From Dipteris shenzhenensis (lineage: Eukaryota): a stretch of 64,000 nt of DNA. This document shows positions 1-64,000 of the stretch, piece after piece; position 1 is the stretch's first letter, and every line of letters starts with the position of its first letter. The stretch lies in the NCBI GenBank assembly GCA_047967505.1, contig CM106538.1; one strand, given 5' to 3'. The translations under genes were made by a program, and so were the position numbers. The notes beneath the pieces were generated by a model. The model was not told where the DNA came from, did no database searches, and saw nothing but the letters and a program-made list of their open reading frames with translations.

Positions 1-159
1 AGGTTTGATACCTTTTTTTTTTCTTGGCTTCATACCTAAGTATTTTGGTTGAAGCTAATGAGCTAATGTTTGTTTACTTTTTGTTGTGGTATGATTATAT
101 CATAGTTTCACAATGATGTACAAAACCATGTATATATTATTGACTCCCTTATTTCTCAG

Positions 160-660
160 ACTCTGTCTCGAACGTGATACCTCCTTTTTGGATATTCTTC
201 ATTGGTTTTCCCAAATATCTTTTGAAAATGTGACGCTTCCCATTTTGGCATACAACGAAAGGTAAAGAACATCACATACTATTTTTTCCTCTTGCATGTG
301 ACATTTTTGGATTGTTGGAATTGCTCATATAGCTCACATTGAAGTCATTTGGCTTGGCACATTGAGGCCAAATGGATTTATTTGGTCAATTCATCGGATA
401 GGGTCCATGGCTCCATCAAAGAGTGAGTGTTTACTTCATGAGTTGTTACTATTGCATGTTTGTTGCAATGCACACATTGATGTTCTAGTATATGTTATAG
501 ATTGGCAAGGAAGTTGGTATGTCCCATTGAGTCAATTACATAGGAAACCTTGGAAAATGACCTAGTACTGAACAATACAAAGTAACAGTGCAAAACAATG
601 GCCATACCTGTGGTTGGAGAGTATACTACAACATCATGCTAGTCATCAACAAAGTTTTCA
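160..660 (+). pseudogene. Possible degraded, intron-containing Ulp1-like (peptidase C48) gene fragment of the kind carried by plant DNA transposons
   Basis: 582-638 reads VTVQNNGHTCGWRVYYNIM, resembling the Q-x-N-G-x-x-C-G catalytic Cys motif; exon-like blocks bounded by AG/GT; stops present. Confidence 0.3.
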
Positions 661-2159
661 ATTTGTCCTTACAAGTATGTAATGGATTGATTTCAATATA
701 GTGATGTTTCATATTTATTTATGATTTCTCCATTCATGATAACATATAAACTACTAATTTCCTTGTAGTATCCCCCATTGTCATTGTATACAGCTGTGGA
801 TCTAGACTTATTTAGGGTTGAGACCATTCAAAACCTACTTGTGAACATAGTGGAGGAGATTCCACTAATTGAATAGGACATTGCAGCCAGGCCTCCACTG
901 GCCAATGAATAGGACACTACTAGCCAAGCCTCCACTAGCGATATATGGACATAGTAGTCCCCCATTTTGTGCTATGTTGGGCAATTATTCTTTGTTTATA
1001 TTGTTGAACCAAGAAATCTTGGGTTATTTGTAACATTGTCTGTTGGTTTCATGAATAATTTTTCCAAGTTAGTTTCGTTAAGAAGCTAAACTTTTATATT
1101 GGTGCCAAAAGTTTGTATGCCCTAATAAAAATAAAGGTTTGACATATTCACCAGGATTTGAAACTTTTATGCAAAAAAATTTTGAGTTTCACTAGGATTT
1201 ACATTTTTTACTTCAAAATTCAAAAGAAAATATATAAAAGTATCCTACATCCTATCGATATTGTGAAACTAAAAAAAATATTGATAAAATTTCACCAAGA
1301 TTTTATATTAATATATAAGCATAGCTTTGATAAAAACATCCATGGTTGGTTTATCGTAACATCATATAAAATTTTGAAATCAAAATAGTTTTGTCTAAGT
1401 ACCTATATTTATTGAATGCTTGAAATGTATGCACATAATTTTTGGTTTTCGATATGTACTTTGTGAGATTGAAAATTAAGAAATTCCTATTGATTAGTTG
1501 TGGACAAAAGAAGACAAGTGAAATATTTTTTAGATGGTCTTAGAGGTTCTTCATTCTTTAAAAAATGCTCAAAAAATGTGGTTGTAAGTCCTATCTGAAT
1601 TCTCTTATTCACATTTCTATTTGGATCGTATTATTCATGTTGTTCAAATCATCACAATACAATCAAGGACACTCCATCGATCTTGTAACTCCCATATTGC
1701 TTTGTGATGATTCTGAGACCTATTGGGTTTTTTATATTCTTTTTTTCCAATGTGATTAGGGCTCCTCCGTCAATTCTAGAACTCATTGTGATGATTTTGA
1801 GAACTTTCGAGATTTTTTTATTCGCTTTTTTTCCAGATCATCACAATGGGATTAGGGCCCCTTGCCTATTTTGAAACTTCCTTATTGCGTTGTGATGATT
1901 TCTAGGCCTATCATGTTATACTTATTCGATTTGCCATTTAGACATGTTGCCAGGTGCTAAAATCTTTCCAAGACTGTGTCTTTGTACAATCTGTTTGTTT
2001 TCTTTGGACCTTTCAATATTTCAATTTTCAAAAGGCATGTTGTGGTAAATTGCCTCTTGGAACTCAGACTATAGGCAAAACAAGTTGCTTTCTCCTTCAA
2101 TTGCCTCCATGGGGAATTTTATGGCTCAAACAAACTGTGAGTATAAGAATACCTTCAGA

Positions 2160-3100
2160 TGCTCCTCAAGAAATTCCAAGTCATTTGCATCCCTGTAAGG
2201 TTGTAGTATGGAGAAACAAAGTAGAAGGGCCTCACATCCTTGAACTGAGATGCAGCACCATCTGATACAGTCCCAGTGCATTTGAGATTTACACCTTGAT
2301 CCCTTAACGAGTGATGGTGCACATAAAGTAGTGCAATACAAAGAGTGTATCATGATCCTTGTCATTAGAGATATAGAAATGGGTCTCTTTATGAGTCTTG
2401 TTCTACCCTTCGATCTCAATGTGTCGATATGTTATGTGGACAAGTATGGTGATTTGGTTAGAATGCCAACACATTGATTGTATCTTTTTTTACTCCTTAA
2501 ATATATACTTTTCTACAAATTCAACTACTGAGAAGACAACATCATCGGGGGAATTTATAAAGCACTTTTTGAATTTCTCGACATGCCATCTCACCCCACA
2601 AAGTTTAGGGTAAATTTCCCAAGATGCTTCATCCATGTTTTCAACATAGTAGACACTTCCACCTCCTTGTATATCAATACTTTTCCAATTTTCTTCTTCC
2701 CCTGCTCATTCAAACCTGCATCTACATTTGTAAAAACTTAGTTTTAACCAAATGTTATGTGGTGATAGACTGCTTAGGAGGACAAATAGTCGTATTTTTG
2801 TTGCTACACCTCATGCAGTCCTTTTTTAGGCACTTCAAATCATGGAAAACCCCATGGACTAGTTTAAGACAAAGAATAGAATCCCACATGACATGGGTTA
2901 CATTAGTTTATGTGCGCTTAACTTCCCAACATTCACTTGATTGATCTTGAGGAGAACAAATAGTATAGTCACATGTGCAAGACTTTCCATGAAACCCAAA
3001 ATTTGAGGAGAAAATATGATTTATCGAATCTTTATAGAACATCATCTCTAGGTGATAGAGTATTGTGTTTCTTAAACATTTGCCAAGTGTCAACCAAGTA
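2160..3100 (-). mobile_element. Degraded DDD transposase, Sola2-like DNA transposon
   Basis: Manual translation: VVEFVEKY..KIQSMCWHSNQITILVHITY..HFYISNDKDHDTLFV..(frameshift)..SDGAASQFK..WNFL. Matches the DF.ENY / Q..HW..Q.T / ISD..HD / SDG..QxK / WNFF motif series I associate with Sola2. Confidence 0.6.
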
Positions 3101-3244
3101 GTGATATAATGAAAAGCACCAACTATGGTAAATTGTTAATACTGTAGATCAAATTGATAGATTAGTAATTTTATTTAATACTATTGAATGGATAGCTAAT
3201 GCTAGCAATGCTAACAACTTTATAGCCATCCATGTGCTGGTTTT

Positions 3245-3470
3245 GTAGCTCTGTGCTTATCGAGAAAGCATACATCTTTGATTGAGTCGACCCTATCCTT
3301 TTTTATGCTTGCTAAGAGATCAATTTTTGAGAGATCTATCTATTTCACATAAATATAAGATTCCAAATTTGCTAGTAAATCAACATTGAATAGAATATAA
3401 GGTTTAGTGATATTAAGAATACCTCACAATGCCATTGATCTTATAGATCTATATGTTGCAAAAGGTTTTT
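3245..3470 (-). mobile_element. CACTA/EnSpm transposase remnant (two exon pieces)
   Basis: Homologous to 48820-49070: IYKINGIV|GT vs IFKISGIV|GT at the same splice donor; SIKKDRVDSIKDVCFLDKH vs SIEKARVESIEAVCLLEKH. Confidence 0.55.
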
Positions 3471-3479
3471 TGTTGATAG

Positions 3480-4610
3480 CAACGTTAGCACGTAGCATTG
3501 CTAAGTGCTAATTGCTAGGTGCTAAGTGCTAAGTGCTAGGTGCTAAGTGGCAAGGGCACTAAGTGTTAGGTGCTAAGTGCTAAGCACTAGGTGCTAACCA
3601 CTAAGTGCTAAGTGCTGTGCTAAGTGCTAAGTGCTAGGTGCTAAGGGCTAAGGGTTGCTAAGTGCTAAGTATTAAGTTGCTAGCACTGCCAAGTACTAGC
3701 ATTGCTAAGTGCCATTTGCTAAGTGCCGTTTGCTAAGTGCTAATTGCTAAGCACTAGCATCGCTAAGTGCTAAATGCTATGTTCTAAGTGCTAATTCCTA
3801 GTGCTAAGTGCGGGCATTGCTAAGTGCTAAGTATTAAGTTGCTAGCACTGCCAAGTACTAGCATTGCTAAGTGCCATTTGCTAAGTGCCGTTTGCTAAGT
3901 GCTAATTGCTAAGCACTAGCATCGCTAAGTGCTAAATGCTATGTTCTAAGTGCTAATTCCTAGTGCTAAGTGCGGGCATTGCTAAGTGCTAAGTCCTAGC
4001 ATTGCTAAGTGCTAAGTCCTAATTGCCAAGTGCTAGCTTTGTGTAGTGCTAAGTGCTAAGCAATAGTATTGCTTAGTGCTAATAAGTGTTAAGCGCTAGC
4101 TGCTAGCATTACTAAGTGCTAAGTGCTAAGTTGCTAGGAGTGCTAATTGCTAAGTTCTAAGTTGCTATAATTGCTTTGTGCTGTATGGTAAAACTACCAT
4201 AAGTGTATGTCCTAAGTAATAGTATAGCATTGCTATGCTTAGTGCTAAGCTCTAAGTAATAGTATAGCATTGCTATGCTTAGTGCTAAGCGCTGAGTTGC
4301 TAGCAATGCAATTGCTAAGTTCTATGTTGCTATAAGTGCTAAGTGCTACACTGTAAGTTCTATGTTGCTAACAATGCCAATTGCTAAGTTCTACGTTGCT
4401 ATAGTGCTATGTGCTACGTGGTAGTTGCTATAAGTGCCATGTGCTAAGTGATAGTACATCACTACTATACTTAGTGTTGCACGCTATCCATAGCATTGTT
4501 AATTGCTATGTGTGAAGTAATAGTATAGCATTGTTATACTTAGTGCTATGCGCTATCCATAGTAGGGCTAATTGATAGTGTATCACTTCTAAAGTGGATA
4601 TGTGCTACAC
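3480..4610. repeat. Degenerate 7-bp (TGCTAAG)n satellite with higher-order 162-bp and 40-bp duplications
   Basis: Directly visible; ATTAAGTTGC at 3671/3833 and CGGGCATTG at 3811/3973 (162-bp period); 40-bp repeat at about 4212-4290. Confidence 0.92.
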
Positions 4611-4624
4611 ATAGAACTAGTAAT

Positions 4625-7600
4625 CGATAGTATAGAAGCTTGAGAGTGAGCACAAGGTAGAAACTGGAAGCTAGTAAGAGGGAGAGAGATAATTTGGACG
4701 AGGAAGAAGGGAGATGTGGATAGTCTGAAGACCTTGAGTATCCAAAGGATTAGGTTCCTTGTATTTTAGCCTTAATAAAGACTCTCTTGGGCTCCTTTAA
4801 ATAGAGCCAAAAGTTCCAACAAGTGAGATAAGGTACCCACTTGGCTATACAATATCCATAAACTTTTTTTAAATCCAAGACCACAAGTACAAGGGACAAG
4901 GTTGATGTGAACCTCTCCAAGAAACCCATGTGCCCATGTGTCTCATAATGTGAGAGTCATGTGACCATTTATTCATTCTTGTGAGTGTTACAACTTCATG
5001 GTTCTCAACACCCTCCCTCAATATAACATTGGTAATTACATTGGCTACAAGGAATCATGCTTCCTAGATTACAAAGATTAAGGATTTTGTTTCTTAGGTA
5101 TGTACTGGGGGTAGGATTTTTAAAAATGTGGTCTAAAGGAAATTTTCATATGATGGTAAGGTTGCCACCAGATTGTTTCCTCCTTCTTGCCATTACATTC
5201 CCATTATAGGTGACCCAATTCTCCACATTTGCAACATTTCTTCCTCCTGGGATATTTGATGTAGCACCTTGCCTCAGTATGTCCCTTCTTTTTGCAAAAA
5301 AAACATTTGATGACATTGGATTTAGAGTGCATTGCTTTTGTTACTTGCCTACTGATGTAGAAGTGCCATTTGATTTGAGTCTTATCTCCTCATTGAGGAG
5401 AGAAGAAATGGCACCCTCAAGTGTGGGATTAAAAACATTTTTCAATCTCATGACTAAGGTAGCATATGACTTACCCACATCTTTAAGGAGCACAACAATT
5501 GCATCCTCTTTTGCTATTTTAGCTTTTACAGATGCTAATTGCACCATAAGTTTCTTCATATTTGAAATGAAGGAAACAAGATCCCCTTGAGTGTACTCAT
5601 GACTAGAGAATTCAATGAAACATTTTTCAATCTCATGACTAAGGTAGCATATGACTTAGCCACATCTTTGAGGAGAAAAACAATTGCATCCTCTTCTGCT
5701 ATTTTAGCTTTTACAGATGCTAATTGCTCCCTTCATATTTGAAATGAAGAAAACAAGATCCCCTTGAGTGTAAACATTTTCAATCTCATGACTAAGGTAG
5801 CAGATGACCTAGCCACATCTTTAAGGAGAACAACAATTGCATCCTCTTCTACTATTTTAGCTTTTACAGATGCTAATTGCACCATAAGTCCCTTCATATT
5901 TGAAATGAAGGAAACAAGATCCCCTTGAGTGTTCTCATGACCTGAGAATTCAATATTTAGATCAGTTTGAGAGTTTTTTCCTTTTGCACCATAGATTCCA
6001 TCCCACTTGATTTTGGCTATGGCCAACTCATTGATGTGGTGGAGAAGGCTCTTATAAATGATAAGCATAATGATGGCTTGTGCCCTTTTGTGATCTTCAC
6101 CCTCATCCGGTTTTCTTGGTTCCAACATTTTTCCTTCATTTACATATGACCATAACCCCTTAAACATCAAGAGGTATTTAATTTGGGCTTGCCATGAATG
6201 GAAACCCTCTCCATTAAAGTTTTTGATCAAAAGATTTCTTTGGCCATCGAAAGGAGGTCTTATCGGCTTATGGATTGCTCGACAATGTCTATCCTTTTAC
6301 AACATTAATAGTGATATTTTCCCTCTTTCTTAGTAAAAAAAGTGCCAAAAAAACCTTTGAGAAAAAATGACTAAGGAAAAACGACAGGTGGAAGCTCTTC
6401 TTCAACCTTAGCTTATCAAGGTTTTGAGAGGAAACAGAGACAACTATGTCATGCATCCGTGAAGAATTTCCACACCGTGAAGCTCAGGGGGGTAACTATG
6501 TATAAACCCTCTATATCACATGTGTTCAAGCCCTATTTGTAAAATCCCTTATCTGTAAAACTTTTCTTAATAAATTGTACCCTTTTTTTATACAAATCTA
6601 TATTTTTTTCCCAAAATTACTTTAAATAATCCATTATGTAAATTATTTTTTGTAAAATTTAAGCATTTAAAATAACCTTATGTTGAGCTCATGTGATAGG
6701 GTTACATATGATGAGTGAACCCCCCCCTCCCCCCGAGCCGCGAGGCTTATAGAAACTAGACATTGGAGGTTCCATCAAAGGGTTTGAGACCCTTCTGAAA
6801 ATAATGGAATAGACCAAATCATAAATGGAGTCTCTACCTATGGATTCCAATACATGATGATTTGGTTCATCTGTTGTTTTTCTCTTTTAGAGGTCATTTT
6901 CACTATGCTACTATGCGATGAATTTTCTCTACTCCTTTGTGCATACTTCTACTCCTTCCTGGTCACAACTGAATTAACATTGATTAGAATTGGTGCTACC
7001 CTATTCTGCTTCATTGGTGGTTGCTGGTCATCGCTCCTATTGTAGTTGGCCGTTTCTTGCTCTGTTATGATGTTGCTTCTACTTTTGGCTTGTTGTTAGT
7101 GCTATAAGTCTCTTGCTCTATGCTTATCTGTTATTACACTAGATGTGCTAGCTTGCTAATAGCCTTTCCTCCACATTGCTTTGTTACTACTCTCAACTTT
7201 GCTTCCACTACTTTGTTGATTGCACCATTTCTTCATTTTCTTTGCACTTTGCTTCAAATGAGTTTCAAAGATGCTACTTCTTGCCTTTTGGAGCAACACT
7301 TCTATGCTTGCTAATGAAATAACTTTTGTTCCTTGCCTTGCTCTTTATCTACAACAATCCTTAGAGGAGCCAAGGAAACTTAGGAGCAATCGACGACTTG
7401 GAGTAGTTAGGTTCAATGAAGCAAAAAGACCAACTGCTAAGCGAAGTGACAAAGAACTTCAGTCAGGCTACAAGATAAAAAGATGGGATAGAAGGACCTA
7501 TAGAAGTCTCTGACACCATGTTAGATTTTTAGCTTGAGAGTGAGCACAAGGTGGAAATTGGAAGCTAGTAATAGAGAGACATCAGGTGGACAAGGGAGAA

Positions 7601-7866
7601 GGAAGATATGGACATTGTGAAGACCTTGAGTATACAAAGGATTAGGTTCCTTGCATTTCAGCCTTAAGAAAGACTCTCTTGGGCTCCTTTAAAAAGAGCC
7701 AAGAGTTCCACCAAGATCCAAGACCACAAGTATAAGGGACAAGTCTTAGACAAGTTCCATGTGAGCCTGTCCCCATGAAACCCATGTGCCCATGTGTCTC
7801 ATAATGTGAGAGCGATGTGACCATTTTCTCACTCTAGTGACTATTGCAACTTCGTGATTCTCAACA
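4625..7866 (-). mobile_element. Family A Copia-type gag-only LTR element (TR-GAG-like)
   Basis: LTRs 7519-7866 and about 4625-5010, Met-like PBS TGGTGTCAGA (7509-7518), PPT 5011-5021, gag but no pol; LTRs clearly diverged and no TSD. Confidence 0.75.
5180..6250 (-). pseudogene. gag: Copia gag with an internally triplicated segment and a CCHC zinc knuckle
   Basis: ORF 5733-6230 NFNGEGFHSWQAQIKYLLMFKGLW; three copies of a 155-185 bp block at 5433-5950; CCKCGELGHL*WEC at about 5195-5240. Confidence 0.8.
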
Positions 7867-9755
7867 ACCACCCCTTCAAATCCATGGCTTTGCAAAGCCA
7901 ACCTCTTGTATTGATCCCTTTTTAGGTACTTAGGCATCGTTTGTGAAGTCATAAAGAAAATTAATTCATCATACCATGACCATGGGGTTTTCAGATGTAC
8001 CTCCGTGTTGATTTCCTTAGTAGTTGCCATGAATACTATACTAAGCTCCACATCCAGCAACTCATCTTAAATGCTGGTTGTGGGCTCGCTAAATTCCAAA
8101 TGGGACAAATAGTCTGAAAATGCATGTTCTAATCCAGGCCTGTGTCCCACTTCAAAATTGAACTCTTGCACCAGTAGCATCCAATTTGCTAGTTGGTCAA
8201 TAAGATTTTTCTGCTTGACCAAATAAAGTAATGCGGAATGGTCCACATTTGTCCCAATTTGGAGCTATAAGGATTGGTGCTCTTGATAGTTGAACTTTGA
8301 GTTGATAGGAAAACTTATCACACTCTTTTGATGAGAAAAAGGCCTTTGGATTGACATGTGCCAACAAAGCATTCAATGGGATGGACACGTGAGAAAAGAA
8401 CCACAAGTGCCATCCATGCCATCGAATCTGGCCCAAAAGCCACAAACACTCCTTTGGGCTTGACGGTGCGGGTGCATGCATGATCACTACCATTTTGTTG
8501 GGGTCTACCACAATTCCCTTTGCACTAATGGCATGTCCCAACAACAAGAAGTGGCCACTGTGGATCATGAATGTGCATTTCATCAAATTGAGACTAAAGG
8601 AGACTTCTTCCCACCAGAAGCATGTGAAACACATCTATAGGTGTTCCAAGTGATTCATCCGCTCTCTGAACACACTAAGGCCATCAAGAAAGATCTGCAT
8701 GAACTCCATCAGGTATGTCTTGAAGATCTCTTGCATGGACCTTTGGAATGGGGATGGGAAATTTTGCAAACTGAACCACATCACGATAGTGACACATAAG
8801 CACCCCATGTGGTGATGAAAGAAATCTTGGGTTGGTCTTCTGGTGCCATCATGACCTACCCGATTTAGAAAGGAATAGACCTCATGCCTTGCAACCTCAT
8901 CCTACAACGAATTCATGTATGGAATGGGAAATGGGTATGGCACTATTGCATCATTCAACTTCCAAAAGTCTACAATTTCTTATCCTTTTGGGGACAATGA
9001 CAATTGGGCACAATTTGTTGTCCTTTTGGGCACAATGACAATTGTAGAGATCCACCCCAGAATCTCGATCGGCACTATGATCCCCACTTGAAAAAGGTGC
9101 TCCAATTCCACCTTAACCTGCCTTGCCACATGCAGATTCATTCGAGATTCATTCTATATATTTGCATTTTGGTTGCTATGGCATCCTTGTTGAGGTTGGA
9201 TGGATGTAGATAGAACTTGGGGTTGAGAGGCCCTGCATGTTGGAATAGTCCCATGCAAACTCTGCTATAAGTAACACCAATGTCCGAAATTCCTCATCTA
9301 GCATAGTGCTAATCTTGATTGGTTTGGAGCTCCCATCAGCTCCCCAAAAGACTGTGTTGTGAGGACATCCTCTTGGACACATGTCACTCGATTCATGCAT
9401 TCCTCGACCTCCCTTTCTTGCTCAAATGGATACCGCAAATCCAAATCTATGGTGATTAGATCATCCATTGACATAGGCTACCATAGTGGAGTTGCCATGC
9501 CTGCAAAAGGTTCCGGCTGCATTATGTGGAGATTGCTTTGACATCTACTGTGAATAGAGGCACAAGATTTGAATTTTCCCACAAGAACTCCTCTTCCTCA
9601 TCATCATCTAGATTTGCCCACAAGAACTCCTCTTTCTCATCATTTTTTAGATTTTCTCGCTCTTTCTCATCATCGAGGCCACGTTTGCCATGTTGACCAT
9701 CTCTACCAACCCTAATCATACTGTTCCTTCAACCACACACCTCGCTCCATTTGGA
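7867..9755 (-). mobile_element. pol: Gypsy element E, pol part (RT-RNaseH-start of integrase), degraded
   Basis: ORF 8197-8634 LLGHAISAKGIVVDPNK...APILIAPNWDK; RT-like remnants at 8640-9130; continues beyond the B1 insertion. Confidence 0.8.
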
Positions 9756-10109
9756 TGACAAAATATGAAGAGGGGAGAGAAGAGTGGAGATGAGGAGAGA
9801 GGGTACAGCTAGAGAGCACACTACAAATGACTAACTGTACACTAGATTTAGTTGAAAAAATAGAATGTATACAAGCCCATTTAGGGTTAGGGCTAGGGAT
9901 CTAACTCTTTCCTTTATAGCACTCTATAAGGTTAGTGCTATGCACATATGATCACGTGATGGTGCTATGCACACATGATCACATGATGTTGAGCTTGAAC
10001 TCTCAACACCTTCCCTCAAGATCAACATCATGAAGTAGGCCTTCCCTCAAGATGATGATTCTGGGAATCGAAGAAGGATTGAGCATTACATTCCATCACA
10101 CCACTTTAA

Positions 10110-13100
10110 TGGGAATGTACTTCCTCTGCGTTAAACTAAGAGCTAGTCAGTGTTTCTTGAATAGCTCTTTATCGAATGGTTTGGTAAAGATGTCTGCAAC
10201 ATTCTCTTTGCTATCACAATGTTGCAGTGTGATGTCACCAAGTAACACTCTTTCTCTGATGAAGTGCTCTCTCACATCAATGTGCTTTGTCTTGTAGTAA
10301 TATACTGGATTCTTGGCCAATGCTTGAGCCGATTGATTATCACTGTATATTGTTGGCTTTGACTCATCAAAGTAATCTATTTTTGACAATAGTCTTCTGA
10401 GCCATATAGCCTCACATGCACCTGTAGTGAGTGCTCTATATTTTGCTTCAGTCGAAGACAAAGAAACATTTGGATGTTTGTTTGACAACCATGATATAGC
10501 ACCTTGACCAAGGAAAAATGCATATCCCTGTGTCGCGATCTCCTAGTCTCATGATCTCTGGCATAGTCACTGTCACAGTATCCCATGCAACCGTGGATGA
10601 CTTCCTCTGTATTCTATCCCAAACTGTCTTGTACCTCTGATGTATCTCAAGACTCTTTTGGCTGCATTCCAGTGAGACTGTTTTGGATTTGTTTACTAGT
10701 GAGCTTACTGCATAACAAATATCTGGCCGTGTGATTGTCAGATATATAAGAGATCTGATGAGTTGCCTGTAGTATCTGTCATTGATTGTAGGCTTTTCTA
10801 AATCTTTAGTAAGTTTCAAGCTCTATTCCATGGGAGTGGCTGCAATCTTGCAATCTGCCATATGAAACTTCTTCAGGAGACTATCAACATACTTGAGCTG
10901 ACTCATGAATGTGCTATCTGAATATCTCCAGAACTCAATTCCAAGGTAGTAGTGCATAAGTCCAAGATCTTTCATGTCAAACTCTATAGATAAGTCTTGT
11001 TTCAATTTTTTGATGAAGCTTTCCTTGCTTCTTGTCACAATCAAATCATCTATGTACAAAAGTGCAATAGTAATGTCTTCCCCTTGAACTTTATAGTAGA
11101 GAGTATGATCTGCATTGGATTTCATGTATCCCAGATTAGCAAAATACTTATCAATTCTGCTGTACCAACTTTTGGGTGCTTGCTTTAAGCCATAGAGACT
11201 CTTGTTGAGATGGCAAACCTTATTCTCCTTTCCTGGTTCAACATAACCTGCTGGTTGTTGCATGTAGACTTCCTTAGCTAGATAACCATTGAGAAATGCA
11301 TTCTTGACATCAAGCTGATACATATTCCATCTGTTGAGTGTCACTAGTGATATCAAGAACAGTATGGAATCCATTTTTGCTACTGGAGCTAAGTCTCATC
11401 ATAATCTTGACCATATTGTTGTGCAAATCCTTTTGCAACTAGTTTGGCTTTGTATCACTGTATACTGCCATCTGGATTGTACTTCACTTTGTATACCCAT
11501 TTGTTTGCTATGGCCTTCTTTCCTGCTGGAAGGTCGCATAATTCCCAAGTATTATTCTTATACAAAGCATCCATTTCTTCATTCATAGTAGTTTGCCATT
11601 TTGGCTTGTCTACTACGTCTTTGAAGTACATTGGCTCTTCTGTAACCATGATGGTAGTCATAAGAGCATAGTTGGTGGTTTCCACCTGAATTGCTTCGCC
11701 TTTCTGAGCATATGTCAATCTAGTTGGAGGTCTGCTTTCCCTAGTAGACCATCTGAGCTGCTGTGGCTTTGCTTGGGGTGTTGCTGGAAATGCTTGCTCT
11801 TCTTCATCAACCTGTTCTGTAAATGACTGTGAAATTGATAGTTCTATCTCCTGTGTAGGTGAGGTTTTCCATTCTGATTCCTCATTAAAGATTACATCTC
11901 TGGAGATAATGACTTTGCACTTGATGGGATCATATAATTTTTATGCTTTTCTTTCTTCACTGTAGCCAACCATGATGCATTTGCGTGACTTCACATCCAA
12001 TTTCCTGCGATGATCATCATGTATGTGGGCATATGCTATGCAGCCAAATATGTAGAGATGCCCAATGTGTGGCTTGTGTCTAGTGAATGCTTCATAAGGA
12101 TTCATACCCTGTATTGGTTTGGTAGGAAGCCAATTAAGCAAATAGTTTGTAGTGGCTATTGCTTCTGCCCAATACTGATTCGAAAGATGCTTTTCACTAA
12201 GCATTGCTCTAGCACTGTTTGCTAAAGTCCCATTCTTCCTTTCAGCTCTTGCATTCTACTGACAAGTATCTGCACATGTGAATTGTCTTCAAATGCCGTG
12301 ACTTCTGCAAAAGTTCATGAATGCTGAAGACATGTCTTCACCTCCTCTATTTGATCTCATGACCTTGATCTTTCTACCTATCTGGTTTTCTACCATGGCT
12401 TTGAATTCTTGAAATCTAGAAAACACTTCAGATTTCTCTTTCAAAAAGTAGACCCAACAATATCTACTGTAGTCGTCGATGAAAGTCAAGTAGTAAAGTG
12501 AACCATTGATGCTGCGAATCTGGGCATAACCCCATACATCTATATGTATCAAATCAAGAATACCTTGTGCACAAGAGGTACTTCTGACAAAGTTGGCTTG
12601 CTTTTGTTTGCCGAAGCAGCATGTTTTGCAAACTTTTCCAAGAAAGTGTAGCTTTGGAATCCCAATTGCCATATTCTGATTCCTGAGATCTAACAAGTAC
12701 CTGAAGTTGACATGACCATATCTCTTGTGCCATTTTGCAGATAGTGGCATCTGTTGCGGTTGAGCTGATATGGCATGCTTATATGGTACTGTAGCTAGCA
12801 TTTTGTATAAGCGTCCTTCCTTGACACCTTTTGCTACTAGCTGACATCTTTTGGATTTGTCTCTGATAGTGCATTCATCACCGTTGAAGGTGACTCGATA
12901 ATTGTGTTCGGTCATTTGACCTACTGACAAGAGGTTCTTGCTGAGCTTCGGAACATAGAGCACATCTTTCACCAATCCTTTCATACCGGTGAAATTATTC
13001 ATAGGGATAACAGCTATCCCTTGAATTGGATTCGGTGTATTGTCTACTGTGTAGATGACATTTTTTTGACCTTCTAATGGTTTCATTTTTGTGAACCATT

Positions 13101-14020
13101 CCTGATGATTTGTCATGTGAGATGATGCACCGTTGTCGATGTACCAAGGATCCTGTTCCACTTGGTCGATTTGATAGTTGAAATCCTCTTTGGGATTGTA
13201 ATCAGTGTTTGGATACACTATATCAGTCTAATGCATTTCCTCGCTTGTAAGAAACATATTCCCATGTTCATTTGCAAAATGACTATGACTAGAATGTCCA
13301 CCACGATGATTTCCTCTGCCTCGAGAATTCCCTCGATTTTTGCTGGATTGACCGCCTTGGTCGTACTGCTTCTTGCGGCAATCTCTTTCATAGTGTGTAA
13401 ACTTATGACAGTAGTTACATTGGATGTTTGACACATTGGTGGATGCATTCCCTCATCCTTGAAATCTTCCTCGGTTGGAATGATTTCCTCTTTGCTGATT
13501 TTGATGCTACTGGGGATAATGCTGATGCTGATGCTGATGATGACCACTTATCTGGTATGATCTACCTCTACCTTCTCTGCTTCTATTTGAAGCTGTGAGT
13601 GCCTGATCATTAGAATTACCTTTGCGTGCTTGGATGGCCTAATTCCTTAGTTCTTCACTAAGTAGGAGTGACTGAAGTTCTTCCAATGTCAAAATTTGCC
13701 ATTGAATGGTAATACTTTGAACTAGATTCTCGTATCCCTCTCCTAGTCCATTCAGAACGACTTGAACCATTTCTACAGGGTTCATAGTCTCTCCTGCTGC
13801 TACAAGTTGATTGTTGTAGTCTTTTATGCCGAGTACATAAGCATGACTAGTTTCGCTGCTGTTGTGAAAACTCTAGTTGATCTGGTTTCTCAGGGTGAGA
13901 ATCCTAGATGTGTTCTTGGACTCGTAGAGAGCTGCGAACATATCCCATGCTTCTTTCGATGTCTTGATTGTGTTGAGCTATCCTAGCATGACATCTTGCA
14001 ATTCTGCTTGATCAGATGTC
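10110..14020 (-). pseudogene. gag-pol: Copia gag-pol (gag, zinc knuckle, protease, integrase, RT, RNaseH) with stops and frameshifts
   Basis: CNYCHKFTHYERDC, WYIDNGASSHMT, YYLTFIDDYSRYCWVY, QLDVKNAFLNG, LYIDDL, KTKHIDVREHF in Copia domain order. Confidence 0.95.
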
Positions 14021-14769
14021 ATGAAAATCTCTGTATGAATCAACTGCAAATACAGTGACTATGCCAAGTAAAATCTCTCAACCATCGGTGAAGATAAAAC
14101 TACAATATATAAAATCTCTTATCTATATTACAAGGCTTGTGGCAATGATACTGGGAATAGCCAAGAGGCTTTACAAGGCTGAAATGATGTGCACAATGCT
14201 ATAAGATAGCTGAATAGGCTTTACAATGGTGGCATGTGTGTGTGAAATCAAGTGCTATCTACCCATTGAAACAATCTACAATGCCTCTATACTCTCTGAA
14301 GTTTGCTCACTAAACTGATGAACGTAAGGTTTCAGGTAATGTAATGATGTGAAACCGTATGTGAGTGTATGGACTGACTCCGAGTAGATACTAGTCGAGA
14401 ATTTTAGGCATGGCTTATATTGGCAACTTGGGGAAATTCAAAGCGTCCCCTCTATGGCGATCTAGTCTACTCTGATCTAGATCTATACCAACTATCAAGT
14501 GATGAAAGAACAACAAATAATTCCTTTTCTTTGTTCTTTTTAAGTGCAGGGTCAGATGCATCAATGTAGAGGCGAATGTGCATGAAGGAAATGGTTTTGT
14601 CAATGGCAAGGCTCAAATGTGAGTGTAACTTGCACCAAAATGTGCGTGTGATGTGACAAGCGTGTAGAGCATGAAAAAATGGGCGACTTTCCTTTTTGGA
14701 GCGCCCTAAAATTCTTCCTGGATCAAGAGATACGACTTGATCTAGGTGGAGGGGCAAAAAAGGAGTTGT

Positions 14770-15145
14770 CACTGTGGGTCACATGCAGTGATGATGTGGC
14801 ACTGTGCCAAGCAAGAGATGTGCCAGTGGAGCCCTGTGCTGAGGTGGTAGGAGTGGTCACATGAAGTGACTGTGGAGCACTGTATGTGCCTGTAGAGGTC
14901 AGTGTTGACTGAACAGCTAAGGTGGCACTATTGATGATGTCAGCAAATGATGTGGCAATGATGACATGGCAAATTATGTGGCATTGATGACATGGCATTA
15001 ATGATGTGGCATAGGTGATGTGGCTATGCTGACATGACAGTTGGTGATGACGTTGTAGATAAGGTGATGTGGCAAGCGCGAGAGACTACTGACATGGCAC
15101 TCATAATTGACGTGGCAGATAAGGAGATAAGGCCACGTGTCACAA
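14770..15145 (-). repeat. Array of TGCCAC(G/A)TCA-type motifs in the B leader (Hex/ABRE-like); second copy at 33340-33830
   Basis: Many TGATGTGGCA / TGACATGGCA / TGACGTGGCA units. Confidence 0.8.
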
Positions 15146-16035
15146 GGAGAGATAACAGAATCTATGGAGATTCTATCAAAATCACGTAGATTCTGTCGTG
15201 ATTGAGAATTCTATCGATATTTGTTAAGGTGAGTCGATTGAGAATTCCGTCGGTGAGCTTGGAGCTCTTGCAGATTCGTTGGTGCTAGATCATAGAGGAG
15301 CCGATATGAAAGCTGTTGCATTGTCTAGAGCACGGTGTAGGAGCCGCTTCCCTGGCATGGATTACTTTGGAGGCCCGTGGCTATGGGTGTCAATTTCATT
15401 GGAGGCTCGAGTCATTGGAAAAACTCTCTCCCTTGAGAGCTCTCTCTCTCTTAAAAGAGATAGGATAGTTCAATTCTATTTCTCTCAATGAAGAAGAATG
15501 AAATCAAAACAAAACAATACTCTCACTCTCTTTCTGTAACATAAATCTCTCAAAGAAGAAATGAAAAAAACAGAATTCTCAAATGAATTGGATGGAAATC
15601 TCTCATGAAATCTCTCTCCCCATAGATGGAAATTCTTCTGAATGAGAAGGAAATTTCTCTCTTTCAATGAATAGAAATTCTTCACTCAACAGAAGTGAAC
15701 AGAATGAAAGACTACCTCTCAATCTCACACTCTCAAGGATCGCAATGCCTCAGCGGAAGGCAAGGGAGCTCCGATACCATGACAAAATATGAAGAGGGGA
15801 GAGGAGAAGAGTGGAGATGAGGAGAGAGGGCACAGCTAGAAAGCACACCACAAATGACTAACTATACACTAGATTTAGTTGAAAAAATAAAATATATACA
15901 AACCCATTTAGGGTTAGGGTTAGGGATCTAACCCTTTCCTTTATAGCACTCTATAAGGTTAGTGCTATGCACATATGATCACATGATGGTGCTATGCACA
16001 CATGATCACATGATGTTGAGCATGAACTCTCAACA

Positions 16036-16963
16036 TTGGAATGTGGACTTTTTCCTTCTGTCTTCGTAGTGACAATGTATTGAGCTCCTAGTTTTACTTG
16101 ACTCTTGCTTGCCAAAGCCAAAATCTGCCCAATAAGAAATTGTATTCCGGGACTAGGCACCTTCATGTTGACTACCACAAATGAGACTAAACAAAATCCT
16201 TGCAACCTCCATCACTATGGCTTTAAGGATTCCCAGTGGCCTCACTGCCATTGATCAAAGCTATCCACACCAGAAATGGTGTTGGCTCCCATTTAGTCCA
16301 TCACATCTCCTGACAAGTCTTCAAGCTTACGCTATTGATCCCCGACACCCATCAATCAGCACTTGTGGACTTAACTTTCTTGAGATGATATATGCATATC
16401 AATGAGTGGAACTGCTAGAACTGGGCTTGATGCGGCTTGAAAACCATCCACCTCTGGGACTGCAGTGTGACCCGTCAAGGGATCAGTTGCTTGTGGAATT
16501 ATGGCATTAGTTTTAACAATCACCTGAGGGAAATTTGGATTGGCATGCCCAGGAGGTATTCAACTACTATGGACTCATCAGATCTTGTGGCTACCTTCAA
16601 CAAATTCTCTATCACATCTAGTACATGGCTTGGTGCTAGTCTTACAGTGACCTACACAGGTTAGGATCCTTTCCCAACCTGTAGTGGCACTTCTACTACC
16701 TTAAACCGTGGCACTTTCACAAACTGCACCTTGTGGATTGTATCTGCCACTAATTAGGGAACTGAAACTTCCTTTAGTGGGTTTGCCTCCTTGACTTAGT
16801 CCACCACATGTCGTCACATTGCATTTTGCATTGGCAGTTGTAGTAGTGCAGTCATCCTTATGGGTGAGCCCCGTAGCACTTTGCTAGATTGGGTCATGAT
16901 GTTAATTTTGGGTGTGACTTCTGGATCATCATCCACGATCTAGACCATCAATGTGCTGGACAC
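16036..16963 (-). mobile_element. Gypsy element E, gag/protease junction piece
   Basis: Lies between the B1 TSD and the D1 insertion; reads on into 20664 (NECPAH junction). Confidence 0.6.
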
Positions 16964-17979
16964 TATTAGTCGGAAAAGAAATCAGGACCAGAGGCTAGAG
17001 GCTAAGCATGGCGACGCTCGAGGCCATAGAGGAAAGGAGAACATGAGGGCGAAACATTATCATGGGAGGGGAAAAGGAATTAGAAGGGGAGGGAATGAAG
17101 AGGGAGACTATGACACAAGGGGAAAGGGAGAGGGGGAAGAGAAGCATGTACATGATGGGAGGAGGAATGTAAAGATCAAGACATCAAAGGAAGAGGACCA
17201 TGCTTTATTTTGAAAGGAAGAGAAGGGAGAAATCAAAGAACTAGCTAGGTGGCTTTACAAGAATGAGAGCGTCTCATCAAGGCATAGCCCCCTCCTTTTA
17301 TAGCCAAGAGAGGGCTCTCTCCCAATAAATGCATCCTCCCACATGTATGCACATGTATGGTGTGTGTGGAAAAGTCTCCCATGTGGGCTAGGCAGTTACG
17401 CACTCTCAATTGTGTGCGACAACCCTTTGCCTCATTTTTCCACATAAATCAAGCCCCATATCTCAAGTCTATGATATTCCCTTGGTCTCTCCCAATTTTA
17501 TAATATGTTCAAACCTCTAGGAGGACAAGTGGAGGGTTGGCACAAGGAATCTTGCCACCTCATCCTACTTTTTCCATTATTTAACTTGCATCCTTGGACT
17601 ATCTATACCTCCCCCACATGGGCCTATCCTATATGGAGGGAATAACCCAATATAATATCCATCTCCACCTATTTTATATTACTTCTCCCATGGACTTTGA
17701 GCCATATCTCACTAAATGCAGCCTAGGTAGAGGGGTGGCACATGGAGGAGCCATGCCACCTTACATTTTATAATATTACTACCATGGATTATGTACATCA
17801 TACCTTATGGGTCCTCTTACGTGGAAGGGTGGCACATGGTCATGCCTTGCCACCTCAACCCTGGGCCCTATGCACACCATATTTTATTATACTATTGCCA
17901 CACATACAAACACACACATATTAATGCCTTTTTCCTTAGACAAATTCTTGAGAATATACACGGATCCAAGATGTCATCA

Positions 17980-18680
17980 CACCAAGACTAAAATTCAGAC
18001 ATCCCAAGTTTCTCGATAGTCCAAGATAGGTAGAAGGAGAGGGTGGGGAGAATTCAACACTTGAGCCAAACGTTCAGTACCAAATAAACTTGCAATCCTT
18101 TGTTGATAGTTTATCTTTAGAACAAAAGGAATTACAACTTGAAGCTCGAAATGAGGCACAAAAGGTTGATTAGGTACAAATGGATTCCTTGGTCGAAACA
18201 TTACCAAGCATAGATGAGGCCTAGAGACCTTTGTAGTGAGATTGAGAATAAACCATTCAAGATGAGCTTATCCACAGGAATTAACAAGCAGATGCACCAA
18301 ATCTCCCCCCAAGCTTGGCGAGCATCCCACCCTTCAATGAAGGACAGCCTTTTAATTACCTCTGAAGTAGCAAGTAGCTCGATCAGCACACAATGAGTAG
18401 AATTAAAATCAAAGTTCTCCCAACGTATCAATAGTTCTTCACCTTGAACCACATCCACGGTGTATCATCCCACCTGTCGTCTCCTTGAACAATGCACTGG
18501 ACAATCAACCGTTGAAGGTCGACATGAATATCAAGAAAGAGATCTCGCCAATTGGTAGCTGTAATGAGCGGAGGACCAGGCACCAAATCCTTAAACTCAT
18601 CGAGAAGTGACATAAATATCCACCCTCCTCGTGTGGCATGCATCCGTGAAGTGGACTTGGAAAAGTTTCGAATTGGCAAT
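17980..18680 (-). pseudogene. Unknown extra ORF upstream of gag in Gypsy D (about 210-230 aa, two apparent frameshifts)
   Basis: Overlapping ORFs 18428-18679, 18201-18458 and 17995-18207; the C-terminus is conserved at 46488-46650. Confidence 0.5.
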
Positions 18681-18959
18681 CTAGTAGGAGATGTGAATAG
18701 AGCACATGAAATGAAGTACTTTTGCTTTTTATAGCAAGAGTAAACTCCCCACGGTTAGAGAGTTACAGTTCTCGAGATTTCAATATATAAACAAAAATCA
18801 TTACATTTTCATCACTTCCAACTTGTTGACCCAATGATAAGTCTCCCTTTTGTGAAGGGGGAGGTCTTGGGTTCAAATCCTACTCTTTAATAAAAAGAGA
18901 GGAGAGGAGAGGAGAAGGAGAAGAGAAAGTGAAGGAGAAGAAGAAGAGAAGAGAGAGGG

Positions 18960-19390
18960 GGGTGTGGGATCTGCTGTTACCATTTTGCAGAAACTCAGAA
19001 AAACTATCAGTGACCAGAAGACATAGCAGCCCAGAAAACTGTCACGCGGGTGAACACAGTAGACGCGTGAACCGAGAAAACTGTCCATGACTAGAAGACA
19101 CAGGAGCTCAAAAAACTGTTGCACGGGTGAACACAATAGACGCGCGAATCGAATGCATGCAAGAAGAAGAAGAAGAGAAGAGAGCGGGGGGCGCGAGATA
19201 TGCTATTACAGTTTTTCAAAAACTCAAAAAAACTATCCGCAACCAGAAGACGTAGTAGCCCAGAAAACTATCATACGGGTGAACACAGTAGACACACGAA
19301 TTGAGAAAACTATCCACGACCAGAAGACGCAAGAGCCCAGAAAACTGTCGCGCGAGTGAACACAGTAGACGCGCGAATCGAATGCGCATG
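18960..19390. repeat. Leader tandem repeat: two ~230-bp units, each with two ~77-bp subunits
   Basis: G(G/A)GTGAACACA(G/A)TAGAC at about 19048, 19125, 19277 and 19354. Confidence 0.85.
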
Positions 19391-19655
19391 TAGGAACTCA
19401 GAAGGAGCACAGATAGTATAGTTCTACAGATGCAACCGGTATGAGCAGAAGATTTGTCAGCCAGAATACACATAGGAACCGTGAGCAGAAAGCAAGAGAC
19501 TAAAAGTGCAGAAGCAGAGAGGTTTTGCAGCCATAGAGATAGGGAAGGCACACAGTTTAGAGGCGCAAAAGAAGAGAACTATGCATGGAAGAGGCTGCAG
19601 TGCTGCACCCAGTCGTAGGAGTAACAGATTTTATACCACTAGCCATGGAGATTTC

Positions 19656-19674
19656 AATCCCAGCAGCCACACCA
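19656..19674 (-). other. Primer-binding site complementary to the tRNA-His 3' end
   Basis: + strand AATCCCAGCAGCCACACCA equals the 3' end (with CCA) of plant cytosolic tRNA-His(GUG) as I recall it; 4 nt from the 5' LTR end. Confidence 0.8.
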
Positions 19675-20663
19675 TTTCTATCAGCCGGAAAAAAAATCAG
19701 GACCAGAGGCTAGAGGCTAAGCATGGTGACGCTCGAGGGCCATAGAGGAAAGGAGAACGTGAGGGCGAAATGTTATCATGAGAGGGGAAAAGGAACTAGA
19801 AGGGGAGGGAATGAAGAGGAAGACTATGACACAAGGGGAAAGGGAGAGGGGGAAGAGAAGCATGTACATGATGAGAGGAGGATTGTAATGATCGAGACAT
19901 CAAGGGAAGAGGACCATGCTTTATTTTGAAAGGAAGAGAAGGGAGAAATCAAAGTACTAGCTAGGTGGCTTTACAAGAATGAGCACGTCTCATCAAGGAA
20001 TAGCCCCCTCCTTTTATAGCCAAGAGAGGGCTCTCTCCCAATAAATGCATCCTCCCACATGTATGGTGTGTGTGGAAAAGTCTCCCATGTGGGCTAGGCG
20101 GTTACGCACTCTCAATTGTGTGCGACAACCCTTTGCCTTATTTTTCCACATAAATCAAGCCCCATATCTCAAGTCTATGATACTCCCTTGGTCTCTCCCA
20201 ATTTTATAATATGTTCAAACCTCTAGGAGGACAAGTGGAGGGTTGGCACAAGGAATCTTGCCACCTTATCCTACTTTTTCCATTATTTAACTTGCATCCT
20301 TGGACTATCTATACCTCCCCCACATGGGCCTATCCTATATGGAGGGAATAACCCAATATAATATCCATCTCCACCTATTTTATATTACTTCTCCCATGGA
20401 CTTTGAGCCATATCTCACTAAATGTAGCCTAGGTGGAGGGGTGGCACATGGAGGAGCCATGCCACCTTACATTTTATAATATTATTACCATGAATTATGT
20501 ACATCACACCTTATGGGTCCTCTTACGTGGAAGGGTGGCACATGGTCATGCCCTGCTACCTGAACCCTGGGCCCTATGCACACCATATTTTATTATACTA
20601 TTGCCACACATACAAACACACACATATTAATGCCTTTTTCCTTAGACAAATTTATCCGTAATA

Positions 20664-21056
20664 GCACTCATTCTTAGCCTCTAGGCAGTCATTCTACCAA
20701 TCACCCTGTTCCAGTAGAACAACCAATTCTTCGGTTGATTTCCACCATGACCACTACCTCCTCATCTACGGCCATGGCCTCCTCCGCTACCACCTCTGGA
20801 ATAAGAGTGGTCCTAGGGGTCCATATTCCCAGATTGCTATGCATAGGAGGCTTCTAGATTGGTAGATGTGGGGGTTGTCCCTTGGATATACCCTTGCAAT
20901 TTTAGACCTCATCCATTGTAGTGACATTGGTATGTGGTGTGCATATTGGTCATACAGATGGCACACCACTTCTCATTTAAAGCACATTCTGTCATTGAGT
21001 GGCTAGAATTCCAATAGTAAATGCACTAGAGTTCCATTCTTCCTCTACCTGCCCTC
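20664..21056 (-). mobile_element. gag: Gypsy element E gag piece with Cys/His knuckles
   Basis: SHSMTECALNEKWCAICMTNMHTTYQCHYN; interrupted by D1 and C. Confidence 0.65.
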
Positions 21057-23664
21057 TGACAAAACATGTGTGCCTCAGGATCTATGGAGCACTCTAATGA
21101 TGGAACCTATGTGGAGACATGATGAAGAGAGTGCTCATGACATGTACCTCAAGTCAATTAGGTTCCAAGATAGATTAGCTTGGACTCATAAAGAGAATCT
21201 TGAGATAGTGTAAAGTGCTTGATTGATATTACTTCAAATGAACCTCCCTTTTATAGGTGAGGGTACTTACATCCATATGCTTGCTCACATGTGGGATATC
21301 TCCTCCATGCCATGTGGCAGCTTGCCCACATGTGCTCATGGCACCACAACTCTCAACACCTCCCCTTGGTGCCATGATCCTTTGGCTACTGCAAGGTGGT
21401 CAGATGTGAGTTACAAGATCAAATCCTCCCCTGGGTGCTTACATAGCTACTCTAAGGTGGTCAGGTTTGATTTACAAAATTAGGCAAGGTTGGCAAGGTA
21501 TTTGTTTCTCAATACATTCCATTGATGTCACCTTTTGGCTCATGGCTTGATGATGATGCTGTGTAGTTGACCTGTTGGTTCTTCAATCTGCAATCTTCTT
21601 CCTTATGTAGCTTCATGCATGATGCTTTATTCTTCCATGTGCCTTGATGCTTTATGTGTGGATGCCATGCTTCATGCTATGGTCATCTCATACACTTGCG
21701 CTTTTGGCATGCTTATGACAACGATGTGTGCATTCATGCTTTGCTTTTCCATTTGTTGCAAAGGTCTTACCAATTGATTTCTTTCAATGTTGGCAGTGTC
21801 TAATTGCATACAATGATTTTGACTTGATAAGCACGTAGATCTTGAAAAGACAATCACTTTTCCTTTTTGGAGTGTGTGCAAATTCTTCTTAGATTGCAAG
21901 TTATGGCTTGTCAAAGTTTCTGTGAAGAAGAGGGCCTTTGATGATGTGGCACAGGGATTCACATGCTGAATTCCATACTGTGCTTAGCAAGGGACTCTAT
22001 GCTTAGGTGGCACTATGCCATGTGGCAATCTTTAAACCCAAATAGGTTAACCCATGGTTACATTGGCTTTACCATGGTCCACCTAAATTGAACCTAACTA
22101 TAGACTTAACCACAGTTGAACTTAACCACACACACCCAACCTTATCTACCACGTGGCCTTTTTTAAGGAACCTTGGAGATTTGAAGGTTTGTTGTGTAGG
22201 GAAGGTCGACGACAGACGAGTGGCTTCAACGGAGGGAGCTCGAGGATGGCGGGTGGAGGTGTGGCTAGGAGAGATTCATCTCGCGAGCTTGGCTTCTCTG
22301 CGCAGCTACGTCCTTGAACAACAAGTTTGCATGAAGGGATTCTTCGGAGATATCGCTACTGCTCATGAGCGCGCCACCATGGTCTCTGGCAAAGCTCTCG
22401 GGAACTTTTGAACTGTTGTAGCTTTCACCGCCGAGGAGGAAGTGGTTGAGCTCTTCGCTCACGAACTTGCCGTGGAAGATTAGCTTGTGTGTCGACGTTG
22501 CAATGGAGAGAGTCGTTTGCTGTTTGCTTCGGTCGCCGGAGTCGCCACGTTTGGAGACAGAGGAGAGTTGTTGCCTTCTGCGTCAAGTCGCCTTGTCTGC
22601 TGGTTGAAGGGCTTTTCAGAGGCTGTAGCATGGGCGTTGCATTGGTGATGGCTTTCTAAAGTCGGACGTCGACTAGAGAGGTCAAGCAGACTTACACAGA
22701 GAGTCCGTCCCATCGATGCTCGGATGATCCAGTCAAAGCCCGTGGGCTACCAGATGCGCTTTTGGTAGAGCTCTTTGTAGAGGTCGGTGGAAGAAGCTTG
22801 CTAGCTGCGCTGTAAGCTAGAGATGGTGTTGCAAAGGCCGACTGAAGGACATCAGTCGTGCTTGAGGGCTGGAGCACTTGAAGGCTCTGGTTGTGTGGAA
22901 GGTAGTTGAAGATTTGGAAGCTGGAGCTAGCCCATGTGCATGGAGCTGCCAAGAGATATTATAGGAGGTCGGTTCAGTAGAGGCTGTGTTGAGCACGTCA
23001 ATGGAGAGCCATCTATGGAGGCACTTGATAGCTTGCTCTTGGAGATGGGGAGCTACAGAGTTTGTTGCTCATTGGAAGGAGCACTGTCTTGCTTGTCGAA
23101 AGGAGCGCTATCACTCAGACTGAAATCTCTCACCTCTCTTTAACAAAAGAAACACTCTCAAACTCTCTTGGAACACCTCTCTATCTCTCTCTCTCAGCAC
23201 AAAGAGTGAACTCTCACAAAACAATTGAACGGAAATCTTCAACTCTCATGGATGGAATTCTTTCAATCTAAAAACTAAAACTAACCTAAGAGAAAAAACA
23301 TGACCTCCTAAGACATGCCTACAACTAATCTAGGAGACTAGACCTAGGCTCTGATACCATGACAAAACATGCGTGCCTCAGGATCTATGGAGCACTCTAA
23401 GGTGGATGGAACCTATGTGGAGACATGATGAAGAGAGTGCTCATGACATGTACCTCAAGTCAATTAGGTTCCAAGATAGATTAGCTTGGACTCATAAAGA
23501 GAATCTTGAGATAGTGCAAAGTGCTTGATTGATATTACTTCAAATGAACCTCCCTTTTATAGGTGAGGGTACTTACATCCATATGCTTGCTCACATGTGG
23601 GATATCTCCTCCATGCCATGTGGCAGCTTGCCCACATGTGCTCATGGCACCACAACTCTCAACA
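21057..23664 (-). mobile_element. Young non-autonomous LTR element C (2.6 kb, no gag/pol) carrying host-gene fragments
   Basis: LTRs 21057-21358 and 23360-23664 nearly identical; TSD CCCTC at 21052-21056 and 23665-23669; perfect PBS TGGTATCAGAGC 23348-23359; PPT 21359-21368. Confidence 0.96.
22304..22475 (+). pseudogene. Captured ABCB/P-glycoprotein transporter fragment (transmembrane domain, likely TMD2), antisense to element C
   Basis: SYVLEQQVCMKGFFGDIATAHERATMVSGKALGNF*TVVAFTAEEEVVELFAHELAV follows the plant ABCB pattern KGF.GD...AH..A...AGE...NIRTVAAF.AE......F..EL; the stop TGA sits at the Arg (CGA) of IRT. Confidence 0.85.
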
Positions 23665-24420
23665 CCCTCTAGACACCACATAGCTCCCTTTTCCTCCTTT
23701 ACAAAACTATCATCCAAGCTCTCATCATTGGACTCTCCGTTGTTGGCTCTATGCTTTTTCCCCAATGGTTTCTTTTTGGATTTGATTTTTCCTTTTAATG
23801 TCTTGCGATGCTTGGTTATTTGACGTTGAAGCATGCCTCCCCCACATGGATCACTTGCACAACCACATCTTTAGGTGCATTTGCACTTTGTGCACAATCA
23901 CCACCATTGTCTGTACATCCTTGTCCAGTCTGGCAATAAAGTACTCATTGAGAACTTTCATCTTGCGAGTTGTTGTGCTTGAGGAATGCGTTGTAGGAGT
24001 TGATGGAACTGAGCCACATAATCTTTGATATCTTGATTGCCCTACTCCAGGATTCGCAATCCTTCTAGAGTTTGTGGAATTGTCTTCTCTTCACAAAACT
24101 GCCTCAGGAATGTGACCCTGAGAGCATCGTAGGTTGTGAAGTGATCTGCAGGGACTCTGCTAGCCATCTTGATGCTGTCCTCTCCACAATAGACTAAATA
24201 GTGCTTCCTTCTATGTGGCGTCCACAACACTTGGCATGTTGAGTGTGTAGATCTTGTTGAACTATTGAATATGTGTGTCACATGTCCAAATCACATCTTT
24301 GGATTTCCCCAAAATTTGGTATACTTGACATTCACTGCCCCGTTGTTGGAACCATAATGATCGAGACAATTGGAACTGGTCTACCTCCTACTATTGGTGA
24401 TTGAGGTGTTGTGATTGGAC
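23665..24420 (-). mobile_element. gag: Gypsy element E, N-terminal gag piece
   Basis: ORF 24042-24281 FTTYDALRVTFLRQF (retrotransposon gag-like); follows the C TSD. Confidence 0.6.
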
Positions 24421-24991
24421 CTCTCAGGAGGAGTCAGCACTGACCTCACTTGCTTCACAGTCGGTGAGGATGGTTCATGCAGTACTGTCCACCTAGAATA
24501 AGATGTAGAGCAGGCACCAAATGAGAACACTGCTTGTGCTTGGCAGAGTGACCTCGCTGCTCCTCGTAGGGTGCTCTGGCTCCCTAGTAGGCATCACCAT
24601 GCTCCAAAATGCTTCTAGCAAAGTTCTTTGGGTTCTTCTAAACATCTCCCCCATCGCTGTCAAGAATCGCTGTAAGCAAAAATGGATTGCCTAGGCTGTT
24701 GGGCCAATGCATTGTCGAAACTAGGGGTTTTGGAGGTCCTTGCAATTGTGTTTGCATGCGTGTTGTTGGTTTGTTCCACTAGATGGCCAGACATACGCTG
24801 ACCTTTGGTACACAAATGCCAAATCTACCAAACCAACATGTTGGCTAGGCACAAGTCACCAAAAAAAGCATCTCGCGGGTTTGTCTCGATAGAGAAAAGT
24901 GAGAGAAAAGCTTTGTTTGCACCTCGCTGATCTACAGGCACTTGCAAAAAATGCTCGCTTGCAATTTAGCTATAGAGACCATAGGTCATAG

Positions 24992-27600
24992 TGTTGAGAT
25001 ATCGAGCTCCACTCGCGATATGCCAGGGTGATTGTTGTGCATTTATGTCACCGACTTGTTAGCTGGAGATGCGGTTGGTACACTGCCCACGAATAATAGC
25101 TAGATGACAGCTATCCTTATCTACACTAGTTCGTGGCTCAGTTAGTATGCCACCTTAGTTAGTTGAGTTTTGTTTGAGACCCACATATAGGGTTCTTCTA
25201 TTTCTTTGTACTAGAGTTCTTTTGGCTTTCACAACTAAGAAGAGGAAAACTGTTTTCAGCCTCCACCTTTGTGTGTATTCCCCCATTGTGCTTGTGAGAA
25301 AGCCTCAAGTGAGACTCCTTCCCTCTCTCCCACTATCTTCACATGGTATCATAGCCTTGTTCGTGGTAAGGAGCTCAAAAAAGCAAACCAAGTTCACAGT
25401 GTCCTGGTAAGAGGACAAGTGTTGCTTTCCTTTTTCGAGTTTGGGAGCAAATCTCTGCAGGTAGCACAGCCGGAAGTGCAAGAGTGCACTGTCTCAGATT
25501 AAGACGCCCTTCGCAATGTGGCAAGAGGGCATTATATGCTGCGGGCAAGAGCAAAGCCCTTGGTGACTTTATTTTTCTGATTCGAGGTCATTTCGGGGCC
25601 CGTTTTGGAGGCGGAAGTTCTCTGCAGGCACTCAGAAAAAGGCCCTGTTTTTGCTGTGTGACCACTGCTCGGCTAGTCGGTGAAAAGTTTCCGCAGAAAT
25701 TGCATCATATGCCTGTGTGCAGAGATATTGGGAGTTGCAGATTCATGCTTGTTGCCTGTTGATGCAAAATCGTCACTAGGAAGTGATTGTGTGGTGAAAT
25801 ACCACTTTCGTCAGTTTTGTAGATCTGCCCGTGTGAGGCAAAAGCTGTGTTTTTTGCAGTGACAGAATATTTTGCAGTGTTCTGTAATGGCATCTGATTC
25901 TCTTTCACAGATCGTCACTGAAAAGCTTGACAAGAACAACTTCCAAGCATGGAAGTTTAGAATGACGAACTTCCTTATGGGAAAAGGCTACTGGGAGTTC
26001 ATTATAGGAAATGAAGAAAAACCAGTTCTTCCTAATGTTCCCAATCAACAGGAAATGCAGGCATTTAAAGGATGGCATGAGAGAGCCAGAAAAGTTATGT
26101 ACTGGCTGTCTATCAGTATTTCAGATTCAATGATTGTGCATATTCAGGATGCAAGTACGCCAAAGGTGGCATGGGATACTTTGGCTAAAATGTACAGCAC
26201 AAATATGCAGGCCAAGAAAATGCAGCTCAAGCAGGAGCTGCACAATGTGCAAAGAGAAAATATGAGCATCAATGACTACCACATGAAGGTGAAGAAAATT
26301 GCGGATGCACTTGCTTCCATTGGGTCGCCAGTGGATGATGACGATTTAGTTTCTGTGACCTTGAATGGTCTAGGAAAGGATTATGCACAGTTCCGGACAT
26401 CCATTGCCGTCCGTGAAAAATTTCCTGATTTTGAGGAGTTGATTGCTCTTCTAATTTCTGAAGAGCAGAGAAATGGTGGTGCATCTTCTTCAGGAGGAAC
26501 CTCAAAAGAAACTGTCTTCTACTCAAATGCTGGAAGGGGTAGAGGCAGAGGTAGAGGAGGCCGATCTGGAGGCCATGGTAGAAATGAGAATATGCAGCAA
26601 ACGTAAGAAAACCAATCCTATGCAGGAGGACGTGGTAACTCTAAAGGCAGGGGGAGCCAAAGAGGACGTGGTGGATGGCAGAGAGGCCAAAATGCAAACA
26701 GCAATGTTGAATGCTATGATTGTGGCAAAATGGGTCATATGGCTAAGGACTGCTATAAAAAGCAGAATGACATTATGAATGGAAAATTACAGCAAGGCAA
26801 TTATGCATCTTCTAGTAGGCAGGGTGATGATAGAAATGAGCATCTATTTATGGTGCAGCATATGACGTGACAAGTGCAGAAGAACGAAATGATGTGTGGT
26901 ATGTTGACTCAGGTGCGTCAAACCACATGACAGGTCATGCAGAATGGATGCAAGATGCAAGGAAAATGGAAAAGCCAGGATTTGTGGAGACTGGTGATGA
27001 TACTGCACATCCTATTGTGCAGATTGGTAAAATTCCTTTGTCTATGCAGGATGGGAAAAAGAAATACTTGTCCGATGTATTTCATGTCCCGAACATCACC
27101 AAGAACCTGGTTTCTGTTGGTCAAATGGTTGAGCAGGGCTTGCAGGTTAGATTTAATCCTCATGGATGCTTTGTTGAGGATATGAAAAATAATGGTCGCT
27201 TGATAGCAAAAGGAAAGAAGAAGGGCAGGATGTTTACATTGGATGCGGACATGCCTGAATTGAGTGCAGCAATGTTTGCACATGGGACCGATGTAGTTGC
27301 AGATATTGATATTTGGCACAAACCGATTGGTCATGTTAATATACAACGACTTAAATCAATGCAAGCCCAAAATATTGTTGCAGGATTGCCTAAATTCAAG
27401 GTTGCAGAAATGCACAAGGTTTGTGAAACCTGTCAATTTGGGAAACAGGCAAGAAAACCTTTTCCTAGGCATGTTCAAGAGAGTAAAAAGCCATTGGAAT
27501 TAATCCTCTCTGATGTGTGGACTACTAAAGCTGCATCTATTGGAGGCTGTCACTATTTTGTCACATTTATTGATGACTTCAGCAGAAAGCTTTGGGTGTA
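24992..27600 (+). mobile_element. Copia F1: 5' LTR, PBS, gag, protease and start of integrase; 3'-truncated
   Basis: LTR 24992-25343 (TG...CA); PBS TGGTATCATAGC; gag ORF 25872-26606 (EKLDKNNFQAWKFRM); WYVDSGASNHMT; FIDDFSRKLWVY. Confidence 0.95.
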
Positions 27601-27901
27601 TGTTTTAAATAAATAGTTTATTCAGTGGATTTTTTGCATGCAATTGTCTATGAAGTCAAGGTAATTGTCTACATTGCTCATGCTTCTTTTTTCTCTTGGA
27701 TTTACATAGTCCTATGTTTGATTTGCATTCTATTTTTTGAAGACAAACACATTGTGACCCCCCCGAGACACACACACAGGCACACTCACAGGCACACAAA
27801 CATGCACACACATGTACAGATATATATATTAGGTTAGAGCAATCTTCAAATATGGACTTTGAGTGAGCATGGTACCTCATGTTGCACCTTTTTAGTTCTC
27901 A

Positions 27902-28040
27902 GAGACCAAATATGAGGTCTCAACATAGAAAGCAATCTTTTGGTCATCCCATTGCATGGGGGATCCTGTTGTTGAGACCAAATATCAGGTCTCAACATAG
28001 AAAGCAATCTTTTGGTCATCCCATTGCATGGGGGTCCTCT
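27902..28040. repeat. 72-bp tandem duplication containing a GAGACC-N8-GGTCTC hairpin
   Basis: GAGACCAAATAT at 27902 and 27974. Confidence 0.85.
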
Positions 28041-28980
28041 TGTTAGCATGGTGATTTTTCAAATGCGATTCATCTTCTTTTATATAGAGTAGCCCTACAC
28101 ATTCAGAGAACCTTTGCAGCTCTCGATGACCAGGCATCTTAATGGGGGCTATGATTTACGTGGGTTTTGATCTCCAACATGTGTTTGCCTTATTTCCATC
28201 CTTCAGCTTAACTTGGTACCTTGAACATCACAAAGGCACTTAGGTTAAAAAGTTGTCTAAAAAATATTTATCATCATGCACCCCCTTCATACTTTTTTTG
28301 AAAGATTACTTTTCTTTTTTGCTGTAATTCTATCTTTTGCATTTGTCTTTGATAGGTTATGTTACACATAATTCACAACTTCTCTATAGTTGTGAATTAC
28401 AACCAATAGTATCGGTAAATTACACGACAAGCTATATAACGAATGAGTCCTAAATCATTGATGAGGCATAAGAAAAGACCTACAAGTAGCAACTGAGTGT
28501 AAACATAAATGATAGAAAAGGATGCCTGTGTGGAATTTTAAAGGGATAATGTGCGAGTTTTATGATAAAAATAGTTTATGGAATTAGTAAGTAATTTCTC
28601 TTTTTGAAAGAGGTACCTAGAAAGGTGTGGGCATCGTGGCTTTTAAGAATGGCGGATTGTAATCACATGCTCTAGAATTTAAAAATATATGTGGGAATCA
28701 TTTGGAATTGGACAATGTATTTTAACTTAAGGAAACTATTAAAGAGATAGAGTCATCAATTTCCTATGTTACTACAAATAGTAGAAATGACTCATTCTAG
28801 GAAGCATTTTCATTGCTCATGCTCGATTTTTTGAATTGGACCATTACATGCATTCAAGGGTTAGTTACTACCTAACATGTTTTTCTATTGTGGAACACAC
28901 AAGAGGTTGCAAGGGATCCAATCTTACAATGCATTTCTAGTGGAATAGACAAGAGGTTACAATATTACATGGTCTTGTAT

Positions 28981-29062
<82 letters not shown>
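28981..29062. repeat. (AG)n microsatellite
   Basis: Directly visible. Confidence 0.98.
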
Positions 29063-29063
<1 letters not shown>

Positions 29064-29327
29064 ACTTGATCTTCATGGGATAAGTCTTTTTCTTCTTAGG
29101 ATATCCAAAACGTTACTCACGTGTCTTTCATTATCTTCTTTTTAAAGTAAAGATTGATAGGGCATTAATTAGTACAAAGGACATAATTATACATTCATAA
29201 TTCCCATAGTAGGTATTAAAAAATTTCTTAAGGATGTCTTACTCCCTAATCCACATCTAATGATAACTCGACTTAAGGTCAATCTTATAGAATGAGTGTC
29301 ATGTAATAACGACCCTATATATACATA

Positions 29328-29328
<1 letters not shown>

Positions 29329-29377
<49 letters not shown>

Positions 29378-29404
29378 CTTTAATTTTGCTTATTAATTTA
29401 TCCA

Positions 29405-29435
<31 letters not shown>

Positions 29436-29713
29436 TTTGAACGCTATTGTAAACAACCCCCCCTAACAATAAATGCATAGGTTTACATTCTCTACATTTT
29501 ATTTTTTCCTACATATTTTTATACTCACTCTACATTATGCTATGTGAATAGCTCCACAATTAAATGTTAATAAGTGATTTAATGCTCCCTCTTTTTAATT
29601 CTTTTGTTTATGGTTCACTAATAATTAATTAACCACCCATAATTTCTAATTTAATCAATAGTCTCATTTATCCTTGAACCAGATGCTTGTGATTAATGTA
29701 ACCATCCTTTTTT

Positions 29714-29779
<66 letters not shown>
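29329..29779. repeat. Three (AC)n microsatellites (29329-29373, 29405-29427, 29715-29779)
   Basis: Directly visible. Confidence 0.97.
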
Positions 29780-29781
<2 letters not shown>

Positions 29782-30099
29782 TTTGTCTTAAAAATAATTT
29801 TTCACAAACACATTCTTCTCCTGCCAATTTCCACCCCACACACACACAGATGCACACATACACTTCCATGTTTCACATTGTCATTATGACGAAAAAAAAA
29901 CCCCCTTGCCCCCAATGACACAATCTCTTGGAATTTTTATAACCTCTTCTACCTCCCCACCCCTCTTCCTCTCTAAACTACCCCTTAAAAACATTTTGCC
30001 TAGTTACTAAACTCCCCTTAACTCCTTTTTGTTTGCTTTTTCTCCTTGCGATTTTAGAAACCCAAACAACTTTACCCGCTCACCGCCCTTGCATTTAAG

Positions 30100-31450
30100 G
30101 ACTTCAACTACACTCTACACTAGTATAGCTAATTATACACCCTACATTATAACCTAATAGCACCTACATCGTCTTGGAATAACTAACAACATGTACAAGA
30201 CGTCTTTAAACCTCGTTGAGCAAATCTGCCACTATCCACACTCACCTTATATAAACATGTGCATACTCTTTGTTCGCCTCTCCACTCTTGCTGCTCGTCT
30301 TCTCCGCCCTGCAAATTGAGTCTTTGTTATCATAGTTCCCTGCTTTGCTCGACATTATGTTCTACTCCGTTGGCCACAGGCATGAAGTTCCCCTTTTTTC
30401 CTGTCTTCTCTCTACTCCTTTACAACTCATGATTACTACTCCACAAGCTTCTTCTCCACAAGCGAAAAATAGGAGGATTGCACATCTTCTCCACAAGCTT
30501 AATCATTCTTGGCTCATATATTTTTCATGACAGTCTTTTAGCCTGGTTGCTTGAGACCTTCATACATCTTGACTTCAACGCTTTACGTACTAATCAGCCT
30601 CCTTACTCCATTTTTCTTTGCTTTTGACCTCTTCTACATAGTTGTGATTGGCGCCCAACTATTATGGGCTCTTGTACACTTCTTCTCCACTCCTCTTTGT
30701 CGATACCATATGTGATATGTTAGTTTACATGATTGACTAGGTTGACGAGTTGCATGGTTGACATTCTCTTTCATCATTGAGGTGCCTAGCCACTTCTTCT
30801 TTTAGCTCTAGGTGGCACGGTGCTTCTTTTTCGATCAAACTTCCTTAATATGTGAACTTTCTCCTAGACTTAGCACGGGGTCCTCACTACTCATTCATCG
30901 AAACTTTCTGCTTTGTATAGTTCTGACTACATGTCTCCGTTTTCCACTCCTTGACCTTGCTTCTTCCTAGCTCTAGTGTTTGGACTTTGCCCCTATATAT
31001 GTTCCCCCCTTAGCTTCAGCGACTCGTCATGGCCAAGTCCTCAATGCCATGCCTTCTTCCCTTGTTTAGCTCTTCGTCTTATCGCTCACCTCTTACTGTA
31101 TTGCCATCTTGATTGGCTGTGGTTCCCTCTGCATGTACTTGGTGCACCGTGGCCTCTCTTCTTCTCTCGACTCGGTTTTACTCCCTTCTTACTATTGTGC
31201 TATACTATGACTCCCCGGGCCTTTGCACGTTACCTTCTAGTTATTTTTGGCTCGGTCATACATGTCGTTATTGTCACTAGGGCCATGTACGTCCCTTACT
31301 CAAATCCTTTTGGCTGATCTCTCTGTGGACCACTGCTCCTTGCAAGTCTTCTCTATACCACTGCCCCTGGCTTGTGCTTCTTCCATTTGCTTGGCACCTT
31401 TCACGTCCATGATCCCCATCTTGACTATAATCAGGTTCTCTAAAGACTTG
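30100..31450 (+). mobile_element. Possible highly degraded L1-type LINE 3' region
   Basis: Pyrimidine-rich coding-like sequence with HLLLYC..W (zf-RVT-like) near 31090; weak. Confidence 0.3.
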
Positions 31451-31504
31451 GGTCTATTGCTTCAATATTTTGCAACATAGATATATTTATTTAATCACAC
31501 ACAC

Positions 31505-31813
31505 TATTATGGATAAATTTGTCTAAGGAAAAAGGCATTAATATGTGCATGTGTTTGTATGTGTGGCAATAGTATAATAAAATATGGTGTGCATAGGGCC
31601 CAGGGTTGAGGTGGCAGGGCATGACCATGTGCCACCCTTCCACGTAAGAGGACCCATAAGGTGTGATCCATGGTAGTAATATTATAAAATGTAAGGTGGC
31701 ATGGCTCCTCCATGTGCCACCCCTCCACCTAGGCTGCATTTAGTGAGATATGGCTCAAAGTCCATGGGAGAAGTAATATAAAATAGGTGGAGAGGGATAT
31801 TATATTGGGTTAT
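31505..31813 (+). mobile_element. Partial family D LTR interrupted by Copia B2
   Basis: Starts TATTATGGATAAATTTGTC as at 53433; breaks at the B LTR start. Confidence 0.93.
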
Positions 31814-34317
31814 TGTTGAGAGTTCACGCTCAACATCATGTGATCATGTGTGCATAGCACCGTCACCTGATCATATGTGCATAGCACTAACCTTATAGAG
31901 TGCTATAAAGGAAAGGGTTAGATCCCCTAACCCTAACCCTAAAAGGGTTTGTATATATTCTATTTTTTCAACTAATTCTAGTGTACAGTTAGTCATTTGT
32001 GGTGTGCTCTCTAGTTGTGCCCTCTCTCCTCATCTCCACTCTTCTCCTCTCCCCTCTTCATATTTTGTCATGGTATCAGAGCTCCCTTGTCTTCCGCTGA
32101 GACATTGAGATTCTTGAGAGTGTGAGATTGAGAGATTGAGAGGTAGTCTTTCATTCCATTCACTTCCGTTGAGTGAAGGATTTCCGTTCATTGAAAGAGA
32201 GAAATTTCCTTCTCATTGAGAAGAATTTCCGTCTATGGAGAGAGAGATTATTGAGTTCTTTGAGAGAGTTTCCGTTGAATTCTACTCATGTTCCATTCTG
32301 TTACGAGAGTTCATGCCTTGAGAAGTTTCTGTTTCGAGAGAGAGAAACCTTGAGTGTTTTCTGAGTTTGTAAGGTTCTTTGTGATTCAATCTCCTGTGTG
32401 AGAGAGGTTCCTGCACCTTCTACTACTCTAGCTGCAAGGCTCCTAAGCACTCCCACAGCGTGCTTCTCCTCCACAAGCCTCTAAAGCTCCAGTCGTCAAC
32501 TATGGGTAGGCTGAGACAACTCTCCAACTATGACTCGGCACAACTTCTATAAGGCAAACGACTTGATATTCTACGCAGCGTCAAGCACCTATGCAACCTC
32601 TCCAACGAGCAGCCCGGCTACTACAACAGCTCCCACCTACAACCAACGCAAGACACAAGTGACTGCCAGTGCAACGAGCAATCTTCTCCATCAACAAGCC
32701 CTGGCCTCGCCCAGTCAGCTCACAACAAGGCGGCTTCAATGTGCTCCGTAGGCACCAATCTCTGCAACTGTAGGCGACTCTGGCCATAGCTGCAAACAAA
32801 ACCGATGCTCCATCTGGATGTTACTCTCCATACATAGCCACAGACTTCAGATGGGCTCCCGAACAGCAAAGCTGCCTCCAACCAGCACAACAGCGAGCTT
32901 GCATTTGCAACTGGCCGCAGCGACTTCTCCTTCAATCAACAGCTACCCTCATAGCTTTTAGAACACGGACATCGATTGTCATAGCCAGAGCTCCTCGACG
33001 ATCAGCGCCATCTCCGACGACCGACGGCCTCTCGAGACTAGCAGCGCCAGCAACATCTATGGAGATGGAGCTTGAAGAGTGGTAGCAGCAACGGCTACAC
33101 ACACACAACGGGTGGCTCACGACGGCGCACTCAACTGCGGCTCCTGAGGCGGCGCATCCACTCCAAAGACAACGCCCGCACCCACGCCTTAGCCTACACG
33201 ATCAGCTAGCAGTCACAAAACTCACCAGCGAGTGCCTCCAACGAACGGCCTTCTCAACAAACCATCGGAGAAGATGACGGAATCTCCAAGATTCTGTCAG
33301 AATCTTGGATAGATTCTGGTGCCTCGCGTTCCGACACATGGCAGATAGAGTTTTGCCACATGGCAACCTTATCTCCAATTACCACATCATCAGGCACCCG
33401 GATGTGCCACGTGTAGTTGTCCTATCCACACTGCCACATTAGCATTAACACATCAGCAATCCATGTCATCAGGCCATGTCATCATCGACTGCCACATCAT
33501 CACCGATTGCCACGTCATCACCGATTGCCATGTCACTTGACACGTCATCAGTGACACATCATCAGCCACATCACCTGCCATATCATCAGTGACATGTCAT
33601 CAGCCACATCACTGTGCCACGTCACCTTGCTGACATCATCTGTGCCACCTCAGCAGTCCAGTCAACACTGACCCTCTGCAGGCACAGTCCCTTGCCAGGC
33701 ACACTGTGCACACACTGCATGTGCACACTCCTGCCACCTCAGCACAGAGCTTCACTGGCACACCTCTTGCTAAGCACAGTGCCACATCATCACGGCATGT
33801 GACTCACAGTGACACATCATCATTGAGCACCATTTGCACTCCTTTTGCCCCTCCACCTAGATCAAGTCATATCTCTTGATCCAGGAAGAATTTGAGGGTG
33901 CTCCAAAAAGGAAAGTCGCTCGTTTTTCGTGCTCTACGCACTCGTTACATCACGCGCACATTTTGGCGCAAGTTACACTCACATTTGTGCCTCGCCGACA
34001 AAACCACTTCCTTCATGCACATTTGCCTCTACATCAACGTATCTGACCCAGCACTTAAAAAGAACAAAAGAAAAGGAATTATTTGCTGCTCTTTCATCGA
34101 TCGACGGTTGGTTTAGATCTAGATCAGAGTAGACTAGATCACCATAGAGGGGACGCTTTGAATTCCCCAAGTTGCCAATCTAAGCCATGAAATTCCTGAC
34201 TAGTACCATACGCTCACATCCGATTTCACATCATTACATTACCTGAAACCCTACGTTCATCAGTTCAGTGAGCAGACTTCAGAGTACAGAGGCATTGCAG
34301 ATTGGGTCAGTGGGCAG
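31814..34317 (+). mobile_element. Copia B2: 5' LTR, PBS and leader with variable cassette; truncated before gag
   Basis: LTR 31814-32070; PBS TGGTATCAGAGC 32071-32082; about 33340-34317 homologous to B1 14270-15150. Confidence 0.95.
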
Positions 34318-35794
34318 TGTCCAAGTGGTGACTTATTTTATGACTTTCAAATATCCTTTCTTTTCCTTTCATCATTAGCTGAATCATGGAATTTTGAGCA
34401 AAGATCCTCTTTATAGCTCCTCAGGATGAGCTAAGAAAAATATATAACAGCTTTTTAATAGACCCTCTAAGTGTATTTTGCTAGAGGAATATGGTTTGAA
34501 TAGCTTGCCCCAAACCTATTGTGCTAGCCACAATACCCTTGGAGAGTCTACAAAGAAGGGGTCATAACTTTTGCTCCTTAGCTCGGACTGAGGAGCTGTA
34601 AAAAGGAACAATGTTCAAAATTTCATGATCTATGCAATGGAAGGCTTAAAGTCATAATTTTTATAGGTATAAAAAAGATAAGTTGGAAATTTTAAGATGT
34701 ATATAAGAGTTACAACTTCTGCCTAATTCATATTATGGTAGGAAGGAGTTCAAGAGGGACCACATTTCCTTAAAAATACTCAGGTTTGGAGAATTGGGAA
34801 TACTTTGAAAATCCCTCCATTTCCTTCCCATATTTGATAATGTATTATAGATTATTCTATGGTCTTTTTCTAACTCATCCAAGGAATATGGTATATAGTG
34901 TTACATGAGAGCTTCTCAATACTTCAAATATGGGATTGCTAAAGCTAAGGGAAACTCTTTTAAATAGATTGAATTACCATAATCCTCAAAAGAGAGTATG
35001 GTAGGGAGGGATTTATAGGAGTTTATAAAGTGTTCACTATTTGTTCATACATAGTTGATGTTCTCTAAAATGAGGGTTATAATGATAATAAGTAAATATA
35101 TGGTTCCATAAATCATAAAGAATTGTATATTCCTTTGAGATATATACTAGCATGGTCGGTGTAAAAAATTTTCTGCTTGTAGGTTTTTGGTCAGAAATTG
35201 TGCTCCTCCAGGCAATTCAATGCAATAACCATCTAAAAGCAATATAAGATATATGGTATGTAGATTCAAAACACGGGTTTTCTTTTCATTGCATAACAAC
35301 TTGAAAAACACAAAAAACAGAGGAAAAGAGATCAAAGAAGAGGAAAAAAGTATCAACCTTGAAGCCTCACCATAATGCCATCATACAAAGTTCCTTGTCC
35401 TAAAAAATCCACCCCTATTCCTATCCCTTTGTTGCATTTACATGTATACCCCAACCCTTCCAAGCTCCTAGCCTCTTTAACATTATAGAAAAGGACTATT
35501 ACAATTGAGAGGACTAGAGATCTGGATTAGGTGAATTGAAATTGGAGAGTGGGATCAAAGAATTAATTTGTGCATCAAGAGAAGATATGATTGACTCCTT
35601 GACACTAAAAAAATAAAGGGAAGTGAAATCAAATTGTTCTTTCTTAGCCAAATCTTTTTCTTTATTGTTTTTGGGAAAAACTCATTTTATAATGAGAAGG
35701 CTAAAGTGAGAAATGTAATCATAAAAAGTGAGGAGAGGGCAAGGAAAGGAAAGGTCCTTGTACTCGAGAAATTTTACATGAGGAGTCTATAGCT

Positions 35795-35960
35795 TTGAAA
35801 AACTAGACTATGGTGATTATGGGATTCCTTATTTGAAATTCAAATTCTATGGTTTTGGAGAAATTGGACTATGGCAATATGGAAATCCTTATTCTATAAT
35901 TATAAAACTAGAAAAACTAGACTATGGCAATTGGAAATCCTTATTTAAAATTAAAAATTT
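35795..35960. repeat. Three degenerate ~55-60 bp repeats (GACTATGG...CCTTATT)
   Basis: Units at about 35800, 35862 and 35914. Confidence 0.6.
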
Positions 35961-36504
35961 TAGAAAACCAAACTCTTATCTAGAAACTCAATTGGATTCT
36001 ATTAGAGAATCATAAAGACTCTAATCCATCTATAAGTTATCAAATTCTCAATCTATAACTCCTTTTTGTAAAATTGCCAACTTGTCAAATGGCGTCTTAT
36101 GGAACAACACCACACACTACATGTTGTTCTTGACTTCCTAATTAAGTCTCAAGTCTGGTTCATGATACTAAAACCTCAAATATTATAAAAGACCTAAGGC
36201 CATCAATTTTATATGGAATTGCTTACTTTTACGGTTGTTGTCCTACCCATGATATTGTGTGAGTAATCAATTGTCTTATAGACAAACAATAATTTTTGAA
36301 AATGTTTGGCAATGTTTTTCAAGGGTCAACGACTGAGGGGTGGAAGAAAGGGGTCAAAGTATGTATTTTTCTTATGCAATTTCCATTTTCAAGGCAAAAA
36401 AATAATGGGAGAAGGATTCTCCCTAGAGGCCGTGATATCGCGGCCTCTTGGGAGGCTCCTCTTGCCAATTTTATTTGGGCCATAACTTATTCAATCGGAC
36501 TCGA

Positions 36505-39500
36505 TGGAGACGGAAGCTTTGGGTGGTTCCTACTACTTCATGACGCTAATCGATGACTACAATAGAAGGATATGGATATACTTCCTGAAGAATAAAGATG
36601 AGGCTTTTAGTAAGTTCAAAGAATGGCATGTAATGGTTGAGAAAGAAACGGGGAGGAAGATGAAGAAGTTGAGATCAGACAGAGGTGGTGAGTTCACATC
36701 AAGTGAATTCAAAAGTTACTGCAAAAGTCACGAGATCAAGAGGCAGAAACCCTCGCCACATACACCACAGCAAAATGGAGTAACAGAGCGCAAGATGTGC
36801 ATCATCTGCGAAATGGGCAGGAGTATGATAAAAGGGAAAGATTTGCCAAAGACTTTTTGGGCTGAAGCATGTAACATGGCAGTTTACATTCTGAATCGTA
36901 GCTACACGAAGACTGTGAATAGGATGACTCCATTGTAGGCCTTTTCTGGTAAGAAACCTTCAGCAGCACATTTCAGAGTTTTTGGATGTGACTATTTTGT
37001 GCATGTCCCTGATGCTAATAGGACCAAATGGGAACCGAAGAGCCGGAAGTGTATTTTCTTGGGCTACAATGAAGAGACGAAGGGTTACCGTCTCTATAAT
37101 CCTATTACCAAGAAGGTAATAGTAAGTTGTGATGTTGTATTCTCAGAACAGCTGCATCAATTGGAGGAGGATGCTTCCTTCCCAAACAACCAGGACCAGT
37201 ATATCCATCTAGTACAACCACCAACAGCAGATCGAACTCCCCTAATGGTGCTTGGGAGGATTCAAGATAAAGAAGAGGAAGAAGAGCTTGCATAACCACA
37301 ATGGCAACGGCCATTCCCAAAGTGGGTAAAGCAGCTTTTGGATGGCAGAGAATCTCCAGCCATTGAGGAGGAACCATCCGAACACCGCCGGCCCAAGAGA
37401 TTAGAGGAGCAAAGAAGGGCACAGGAACACTTTGTCAACTATGCTTTGATGACAGAGGTGATCCGTGCTGAAGAACCCAAGTGTCTTGAAGAGGCATAGG
37501 GTGATGATAGGTGGATGGAGGCTATGCAGTCGGAGTATGGCTCCATAATGAAGAACAACACTTGGGACCTTGTGCATTGACCACTAAAATGCAAGGTAAT
37601 TGGCACCAAGTGGGTGTACAAGACCAAGTACAAGTCCGATAGCACGTTGGATAAGTACAACAAGACTTGGCTCGTGGCAAAAAGGATTCGCATAGGTACA
37701 TGGTTTTGATTATCAGGATACTTTTGATTCCACAACTCGACTAACCACAATTCGCAGTGTTTTGGCTTTAGCAGTATAGGAAAGTTGGCCTATGTTTCAG
37801 ATGGATGTAAAATCTGCCTTTTTGAATGGAGATCTCAAGGACGAGGTATACATGGAACAACCACCAGGTTTTGTGATCCCCAATTTAGAAGGTAAAGTCT
37901 GTAAACTAAAGAAGGCACTTTATGGACTGAAATAGGTCCCACGAGCATGGTACCAGGGGATTGATGCCTACTTTCTGCAAAACGGGTTCAGGAGGAGCCC
38001 ATCTGATGCAAATTTGTATATCTACAGAGAAGGAGGCGCGTGTATGATCGTGGTCCTTTATGTGGATGACCCAAGTGCCGTAACAGGGAACCATGAAGAG
38101 AAGATCTCGCAGACAAAGCAATTGCTAGGAAGAGAGTTTGAAATGGCAGACCTCAGACTGATGCATTTCTGTTTGGGGATTGAAGTTTGGCAAGAGCCAA
38201 AATAGATCATCTCAGAGCTGAAGTATGCTGGAGAGATACTGAAGGCATTTGGCATGGCTGAGTACAAGACAGTTGGCACCCGTATGGAGGTTGACGTGAA
38301 GCTCTCAAATGAGGATTCATCACCACTAGTGGATGAAGTACAAAAGGCTTGTGGGAAGTTTGATTTTACTTGTGCAACACGTAGCCGGACATCAGCTTTG
38401 TGACTGGTGTACTAAGCAGGTTTTCCAATAAGCCCTGGGAGAACCATTGGAGGGCAGGGATGTGGGTGCTGAAATACATCAAAGGCACACTTGATTATGG
38501 CATCAACTATACCAAGGGCAACATCTTGATCGAATTCTATGACTTGGATTGGGCAGGAGAGCAGGAGATTAATGACAGGTTACTGTTTCTCACTTGGATT
38601 TGGAGCTGTGTCATGGGTCAGCAAGAAGCAACCCAGAGTTGCCCTTTCTTCTACCGAGGCTGAGTACAAATCAGCATGTTTTGCTTCTTGTGAGGTAGTG
38701 TGGTTGAGGAGGAATTTAGGGGACATGGGTGCAGTGCAGAACAAGCCTACGCAGTTATCATGTGACAATCAGAGTTGCATGGCAATTGCAAAGAACCCTG
38801 TGTTCCACGCTCACACAAAACACATTGAGATTCAATATCACTTTGTACTCATCATGGATGGAGAGGTCGACTTGGTGTACTGTCCGACTATAGAGAATGT
38901 TGCGGACATCTTCATGAAGGCTCTTGGAAGAGACTTGCTGGAGAGGAATCTTCATCGACTTGGCATTGGGCTGAAAAAGTAAGTTCATTTGTGGGTGGAC
39001 ATTGAGGGGGGGTGTTAGATATCAATGCTCCACTCTCGTGTAACTATGCGGGAACCAGCTAACTCTACTTGTAAGCCCCCCCATATGAGGAGAAGGCATT
39101 TGAGTAGCTCGATTATCGAGTAGGTCCATGTGTGGCCTGATGGCTGGATGGCTTTAGATAGAGTTGGCACACTGCCAACTAGGCTACATGCAAGTGCGGG
39201 AAGGCATCCCATGACTGACCACATTGAGGCTAGACAGAGCATTTCCTGGGGTAGCCCATTCTCGGGTTGTGGGGCCCGTTTGGAGCCCCATATGATCTCG
39301 GAGGGGTGTGGGCCAAACGGTGACCATAGGTTAGTTCCTCTATTTTGTGCCACAGTTCTATTGTGTGGTCGGTGGCCTGTTTCGAGACTGATGACCTCCA
39401 GTCGGCCGATTTGGGTGGACTGGGTCGGTCACCCAATTGGGTCTAACCGACTATGACTGGTGGCTATATAAGAGCAAGTTCGTGAAGCCCATCATCATCA

Positions 39501-39725
39501 TTGGCTACATCAACCTTGATTCCTTAGCATCCAGCCTCCATCCTGTACTGTTTCTAGCATGCCATCGAATCTTCTCACATAGGAGCACATGGCTGGGAGG
39601 CAGCGCCATCTATTGTATCAGTTTTACAGTAATCAAATTTTTGATTCTCCATACTATCTGCTTTTCTCTCTTGCATACGAGATCCTGTTATCTATTGAGC
39701 ACAGACATTGTATTGTTTTCTTACA
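36505..39725 (+). mobile_element. pol: Copia G: integrase-RT-RNaseH, PPT and 713-bp 3' LTR; 5'-truncated; inserted in a Copia F copy
   Basis: YYFMTLIDDYNRRIW, LYVDD, KHIEIQYHFV; PPT 39001-39012; LTR 39013-39725 (TGTTAG...TTACA). Confidence 0.92.
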
Positions 39726-42565
39726 AACATTACAAGAACCTGGTTTCTGTTGGTCAAATGGTTGAGTAGGGCGGCTTGCAGGACAGATTTAATCCTCATG
39801 GATGCTTTGTTGAGGATATGAAAAATAAAGGTTGCTTGATAGCAAAAGGGAAGAAGAAGGGCAGTGTAGACATGCCTGATAGCAATGTTTGCACATGGGA
39901 CCAGTGTAGTTGCAGATATTGATATTTGGCATAAATGCATTGGTCATGTTGATGTACATCGACTTAAATTAATGCAGGCCCAAAATATTATTGCAGGATT
40001 TCCTAATTTCAAGGTTGCAGAAATGCATAAGGTATGTCAAGCCTGTCAATTTGGAAAACAGGCAAGGAAACCATTTCCTAGACATGTTCAAGAGAGTAAG
40101 AGGCCATTGGAATTAATCCACTCTGATGTGTGGACTACTAAAGTTGCATCTATTGGAGGCTATCATTATTTTGTCAATTTTATTGATGACTACAGCAGAA
40201 AAGTTTGGGTGTATTTTATGAAAAACAAAACTGAAGTGCTTGGGAATTTCAAAGCTTTTAAAGCTATGGTTGAAAAAGAAACAGGCTTGCAAATAAAATG
40301 CCTAAGGTCAGTTGGAGGGGGAGAGTACCTCTCAAATGAGTTTGCAAGGTTCCTGCAGGAGCATGGCATAAAGCAGCAATATTCATGCAGTCATACCCCA
40401 CAGCAAAATGGACTTGTAGAAAGGAAAAATAGGCATATTGGAGAGGTATCTCGTGCCATGCTCAACGAAAAAGACCTGCCATATTTTCATTGGGCTGAAG
40501 CAGTTGCTATAGTAGTCTACATAATGAATAGGACTCCCACTGCAGCAATACATGGCATGATGCCAGAGGACAGGTATACTGGTAGGAAACCAGATATTTC
40601 TCATTTGAAAGTTTTTGGTTGCATTGCCTATGTTTATGTGCCAGATGAGTTGAGATCCAAGTTGGATTAGAAAGCTGAGAAGTGCATCTTTATTGGATAT
40701 TCTCTGCAACAGAAAGGGTATAGATGCTATAATCCTTCTACTCGTAAGTTTATAGTGAGTAGAGATGTTGTTTTGGATGAGATGAGCAGCTGCTATAAAC
40801 CAGTAAATGTGATTGATGATGTAGATGCACAAAATTGCAGCACCAATCACAAAATATTAGTGAACATATAGTGTCCTCTAGCAGTGGTTCACATACTTCA
40901 CCATGGATAGGCAGATTGAGATCAGGAGAATCTCCTCAAAGCAAAGCAGACAGTAGTATGCAAATATCACGAAAAGGAAAAGAGAAAGTAGATCAGCCCA
41001 TGGTTGATGTGAATGCAGGTCATTCTTATGTGGATGGTGAATCCAGTGGCTCAGAACAGAGCCTTGATGATGAGTTGGGTATTCCTTCTATTGTTACACC
41101 TGGAGTAAGGAAGACAAGGGATGTTTTGAGAGCACCTGGTAGTGAGCCTATTTTGCACAGGTCCACCAGAGCTAGGTATCTTATGGATAGGCTAAAATAT
41201 GATGGATTTACAGCCATTCACTATGCCTATATGGTCAAAGTGATACATGAACCAGAACCCACTTCTTTTTAGTAAGCCATGGGAAAAGAAAAATGGGAGA
41301 AAGCCATGGATGAAGAAATGGATGCCTTGGAAGCAAATGCTACATGGGAATTGGTGCCTTTGCCTAAAGACAAGAATGCAATTGGCTGCAAGTGGGTTTA
41401 TAAGGTGAAGCACAATGCAGATGGTTCTATGAACAGATACAAGGCAAGATTAGTTGTCAAGGGGTATGCACAGACATATGGCATTGATTATGAAGAAACA
41501 TTCAGTCCGGTTGCAAGGATGGTAGTCGTAAGAGCAGTCATTGCTCTGGCTACATCAAAGGTATGGTCTTTACATCAGATGGATGTAAAGAATGCTTTCT
41601 TGCATGGTGATTTGCAAGAAGAGGTCTATATGGAGCAGCCACAAGGTTATATTGATGTTGTTCATCCTGAGTTTGTTTCCAGGTTGAAGAAAGCCTTGTA
41701 TGGCTTGAAGCAAGCACCCAAAGCATGGTCTGATAAGATAGGATAGTATCTTGTCACTATTGGTTTTCAAATTTCCATGGCAGATTTCTCACTTTAAGTG
41801 AGAAAAACAGAGAAAGGTCTTATGCTACTTGTCATTTATGTTGATGATTTGATCATCACAGGTGATAGTGATGAAGATATCCTTCATGTGAAAATGCTAT
41901 TGAAGCAAAAGTTTGAGATGAAGGATTGGGAGAGCTACGTTACTTCTTGGGCACTGAGGTGATTAGATCCACAAGTGGGATATGGCTTTTGCAGAGGCAC
42001 TATGGATTGGACATGTTGTCCAAATATGGGATGACAGGATGTAAGCTGATTTTAGTCCTTTTGGAGCAGAATGTGAAGCTGAGTTCCGATGCAGGTGAGT
42101 TTCTGGAAGACCCTACTATGTACAGATGCATAGTAGGAAGTTTGATTTATATGACTATTACTAGGCCAGATTTGAGCTATGCTATTGGGTTGGTAAGTCA
42201 GTTTATGCAGGCTCCAAGGAAATTGCATTTGGATGCAGCTAGATGCATACTGAGGTATGTGAAGTCCACATTACAGTATGGACTATTTTATGAGAATGGG
42301 GTTCAGATACAGTTGCATGGATACACTGATGCTGATTGGGCTGGTAGTATTTTTGATAGACGATCTACCAGTGGATATATGTTTTCTTTTGGGAGTGCTG
42401 CAGTCACTTGGAGGAGCAAGAAACAGCCTACAATTGCCTTGTCAAGCACAAAGGTTGAATACAGGGGTGCAGCAATGGCTGCATGTGAGGCAGCTTCATT
42501 GCATAAGCTGCTTTATGATATGCATCAGTCTATAGATGGGCCAGTTGTCATTTATTGTGACAACA
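39726..42565 (+). mobile_element. pol: Copia F pol (protease end, integrase, RT, RNaseH); a separate copy from F1
   Basis: Overlaps F1 sequence 27092-27600; ORFs 39885-40670, 41279-41746 (QMDVKNAFLHG) and 41926-42606 (YTDADWAG). Confidence 0.95.
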
Positions 42566-42975
42566 ACTATTTGCAACGGTCCCCATGCGACAGTGAGAAA
42601 AGATAGTAGCGGTTTCTTTTCAATAGACTCCACCAAACATTGGACCGATGAAAGTGATACTTTTGTTCTTCCCGAGCACTGTGAGTAGGTGCATACTAAT
42701 GATTTAATTAATCAAAGCTCTCATTTTTAAAGATCCATTGAAACATGTACTTAAGCATAATTTCATATATATAATTGACGACATTTGGCACCATCTTCAA
42801 TATAGGTGGTTTTTCATTCGGATCATTCTGATCCAAGATGGTGGTACATGATCCAAGTTGCACCATGAAGTAAGCAAATTTTTGAAGATAGAGATGTGGA
42901 TATGGAGATGCCACTACCAATGCGGGATCCAATTGATCCCAATGAATCTAGTGAAGAAGATGAAGATCACAATAT

Positions 42976-44015
42976 TGTGAGATCGGAGATTGAGAGAGAG
43001 AGCAAAAGAGTGAGCTTGAAAGCTGTAGCTGAGTTGCAATAGAAGAGTGTAAAGAGTACAACTCAAAGAGTGAGAGATAAGGTTTTGTCCTAGTGACAAA
43101 ACCTTAGTAGTCACTAACCATAGTTAGTGAACTAACTACGGTTAGGGGGAAAAACCTCTTAAAGAGGGAAAAGTGCCCCTAACTAGCTTATTAAATTACA
43201 TTGGTCACTGTTGAATTATATCTTTAATTCTAACAACCCCCTGAAGTGCCAATGTCATGTACAAGGCTGATCAATCACCAAATGGATATAAGTTCAGGGC
43301 ACTGCGAAATGCCTCAAACTTTTCATGTGGTAGTGCTTTGGTGAAAATATCGGCAACGTTGTCATGTGTGGACACAAAGATCATACTGATCTCTCCTGCA
43401 TGCAACTTCTCTGACGTAGTGATAGTGAACCTCAATGTGCTTCGTGCGAGCATGAAACACTGGATTCTTTGCCACTGCAATGGCACTCTGACTATCAGTG
43501 AGAATTGGAGAAGGACCCTCCAAAGACAGATGAAGATCAGCAAATAGACGTCGCAACCATACACATTCAATTGTTGCTGTGAAAGCTGCCCTGTACTCAG
43601 CTTCACATGATGAGGTAGCCATTGTAGATTGTTTCTTGCTCAGCCAGGAAATGCAAGATTTACCCAAAAAGAAACAATTGCCACTAGTGGACTGCCTAGT
43701 GTCATAATCACCAACCCAATCTGAATCACTGTAGGCATGCATCTGCAAGTCACCCCCCAGGAAATAGCAAGCCGAAAGACTTAGTGCATTGCAAATAACA
43801 GAAGATGCGCTTAAGTGCCTGCCAATGCATAGTTTTTCGGCTGTGCATGTACCTGCTCACCTGAGATACTGCAAACTGAATATCAGGTCTAGTGTTGCAG
43901 AGATATATGAGGCATCCAACAGCCTGACTGTAAAGTGTGGCATCAACTAATTCTCCTGCATCATGCATTGTGAGTTTCAGCCTCGGCTCCATGGGAGTGG
44001 CTATGGGCTTACAAA
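42976..44015 (-). mobile_element. pol: Copia H: RT end, RNaseH, PPT and 3' LTR (about 42976-43235)
   Basis: AYSDSDWVGD, HARTKHIEVHYH; purine tract precedes TGTTAG on the minus strand. Confidence 0.88.
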
Positions 44016-44449
44016 TAAAGAAACCCCTTCAACTCACATACTACCTTACATAATTCTGAGTGATCACCTCGAGGTGTAGACATTGTAGCATTTTCCCTTT
44101 TGTATCTATTGAATGATTGCTAACTTGCATGTATTTATTATTTATCGAATAATAGGTTTTCTCTTTGTATGTTGCCAAGAATTTTCCCTTTGGTATTCAT
44201 TTAATGATTGCTGACTTGCATGGATTTATGAGTTATCCAATAGTAAGTTTAATATTTGTAAGTTGCCAAGAATCATACAAAAGATAATTAAAAACAATCT
44301 GTAATAGTGTCATGTAGATTCAACCATTTTTAGTAAAAATTTATTGCTCCTATAGGTTTACACAAAATTCCTCATAAGCATCGCTCGAACTTTGGGCTCG
44401 CTCGAATGCAGTCACTCGATGTTGACTTACCCGAGCAAACTGTTGTGCT

Positions 44450-46486
44450 GCCAATCCTACCTGGCATCCCAAATAACTGATAGGAACACCCCTTTGAATC
44501 CAGAAAAATCAATGTCAACTCCCCAGCCTAGAGTGTCCTCATCACTGATCCAAAAGCTAAAGGATTTATGCCAGTTAATGTGTGCCCTTGCAGCTGAGCA
44601 AAAAATATTCAAGGCTGTCCGAAAAGAATCAAGTGACTGCAAGGAGGCCTCAATAAAAATAGCAGTGTCATCAGCCAACTCATAGTCAAAAAGCTCCTGC
44701 TCCTATCTCAAGGGCAATCTCAGCCCAAAAACTCAGCCTGAGATCTAAGGAAGATACTCATAGCTTCTGCCACAAAAAGAAAGAGGAAGGGGGCTAAAGG
44801 GCATCCCTGACGAACTGATCTGGAAATCTAAAACCTGTCACCCCTTACCCCTCCAATCAAAACCTCGCTGTTCTGTAAAGGGAGGCCACCCCTCTGATCC
44901 AAGCATCTGAAAATCCAAACCATAGAAGAGTGCCCTCAAGAAAACCCCAATCTACTCTATCATAGGCTTTCTTGAAGTCCAAGAGTAAAACTGCTAGCCT
45001 TTTCCCACTCTGCATAGCCCACTTTGTGGCTTCCCAAAAGGAAAAGATATTATAAAAAATGCTCCTGCCATGCACAAAGCCTGTCTGAGTATCATGGATG
45101 AGGTATGGAAGAAGGGGCTGTAATCAGATGCTGATTGCCTTGGCAAGGATTTTGTAAAGAGTGCCCAAAAGAGTGATGGGTCTCCAATGGGATACAAAAT
45201 TCCTATTGCCACCTTTCGGGATAAGGTGAATGAGTCCCTCGATTAGTGAGTCAGGCATCTCACCTGAGTCCCAAATGCCCTGCAAGGCTGAAGTAATATG
45301 ATCACCTATCATAGCCCAAAAGGCTATAAAAAAAGGAGTAAGACCATTGGAACCAGGGCATTTCCCCTTATGAAGGGCAAAGAGAGCAGTCTTGAATTCT
45401 GTGTTGGTAAAGCATGCATCAGGTGAGCATAACATCTATGGGGTGACCAACACAGGTAAACTCTGCCAAACTTCATCTCTAGCCACCTCTCTGGCCTGTG
45501 AGTTCGGATCTGCAGAAAGTAGGGAGGTATAGAAAGCTGTCGCTAAATGCATGACGGTTTTCGCATGGGACTGCAAAATGCCATCAGAGTCAATAAGCTG
45601 CCTGACACTCTCTCTACTATGTCTAGGACCAAGTGTAGAGAAAAAGTGTTTATTGACTCTCCCTCCCATTTGTATCCAAAAGGATTCCCATGCATGGAAG
45701 GCATACTCTGCTCTCTAATCAAGCAAGGTCTGGAAGTGAGCCCTTGGCGCAGCAAGGCGCTCTTGTATCCAAGAAATTGATGTCATTTCTACTCCTCCCT
45801 CTGTAGGGCTGCTAACTGCCGACAGATACCGATCTCTCACCTGAGTACCTCACCTTTCTGAGCACTAGCAACGGAGTGATAGAAGTCGCTGATACTGGCA
45901 AGTGCTGTGGCCACATGTGAAGGACCGGCCACCCCCCCTGCATATGAGAAACCTAGATCTCCAACACTGCCTCTGTGAGAGTCTCATCCATGTATAAGGT
46001 GTCTGGGATCCTGATACTGTGAGACCGTCCTCTCAGATGAGGCTTTGAAATGGACAAAATTACTGGAAAATGTTCTGAAGTGGAAACACTGGGTGCAATG
46101 CAAACTGTCCCCCCTCTATCAAGAGCCCAGTCACCCACATAGAATCTGTCAATCAGAGCATGGATAGGCATCTGCACCCTATGGTTCGACCATGAAAACA
46201 AAAGTGATTGAGACTGAACAAGAAATGCATCATCTGACCAAACATATCTACCACTAAACCTGAACAAGAAGGCATCCCAAGTTGCTCTCTCAAGGGAGTG
46301 GATACCACCTTCTCTGCCCCCTTTCTTATTAGAAGGTGCCTCAACCATGTTGAAGTCACCTCCAATAATCCATGAATCCGCAATGTCAGCCCATGAGAGC
46401 AACTCTTTCCAAAACAAAACATGGTCCCCTCTGTTGTTCAGAGCATAAAGGTTGAGTAAACCAACCTTAAGTCCGTCAATCTTCAA
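44450..46486 (-). mobile_element. L1-type LINE ORF2 fragment (APE endonuclease and RT)
   Basis: NLYA, WIIGGDFN, IDRFY, SEHFPV, WRPITLLGTLYKILAK, LDFKKAYDRVDW, ADDT. Confidence 0.95.
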
Positions 46487-47474
46487 GTTGTAATTCTTTT
46501 TGGTCTAAAGATAAACTATCAACAAAGGATTGCAAGTTTATTTGGTGTTGAACGTCTTTCTCAAGTGTTGAATTCTCCCCACCCTCTCCTTCTACCTATC
46601 TTGGATTATCGAGAAACTTGGGATGTTTGGATTTTGGTCTTGGTGTGATGACATCTTGGCTATTTCCGTTGAGCACAGACGTTGTATTGTTTTCTTACAA
46701 GTCACACCCTACCCTACCTATGTGTGCGTTGTGGATGTATCTTCACTTGATTTTCAGTTCAAGCTACCTCTTTTCATTGTTTGCCCATAGATAAGCCTCA
46801 TTTTGTCTCTCTCTCTTTTCCATATTTTTCCAAGCATGGTTGACATTCCCGTGTTCTGTGGACGGGTTGAAGAAAATCCAAATGAGTATCTTGTGGCCTT
46901 CAAGCGCCATTGTGTTTCTCTCAACTTTCTTACTAAAGATAGATGGCTATTGGTTCTTCCCACATTTCTAGAGGGTTTGGCTCAAGTATGGTATGAGAAG
47001 TAGGCAGACGAGGTTCGCCAAAGCTGGCCAAAGTTAACAGCAGCGATGATTGAGTATTTCGGCAAAGAAGAGGAGCGGAGAATGTGTACCTGCAGGTGGC
47101 AAACTTGAAGCAGTTAGAAGGTGAGATGGTGCATCGATATGTGGATCGAGCAACCGTGATCCTTGATCATTTAATTGCCACACAGGAGGACAATGCCGGA
47201 TTTTGAGCTAGAATGACTCAGCACATGCTAGGCTACCTTGTAGCAGGAGCAAGTGACGAATTCCGCCTCAAGCTTAAATGGGAGAATCCAGAAACTATGG
47301 TGCTAGCACATGAGATCGCTCAAAAGTTTGATAAAGTTCAGTCTGAAGACGATTGTCCCTCCGCAACCCCCTCAATTCTTGCAACAACAACCTGGGGGGT
47401 CTAACTTAGGGGCATACCCCCACCCCTCATTAGGGATGTATCCACCGCCTCCACCTCAAATGTATGGTCCTCCT

Positions 47475-49441
47475 TGTGAAGAGAGTGGGAAAGAGGTAAG
47501 GAGTCTCACTTGCAGCTTTCTCACATGCACAATGGGGGAATACACACAAAGGTGGAGGCTGAAAACACTTTTCCTCTTCTTAGTTGTGAAAGCCAAAAGA
47601 ACTCTCTCTCTTAGTACAAAAGGAATAGATGAACCCTATATGTGAGTCTCAAACCAAACTCAGCTAACCTAGGTGGCATACTAACTGAGCCACTAACTAG
47701 AGTACATAAAGATGGCTGTCATCCAGCTATTATTCATGGGCGGTGTACCAACCGCATCTGTAGCTAACAAGTCAGTGACATAAATGCACAACGGTCACCT
47801 TGGCATATCACGAGTGGAGCTCCAACACTCCCTCTCAAGCTCAATCCCAATTCCTGCACACCAAGCAGGTCTCTGAACTTGCACAACTTCTCTGCGCCCA
47901 ATGCCTTCGTGAATATGTTAGCTACCTGATCCTCTGTGCTGACATAAACTAGATAAATAAAAACTACTAGAACCTTCTTTCGCACATACTGGTAATGCAC
48001 CTCAATGTGCTTTGTTCTAGCATGATAGACTGGGTTATTTGCCAAGTGTATACCCAATTGTGAGGAGAGAAGATTGGTATCCGAAGCACTTGCTCCACTA
48101 TCTTGTGTGAAGTTAGCCATGACTCTCTTTGAATCGATGCGTTCCATGCAAAAATGTCGTCCATATGACCATAATGCACTATACTTTTTGTATTGTAAAA
48201 GAGCATCATTAAAACAATGAAGATGCATCTATTTTATAGCGTATATTGCCACAAATAATTACTTAATTATGTCAAGAGGTAAGAAACTTCTTAATGTAGA
48301 GCCAGTTGTAGCCAATCAAGTGACATGTGAGTGGGGAGAAGAGCCAGATCCCATGGATATGGTTGCCATCGCCTATACATTACTCTGAATCTCGTCCTTG
48401 CATTTATTCTTTCTGCTTTGGCCACTTCATATCTCTCAATCCACTTTTGCATCTTAGGGCTATTGAGGATACAAAACTTATTGAATTTCTCCCTTTGCTC
48501 TTCACTCATCTTTCTTTCAATCCATTCTCCTTGGGGAACCTCGCCAACGATGCGATCATCATCCTTGTTATGCCAAGCTTGTGGCATATCAAGATTCGTG
48601 GATGCAAGAAACTCCGTGATATATACTAATGACTTGCACAAGCCATCCCTCTACCATGCTTGCTTCTGGTCTTGCCCTTTGTCTTACAAATCCTTCAAAG
48701 TTTTCATAAACCGCTCAAGAAAAAACATCCATCGACTATGAACGGTACCTCCAATAGCCACCTCATCAACTATGTGCACAAGCAAGTGGACTTGAGTTGT
48801 CATAATGCTCGAGGGAAAGTGCTTCTCAAGCAAGCATACGGCTTCGATGGATTCCACCCTAGCCTTCTCGATGCTCTATATGGAGATCTCTTTTTGATAT
48901 ATCCACCTATTTCACATGTCCATGTAAGATATTTTCATAATCAGTCTACAGAGATTAATCAGTTTAAATTCAAGAAAATGCAATCAATGTGATTTGATAG
49001 TAAGCATACCTCACAATACCACTGATCTTGAATATAGCATTTCTAACATCTTCTTGTAAGCACCCTTTTATTGTAATTGGGAGGATGAACTATCAAAGCA
49101 ACAAAGAAGTCATGTCAACAATATAACATAATCATAATTACGCTAAGGCCAGATTTGAGCTATGCTGTTGGGTTGGTAAGTCAGTTTATGCAGGCTCCAA
49201 GGAAACCGCATTTGGGTGTGGCTAGATGCATACTGATGAACCCTATATGTGGGTCGCAAACCAAACTCAGCTAACCTAGGTGGCATACTAACTGAGCCAC
49301 TAACTAGAGTACATAAAGATAGCTATCATCCAGCTATTATTCATGGGCGGTGTACCAACTACATCTGCAGCTAACAAGTCGGTGACATAAATGCACAATG
49401 GTCACCCTGGCATATCATGAGTGGAGCTCGATATCTCAACA
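47475..49441 (-). mobile_element. Rearranged Copia F2 inserted in the D2 gag
   Basis: LTR 47475-47827, PPT and RNaseH end 47828-48052; partial LTR 49235-49441; RT piece 49143-49236 in the opposite orientation. Confidence 0.88.
48055..49140 (-). mobile_element. CACTA/EnSpm transposase fragment (DUF4218-like) with introns, lying between F LTRs
   Basis: HLLVHIVDEVAIGGTVHSRWMFFLERFMKTLK at about 48690-48790 matches the HLV.E....GPV..RWM..FER.M..LK motif. Confidence 0.85.
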
Positions 49442-52400
49442 CTCTCTTAGATGCTTACCCTCAATAAGGAGTATATCCTCAACCTCCGCCTGGAAGATTT
49501 CCCCAGCCTCACCCATGAGCCCCCCTCCTTCCTACTCCCTCGGCCCCTTCTGCTAAAGAACTCAAAGTCAATGACCTAGCCAAGGCCCTGAATGATTGAG
49601 ATGGTGGGCATCAGAAATCAAGCCAATTGCCATCCAAGAGAACATGCCAATGTTGTGTGCTATGAGTGCCACCAGAAGGGTCATTATCACACGGAATGTC
49701 CCAATATTCCAAGGGTGAATCTTCTAAGTGAATCTGGCATTGAGGATTCTGATGTAGAGATCCTTGACCTTGAGAAAAGAAGTTGTACCACCTTGGATCC
49801 CTCTCCAAATTGTGGACCAGGCCGCCTCAGGAAGAAGGTGTCCTTCTCAGAGCCCTCAGATGCTGAGATGGCAGACCCACCACCAAAGAAGACTAAAAGA
49901 TCTCGTAGGAGTAAGTGGTCGCCCTCAGATTTTCCCATTGGCTCAGGGCAAGAGGACTATTTGGTCATTCAGGACCTTGCTCGTCGGTCTTTGAGCATCA
50001 CACTGCCTCAACTAATAGCATTACGCCCTAAGGTGAGACGTGAGCTGCAGCAAGGGCTCTCAACAACGAGGAGCAAGAAATAGGGAAAGGTATGAGAGGT
50101 TTCTTCTATCTCTAAAGAAATTGATCAGCACCCACATACAGTAGATGTCATCATAGATAATTGCCATGCCAAAAGTGTGTGCGTCGATGGGGGAGCTGCA
50201 TGTAATATCATGGTGCCCCGAATCATGAAGAAATTGACTTTGAAATGCACAAGGCATTTCTCCACTCGAATCAAGGTAGTAGATGGTCGACGACTCGCCA
50301 CCCTGGGAGTCATTGAGGATTTGCCCATCACTGTCAATGGGTTGACCACGACCATCAATGTAGTGGACATCGAAGATACAAATAGGAGTTATACCCAGCC
50401 ATACTCAGGAGACCATGGTTAAGAAAGAGTGATGCAGTCAGCTATTGGAAGATAGGACACGTGTCTTTTGGTGCTTCTAAGGAGAAGATCCCAGTGCAAC
50501 CAGGTGCCACAGAACCAGAAGAAGAAGAGGAGCAAGATAGTGATACTCTCTCATCCTGAGTGTTTGAATCAATGGAAGAATTAGACCGAGGGGGGGAGTT
50601 CTCAGAGGAGGAAGTTTACATGATGGGGGTGTCTCCGACCTTGCCACCTGCAGAAAAGGTAACAGCTAGTCCTCAACAGCTTGAATCTATGCTTTTCCTA
50701 GACCTCACTGCAAGTGTGAAAGACGAGTTTCTAGAAATGTTCAAAGATTTCCTTGACCTCTTTGCAACTAGCTACCGCCACCTTTGCCATGTGACTGCCA
50801 TAGAGCACAAGATAGAGCTGAAGCTTGGATGTGAAGCCTGTGGCTCAGAAGTATCAAAGATTAGGGCCCCTACAGACCGGTTCTTTGTGCTCAAAGTTGC
50901 AAAAACTTGTAGAAGCTGGGTTTATTGTTCCGGTTCACCATACTGAATGGGTTTCACTAGTGGTAGTCACCCCAAAGAAAAACAAGTGGCGGGTCTGCAT
51001 CGACTATAAGAAACTCAATGCAGCCACCAACAGGGACCATCATCTTGTTCCCTTTCAAGACCTCATTCTTGAGAAGGTAAGTGGTCATGAGATGTATACT
51101 TTCTGTGATGGCTACTCTGGGTTTTATCAAATCAGAATTTCCGAAGAAGATGTGCTTAAAACCACATTTGCCACACCCTAGGGACATTTGCATTCAAAGT
51201 AATGCAATTTGGCCTCACGAATGCTCCTGCTACCTTTCAAAGATTTATGCAGATGGTGTTTGCTCCTTATTTGGGGGATTTCTTGGAGGTGTTTTTAGAT
51301 GATTTTTGTATATTCTCGTCATGTAAGGAGCATGTCATGTTGGGTTAGCCTTCTAAAGGGTCAATGATGCGAATGGCAGTCTCAACCCTGAGAAATGCAC
51401 CATTGGAGCCACTCAAGGGAGGTTACTAGGACATATTGTCTCATCCAAGGGTGTCAAGCCTGACCCCAAGAAGGTAGAAGTTATCCTCGAGCTCTCCCCA
51501 CCAACAACCAAACGTCAAGTATGCTCATTTGTCAATCTAGTAGGATACTATCGCCACTTCATTGATCAATATGCTGCTTTGATGTGACCCATGACTATGC
51601 TATTAGAAGATGGAGTTGATTTCTCCTAGGATGAGGATTGTGATCATGGGTTTGCACAAATCAAGAATGCTCTGGCTTCAGAACCCATTTTACACAATTT
51701 AAATTGGTCAAAGACTTTCTATATCAATCCTGGGTTTGGTGAGCACACTCTGGCAGGTATTCTTCTCCAGCAAGGGGAGGATCGGTTCATGTATCCCGTT
51801 CGATTTGCTTCTCAACAATTGCTGGAAAGTAAACGATGCTACTCTGAGGCTGACAAGCATGCTTTGTCTTTGGTGTTCTGCATTGAGAAATTTAAGCATT
51901 ATGTTGTTGGAAAGTCCTTCATTATAGTTTGTAGCAATGGTCTTGCAAAGCAGGTTCTTCAATCACCAAATCCCATGGGCCGGTTGGCCAAATGGTTGGC
52001 AGTTTTACAAGAATATGATTTTTCTTTCAAAATTGTAAAAGGGGGTTGTTCCAACTTGAAGAATGCTTTGATTGATTTAGAGGAGTGCCTCGATGTAACC
52101 CTTGTAGTAGCCATAGAAGTTGGGGATCTATGGTATGGTGGAATCTATAGGTTTCTGACTACTTTCTCCTTTCCTCTAGAAAGTACTAGCTATGAGAGAA
52201 AGAAGATTTGCAAAGATAGTAGGTGCTACACCCTCTTTGATGGGGTGTTGTACCGTTAAGGCATGTATGGGTACTAAGATAGAGGCCATTGATGCAGATG
52301 AAGTACCTAAGGTATTGAAGCATTATCATAATGGATTTTGTGGAGGCCACTATGCCAGTGACTATATAGCTAAGAAGATTTTACATGCTGGGTACTATTG

Positions 52401-54431
52401 GCTGACCTTGTTCAAGGATGTCACTATGCATTGCAAAACTTATGAACCATGCCAATTCTTTGGTAGGAAGGATTTATGTCCTAGGAAACATCACCCAGTG
52501 ATGTCCATCCATCTGTTTCAGAAGTGGGGAATAGATTTTGTCGGGCCCCTGCCCATGACTGCCCGCAAAAAGAAGTATCTTTTGGTAGCCACTCAGTATG
52601 TCACTAAGTGGGCTGAAGCTATCGCCCTCCCCTCAGCAAATGGTAAGGTAGTTTCAAATTTCATATTTGAACGTATCTGCACAAGGTTTGGGACACCCAT
52701 GATAGTATCTGACAATGGGAGTCCATTCTAAAATGAAGCAATGAAGTTACTCATGGGTCGCATGGGTATTGATCATCGCACTTCTAGCATCTATTATCCA
52801 GCATCCATGGGTCAAACAGAGCGGACCAATGGCCTCCTTTGTAAAACATGGGAAAAATGGCTACAAGGAATAGGAGCTAGTGGGATCAGAAGGTCACAGA
52901 AGCCGTATGGGCTTACAACATCACTCATAAAACGTATACATGTCACACTCCTTTTGAGTTGGTGTATGGTACTGAGGTCATCTTACCACTAGAGATAGAG
53001 ATTCCGACTTTGATATTGGCACAAGAACAGAGGATGACAGAAGATGAACATGTAGAGGCCCAGTTGTCGCAACTTGAGAAGCTAGATGAAACCCGATGCC
53101 TTGCCCTACATCAAACAGAGATTCAAAAGAATCAACAAAAGGCCCACTTGGATGCTAAGATTCGCAAGGGATGGGAAAGATAATTTGCTGAGGGGGATGT
53201 TGTGCTATGCTTTGATAACAGATTGGACCACCAAATGGATAAGAAGTTCCTTCCATTGTGGACCGGTCCATACAAAGTCATCAAGGAACGTAGAAATGGA
53301 TCTGTACAAGTTCGGGAGCTGCATGAGCCATATGGCAAGAAGGTGGTCAACAAGTGTTGCCTTAAGCCCTTCTTTGTGCATGATGGACTGAGGAATGGAA
53401 ATGCTATGCATTCCCTACCTGGGGGGGGGATCTATTATGGATAAATTTGTCTAAGGAAAAAGGCATAGATATGTGTGTGTGTTTGTATGTGTGGCAATAA
53501 TATAATAAAATATGGTGTGCATAGGGCCTAGGGTTGAGGTGGTAGGGCATGACCATGTGACACCCTTCCATGTAAGAGGACCCATAAGGTGTGTTGTACA
53601 TAATCCATGGTAGTAATAATATAAAATGATAAGGTGGCATGGGTCCTTCATGCACCACCCCTCCACCTAGGTGGTTCCACGCCTACATTTAGTGAGATAT
53701 GGCCCAAGGACCATGGGAGAAGTAATATAAAATAGGTGGAGATGGATATTATATTGGATTATTCCCTCCCTGTAGGATAGGCCCATGTGGAAGGGGTGTA
53801 GAAAGTCCAAGAATGCAAGTTAAATAATGGGAAAGTAGGATGAGGTGGCAAGATTCCTTGTGCCAACCCTCCACTTGTCCTCCTAGATGTTTGAACATAT
53901 TATAAAATTGGGAAGAGACCAAGGGAGTATCTTAAACTTGGGATATGGGGGTTGATGTATGTGGAAAAATGAGGCAAAGGATTGTCGCACACAATTGAGA
54001 GTGCGTAACTGCCTAGCCCACATGGGACACTCTTCCACACACACCATGCTTGTGGGAGGATGCATTTATTGGGAGAGACCCCCTCTCTTGGCTATAAAAG
54101 GAGGGGGCTATTCCTTGATGGAACACGCTCATTCTTGTAAAGCCACCTAGCTAGTACTTTGATTTCCCGCTTCCCTTCCTTTTAAATAAAGCATGGCCCT
54201 CTTCCCTTGATGTCTCCATCTTTACATTCCTCCCCCCATCATGTACATGCTTCTCTTCCCCCTCTCCCTTTCCCCTTGTGCCATAGTCTCCCTCTTCATT
54301 CCCTCCCCTTCTAATCCCCTTTCCCCTCCCATGATAATGTTTCGCCCTCACGTTCTCCTTTCCTCTATGGCCCTTGAGTGTCGCCATGCTTAGTGTCTAG
54401 CCTCTTGTCCTGATTTCTTTTCTAGGTAATA

Positions 54432-56250
54432 CCACACATCCATTCCAACTCCGTCAAGAGTTGCCATTCTACATGCGCCTTGGGGAGTGATTTTTGCTAT
54501 GCAGTAGGGACCCATGCCCCTGTATTTAAGTTTACGCTTGGAATTTTGAACACTAGTATATAGGAGTGCCAAGTCTCCTTCATTAAGGCCCTTGGTTTTC
54601 AAATTACAGTCGAACCATGTTTTACGCCTAGCCTTCTCATCAACTTGAAGGCAACATGCCATCGTAACTTGGTCTCACCAAGCTTCTCAAGATAAACTAA
54701 ACTCTCAGCTAAGGCATTTTCTGTAAGTCTCTCTTTAATGGCTATACACAAGGTGGGCACTACATATTCCATTAGCATCACTGCCTCCATGCCAAAGGCT
54801 AAGCTAAAGGGTGTGCAATTAGTTGCCACTTTGAATGAGGTATGGTAGGCCCAAAGTGCTATGATGCGCTTCTGCTCCCAGCCTATGCAACTGGCCTCAA
54901 TCGTGCAAGTTATTATTTTTAAAAAAGTCTTGTTAGAGCTTTTTGACAAACCATTTTACCTTGGGTAGTATAGAGAGGATTTGCATTGATCATAAATTTA
55001 CTAGTTAGGATGGCAATCATCTCATTGAGGAAATGGGTTCATTGATCATAGGCCAGCTCCAAAGGACGTCCAAATTTTGTTATCACTTACTCATGTAAGA
55101 ACTTTGTTGTGGAACTTGCGTCAGCTCTCTTTGTAGCCCAGCCCTCCACCCATTTGGTGAAATAATTGGTGTGGACAAGATGATGTGTCGGGCCCTTGTT
55201 CCCATAGCTGCTAGGCTTATAGGGCCTAAGAAGTTGATGCCCCACTTCTCAAATGGTTGGTCCGATGGAACTTTGGTTAGGGGCATCATGTCAGCCTTTT
55301 ATGGGATCTTGGCTCATCGCATGGATCACATCATTTAATGAATTCAGTTGCATCTGCATAGAGAGTCATCCACTAGAGGCCCACTTGTTGCAACAACTTG
55401 TGTGCTGTGAATTCTATGGCGAAATAGGGACTCACTATGCCCAAATGTGCTTCCTTGAGCACATTTGCATACTCATCTTCTCTAACACACCTATGCATGA
55501 TGCCATCCTTCCCTTGGCGGTAGAGTTGGCCTGTGATCAGTTTGTAGGGTGTTGCATCTTTGATGGTCTTCCCTGACTTGTCTTTATTTAGGGGCTAATC
55601 AGTGGAGAAACCATTGGCCAAGTAGTAGCCTATTTCTACCGCCTATCTTGGAATTATATCAATAAGGAATAGGGGTGCATCTAGGGCTCCACTCTTGTTG
55701 GGGGTTTCCCATTGGGCACTCGTGATAAGTAGTCTTACCTTTACATACTGCGACAACTATGAAGTCAAACTCTAGGAGTATTAACATCCACCTCATGATA
55801 TGACTAGTAATGCAAGGCTTGTTGACCAAATAGAGTAGGGCCTGGTGGTCTACAAAGAAGACAACCTTATTGGCCAACAAGTCACGCTTGAATTTCTTTA
55901 CAGCATACACCATGGCTAAGCCCCCTCTGTCAATAGTTGTATAATTTATATCGGCATCATTGAACTGTCGGCTAGAAATATAGACAGGGTATTCAAGGTT
56001 GAACTCCCCTAGTTGAGATGAAACACAACCTATGGCATTATTTGATGCATCAATATGGACATGTAATATGGTATCACAGCCAAGGGCCCTTAATACTAGT
56101 GCGGTCACCAACATTGTCTTAAGGGTGTCATAATCCTTCTGACACTCTTTAGTCCATTCAAAATCAATCAAAAGTTTATACAATGGCCTTGAGACACTCG
56201 ACACTATTGGTAAATAGAAAACTTGTAGCATGTAACAGCAGCACATAGCC
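54432..56250 (-). mobile_element. pol: Gypsy element I pol fragment (RNaseH-integrase)
   Basis: HIDASNNAIG, VDHQALLYLV, KWGINFLGPI, ALWAY, MGPY. Confidence 0.9.
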
Positions 56251-56471
56251 ATGATGATCTAGATCAGCTTTTCCAATCACAATCAGGCTAGGAAGGTCAA
56301 AAACAAGGTGATCAAGGTTGACAGTTGTGAGAACAATTGCAAGCCACACACCTGAAAACAACCGTCTCTACTCGATAATCTATGTACATATGTATTTACT
56401 TATATATTTACTCCCTCACTCTCTTTTTCTCACCCTCTCTACCATTTTCTACCTTTTAACAAAAGAATGTC

Positions 56472-56474
<3 letters not shown>

Positions 56475-56550
<76 letters not shown>

Positions 56551-56581
56551 CTACCTATCTATTTATCTATCTATCTATCTA
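56475..56581. repeat. Compound (CT)n-(ATCT)n microsatellite
   Basis: Directly visible. Confidence 0.97.
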
Positions 56582-59500
56582 GGTTAGAAACTTCAAAACT
56601 GAAAGAAATAACTAGAAACTTATTGCTCAAGGCACTTTGATCCAACAATTGTGAGCCACACACTCAACCTTGATTGTAAGGTGAGGCGATCAAGTTCGAC
56701 AATTGTAAGTTAGATAGGAGAACTTGATTGCGAAATAGCAAAATAAAAAGCCTAAACACAAGGGTGAGGTGATCAAGGCCAGCAATTACTAGCCACACAC
56801 CCGACCCTAACAAAGACAAAAAAAACCCTAAAACGATGCTAGAAGCTCACCGAAATCTTTTGGGAAAGTGGTAGGCCATAGTCTGTGGACCAAATGTGGA
56901 ACAAAACTAGTGGGTGCCTCTTTTTAGAGAACCCCCATAGCGGGTGTCGATTGTTCCAAAGGTACTACACGGTATACTCATACTAACATGCAGTATGTCA
57001 AGTACCACTCCTATATACAGATAGTACTGTGCGGTATAATTTTTACATACCACTTAGTATATATATTCGATCAATCGGTCACCCTTGTCTGGTTAAAAAA
57101 AGCTGCCAAAAAATATTCTAAACATTTTATTTTGTATTTAAAACGTTTTTAAATGATTTTTTACCCAATAAAATGTTTTTAAAAAATCCATGCATTAGGA
57201 AAAACTTTCTCCAACATAGAGTTAAAATTGTCATCCCATGCCATGCTACCATATTCAAGGCTTCAATGGGTTTATGCATATTTAAACTTCATATACAGAT
57301 TTTGACAAGCTAGAGTTTCAAAAATCAAACCTTATAGATGGGTCCAAATTTGTTTGATCTTTGAAGGCACCTTGATGGCAATTGAAAAAACTTGTGACGA
57401 TGAATTTGGCTTTGGAGCTTTAATGAGAATGGTATGTTAATTTTTGGGTGAATTTGGCCTAGGAAATTCATCATTGGGCAAATAATCTAGCCTATTTCCT
57501 TCCTTGGTTTTGTGCCATTAGTCCATTCGGCTAATGTTCGCCATTGGTTTAATATTCGCCCCTATTTTTTACTTGGCTTAATCTTAAAGAATATAGCCAT
57601 GGGCTTGCATGATGGCCATCGGGTTGGCATGCATGACTCTAATACCGGGCTTGCATTAGTGTATAGCCAGGACATAGGACTAGCTATTTCATGCCAATAG
57701 GAAATTAGCCTATTATAATTTTATATTTTTTATGTATAATGCCATGCATAATCCGGTCACATTTTGAATTTGTTGGTCTAGTTGCCATTGAATAGGAAAC
57801 TAGTCTGGCTAGAGTATTTACTTTTCCCAAACTATGATATGGGCTCTAATGGTCAGGAAATTCTCTTATATGGCAACACAAGAAACCATGTGATATACAC
57901 ATCATAGGCTCTATCAAAGTCCAAGGAATTCACCTATGGAAAAGCAATGAGATGAATGATTAGCTAGGCTAGGAAAATGGGTGATGGTTGGATATTTAAG
58001 TGGGACTATGCATGCGCCACTCCTCATATCCACCCTCCTCATTATCAATATCTAGACCCTCATCTCCAACATATGCTAGAAATAAATCATCCTCACCTCC
58101 ATCCCCCTCATCTCCACCCTTGTCAAGTTATGCTAGGTCGTTGACTCACCACCAAGTTGAGTCCCGTTTTGTCCGATGCCATTGTAAAGAGTTTATAAGT
58201 GGCTAAAAGGTGCTAGCAAGTGTTGGAAAAATCACTGACACTCATTCTTTCTAAAAAGTGCTTTAAAAATACTAACAAGTGCTATAACATTGCTAAAAAA
58301 GTGACTGAAAGTGGGAAAATAGTGACAAAAAGTGCTGAAAATGTGCTCAAATTTATTGAAACTACAATGTTTAAAACTACTATGAAGAAGAAGCTCTCAA
58401 AAAATTACATTCCGAGTGGCTTGATCCATTCCTATTGTTAAAAATGTGTTACTTGATTTCAAATCTTGTGTCTTCTATGCTTCTCAACCTCAACATGACC
58501 TAACGGGAGCTTATTGGTTTGCATGTTGTCTTGTCTTGTGCTCCCTTCTTCTAAAAGGCTTGTTTCCATGATTATGTTAGGTTTACAAAGGTGACAAGAG
58601 TTATAATTCATATCACCATAATGATGTGGTGGGTTGCTAAACCTACTTCATTATTTTTTAGAGTATTCTGGCTTCCTCCTATGTGCTGAACACTCTAATG
58701 CCTCAGACCATAGTCAATGTGAAGAATATGAGAAATGTAGACTCATAAAGCCCAAGCATGCAATGTATACCTTGAGACAAACAATGCATTTACTAAGAGC
58801 ATGAAAATCAATGAAGATAGCACCTTGTCTCATTTTGATGCATGTACATTTCAAGCAACTTGGGCATGCTATGTATGGCCTCCAAAAAAGGACATTCAAG
58901 AAGGTTTATGAAAAAATGTGTAAAATATTACTTAAATTTACTCCAGAACCCAAAAATGTCTAGTATTATCAATTGAAAAAAGAGTTCTCTTCTTTAATTG
59001 GAAAAACATGACAAATTACAAAGGAGAAGAAACTATTTCATTTAAATAGGAGAGTCGTTAGAGCTTTTGCTTTAAAATTCTAATTGTTTTCTGTGCAAGT
59101 GGCAATATATTTTTGACTAAGAATAATTTCTACATCCTACAAATTAAGCATACCCACACATTGATGGATTCCAAAATTTTTTCCTTTGTCATCTTGTATA
59201 ATGATCTCTAGATCATACTTTCCATTAGGCACACTAGTTAAAAGAATTTTTTATCAATTGACTTCCACATTAGTAATAACATTGTCCTCATTGATAAGTT
59301 TTGTAGCAATATACATTTCTAGAATAGTTGTTATACATAGCATGCTATCCACAAACTGATAGTTGATATAATTGATGTTACTTTGAGATCCAATATAATT
59401 TTATGAAACACTTTTACATGGGGCTACTATTTTGTCTTCAAAAATAACTTTTCTTTTTGCACAAAGCTGATCAAAGTGTTGAAGTTACATATTTTGATAT

Positions 59501-60299
59501 TAAGATGGGTAGGGATATGGAGTCCATGACCATAAAAGAGGTTTATTCAAAGCAAACATGTCTTTAGATCTAGATAGAAACCCAATGATTCAAATGGTCA
59601 AATTTTAATTAATCATTATTACTATAATTTATCATTTTACTTTGATCCAATGGTTCAAGTTAGAAATCTAGCCTTTGCAAAAATATAGTATTAAGTTTAT
59701 AATGGCTAGATCTGGAAGCATGAATATGACAATAGTTGTCGTTTTCAAAACTTGATGAAATTTTGGATTCTGGAATCCACTTTGTTGATAAACGTGAACA
59801 CACAAAAATTCTCATTCAAAAAAAAAAACTTTCCATGAATAAAATACAATTTCATCTTTAAAAAGGTAAATTTTGATTCATGAATGAATTAAAATATCAG
59901 CCAAAAACTTCATGATGTAAAAAATTCTGATGATGGAACATTTCATAGCAATTTCAAACCACCGATGGAAATTTCAATCCCAGTGGATCATGGAATCCCA
60001 AGTCAAAGTGGCCTAGGCTGGGTTTATGATGGGAATAGCCATTTTTTCTCCCATCTTGGACCATGTCCTCAAGAACTTGGGATCCTCTCCCACTCAACCC
60101 ATCCCTAGTTCTCTCAAAATGTTAGCGCCATGGTGAGAACTAAATTGGATAGAAATACATTTCATATGAATGGAAGCACACTTGAATATGGATGGGACCA
60201 TGTTTTCCCATTCCCATCCTATTTCCTCACATGTGCTAAGGGCCTTTGGTGCTTGGATCCAATCATGACTAATATGGCTCGATAGTGGTGATCGACCTT

Positions 60300-60975
60300 T
60301 GCAAATTTTTTTAAATCATATCAAGAAAAAGAGAATGAATCAAGATGGAGAGGGTCAAAAGTAATGAGAGATGATGCCACTGTTGATGTTATGCTCGAGC
60401 ATGTTTCTTTGGTTATCGGAGATGAACCCCTTAGGATGTTGACTATGATATTAGACTAGAGCAATTTCTAGAACCTATATTGACTATCTTTCTTGTAGAT
60501 GAAGCCTTGCAATTGCAATGCCCATTCTTTGAGAATGGATTATTCTTTGTTATTTATTCAATATCCATAAAAAAGGCTCCTAGGCTAGATGGAGTTCCTA
60601 ATGACTTCTACTATTATTTCAAGGGTGTATCTAAGTGGGATTTAATTGTGCTCTTTAATCATTATGCTATGCATGATCTCTTACCTTATTCAATGAATTA
60701 GGATGTTATTGAACTCATTCACAAATCACTAAACCATTTGCTTCCAGGGGCTTGGCAACCATTGACGATGCTCAATGACCCATATAAAATATTGGAAAAA
60801 ACAATGGCGAACCACATCAAATTTATTCTTGAATGCTCTCCTCACTCACATCATATGGTCTCATACAAGGCCATAATATACACGAGGCTATATTGAATAT
60901 GTTCTTATAATTGATTATGCCCTAGCCCAAAATCAATGTTTTCTATTCATCAATCTTGATTAAGAGAAGGCATAT
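60300..60975 (+). mobile_element. Degraded L1-type LINE RT fragment
   Basis: KKAPRLDGVPNDFY, WQPLTMLNDPYKILEK, INLD*EKAY. Confidence 0.8.
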
Positions 60976-61056
60976 GTTTTTTAGGGGGAGATGGGAATTG
61001 CATAATGTCTTAAAAGACATGAAATAACCATGTCAGTTTCCAACTAGACTTGGATG

Positions 61057-62064
61057 TGTTGGAGGTGGTGGCCTTCACCCCTCACTTGAGAATGATTTTA
61101 TGAGTAGGGCTCCACGTACTTGACACATGGCACGATGAAAATGGGAGTAATCCCATATATAAAGGTGCTTTCATGGCCTTCACCCCTCACTTGAGCATGA
61201 TTTTATGAGCAGGGCTCCATGTACTTGACACATGGTACGATGAAAATGGGAGTAATCCCATATATAAAGGTGCTTTCTTGGGGGCTTCAGATAGAAAGGA
61301 AATTTTCCCCTCTCTATCACATCCATCCTGGGAATTTTTAGGAGGAGAGAGAGGCTCTTTGCATGGCTAGGTGGTAGGGCTAGGGATGGTAGGTCTAGGG
61401 ACCCCATACCCAATGTGGACATGTGGTTCGATATGTGGCAAACATGGTATTAGAGCCATTCGATTTTTATGGCAACTGTGTTGGTGGTGACTATCTCTTG
61501 GCTTACATTTGGTAGTTGTCCTTGGCTTTTGCTATGGTCTGGTGTTTGGTCTATAGACTTATTCGTGGCAATGTATTTTTTGTGGTGTAGAGGTGTTGCA
61601 GTCTCTAGTAGCACACATTTAGTGCAAATTTATTATGGCAACTATTCCTAACTACATACATGTGTCAGCCCCCTTGGACTTTGGTAGAAATGCTACTACC
61701 CATGGAATTTGAGGTAGGCCAGTCTTTGTGTTTGACATGGACTTTGTAGAAACTTTGGCTTGTCGGCTCCCGTACCATGTCACCTTGGTTTGTTTTGATC
61801 AGGTTCATCGATTTCGTTTACTCGAGGTTTGTCCACAAGGGGTGTTGAATGTGGTGACCATCACTCCGCACAATTTTTCACTCATGGCATAATGAACATG
61901 GGAGTAATCCTATACATAAATTCTCTATCTTAGGGGCCTTAAATATAAAGGCCTCATTTCCTCTCTCTCACACATCTCTCTTGGGAGGAGAGAGAGAGGC
62001 TCTTTGCATGGCTAGGGACTAGGGCTTGGGAACCCATGTACCTAGTATGGACATGTGGCATGAA
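61057..62064 (+). mobile_element. TRIM-like miniature LTR element J
   Basis: LTR 61057-61444 (with a 105-bp internal duplication); PBS TGGTATTAGAGC 61445-61456; ~390-bp non-coding interior; purine tract; diverged LTR 61843 to about 62064. Confidence 0.75.
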
Positions 62065-62129
62065 CTACGTCGCCTAATAGGTTCAACCAGTATACAAGGA
62101 AAAGTAAGAAAACGAATGATATCATACAT

Positions 62130-62315
62130 CAGTTATAGACTGAGGGTCTGGCATTTCATCTTTAAAATCCTTAACAAATACCTTGCTGCCTATGTACATA
62201 GCCCATTTGCCTTCATTTCTCGCCAACTTCACCTTTGCTATTTTTGAGCTTTTATTCTTCATTTGATTTTTTGTGAGTTCCTTTGCAATCCACACCTATA
62301 GACCTTTCAACTGAG
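62130..62315 (-). mobile_element. LINE ORF1-like C-terminal fragment
   Basis: QLKGL*VWIAKELTKNQMKNKSSKIAKVKLARNEGKWAMYIGSKVFV resembles the LKG..I.I.E.LT..Q...R...L..AR.EGK.A motif of non-LTR ORF1 proteins. Confidence 0.5.
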
Positions 62316-62318
62316 TTA

Positions 62319-64000
62319 GGTTTGATGGAATGTAATGCTCAGTCCTTCGATTCCCCAGAATCATCATCTTGAGGGAAGGCCTACTTCATGATGTTGATCT
62401 TGAGGGAAGGTGTTGAGAGTTCACGCTCAACATCATGTGATCATGTGTGCATAGCACCATCACGTGATCATATGTGCATAGCACTAACCTTATAGAGTGC
62501 TATAAAGGAAAGGGTTAGATCCCCTAACCCTAACCCTAAAAGGGTTTGTATATATTCTATTTTTTCAACTAAATCTAGTGTACAGTTAGTCATTTGTGGT
62601 GTGCTCTCTAGCTGTGCCCTCTCTCCTCATCTCCACTCTTCTCCTCTCCCCTCTTCATATTTTGTCATGGTATCAGAGCATGGTTCTGCCTTCTGCTGAG
62701 GCACCATCCTTCTTGAGAGTGCGAGAGAGATTGTGAGATTGAGAGTTCTCTTGAGTGTTCTCCGTGAGAGTCCACTTCCGGTGAGAGATCTTCATCCATT
62801 CATTTGAGAGAAAATTTCCATCATTCCTTAAGAGATTTCCATTCATTTCTTGAGATTTCCTTGTGAGGATTTCAATTCATTTTGTGAGACTTCCAATGTG
62901 AGAGAGAGAGATATGCTCCTTCATTTCTTGAGAGAATTTTGATTGAGAGCTTATATTTTCATTATTGAGAGAAGAGTGAGAGAGCTTACAAAGCTCGGAT
63001 ATAGGGAGAGTTCATTGAGAGAAAAGAGAAAAGCTAAGGGCCGCCTCGATTAATCACTTACACGCAAATCTGCGAGGTCCTCTCTCGAGAAGAGAGCGCA
63101 AAATGGATGTGGACGACAAGCAAGGAGTTCTCCTATTAAGAGAAATAGGGAGAGTGTAAGAGGTAGTCTGTACATCAACTTTGAGACAGCCAGCATCTAC
63201 AGTTGCCTCTCCATCTACTCCAAAACAACAAGGGCGGCCGACTAGCTACAACGACTTCATCGAGTAGGCACCGAAATCTTTGGAGGAAACGATGACAAAA
63301 TATGAAGAAGCCTTATCTGCACTTCCAATCGGCTAAGCCTTGTCTAAGCTTCCAATTGACTGGATCGTCTCTGCCATCCTCAACGAGCAGCCTAATGAAG
63401 GCTTCACGAGCCATAGCGTCACCAATGACCTTCTGGTCGGCACTTCAACGACTTCAGAGGCCTTCAACAGTTAGTCATTGTGAGCCTCCTCCACCCTCAT
63501 GGAAATCAGTGTCGTGACCTTGGAGTCTGCACAAGCTACGCCTTCAACCTCCAGCCATGGACTTCAGACGGGCTCCCGAACAGCAAAGCTGCCTCCAACT
63601 AGCACAACAGCGATCTACGTCAACTTCGACTTTGGCACCTTTACCTGCATCTGCAACTGGCTGCAGCAACTTCTCCTTCAATCGACAGCTGCCCTCATAG
63701 CTCTTAGAACATGGACGTCGATTGTCATAGCCAGAGCTCCCTCAACGACCAAAGCATCCCTGACCCTGCAGTCTCCACAGGCTGCGCCATCGACAAGGGA
63801 CTCCAACCCTTCAGTACTCGAAGCTATTGTCTTGTAGCACGACAAAAGCTTACGAGCACTGCCATTCAAGCCTCTCCAGCCTAGCCTAGGCTCTTCTCTC
63901 TACTGCGCGTCCTTTCTCTCTACTATCCGGGATCCAACTAGCACACGGGCTTTGCCGCCCCCATCCACAGCGCTACGACTTGCACAGCATCCTGCCTCGC
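62319..64000 (+). mobile_element. Copia B3: ~90 bp of 3' UTR with PPT, LTR, PBS and leader with variable cassette; runs off the window
   Basis: 62319-62410 matches B1 10009-10100 (reverse complement); LTR 62411-62667; PBS 62668-62679. Confidence 0.95.

Follow-up and report, generated by a model that had tools for sequence, protein, structure and literature searches.

A recent non-autonomous LTR retrotransposon holding an antisense ABCB19-like exon relic as its likely cargo

It is a familiar habit of plant transposons to pick up gene fragments, and the captures made by plant LTR retrotransposons have been catalogued in hundreds to thousands. Pack-MULEs are DNA transposons bounded by terminal inverted repeats and 9-bp target site duplications (TSDs). 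According to PMC4717578, they carry unspliced genomic pieces comprising both exon and intron, in either orientation. Among the LTR elements, Bs1 of maize, a low-copy element without full gag-pol that holds host gene fragments between its LTRs, is cited as the plant paradigm in PMC7264820, PMC13317346, and PMC4717578; by these accounts it contains intron-less exons of several genes and gave rise to an expressed chimeric gene. PMC4717578 and PMC13317346 also describe gene-carrying TRIMs, which are small and non-autonomous, with 5-bp TSDs and, in their interior, pieces of host genes whose identity to the gene exceeds 70%, such as GmaRetroS15 of soybean and an Arabidopsis TRIM with a P450-like piece; sizes of 1,172-1,449 bp are given for them in PMC4717578. 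In maize, bioRxiv 10.1101/777037 counts 1,263 TEs (Sirevirus, Helitron, and Pack-MULE) with fragments from 1,629 genes, and frames such exon fragments in silenced TEs, with possible siRNAs against the donor gene, in an epigenetic-conflict model. In the literature consulted, the capture mechanism itself is documented for few cases, mostly sense-oriented and exon-only; PMC3726574 makes no mention of introns, orientation, or antisense.

Element C, located in a 64,000-nucleotide stretch of Dipteris shenzhenensis DNA (hereafter, the window), is a clean example of this habit and not a new kind. It is read here, with a probability of roughly 0.7, as a recent 2.6-kb non-autonomous element with an older antisense ABCB exon as cargo, the source of which was likely unspliced. 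Its features are given below, one per line.

21057-23666, sense on the minus strand: element C, a 2,610-bp LTR retrotransposon
21052-21056, no strand: left TSD, CCCTC, read directly, with the same 5-mer at 23667-23671
21057-21360, minus strand: 3' LTR in element sense, 304 bp, with TG...CA ends (blastn self-match and alignment)
21361-21375, minus strand: polypurine-tract-like sequence adjoining the 3' LTR (read directly; the minus strand reads ...CCAAGGGGAGG and then the LTR)
21361-22135, minus strand: 3' internal region, family-conserved and non-coding (organism A and organism B contigs, 85-99% likeness)
22136-22919, edges approximate, no strand: GC-rich, copy-specific insert ('cargo') of ~784 bp (joints, coverage, GC)
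22322-22474, plus strand: ABCB19-like exon relic, TMD2, ~AtABCB19 851-901 (profile, PDB chain, contig, periodicity)
22409-22411, plus strand: TGA in frame where the NIRT motif has its Arg (homologous contig with C at 22409 and G at 22411)
22920-23347, minus strand: 5' internal (leader) region, partly common to relatives (joints; coverage in runs X1, X2, and X6)
23348-23359, minus strand: primer-binding site TGGTATCAGAGC (exact match adjoining the LTR)
23360-23666, minus strand: 5' LTR in element sense, 307 bp (blastn self-match and alignment)
23667-23671, no strand: right TSD, CCCTC, read directly

The paired LTRs, 5-bp TSD, primer site, and polypurine tract of an LTR retrotransposon are all present in element C. 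Its LTRs, which begin and end on the minus strand as TGTTGAG...TTTGTCA, are 98.4% identical by blastn (two mismatches and two gap openings in an alignment of 307) and differ by 3 substitutions and one 3-bp indel when aligned with MAFFT. The primer site TGGTATCAGAGC is an exact 12-mer adjoining the LTR, and sites within one mismatch of it number seven in the window versus 0.53 expected. We take it to be of the initiator-Met (iMet) tRNA type, which is typical of Copia. The purine tract, AAGGGGAGG, being the reverse complement of 21361-21375, adjoins the LTR opposite the primer-site end. The interior, 21361-23359, has 26 ORFs of 40 aa or more from stop to stop, the longest being 121 aa, and not one of them reaches a Pfam cutoff; element C is a non-autonomous LTR element with no gag, protease, integrase, or reverse transcriptase. 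The structural part of the initial annotation is thereby borne out: it had described a non-autonomous LTR element, LTRs 2-3 substitutions and a small indel apart, a perfect TSD (CCCTC at 21052-21056 and 23667-23671), and an ABCB fragment lying antisense, as the minus-strand primer site at 23348-23359 and the purine tract at the other LTR show. The insertion of element C is recent.

TRIMs are limited to LTRs of ~100-250 bp and an element length under ~1.5 kb. Element C, 2,610 bp long and bounded by LTRs of 304 and 307 bp, falls outside that size class and departs from the TRIMs also in its exon piece that ends at an intron position and in its non-coding flanks, while its LTRs, primer site, polypurine tract, and 5-bp TSD set it apart from the Pack-MULEs. 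Its sole similarity to the other elements of the window, its own LTR pair aside, is a 24-nt match at the primer site and LTR edge. The base composition of the centre is unlike that of the remaining element, as would be expected had two family members or solo LTRs come to flank host DNA containing an ABCB pseudogene piece; such an arrangement is barely credible in view of the same 5-bp duplication at both outer sides, the primer site and polypurine tract at the correct inner edges, and LTR-adjoining regions that are family-conserved internal sequence in other runs.

The central insert has a GC content of 0.50-0.565 against 0.36-0.44 in the rest of element C, and no element-type coverage of 22136-22855 was found in the four sequencing runs searched. 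One X6 contig from organism A joins 22135 to 22920 and so skips the insert, and four further organism A joints bypass 1114-1328 bp across it. The leader is covered at 23104-23351 in X1, X2, and X6, and joints land at 22920, 23147, 23294, 23337, and 23338, and the ORFs of the 3' internal region (21361-22135) are without a Pfam domain. The 'cargo slot' suggested by the initial annotation holds insofar as relatives skip the centre in these five joints, a pattern that fits deletion derivatives of a non-autonomous family equally. Whole element C was found in none of the sequencing runs (best word share 0.13; no RNA run listed). All 27 RNA reads of organism B (X17) fall on 21338-21410, with 96% continuing into unlike sequence, which indicates that the LTR end and tract are conserved among expressed relatives; they bear on those relatives and say nothing of the expression of this copy. 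Neither a TSD nor clear terminal repeats bound the insert, and a weak inverted repeat near its edges (22126-22143 and 22881-22898; 18 nt, 72% complementary) is treated as chance.

Within the insert, the plus-strand frame from 22298 translates to LRSYVLEQQVCMKGFFGDIATAHERATMVSGKALGNF*TVVAFTAEEEVVELFAHELAVED*, and significant similarity to the KGF...NIRTVAAF signature of the ABCB second transmembrane domain is evident. A phmmer search of PDB chains matched query residues 7-59 to residues 849-901 of Arabidopsis ABCB19 (8woi_A) with E 5e-11 and ABCB1 with E about 1e-7; five of the ten sequences at E<=1 were plant ABCBs and the remaining five were at chance level. Against 1.84 billion representatives, phmmer returned 38 proteins at E<=1e-3 and none at E<=1e-10, the top identity being 57%. 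A 53-column exon profile made from 11 long phmmer matches found a sole match in the six-frame window, at 22319-22471 (65.3 bits, E 2.2e-20; runner-up E 4.9); Pfam ABC_membrane on its own scored the relic at 14.2 bits (E 0.036), under its cutoff of 28. The nearest comparison comes from a 1824-nt spliced ABCB contig of organism A (run X1), a relative that may be a species other than that of the window, to which 22322-22474 is identical at 133 of 153 positions, with 20 differences and no gaps. Three-base periodicity is 3.4-3.9 for the scan segments that start at 22300 and 22350 (95th percentile of the window 3.12, 99th 3.89), 2.8 for the one that starts at 22400, and at most 1.5 elsewhere in element C, so that codon periodicity is restricted to ~22300-22550. 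On these lines of evidence, 22322-22474 is the relic of one ABCB19-like transporter exon.

Several further candidates for ABCB sequence were set aside. An upstream extension to ~22238, suggested by tblastn, was rejected because the upstream-exon profile found no match and a longer profile scored lower. A possible second piece at 23065-23151 with an H-loop-like 'GRSTVLLVER' and a second exon copy at 22911-23072 reached only E 0.4-0.6 in tblastn; both were rejected, since an H-loop profile ranked 12 other sites of the window higher and a match on the opposite strand was equally good. An RG...G...GVA likeness at 22609-22665 was weak (-3.4 bits), and a continuation of the exon past 22474 via three indels was seen by eye only and is not significant. 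Searching element C with an NBD H-loop profile, and with 15 long ABCBs by tblastn, gave chance-level matches only, and tblastn and the H-loop profile revealed no further ABCB parts in the window.

The relic is heavily decayed. Its in-frame TGA at 22409-22411 reads CGG in the organism A contig, from which two transitions are required, and the stop is a decay product of an Arg codon. Residue-changing differences number at least 8, including GEA>GKA, NIR>NF*, TVAAF>TVVAF, and FNAE>FTAE (hand translation against the profile alignment), and four of them, with the stop extra, fall on invariant or near-invariant ABCB columns. In A-G-E-A, Lys stands in place of Glu/Asp; in NIR, Phe replaces the Ile/Val/Met and a stop the Arg; and TVAAF has Val for Ala. 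Among the 15 differences listed between relic and contig, 10 are transitions with A/T in the window and G/C in the transcript and two are the reverse, while seven are synonymous, so that part of the 13% divergence is ordinary gene divergence and not decay. The relic has neither the open frame, nor the conserved residues, nor the neighbouring exons of a functional ABCB; it encodes nothing. The initial annotation was correct on the ABCB derivation of the piece (ABCB profile E 2.2e-20, AtABCB19 E 5e-11, contig 133/153). Its figure of 57 codons at 22304-22475 is to be shortened to 51-53 codons, with 22322-22474 as the secure coordinates, and its explanation of the stop as CGA>TGA comes near, being right on the decay of an Arg codon, though relative to the contig codon CGG the change is a double one.

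The 153 bp of the relic hold a stop and at least 8 residue changes, whereas the LTRs differ from each other at 2-3 of 304 sites; decay of the relic thus far outstrips LTR divergence, which places it before the insertion of element C. From these relative ages, for which the comparison gene is that of a related organism, we infer that the relic was very probably there before this insertion and came with it as cargo; retrotransposition as cargo, as initially proposed, thus stands as an argument from relic decay set against LTR divergence. The GC-rich segment could instead have entered after insertion, as repair filler, by gene conversion, or as a nested insertion, and never have been reverse-transcribed with the element. 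The window, the four sequencing runs, two metagenome scans, and the protein collection yielded no other copy with the cargo, the segment is absent from the relatives that supply the five joints, and the weak inverted repeat (18 nt, 72%) lies near both of its edges, all of which would suit a late entry. We nonetheless consider it unlikely: the decay gap between relic and LTRs would require the filler source to have been an already decayed ABCB pseudo-exon, and the segment is without a TSD or clear terminal repeats. As for the searches themselves, exact-pattern scans of metagenome contigs gave no matches for a 24-mer across the TGA or for an LTR 24-mer, and protein word-index searches gave 529 candidates for the ABCB fragment ('longer' lengths) and 11 for the 121-aa chimeric ORF at 22046-22408 ('near' lengths), none of which was scored, the latter search being weak evidence.

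The left edge of the relic bears on the splicing state of its source. Similarity to the X1 contig starts exactly at 22322, a conserved intron position upstream of which identity to the window falls from 87% to 50%, and upstream of this boundary the contig encodes PLLVSAAVAE, the end of the previous exon (hand translation). The residue just before the boundary codon is Q in the protein fragments P0021, P0024, and P0029, where the full-length relative P0031 has E; in P0010, P0012, and P0013 this Q is present in fragment and real protein alike and is uninformative, with junk one residue further upstream. The pre-boundary residue is Q in all six fragments, as would fit a phase-0 intron with a CAG acceptor directly before codon 22322, and the triplet at that place in the window is CAA, one G-to-A change off CAG. 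Neither a 46-column profile of the preceding exon nor a 45-column profile of the following region found a match near the relic at E<=100, and the full 144-column profile scored 58.7 bits, less than the 65.3 bits of the exon-only profile. The relic corresponds to the first 153 bp of an inferred 186-bp exon, similarity stopping at 22474, ~33 bp before the inferred exon end; as this stop lies inside the exon, the right edge by itself is no argument for genomic capture.

The check for RNA capture across an exon junction, as raised in the initial annotation, gives a negative result: the match begins at the exon's first base and crosses no exon-exon junction, with the upstream-exon profile finding nothing. 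Element C holds only one ABCB exon, with no sign of spliced-mRNA capture. Capture in the style of Bs1 and the TRIMs, whereby reverse transcriptase switches to an ABCB mRNA packaged alongside, with decayed neighbouring exons or pieces of other genes as the flanks, has precedent in that the published TRIM and Bs1 captures are exon-only according to PMC4717578. In addition, of the 30 bases that precede 22322, 15 agree in register with the upstream exon of the transcript (hand count; base composition alone predicts about 7.7, p roughly 0.003), which leaves some residual probability to a badly decayed spliced junction there. Such a capture is nevertheless distinctly unlikely, for the drop in identity from 87% to 50% falls exactly on the intron position, the profiles of both adjoining exons are without a match, codon periodicity is absent outside ~22300-22550, and template switching to mRNA yields the sense, not the antisense, orientation. 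The source of the exon piece was most likely unspliced, to judge from this boundary. The remainder of the insert is GC-rich, which is atypical of plant introns and tells against the favoured reading.

In the favoured reading of old cargo in a recent element, an ancestor of this element C copy would have acquired the ABCB19-like exon piece, antisense, within a GC-rich segment of ~0.8 kb, either from genomic DNA or from a transcript unspliceable at the gene's sites. One example route would be read-through from an element lying antisense in an ABCB intron, followed by a template switch back to element RNA. Free of selection, the exon piece would then have decayed, C-to-T and G-to-A changes making up most of the decay, as is to be expected for a silenced, methylated element, and the relative ages suggest that it was copied along with the element by reverse transcription, with proteins from an autonomous partner. 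In a more far-reaching version, the intronic antisense element was read through, the exon was fixed by template switching, and the family now acts as a mobile antisense/siRNA source modulating an auxin-efflux gene of the ABCB19 type; this we hold to be highly improbable. Were such intronic read-through true, transcription of the element would give RNA complementary to the ABCB mRNA.

Set against the described systems, element C, unlike Bs1, has one decayed antisense exon piece that lacks an open frame and shows no trace of splicing, and it resembles the silenced maize TEs with exon fragments. It is a tidy example of a less usual configuration, a single antisense exon piece with its boundary on an intron position, which points to an unspliced source, for instance by way of an intronic insertion read through in antisense. 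The evidence so far gives it no functional consequence and a modest importance; given the genome, it would offer an easy test case for the intronic read-through route and for the attraction of siRNAs to an auxin-transporter gene by antisense relics. Small-RNA cross-talk with the donor gene would be the only effect open to it today. At 87% identity between relic and contig, no stretch free of listed differences exceeds 24 nt (22367-22390), and cross-targeting by siRNAs from the relic would therefore be marginal.

The plus-strand frame opening at 22298 reads LRSYVLEQQVCMKGFFGDIATAHERATMVSGKALGNF, a stop, TVVAFTAEEEVVELFAHELAVED and a second stop, and its translation, with the stop written as X for protein searches, was compared with ABCB transporters from several collections. 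The features concerned are as follows.

21057-23666, sense on the minus strand: element C, an LTR retrotransposon of 2,610 bp
~22136-22919: GC-rich insert of element C
22322-22474, plus strand: the relic, a decayed ABCB19-like exon piece within the insert

Among PDB chains, Arabidopsis ABCB19 was matched at E 5e-11 (query 7-59 against residues 849-901) and ABCB1 at E ~1e-7. An exhaustive phmmer search of 1.84 billion representatives returned 38 proteins at E<=1e-3, the best with 57% identity, and none at E<=1e-10; the general Pfam ABC_membrane model alone stayed below threshold on the relic (E 0.036). When all 38 proteins were searched by tblastn against the whole window, the relic site was the sole match (22 alignments at E<1e-5), the best alignment outside it reaching E 0.042. 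A 53-column ABCB profile made from 11 long hits picked out 22319-22471 (65.3 bits, E 2.2e-20), with nothing else in the window below E 4.9. The ABCB19 match, the phmmer set and the profile bear out the ABCB fragment reported in the initial annotation, which, judged from sequence, is real and well above chance.

The carrier was delimited by a blastn comparison of 20000-25000 with itself, which gave a single repeat pair (21057-21360 and 23360-23666, 98.4% identical over 307 columns) with two T/C substitutions and one T/G adjoining a 3-bp indel in a MAFFT alignment; CCCTC flanks both repeats, in agreement with the near-identical LTRs and perfect TSD described initially. The 12-mer TGGTATCAGAGC, which we take to be the complement of the plant initiator-Met tRNA 3' end, has an exact minus-strand match at 23348-23359, abutting the right repeat (7 matches at <=1 mismatch were observed in the window against 0.53 expected), and a purine run, AAGGGGAGG, adjoins the left repeat on the same strand. 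From the placement of primer site and purine run, element C has its sense strand in the minus orientation, which puts the ABCB frame antisense to it, as had been claimed. The interior spans 1,999 bp with a longest ORF of 121 aa, 0 of its 26 ORFs of >=40 aa reach a Pfam cutoff, and element C is non-autonomous; its length of 2.6 kb and its 304-bp LTRs put it above TRIM size. Of the 86 window ORFs of >=90 aa, 83 were scanned against Pfam (the remaining three lie inside element C and were scanned with its interior ORFs), and the rest of the window proved dense with nested Copia and Gypsy elements, and no second copy of element C was present within the window. The rice-type substitution rate being 1.3e-8 per site per year, 2-3 differences per 304 bp would place the insertion roughly 0.25-0.4 million years ago.

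Four coded sequencing runs were compared with the window at >=85% likeness. A contig of organism A, a related organism (X1 record 7; 1,824 nt, depth 493), aligned to 22322-22474 with 20 differences and 0 gaps. By hand translation, it encodes the last residues of the preceding ABCB exon (PLLVSAAVAE) ahead of 22322 and the ABCB continuation (PERRSLLRGN) past 22474; with ABCB translation on both sides, it is a spliced (or intron-less) ABCB coding sequence, apparently intact. At sites differing from the window, it restores the family consensus.

Readings of the organism A contig and of the window
Contig GEA; window GKA
Contig NIR (ATC CGG); window NF-stop (TTT TGA)
Contig TVAAF; window TVVAF
Contig FNAE; window FTAE
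Contig EEK; window EEE

The internal stop had been attributed to a CGA>TGA change, of which the Arg codon origin stands, but the codon in the contig is CGG and not CGA. Fifteen differences were listed, 5 unlisted ones lying near the alignment ends; 10 of the 15 are transitions with A/T in the window and G/C in the contig, 2 are opposite transitions and 3 transversions, a bias that fits deamination in a methylated element. By hand classification, 8 of the 15 are residue-changing and 7 silent, and because silent differences are many, part of the 13% divergence is ordinary difference between the true donor and the X1 homologue.

The age of the relic was weighed against that of the LTRs, which date the insertion and differ at 2-3 of 304 sites, summed across two lineages. 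In 153 bp, the relic carries at least 8 residue-changing differences, 4 of them at invariant or nearly invariant ABCB columns, together with the stop, as against ~0.75 expected at the LTR rate if all had arisen since insertion; the relic therefore decayed before this copy was made. Most simply, it belonged to the template RNA; a less probable alternative is filler copied from an already decayed ABCB pseudo-exon. The observation is confirmed and its interpretation as retrotransposed cargo partly supported: the relic is older than the insertion, but no second cargo-bearing copy was found in the window, the four runs, two metagenome scans or the protein collection.

To delimit the ABCB sequence, the alignment was split into the preceding 46, matching 53 and following 45 columns, each searched against all six frames; the middle alone matched, and the joined 144-column profile (58.7 bits) scored below it. 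For windows starting at 22300 and 22350, three-base periodicity reaches 3.4-3.9; it is 2.8 in the one from 22400 (95th and 99th percentiles of the whole window, 3.12 and 3.89) and <=1.5 elsewhere in element C. The middle-only match and the confined periodicity show that one exon-like stretch is present. Two weak tblastn matches in element C failed controls: one was an H-loop-like string (23065-23151), the other, at 22911-23072, might have been a second copy of the exon.

Similarity to the spliced contig starts at exon base 1 and the upstream-segment profile has no match, so the crossing of an exon junction, suggested as a check for RNA capture, is not borne out. The bases just before 22322, CAA, differ from a CAG acceptor by a single G-to-A change, and such a start would be expected of an unspliced source. 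One caveat is that, by hand count in register, 15 of the 30 bases upstream match the contig's upstream exon (~7.7 expected). Among the ABCB-like proteins matched, the residue preceding the boundary codon is Q in P0021, P0024 and P0029 and E in their full-length relative P0031, while in P0010, P0012 and P0013 it is Q in fragment and real protein alike, with junk visible one residue further upstream; a CAG acceptor would give the Q seen in all six. In six other ABCB-like proteins, junk follows 'RGQ', then V, readable as GT. We infer a conserved 62-codon ABCB exon, the first codon of which corresponds to 22322; a second caveat is that the match to the contig stops ~33 bp short of the inferred exon end.

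In organisms A and B, contig coverage extends over the LTRs, 21361-22135 and ~23104-23351 but leaves out the centre of element C, and five contigs join 21965 to 23294, 22014 to 23338, 22032 to 23147, 22088 to 23337 and 22135 to 22920, where other letters may lie between the joined ends. GC content in the centre is 0.50-0.565, as against 0.36-0.44 in the rest, and its GC skew is positive. Coverage, joints and composition together place the relic within a segment of ~0.8 kb (at most 1.2 kb) absent from the relatives, whose remaining ~630 bp show no coding signal. The insert edges carry no convincing terminal repeats or duplication; a weak inverted repeat near both (22126-22143 and 22881-22898, 18 nt, 72% complementary), the sole symmetry at the boundaries, is probably chance.

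Observed are the structure and orientation of element C, its single decayed exon piece and the copy-specific GC-rich insert. Beyond these, an ancestor of element C would have acquired the exon piece and spread through reverse transcription by the proteins of a partner. The source may have been unspliced and antisense, a condition that would account for the orientation as well as for the boundary at an intron position; one such route would begin with a family member inserted antisense in an ABCB intron, its transcript reading through before a template switch. A switch to mature mRNA would yield a sense, spliced insert.

In the portions of the literature drawn on here, Bs1, a TRIM with a P450-like piece and Rider/SUN are reviewed as LTR-borne gene captures, and hundreds to thousands of LTR-borne gene fragments are given for rice, sorghum and maize (PMC7264820; PMC13317346; bioRxiv 10.1101/777037). 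On these accounts, such capture is already known, and element C adds one case of an ordinary kind and of modest interest. In the part of the source cited (PMC4717578), the content of gene-carrying TRIMs and Bs1 is limited to exons; the antisense single exon of element C, with an edge at an intron position, is a somewhat unusual configuration.

RNA reads of organism B (run X17) align only at 21338-21410 (~70 bp, LTR end and polypurine tract) before passing into unlike sequence; the terminus and tract are therefore common to other, expressed element families. The left flank at 20500-20623 is itself a repeat that reaches high depth in X2 and X6, and the immediate flanks (20748-21119 and 23724-24200) have zero coverage in all four runs.

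The left neighbour of element C, a direct repeat pair (17022-17649 and 19738-20355, 95-99% identical, ~2.7 kb apart), resembles a further small element of LTR type and is perhaps the 'element B' of the initial annotation. At 9777-16035 lies an older minus-strand Copia element (LTR pair 95% identical), which contains RVT_2, integrase and Pol_BBD Pfam hits at 10826-13227 and a primer-site-like 12-mer with one mismatch at 15768-15779. Two 269-bp stretches (31814-32082 and 62411-62679) share 99% identity across a distance of 30.6 kb, and each has an exact iMet-type primer-site 12-mer at its end; they represent either a pair of young copies from one family or a single very large nested structure. 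Tandem duplications lie at 3655-3978 (162 bp, perfect) and at 61069-61278 (105 bp, 95% identity).

Follow-up and report, generated by a model that had tools for sequence, protein, structure and literature searches.

The locus raises the question of what fills the middle of a leader that is laid out alike in four related retroelement copies (B1, B2, B3 and C). All four lie in one stretch of 64,000 nt, hereafter the window, and they are the whole sample on which the copies are compared. The earlier note had read the variable block of these leaders, or slot, as a place where host mRNA fragments are collected, always antisense, from which element transcripts could silence host gene families. We give even odds to the view of the slot as a mosaic passenger segment, i.e. 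one whose content aberrant template switching would rebuild, now and then with foreign uptake, and which would be carried along as neutral cargo. The parts of B2 and B1 are as follows.

31814-32070, plus strand: B2 5' LTR, TGTTGAGAG...TTTTGTCA, 99% identical to 62411-62667
32071-32082, plus strand: B2 primer binding site (PBS), TGGTATCAGAGC, read directly
32083-32404, plus strand: B2 GA/T-rich repeat block, GAGAGA...TTTCCRTTCATT units
32405-33250, plus strand: B2 variable C-rich block (slot), A.27, C.34, G.20, T.18, CpG o/e 0.76
32826-33055, plus strand: island common to the B2 and B3 slots, 83.9% identity to 63543-63795 (223 aligned pairs)
33255-33290, plus strand: B2 border motif, CAACAAACCATC...AATCTCCAAG, then a 9-bp stem CCAAGATTC/GAATCTTGG
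33300-33850, plus strand: B2 GCCACRTCA repeat block, periods 12-18, CpG o/e 0.37, TpG+CpA o/e 2.1
33851-34317, plus strand: B2 conserved 3' leader, 80% identity to B1 15025-14259; the similarity to B1 ends at 34317
9756-16035, minus strand: B1, complete autonomous copia element, TSD TCCAA on both sides, gag-PR-INT-RT, many stops
15200-15440, minus strand: B1 slot, 241 nt

B1 has both the ends and the contents of a copia element. Its LTRs (16035-15780 and 10008-9756) are 94.6% identical, have TG...CA ends and are bounded by a 5-bp TSD, as in Ty1/copia; the PBS lies at 15779-15768 and the PPT GAGGGAAGG before 10008. On the minus strand Pfam matches Retrotran_gag_2 (13872-13642), Pol_BBD, gag_pre-integrs and rve (13227-12292), SH3_retrovirus (12255-11944) and RVT_2 (11395-10826), i.e. 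the copia order gag - protease - integrase - reverse transcriptase, in a frame that is broken many times. B2, which has a ~990-bp repeat unit (31504-31813) as the insertion target of its LTR, was considered as a full element and rejected: the similarity to B1 ends at 34317, and the pol found at 36.5-39 kb belongs to another element, as its protein identity to B1 pol is only 40-52%.

The order of the parts is the same in B1, B2 and C, namely PBS, GA/T-rich repeats, a C-rich, GC-rich block, the border motif and GCCACRTCA repeats; in B3 the PBS, the GA/T-rich repeats and the C-rich block are seen before the window ends. This is the layout that the earlier note had described (PBS, AG-rich block, variable block, CCACGT-type repeats), and its block coordinates are correct to within tens of bases. 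The PBS 12-mer TGGTATCAGAGC, which we take to be of the initiator tRNA-Met type, stands directly after the B2, B3 and C LTRs, and the B1 version, TGGTATCGGAGC, has one mismatch to it. The border motif CAACAAACC(A/T)TC...AATCTCCAAG, said to be conserved between B2 and C, is present in both (33255-33290 and 22172-22195), and a degenerate form is found in B1. GCCACRTCA is found 13 times where 0.92 would be expected, always inside the three leaders of B1, B2 and C and on the element strand, and 10 of the 13 copies have CA in place of CG.

What lies between these landmarks is another matter. B1 and B2 are 92-94% identical in the LTR, 88% in the first ~175 nt of the leader, 73% at the border and 80% in the 3' leader (803 nt), and no alignable sequence was found between leader start, border and 3' leader. 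The claim that the variable block differs in each copy is borne out insofar as it is mostly unalignable, although B2 and B3 have ~230 nt in common at 84%. The near identity of the B LTRs applies to B2 and B3 only (99%), whereas the LTRs of B1 are 92-95% identical to those of B2 or B3 and, as its own pair, 94.6% to each other. The GA/T-rich block is as unalignable between copies as the slot (in B2 its first ~100-180 nt can be aligned to B1, the remainder not), and the B3 LTR offers no measure of time. This LTR is preceded by a PPT and a B-element internal 3' end, which makes it a shared or recombinant LTR and therefore no clock for the B3 leader. Of the earlier picture it stands that one part of the leader is exchanged from copy to copy between conserved flanks; an organised array of antisense host snippets does not stand. 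The parts of C and B3 are listed here.

21057-23664, minus strand: C, complete 2.6-kb non-autonomous element, LTRs 21057-21358 and 23360-23664, 98% identical
23348-23359, minus strand: PBS of C
21359-21367, minus strand: PPT of C
21052-21056 and 23665-23669: TSD of C, CCCTC
22196-23110, minus strand: C variable block, no similarity to the other slots
22247-22501, plus strand: ABCB19-like coding fragment in the C slot, antisense to C; core 22316-22480, HMMER alignment to 22564
62411-62667, plus strand: B3 LTR, preceded by the PPT and 92 nt of B-element internal 3' end (62319-62410)
62668-62679, plus strand: B3 PBS, directly after the LTR
63160-64000, plus strand: B3 variable block, runs off the window
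63291-63308, plus strand: inverted 17-18-nt copy of the 3' (U5) end of the element's own LTR in the B3 slot; 0 of 200 shuffles reach 17 nt (maximum 13)
63467-63479, plus strand: direct 13-nt copy of LTR 62582-62594 in the B3 slot (p 0.015)

Element C shows no gag, pol or other retroelement domain in its 2-kb internal part (Pfam), i.e. it is non-autonomous. TRIMs have LTRs of ~100-250 bp and a whole length below ~1 kb; with 2,608 bp and LTRs of 302-305 bp C is too large to be one. Its slot contains the one host gene fragment that we could identify, and the orientation is as previously described, antisense to the element. The piece has PDB matches at E 4.6e-11 and 1.9e-10 (the latter to ABCB19 residues 837-929) and matches 33 ABC transporters at E<=0.001 with 30-56% identity (1.84 billion representatives searched), with which tblastn agrees; the best protein identity found is at most 56-59%. 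It has two in-frame stops. The only part significant by itself is the exon-sized core of ~55 codons (71.5 bits vs 19.6±2.2 in shuffles, reached by 0 of 100), whereas its flanks are not significant (p 0.70 and 0.26), so that the supposed origin of the fragments from host mRNA finds no support. Six short database proteins lose their similarity to the piece just past one common point, where an exon may end. The signs of age in the piece conflict: the identity of at most 56-59% and the two stops make it look old, the CpG o/e of 1.03 in the core makes it look young. A word-seeded protein search with the piece gave 40 candidates, none of them significant and none with enough common 5-residue words. 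The core was not found duplicated within C (p 0.20), and tblastn of the 33 ABC proteins detected no other ABCB piece in the window. An ABCB origin of the other slots was accordingly rejected (best in-slot tblastn E 0.5; nucleotide local alignment of the core p 0.43-0.70).

Beyond this piece the search for host genes was negative. None of the 24 slot frames matched Pfam at E<=10; phmmer against the PDB with nine antisense slot frames returned ABCB in one of them, and the best other match had E 0.0083. Word-seeded searches of 5.8 billion protein clusters found nothing, and no relative turned up among proteins of 183-583 aa. The many LRR/NB-ARC-like pieces that had been proposed thus show no similarity in any frame, and host-protein matches other than ABCB are absent, a result that refers to Pfam, the PDB and the protein clusters. 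Within these databases it is the outcome that the earlier note had named as refuting its own model. Within the same databases B1, B2 and B3 have no transduced host gene fragment, and the identified host sequence amounts to ~165-320 nt of ~2,840 nt in the four slots together. Stop counts and longest open frames of the slots equal those of dinucleotide shuffles on both strands, with the exception of the C antisense strand (31 stops vs 43.4±4.4, p 0.006); the coding-like appearance claimed for the antisense strand is not confirmed, apart from this lower stop count in C. As to uptake that is always antisense, there is a single case, ABCB in C, and the B3 slot has snippets of its own LTR in both orientations.

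A potential of the slots to form dsRNA had also been suggested. The fold z-scores are +1.12 (B2 slot) and +0.42, i.e. there is neither structure nor hairpin, inverted repeats number zero in three leaders, and no known RNA family (Rfam) occurs in the window. An antisense array should contain several host segments in one orientation as well as a hairpin or inverted repeat; one such segment was identified in the four slots, and neither a hairpin nor an inverted repeat. A silencing function of the slot has no support.

The composition of the slots sets them apart from their surroundings. In the LTRs CpG o/e is 0-0.19 and in the neighbouring GCCACRTCA block 0.35-0.37, whereas the slots, at 0.58-1.04, show hardly any CpG depletion. 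The slot DNA would therefore have been part of the element lineage for a shorter time than its flanks. It looks foreign to the element, a judgement that, for the ~80% of the slot with no matched source, draws on CpG and a codon-like phase. This phase is seen in the B2 slot (chi2 19.3, p 0.01) and the B3 slot (24.5, p<0.003), next to 20-26 in gag, INT and RT controls, and runs as one coherent three-base phase across ~840 nt in both; the 241-nt block of B1 has none. Assigning it to a strand by amino-acid composition was dropped, as the method missed even the true ABCB frame. The island common to B2 and B3 has phase-even differences (14/10/12) and frame-breaking indels (29, 1, 1, 2 and 4 nt), and therefore drifts like the remaining leader. 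A nested transposon was also considered as the slot and rejected, with no terminal inverted repeats and no match to other parts of the window.

The mosaic passenger segment would arise in the following way. The setting is the ~2-kb untranslated leader of a Ty1/copia family with an autonomous form, B, and a 2.6-kb non-autonomous derivative, C, and in this leader the segment sits between two repeat blocks common to the copies. Its content would be swapped as whole segments and not via fast point mutation, most likely in the course of reverse transcription, through illegitimate template switches and recombination, and would include occasional patches, i.e. the reversed exon-sized ABCB19-like piece in C, the own-LTR snippets in B3 and other CpG-rich sequence. 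We favour this reading because the frame is conserved and the middle replaced between B1 and B2, because switches of strand and template should leave just such a patchwork of inverted and direct LTR copies as B3 has, and because the antisense ABCB piece in C is unique within the window; the undepleted CpG beside depleted flanks, the frame-independent drift of the B2/B3 island, the lack of structure, hairpin, inverted repeat or Rfam family, and the published cases of Veju, BARE-2 and maize Sireviruses described below point the same way. We infer the template-switch mechanism, and likewise that the cargo is neutral rather than a host-silencing device. Several points speak against the reading. 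The comparison covers four copies from one window, ~80% of the slot sequence has no matched source, and the ABCB piece gives conflicting signs of age. On the element strand the four slots are alike in composition (C.30-.34, G.18-.20), which would not be expected if patches came at random from random sources, and which suggests that either the leader RNA is constrained or sequence is taken up in a consistent orientation. Moreover, the coherent phase over ~840 nt is poorly explained by a patchwork of small pieces.

The like composition would fit an intrinsic spacer, i.e. the family's own C-rich, G-poor low-complexity leader, shaped by slippage, small duplications and a composition constraint, with ABCB as a one-off accident in C. 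The neighbouring GCCACRTCA block shares this composition on the element strand, slot autocorrelation peaks at lags 3 and 6, and small local duplications exist (27-nt tandem copies at 63308-63361 in B3, 15-nt repeats in B2); stop density at shuffle level in every frame and the lack of protein similarity beyond ABCB fit as well. However, Tandem Repeats Finder at score 30 reported nothing inside the B2 or C slots, undepleted CpG beside strongly depleted flanks is hard to understand in sequence as old as the element, and the ABCB piece, within the block, has the same composition. We regard a spacer of this kind as rather unlikely. The phase, in turn, would suit a decayed sense-strand frame upstream of gag, coding for a fast-evolving Ser/Thr/Pro-rich protein and intact only in active masters: its chi2 in B2 and B3 is in the range of gag, INT and RT, the fewest-stop frames tend to the sense strand (in B3 5 stops in 280 codons vs 7 for the best antisense frame; in B2 a tie at 7/281), and such ORFs are described for plant LTR elements in the accessible text of PMC7264820. 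Yet every frame has at least five stops, which is shuffle level, the B2/B3 island combines its frame-breaking indels with an absence of third-position bias, the B1 block is only 241 nt long and has no phase signal, no relative was found among 183-583-aa proteins or in Pfam, and the block of C holds an antisense ABCB piece. An extra ORF is accordingly improbable.

The antisense array, in which host mRNA would be taken up recurrently at a dedicated leader site, always antisense, as a siRNA array or decoy against host families, seems to us more doubtful still. In its favour are the one antisense ABCB piece, the C-richness of the slots on the element strand, which mirrors the G-rich first codon position of that piece (G1.45), the gene-like CpG of the slots, the reduced stops on the C antisense strand, and the siRNA cross-talk from captured fragments that the accessible part of a maize study proposes (10.1101/777037). 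Against this, one piece was identified in four slots, LRR or NB-ARC similarity is missing in any frame, and the B2 antisense frame with the gene-like G1/T2 phase is the one with most stops (19/281). The ABCB piece, with too few common 5-residue words, is at most 56-59% identical to any protein found, which makes it doubtful that it would match a target mRNA perfectly over long runs; a hairpin is lacking, and B3 has a sense LTR snippet. Equally slim is the chance of a preferred landing site between the GA/T-rich repeats and the border, where reverse transcriptase would copy plus-sense RNAs (host mRNA or own RNA) into the plus strand. Captured sequence would in that case systematically come to lie antisense, and the family RNA would be complementary to an ABCB19-type auxin transporter and others, feeding small-RNA cross-talk.

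Capture of gene fragments by plant LTR retrotransposons is known, and the usual picture is one of rare, scattered events. Here, CpG-undepleted, non-element-like sequence occupies one shared leader position in four related copies. If this is true genome-wide, the slot would mark a recombination-prone leader site and be a natural record of template-switch errors in reverse transcription, including those between strands. An element-borne antisense array would matter for transposon-host conflict, but the present evidence does not support it.

Several known systems resemble the slot in part, as far as the accessible texts of the sources describe them. Abnormal template switching is reported to add new sequence to LTR elements, i.e. 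Veju and BARE-2 (PMC13317346); in the long Veju TRIMs and BARE-2 foreign or unplaced sequence enters a non-coding part during reverse transcription and a new subfamily results, as single events in that account, whereas here one interval differs in each of four copies. Maize Bs1 is, like C, an LTR element without full coding capacity that has cellular gene pieces between its LTRs, one of them from a membrane transporter-type gene, H+-ATPase (PMC13317346, PMC7264820). The Bs1 segments are described as sense and as forming a hybrid ORF, whereas the C piece is antisense, lies in an untranslated leader and has stops and no ORF. Maize Sireviruses, also copia-type, carry exon fragments in 3% of the elements with no orientation bias and with proposed siRNA cross-talk to the donors (bioRxiv 10.1101/777037, Muyle et al.); the accessible part of that source names no fixed site, whereas here four copies have non-element-like sequence at one leader position, with one fragment identified. 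Antisense coding-looking sequence whose origin is unexplained is described for Grande gene23, RIRE2 and Retand (PMC7264820); in that description it lies between pol and the 3' LTR and is open and conserved across copies, whereas the slot is upstream of gag, not open and not conserved.

Further copies were looked for in public data. Exact-pattern scans gave no match in metagenome contigs (two patterns) or in viral contigs. Ten public runs, none listed as RNA, contain 0.05-0.14 of the words of 31814-34500. In the contigs of four of the public runs (80% likeness; 47, 88, 133 and 14 contigs) the bins 32264-33253 are uncovered except for a 36-nt piece in run X3, a gap that is no proof in contig sets of low coverage; the contigs do cover the LTR, the PBS, ~100 nt beyond it, and 33344-34333.

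The window consists of nested plant LTR retrotransposons, with copia-type and gypsy-type domains throughout by Pfam. Of its 218 stop-free segments of at least 70 aa, 117 were scanned, among them each of the 18 lying over one of the four blocks considered here. These blocks, termed slots, are the variable, C-rich GC-rich parts of the leader, i.e. of the untranslated stretch between PBS and gag (B1 15200-15440, B2 32405-33250, B3 63160-64000, C 22196-23110). B1, B2 and B3 are copies of a Ty1/copia family B, whose 257-bp LTR runs TGTTGAGAG...TTTTGTCA and is followed by TGGTATCAGAGC.

B1: 9756-16035, minus strand, complete element; TSD TCCAA; gag, protease, integrase and RT in order; many stops
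B2: start 31814, plus strand; likeness to B1 stops at 34317
B3 LTR: 62411-62667, plus strand; PPT and 92 nt of B-element internal 3' end upstream, PBS and new leader downstream
C: 21057-23664, minus strand; LTRs of 302-305 bp at 98% identity; TSD CCCTC; PBS; PPT
GCCAC(G/A)TCA arrays: 33300-33850, 14780-15199 and 21942-21950, element strand; 13 copies

The pol beyond the B2 leader belongs to another element, since its protein identity to B1 pol is only 40-52%. The B3 LTR is 99% identical to the B2 5' LTR, 30.6 kb away. The B-element internal 3' end upstream of it is 93.7% identical to B1 10102-10009, and a different leader lies downstream of its PBS. The B3 LTR is therefore shared, and the stretch 62319-62679 shows an 'LTR-internal-LTR-internal' order, either tandem or recombinant. 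C is a non-autonomous relative of family B: Pfam detected no gag or pol in the 2 kb between its LTRs, and what it has in common with B is confined to the LTR tips, a TATA-like CTATAAA motif, the PBS and leader layout.

The leader order, close to that described in the earlier note, is PBS, GA/T-rich repeats, C-rich GC-rich block, a conserved border motif at the 3' edge of the slot, and GCCACRTCA repeats; B1, B2 and C all show it, as does B3 up to the window end. GCCACRTCA occurs 13 times (0.92 expected), each time on the element strand within three leaders; CA replaces CG in 10 of the copies, and TpG+CpA is doubled in these blocks. On the opposite strand the G form reads TGACGTGGC, which we take to be a bZIP-type (Hex/ABRE-like) promoter motif. 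In B2 the border motif is immediately followed by a perfect 9-bp stem at 33288-33312 (CCAAGATTC - TGTCA - GAATCTTGG), in B1 by a 7-bp palindrome at the matching place, which could be a leader RNA signal.

The LTRs of B1 and B2 are 92-94% identical, the first ~175 nt of their leaders 88%, the border 73% and the 3' leader 80% (over 803 nt). Between these conserved leader segments no alignable sequence was found, a zone comprising the slot and most of the GA/T-rich block. B2 and B3, despite their LTR identity, share only 73% over 79 nt in the PBS and first ~65 nt of leader. Their slots have one island in common (32826-33055 vs 63543-63795, 83.9% over 223 pairs), with differences spread evenly by phase (14/10/12), 26 transitions, 10 transversions and indels of 29, 1, 1, 2 and 4 nt. 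Because this island drifts neutrally, about as fast as the conserved leader, the slot is hypervariable, as had been claimed, in the sense that segments are replaced between copies, not in the sense of fast substitution. Sequence comparison showed no similarity of the C slot to the other three. A single contig in one public run joins 32082 to 33288 (PBS to border, the short side only 20 nt), which weakly suggests that it is this very interval in which other copies differ.

The claimed ABCB fragment in C, antisense to the element, was clearly recovered. Positions 22247-22501 on the strand opposite C align with ABCB19 residues 837-929, and with ABCB1, in a phmmer search of PDB (E 4.6e-11 with a 64-aa query, 1.9e-10 with the whole frame). 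Searching 1.84 billion representatives in full with HMMER yielded 33 matches at E<=0.001, none at 1e-10, with identities of 30-56%; all 11 of these proteins that were Pfam-scanned contain ABC_membrane. By tblastn the 33 proteins matched the window at this place alone (21 at E<=1.7e-7), the best match elsewhere having E 0.042. The core of ~55 codons (22316-22480) scored 71.5 bits vs 19.6+-2.2 in shuffles and is the only part significant alone; the flanks, scored alone, are not. In six short database proteins the similarity breaks off at one common point, which suggests that the core equals one exon. The piece has two in-frame stops, and a word-seeded protein search found none sharing enough 5-residue words. 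It looks old by divergence and stops, yet young by CpG content.

Beyond this piece, the host-coding content claimed for the slots was not borne out: Pfam gave nothing at E<=10 in any of the six frames of the four slots (24 in total), and in nine antisense frames of B2, B3 and C phmmer against PDB found ABCB alone (next best E 0.0083, 0.16 and 0.31). A functional antisense array, as the earlier note proposed, has the orientation of the ABCB piece in its favour and these searches against it, and we consider it the least probable reading. Of the coding-like translation, fewer stops on the C antisense strand stood (31 vs 43.4+-4.4 in shuffles, p 0.006); otherwise, stop counts and longest open frames are at dinucleotide-shuffle level on both strands. 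A decayed sense-strand extra ORF is quite improbable. It would accord with the single coherent three-base phase across the whole B2 and B3 slots (chi2 19.3, p 0.01, and 24.5, p<0.003), as strong as in gag, INT and RT controls (chi2 20-26) and absent from five of five non-coding controls, the GA/T block, the 3' leaders and the B1 slot. A B3 sense frame matched no protein of similar length, and a B2 antisense frame none of the longer proteins. The B2 antisense frame with a gene-like G1/T2 pattern has the most stops (19/281), and autocorrelation of the slots peaks at lags 3 and 6; the phase may reflect decayed coding sequence or a trinucleotide-like origin.

That the block is an intrinsic C-rich spacer into which an ABCB piece was inserted once by accident seems unlikely, if less so. 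Element-strand composition is alike in the four slots (A.25-.30, C.30-.34, G.18-.20, T.18-.23), which is what such a spacer would show; the segment replacement speaks for a mosaic. In sub-blocks of the B1, B2 and B3 slots and of most of the C slot, CpG o/e ranges over 0.58-1.04 (1.03 in the ABCB core); the PBS-side third of C (22801-23110) alone is as low as 0.39. LTRs have 0-0.19 and adjacent GCCACRTCA blocks 0.35-0.37. Inside C the ratio rises within a few tens of bases, from 0-0.11 at 21057-22171 (LTR, 3' leader) to 0.88-1.27 at 22172-22800 (border, ABCB core and the 300 nt after it). Slot RNA folds no better than shuffles, the slots hold no inverted repeats and the window no Rfam families.

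The best-supported account, to which we give an even chance on the four copies of this one window, is that aberrant template switching and recombination rebuild the slot as a mosaic passenger region, and that foreign sequence is occasionally taken up. Within the B3 slot, the last LTR bases recur inverted over 17-18 nt (63291-63308; none of 200 shuffles reached 17), and 13 nt of the LTR (62582-62594) recur in direct orientation. From the one short inverted match we infer that a growing plus strand may have switched onto plus-sense element RNA, which would give an inverted U5-end copy; a like switch onto host mRNA would yield a gene fragment in antisense. Sabot and Schulman, cited in PMC13317346, reportedly described, in 2007, complex LTR insertions via template switching.

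A non-exhaustive literature search found no published account of copy-specific non-element sequence at a fixed site in the leader. That plant LTR elements carry pieces of host genes is established for Bs1, for rice and sorghum, and for 3% of maize Sireviruses, in the last case without orientation bias (PMC13317346, PMC7264820, bioRxiv 10.1101/777037); abnormal template switching that founds new subfamilies is likewise established, as in Veju and BARE-2 (PMC13317346).

Several repeats were also seen in the window. A perfect telomere-like (CCCTAA)3 lies inside the family B LTR (31925-31942, 62525-62542, also in the B1 LTRs; Tandem Repeats Finder and alignment). A ~990-bp unit has three full copies, 90-96% identical (16963-17946, 19678-20652, 53444-54422), and a partial one at 31504-31813, the B2 insertion site, at unit position ~310. 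Near a copia gag remnant at 5736-6296 lie two tandem arrays, one at 3655-3978 with a 162-bp unit in two copies, 100% identical, the other at 5433-5954 with a ~180-bp unit in three copies.
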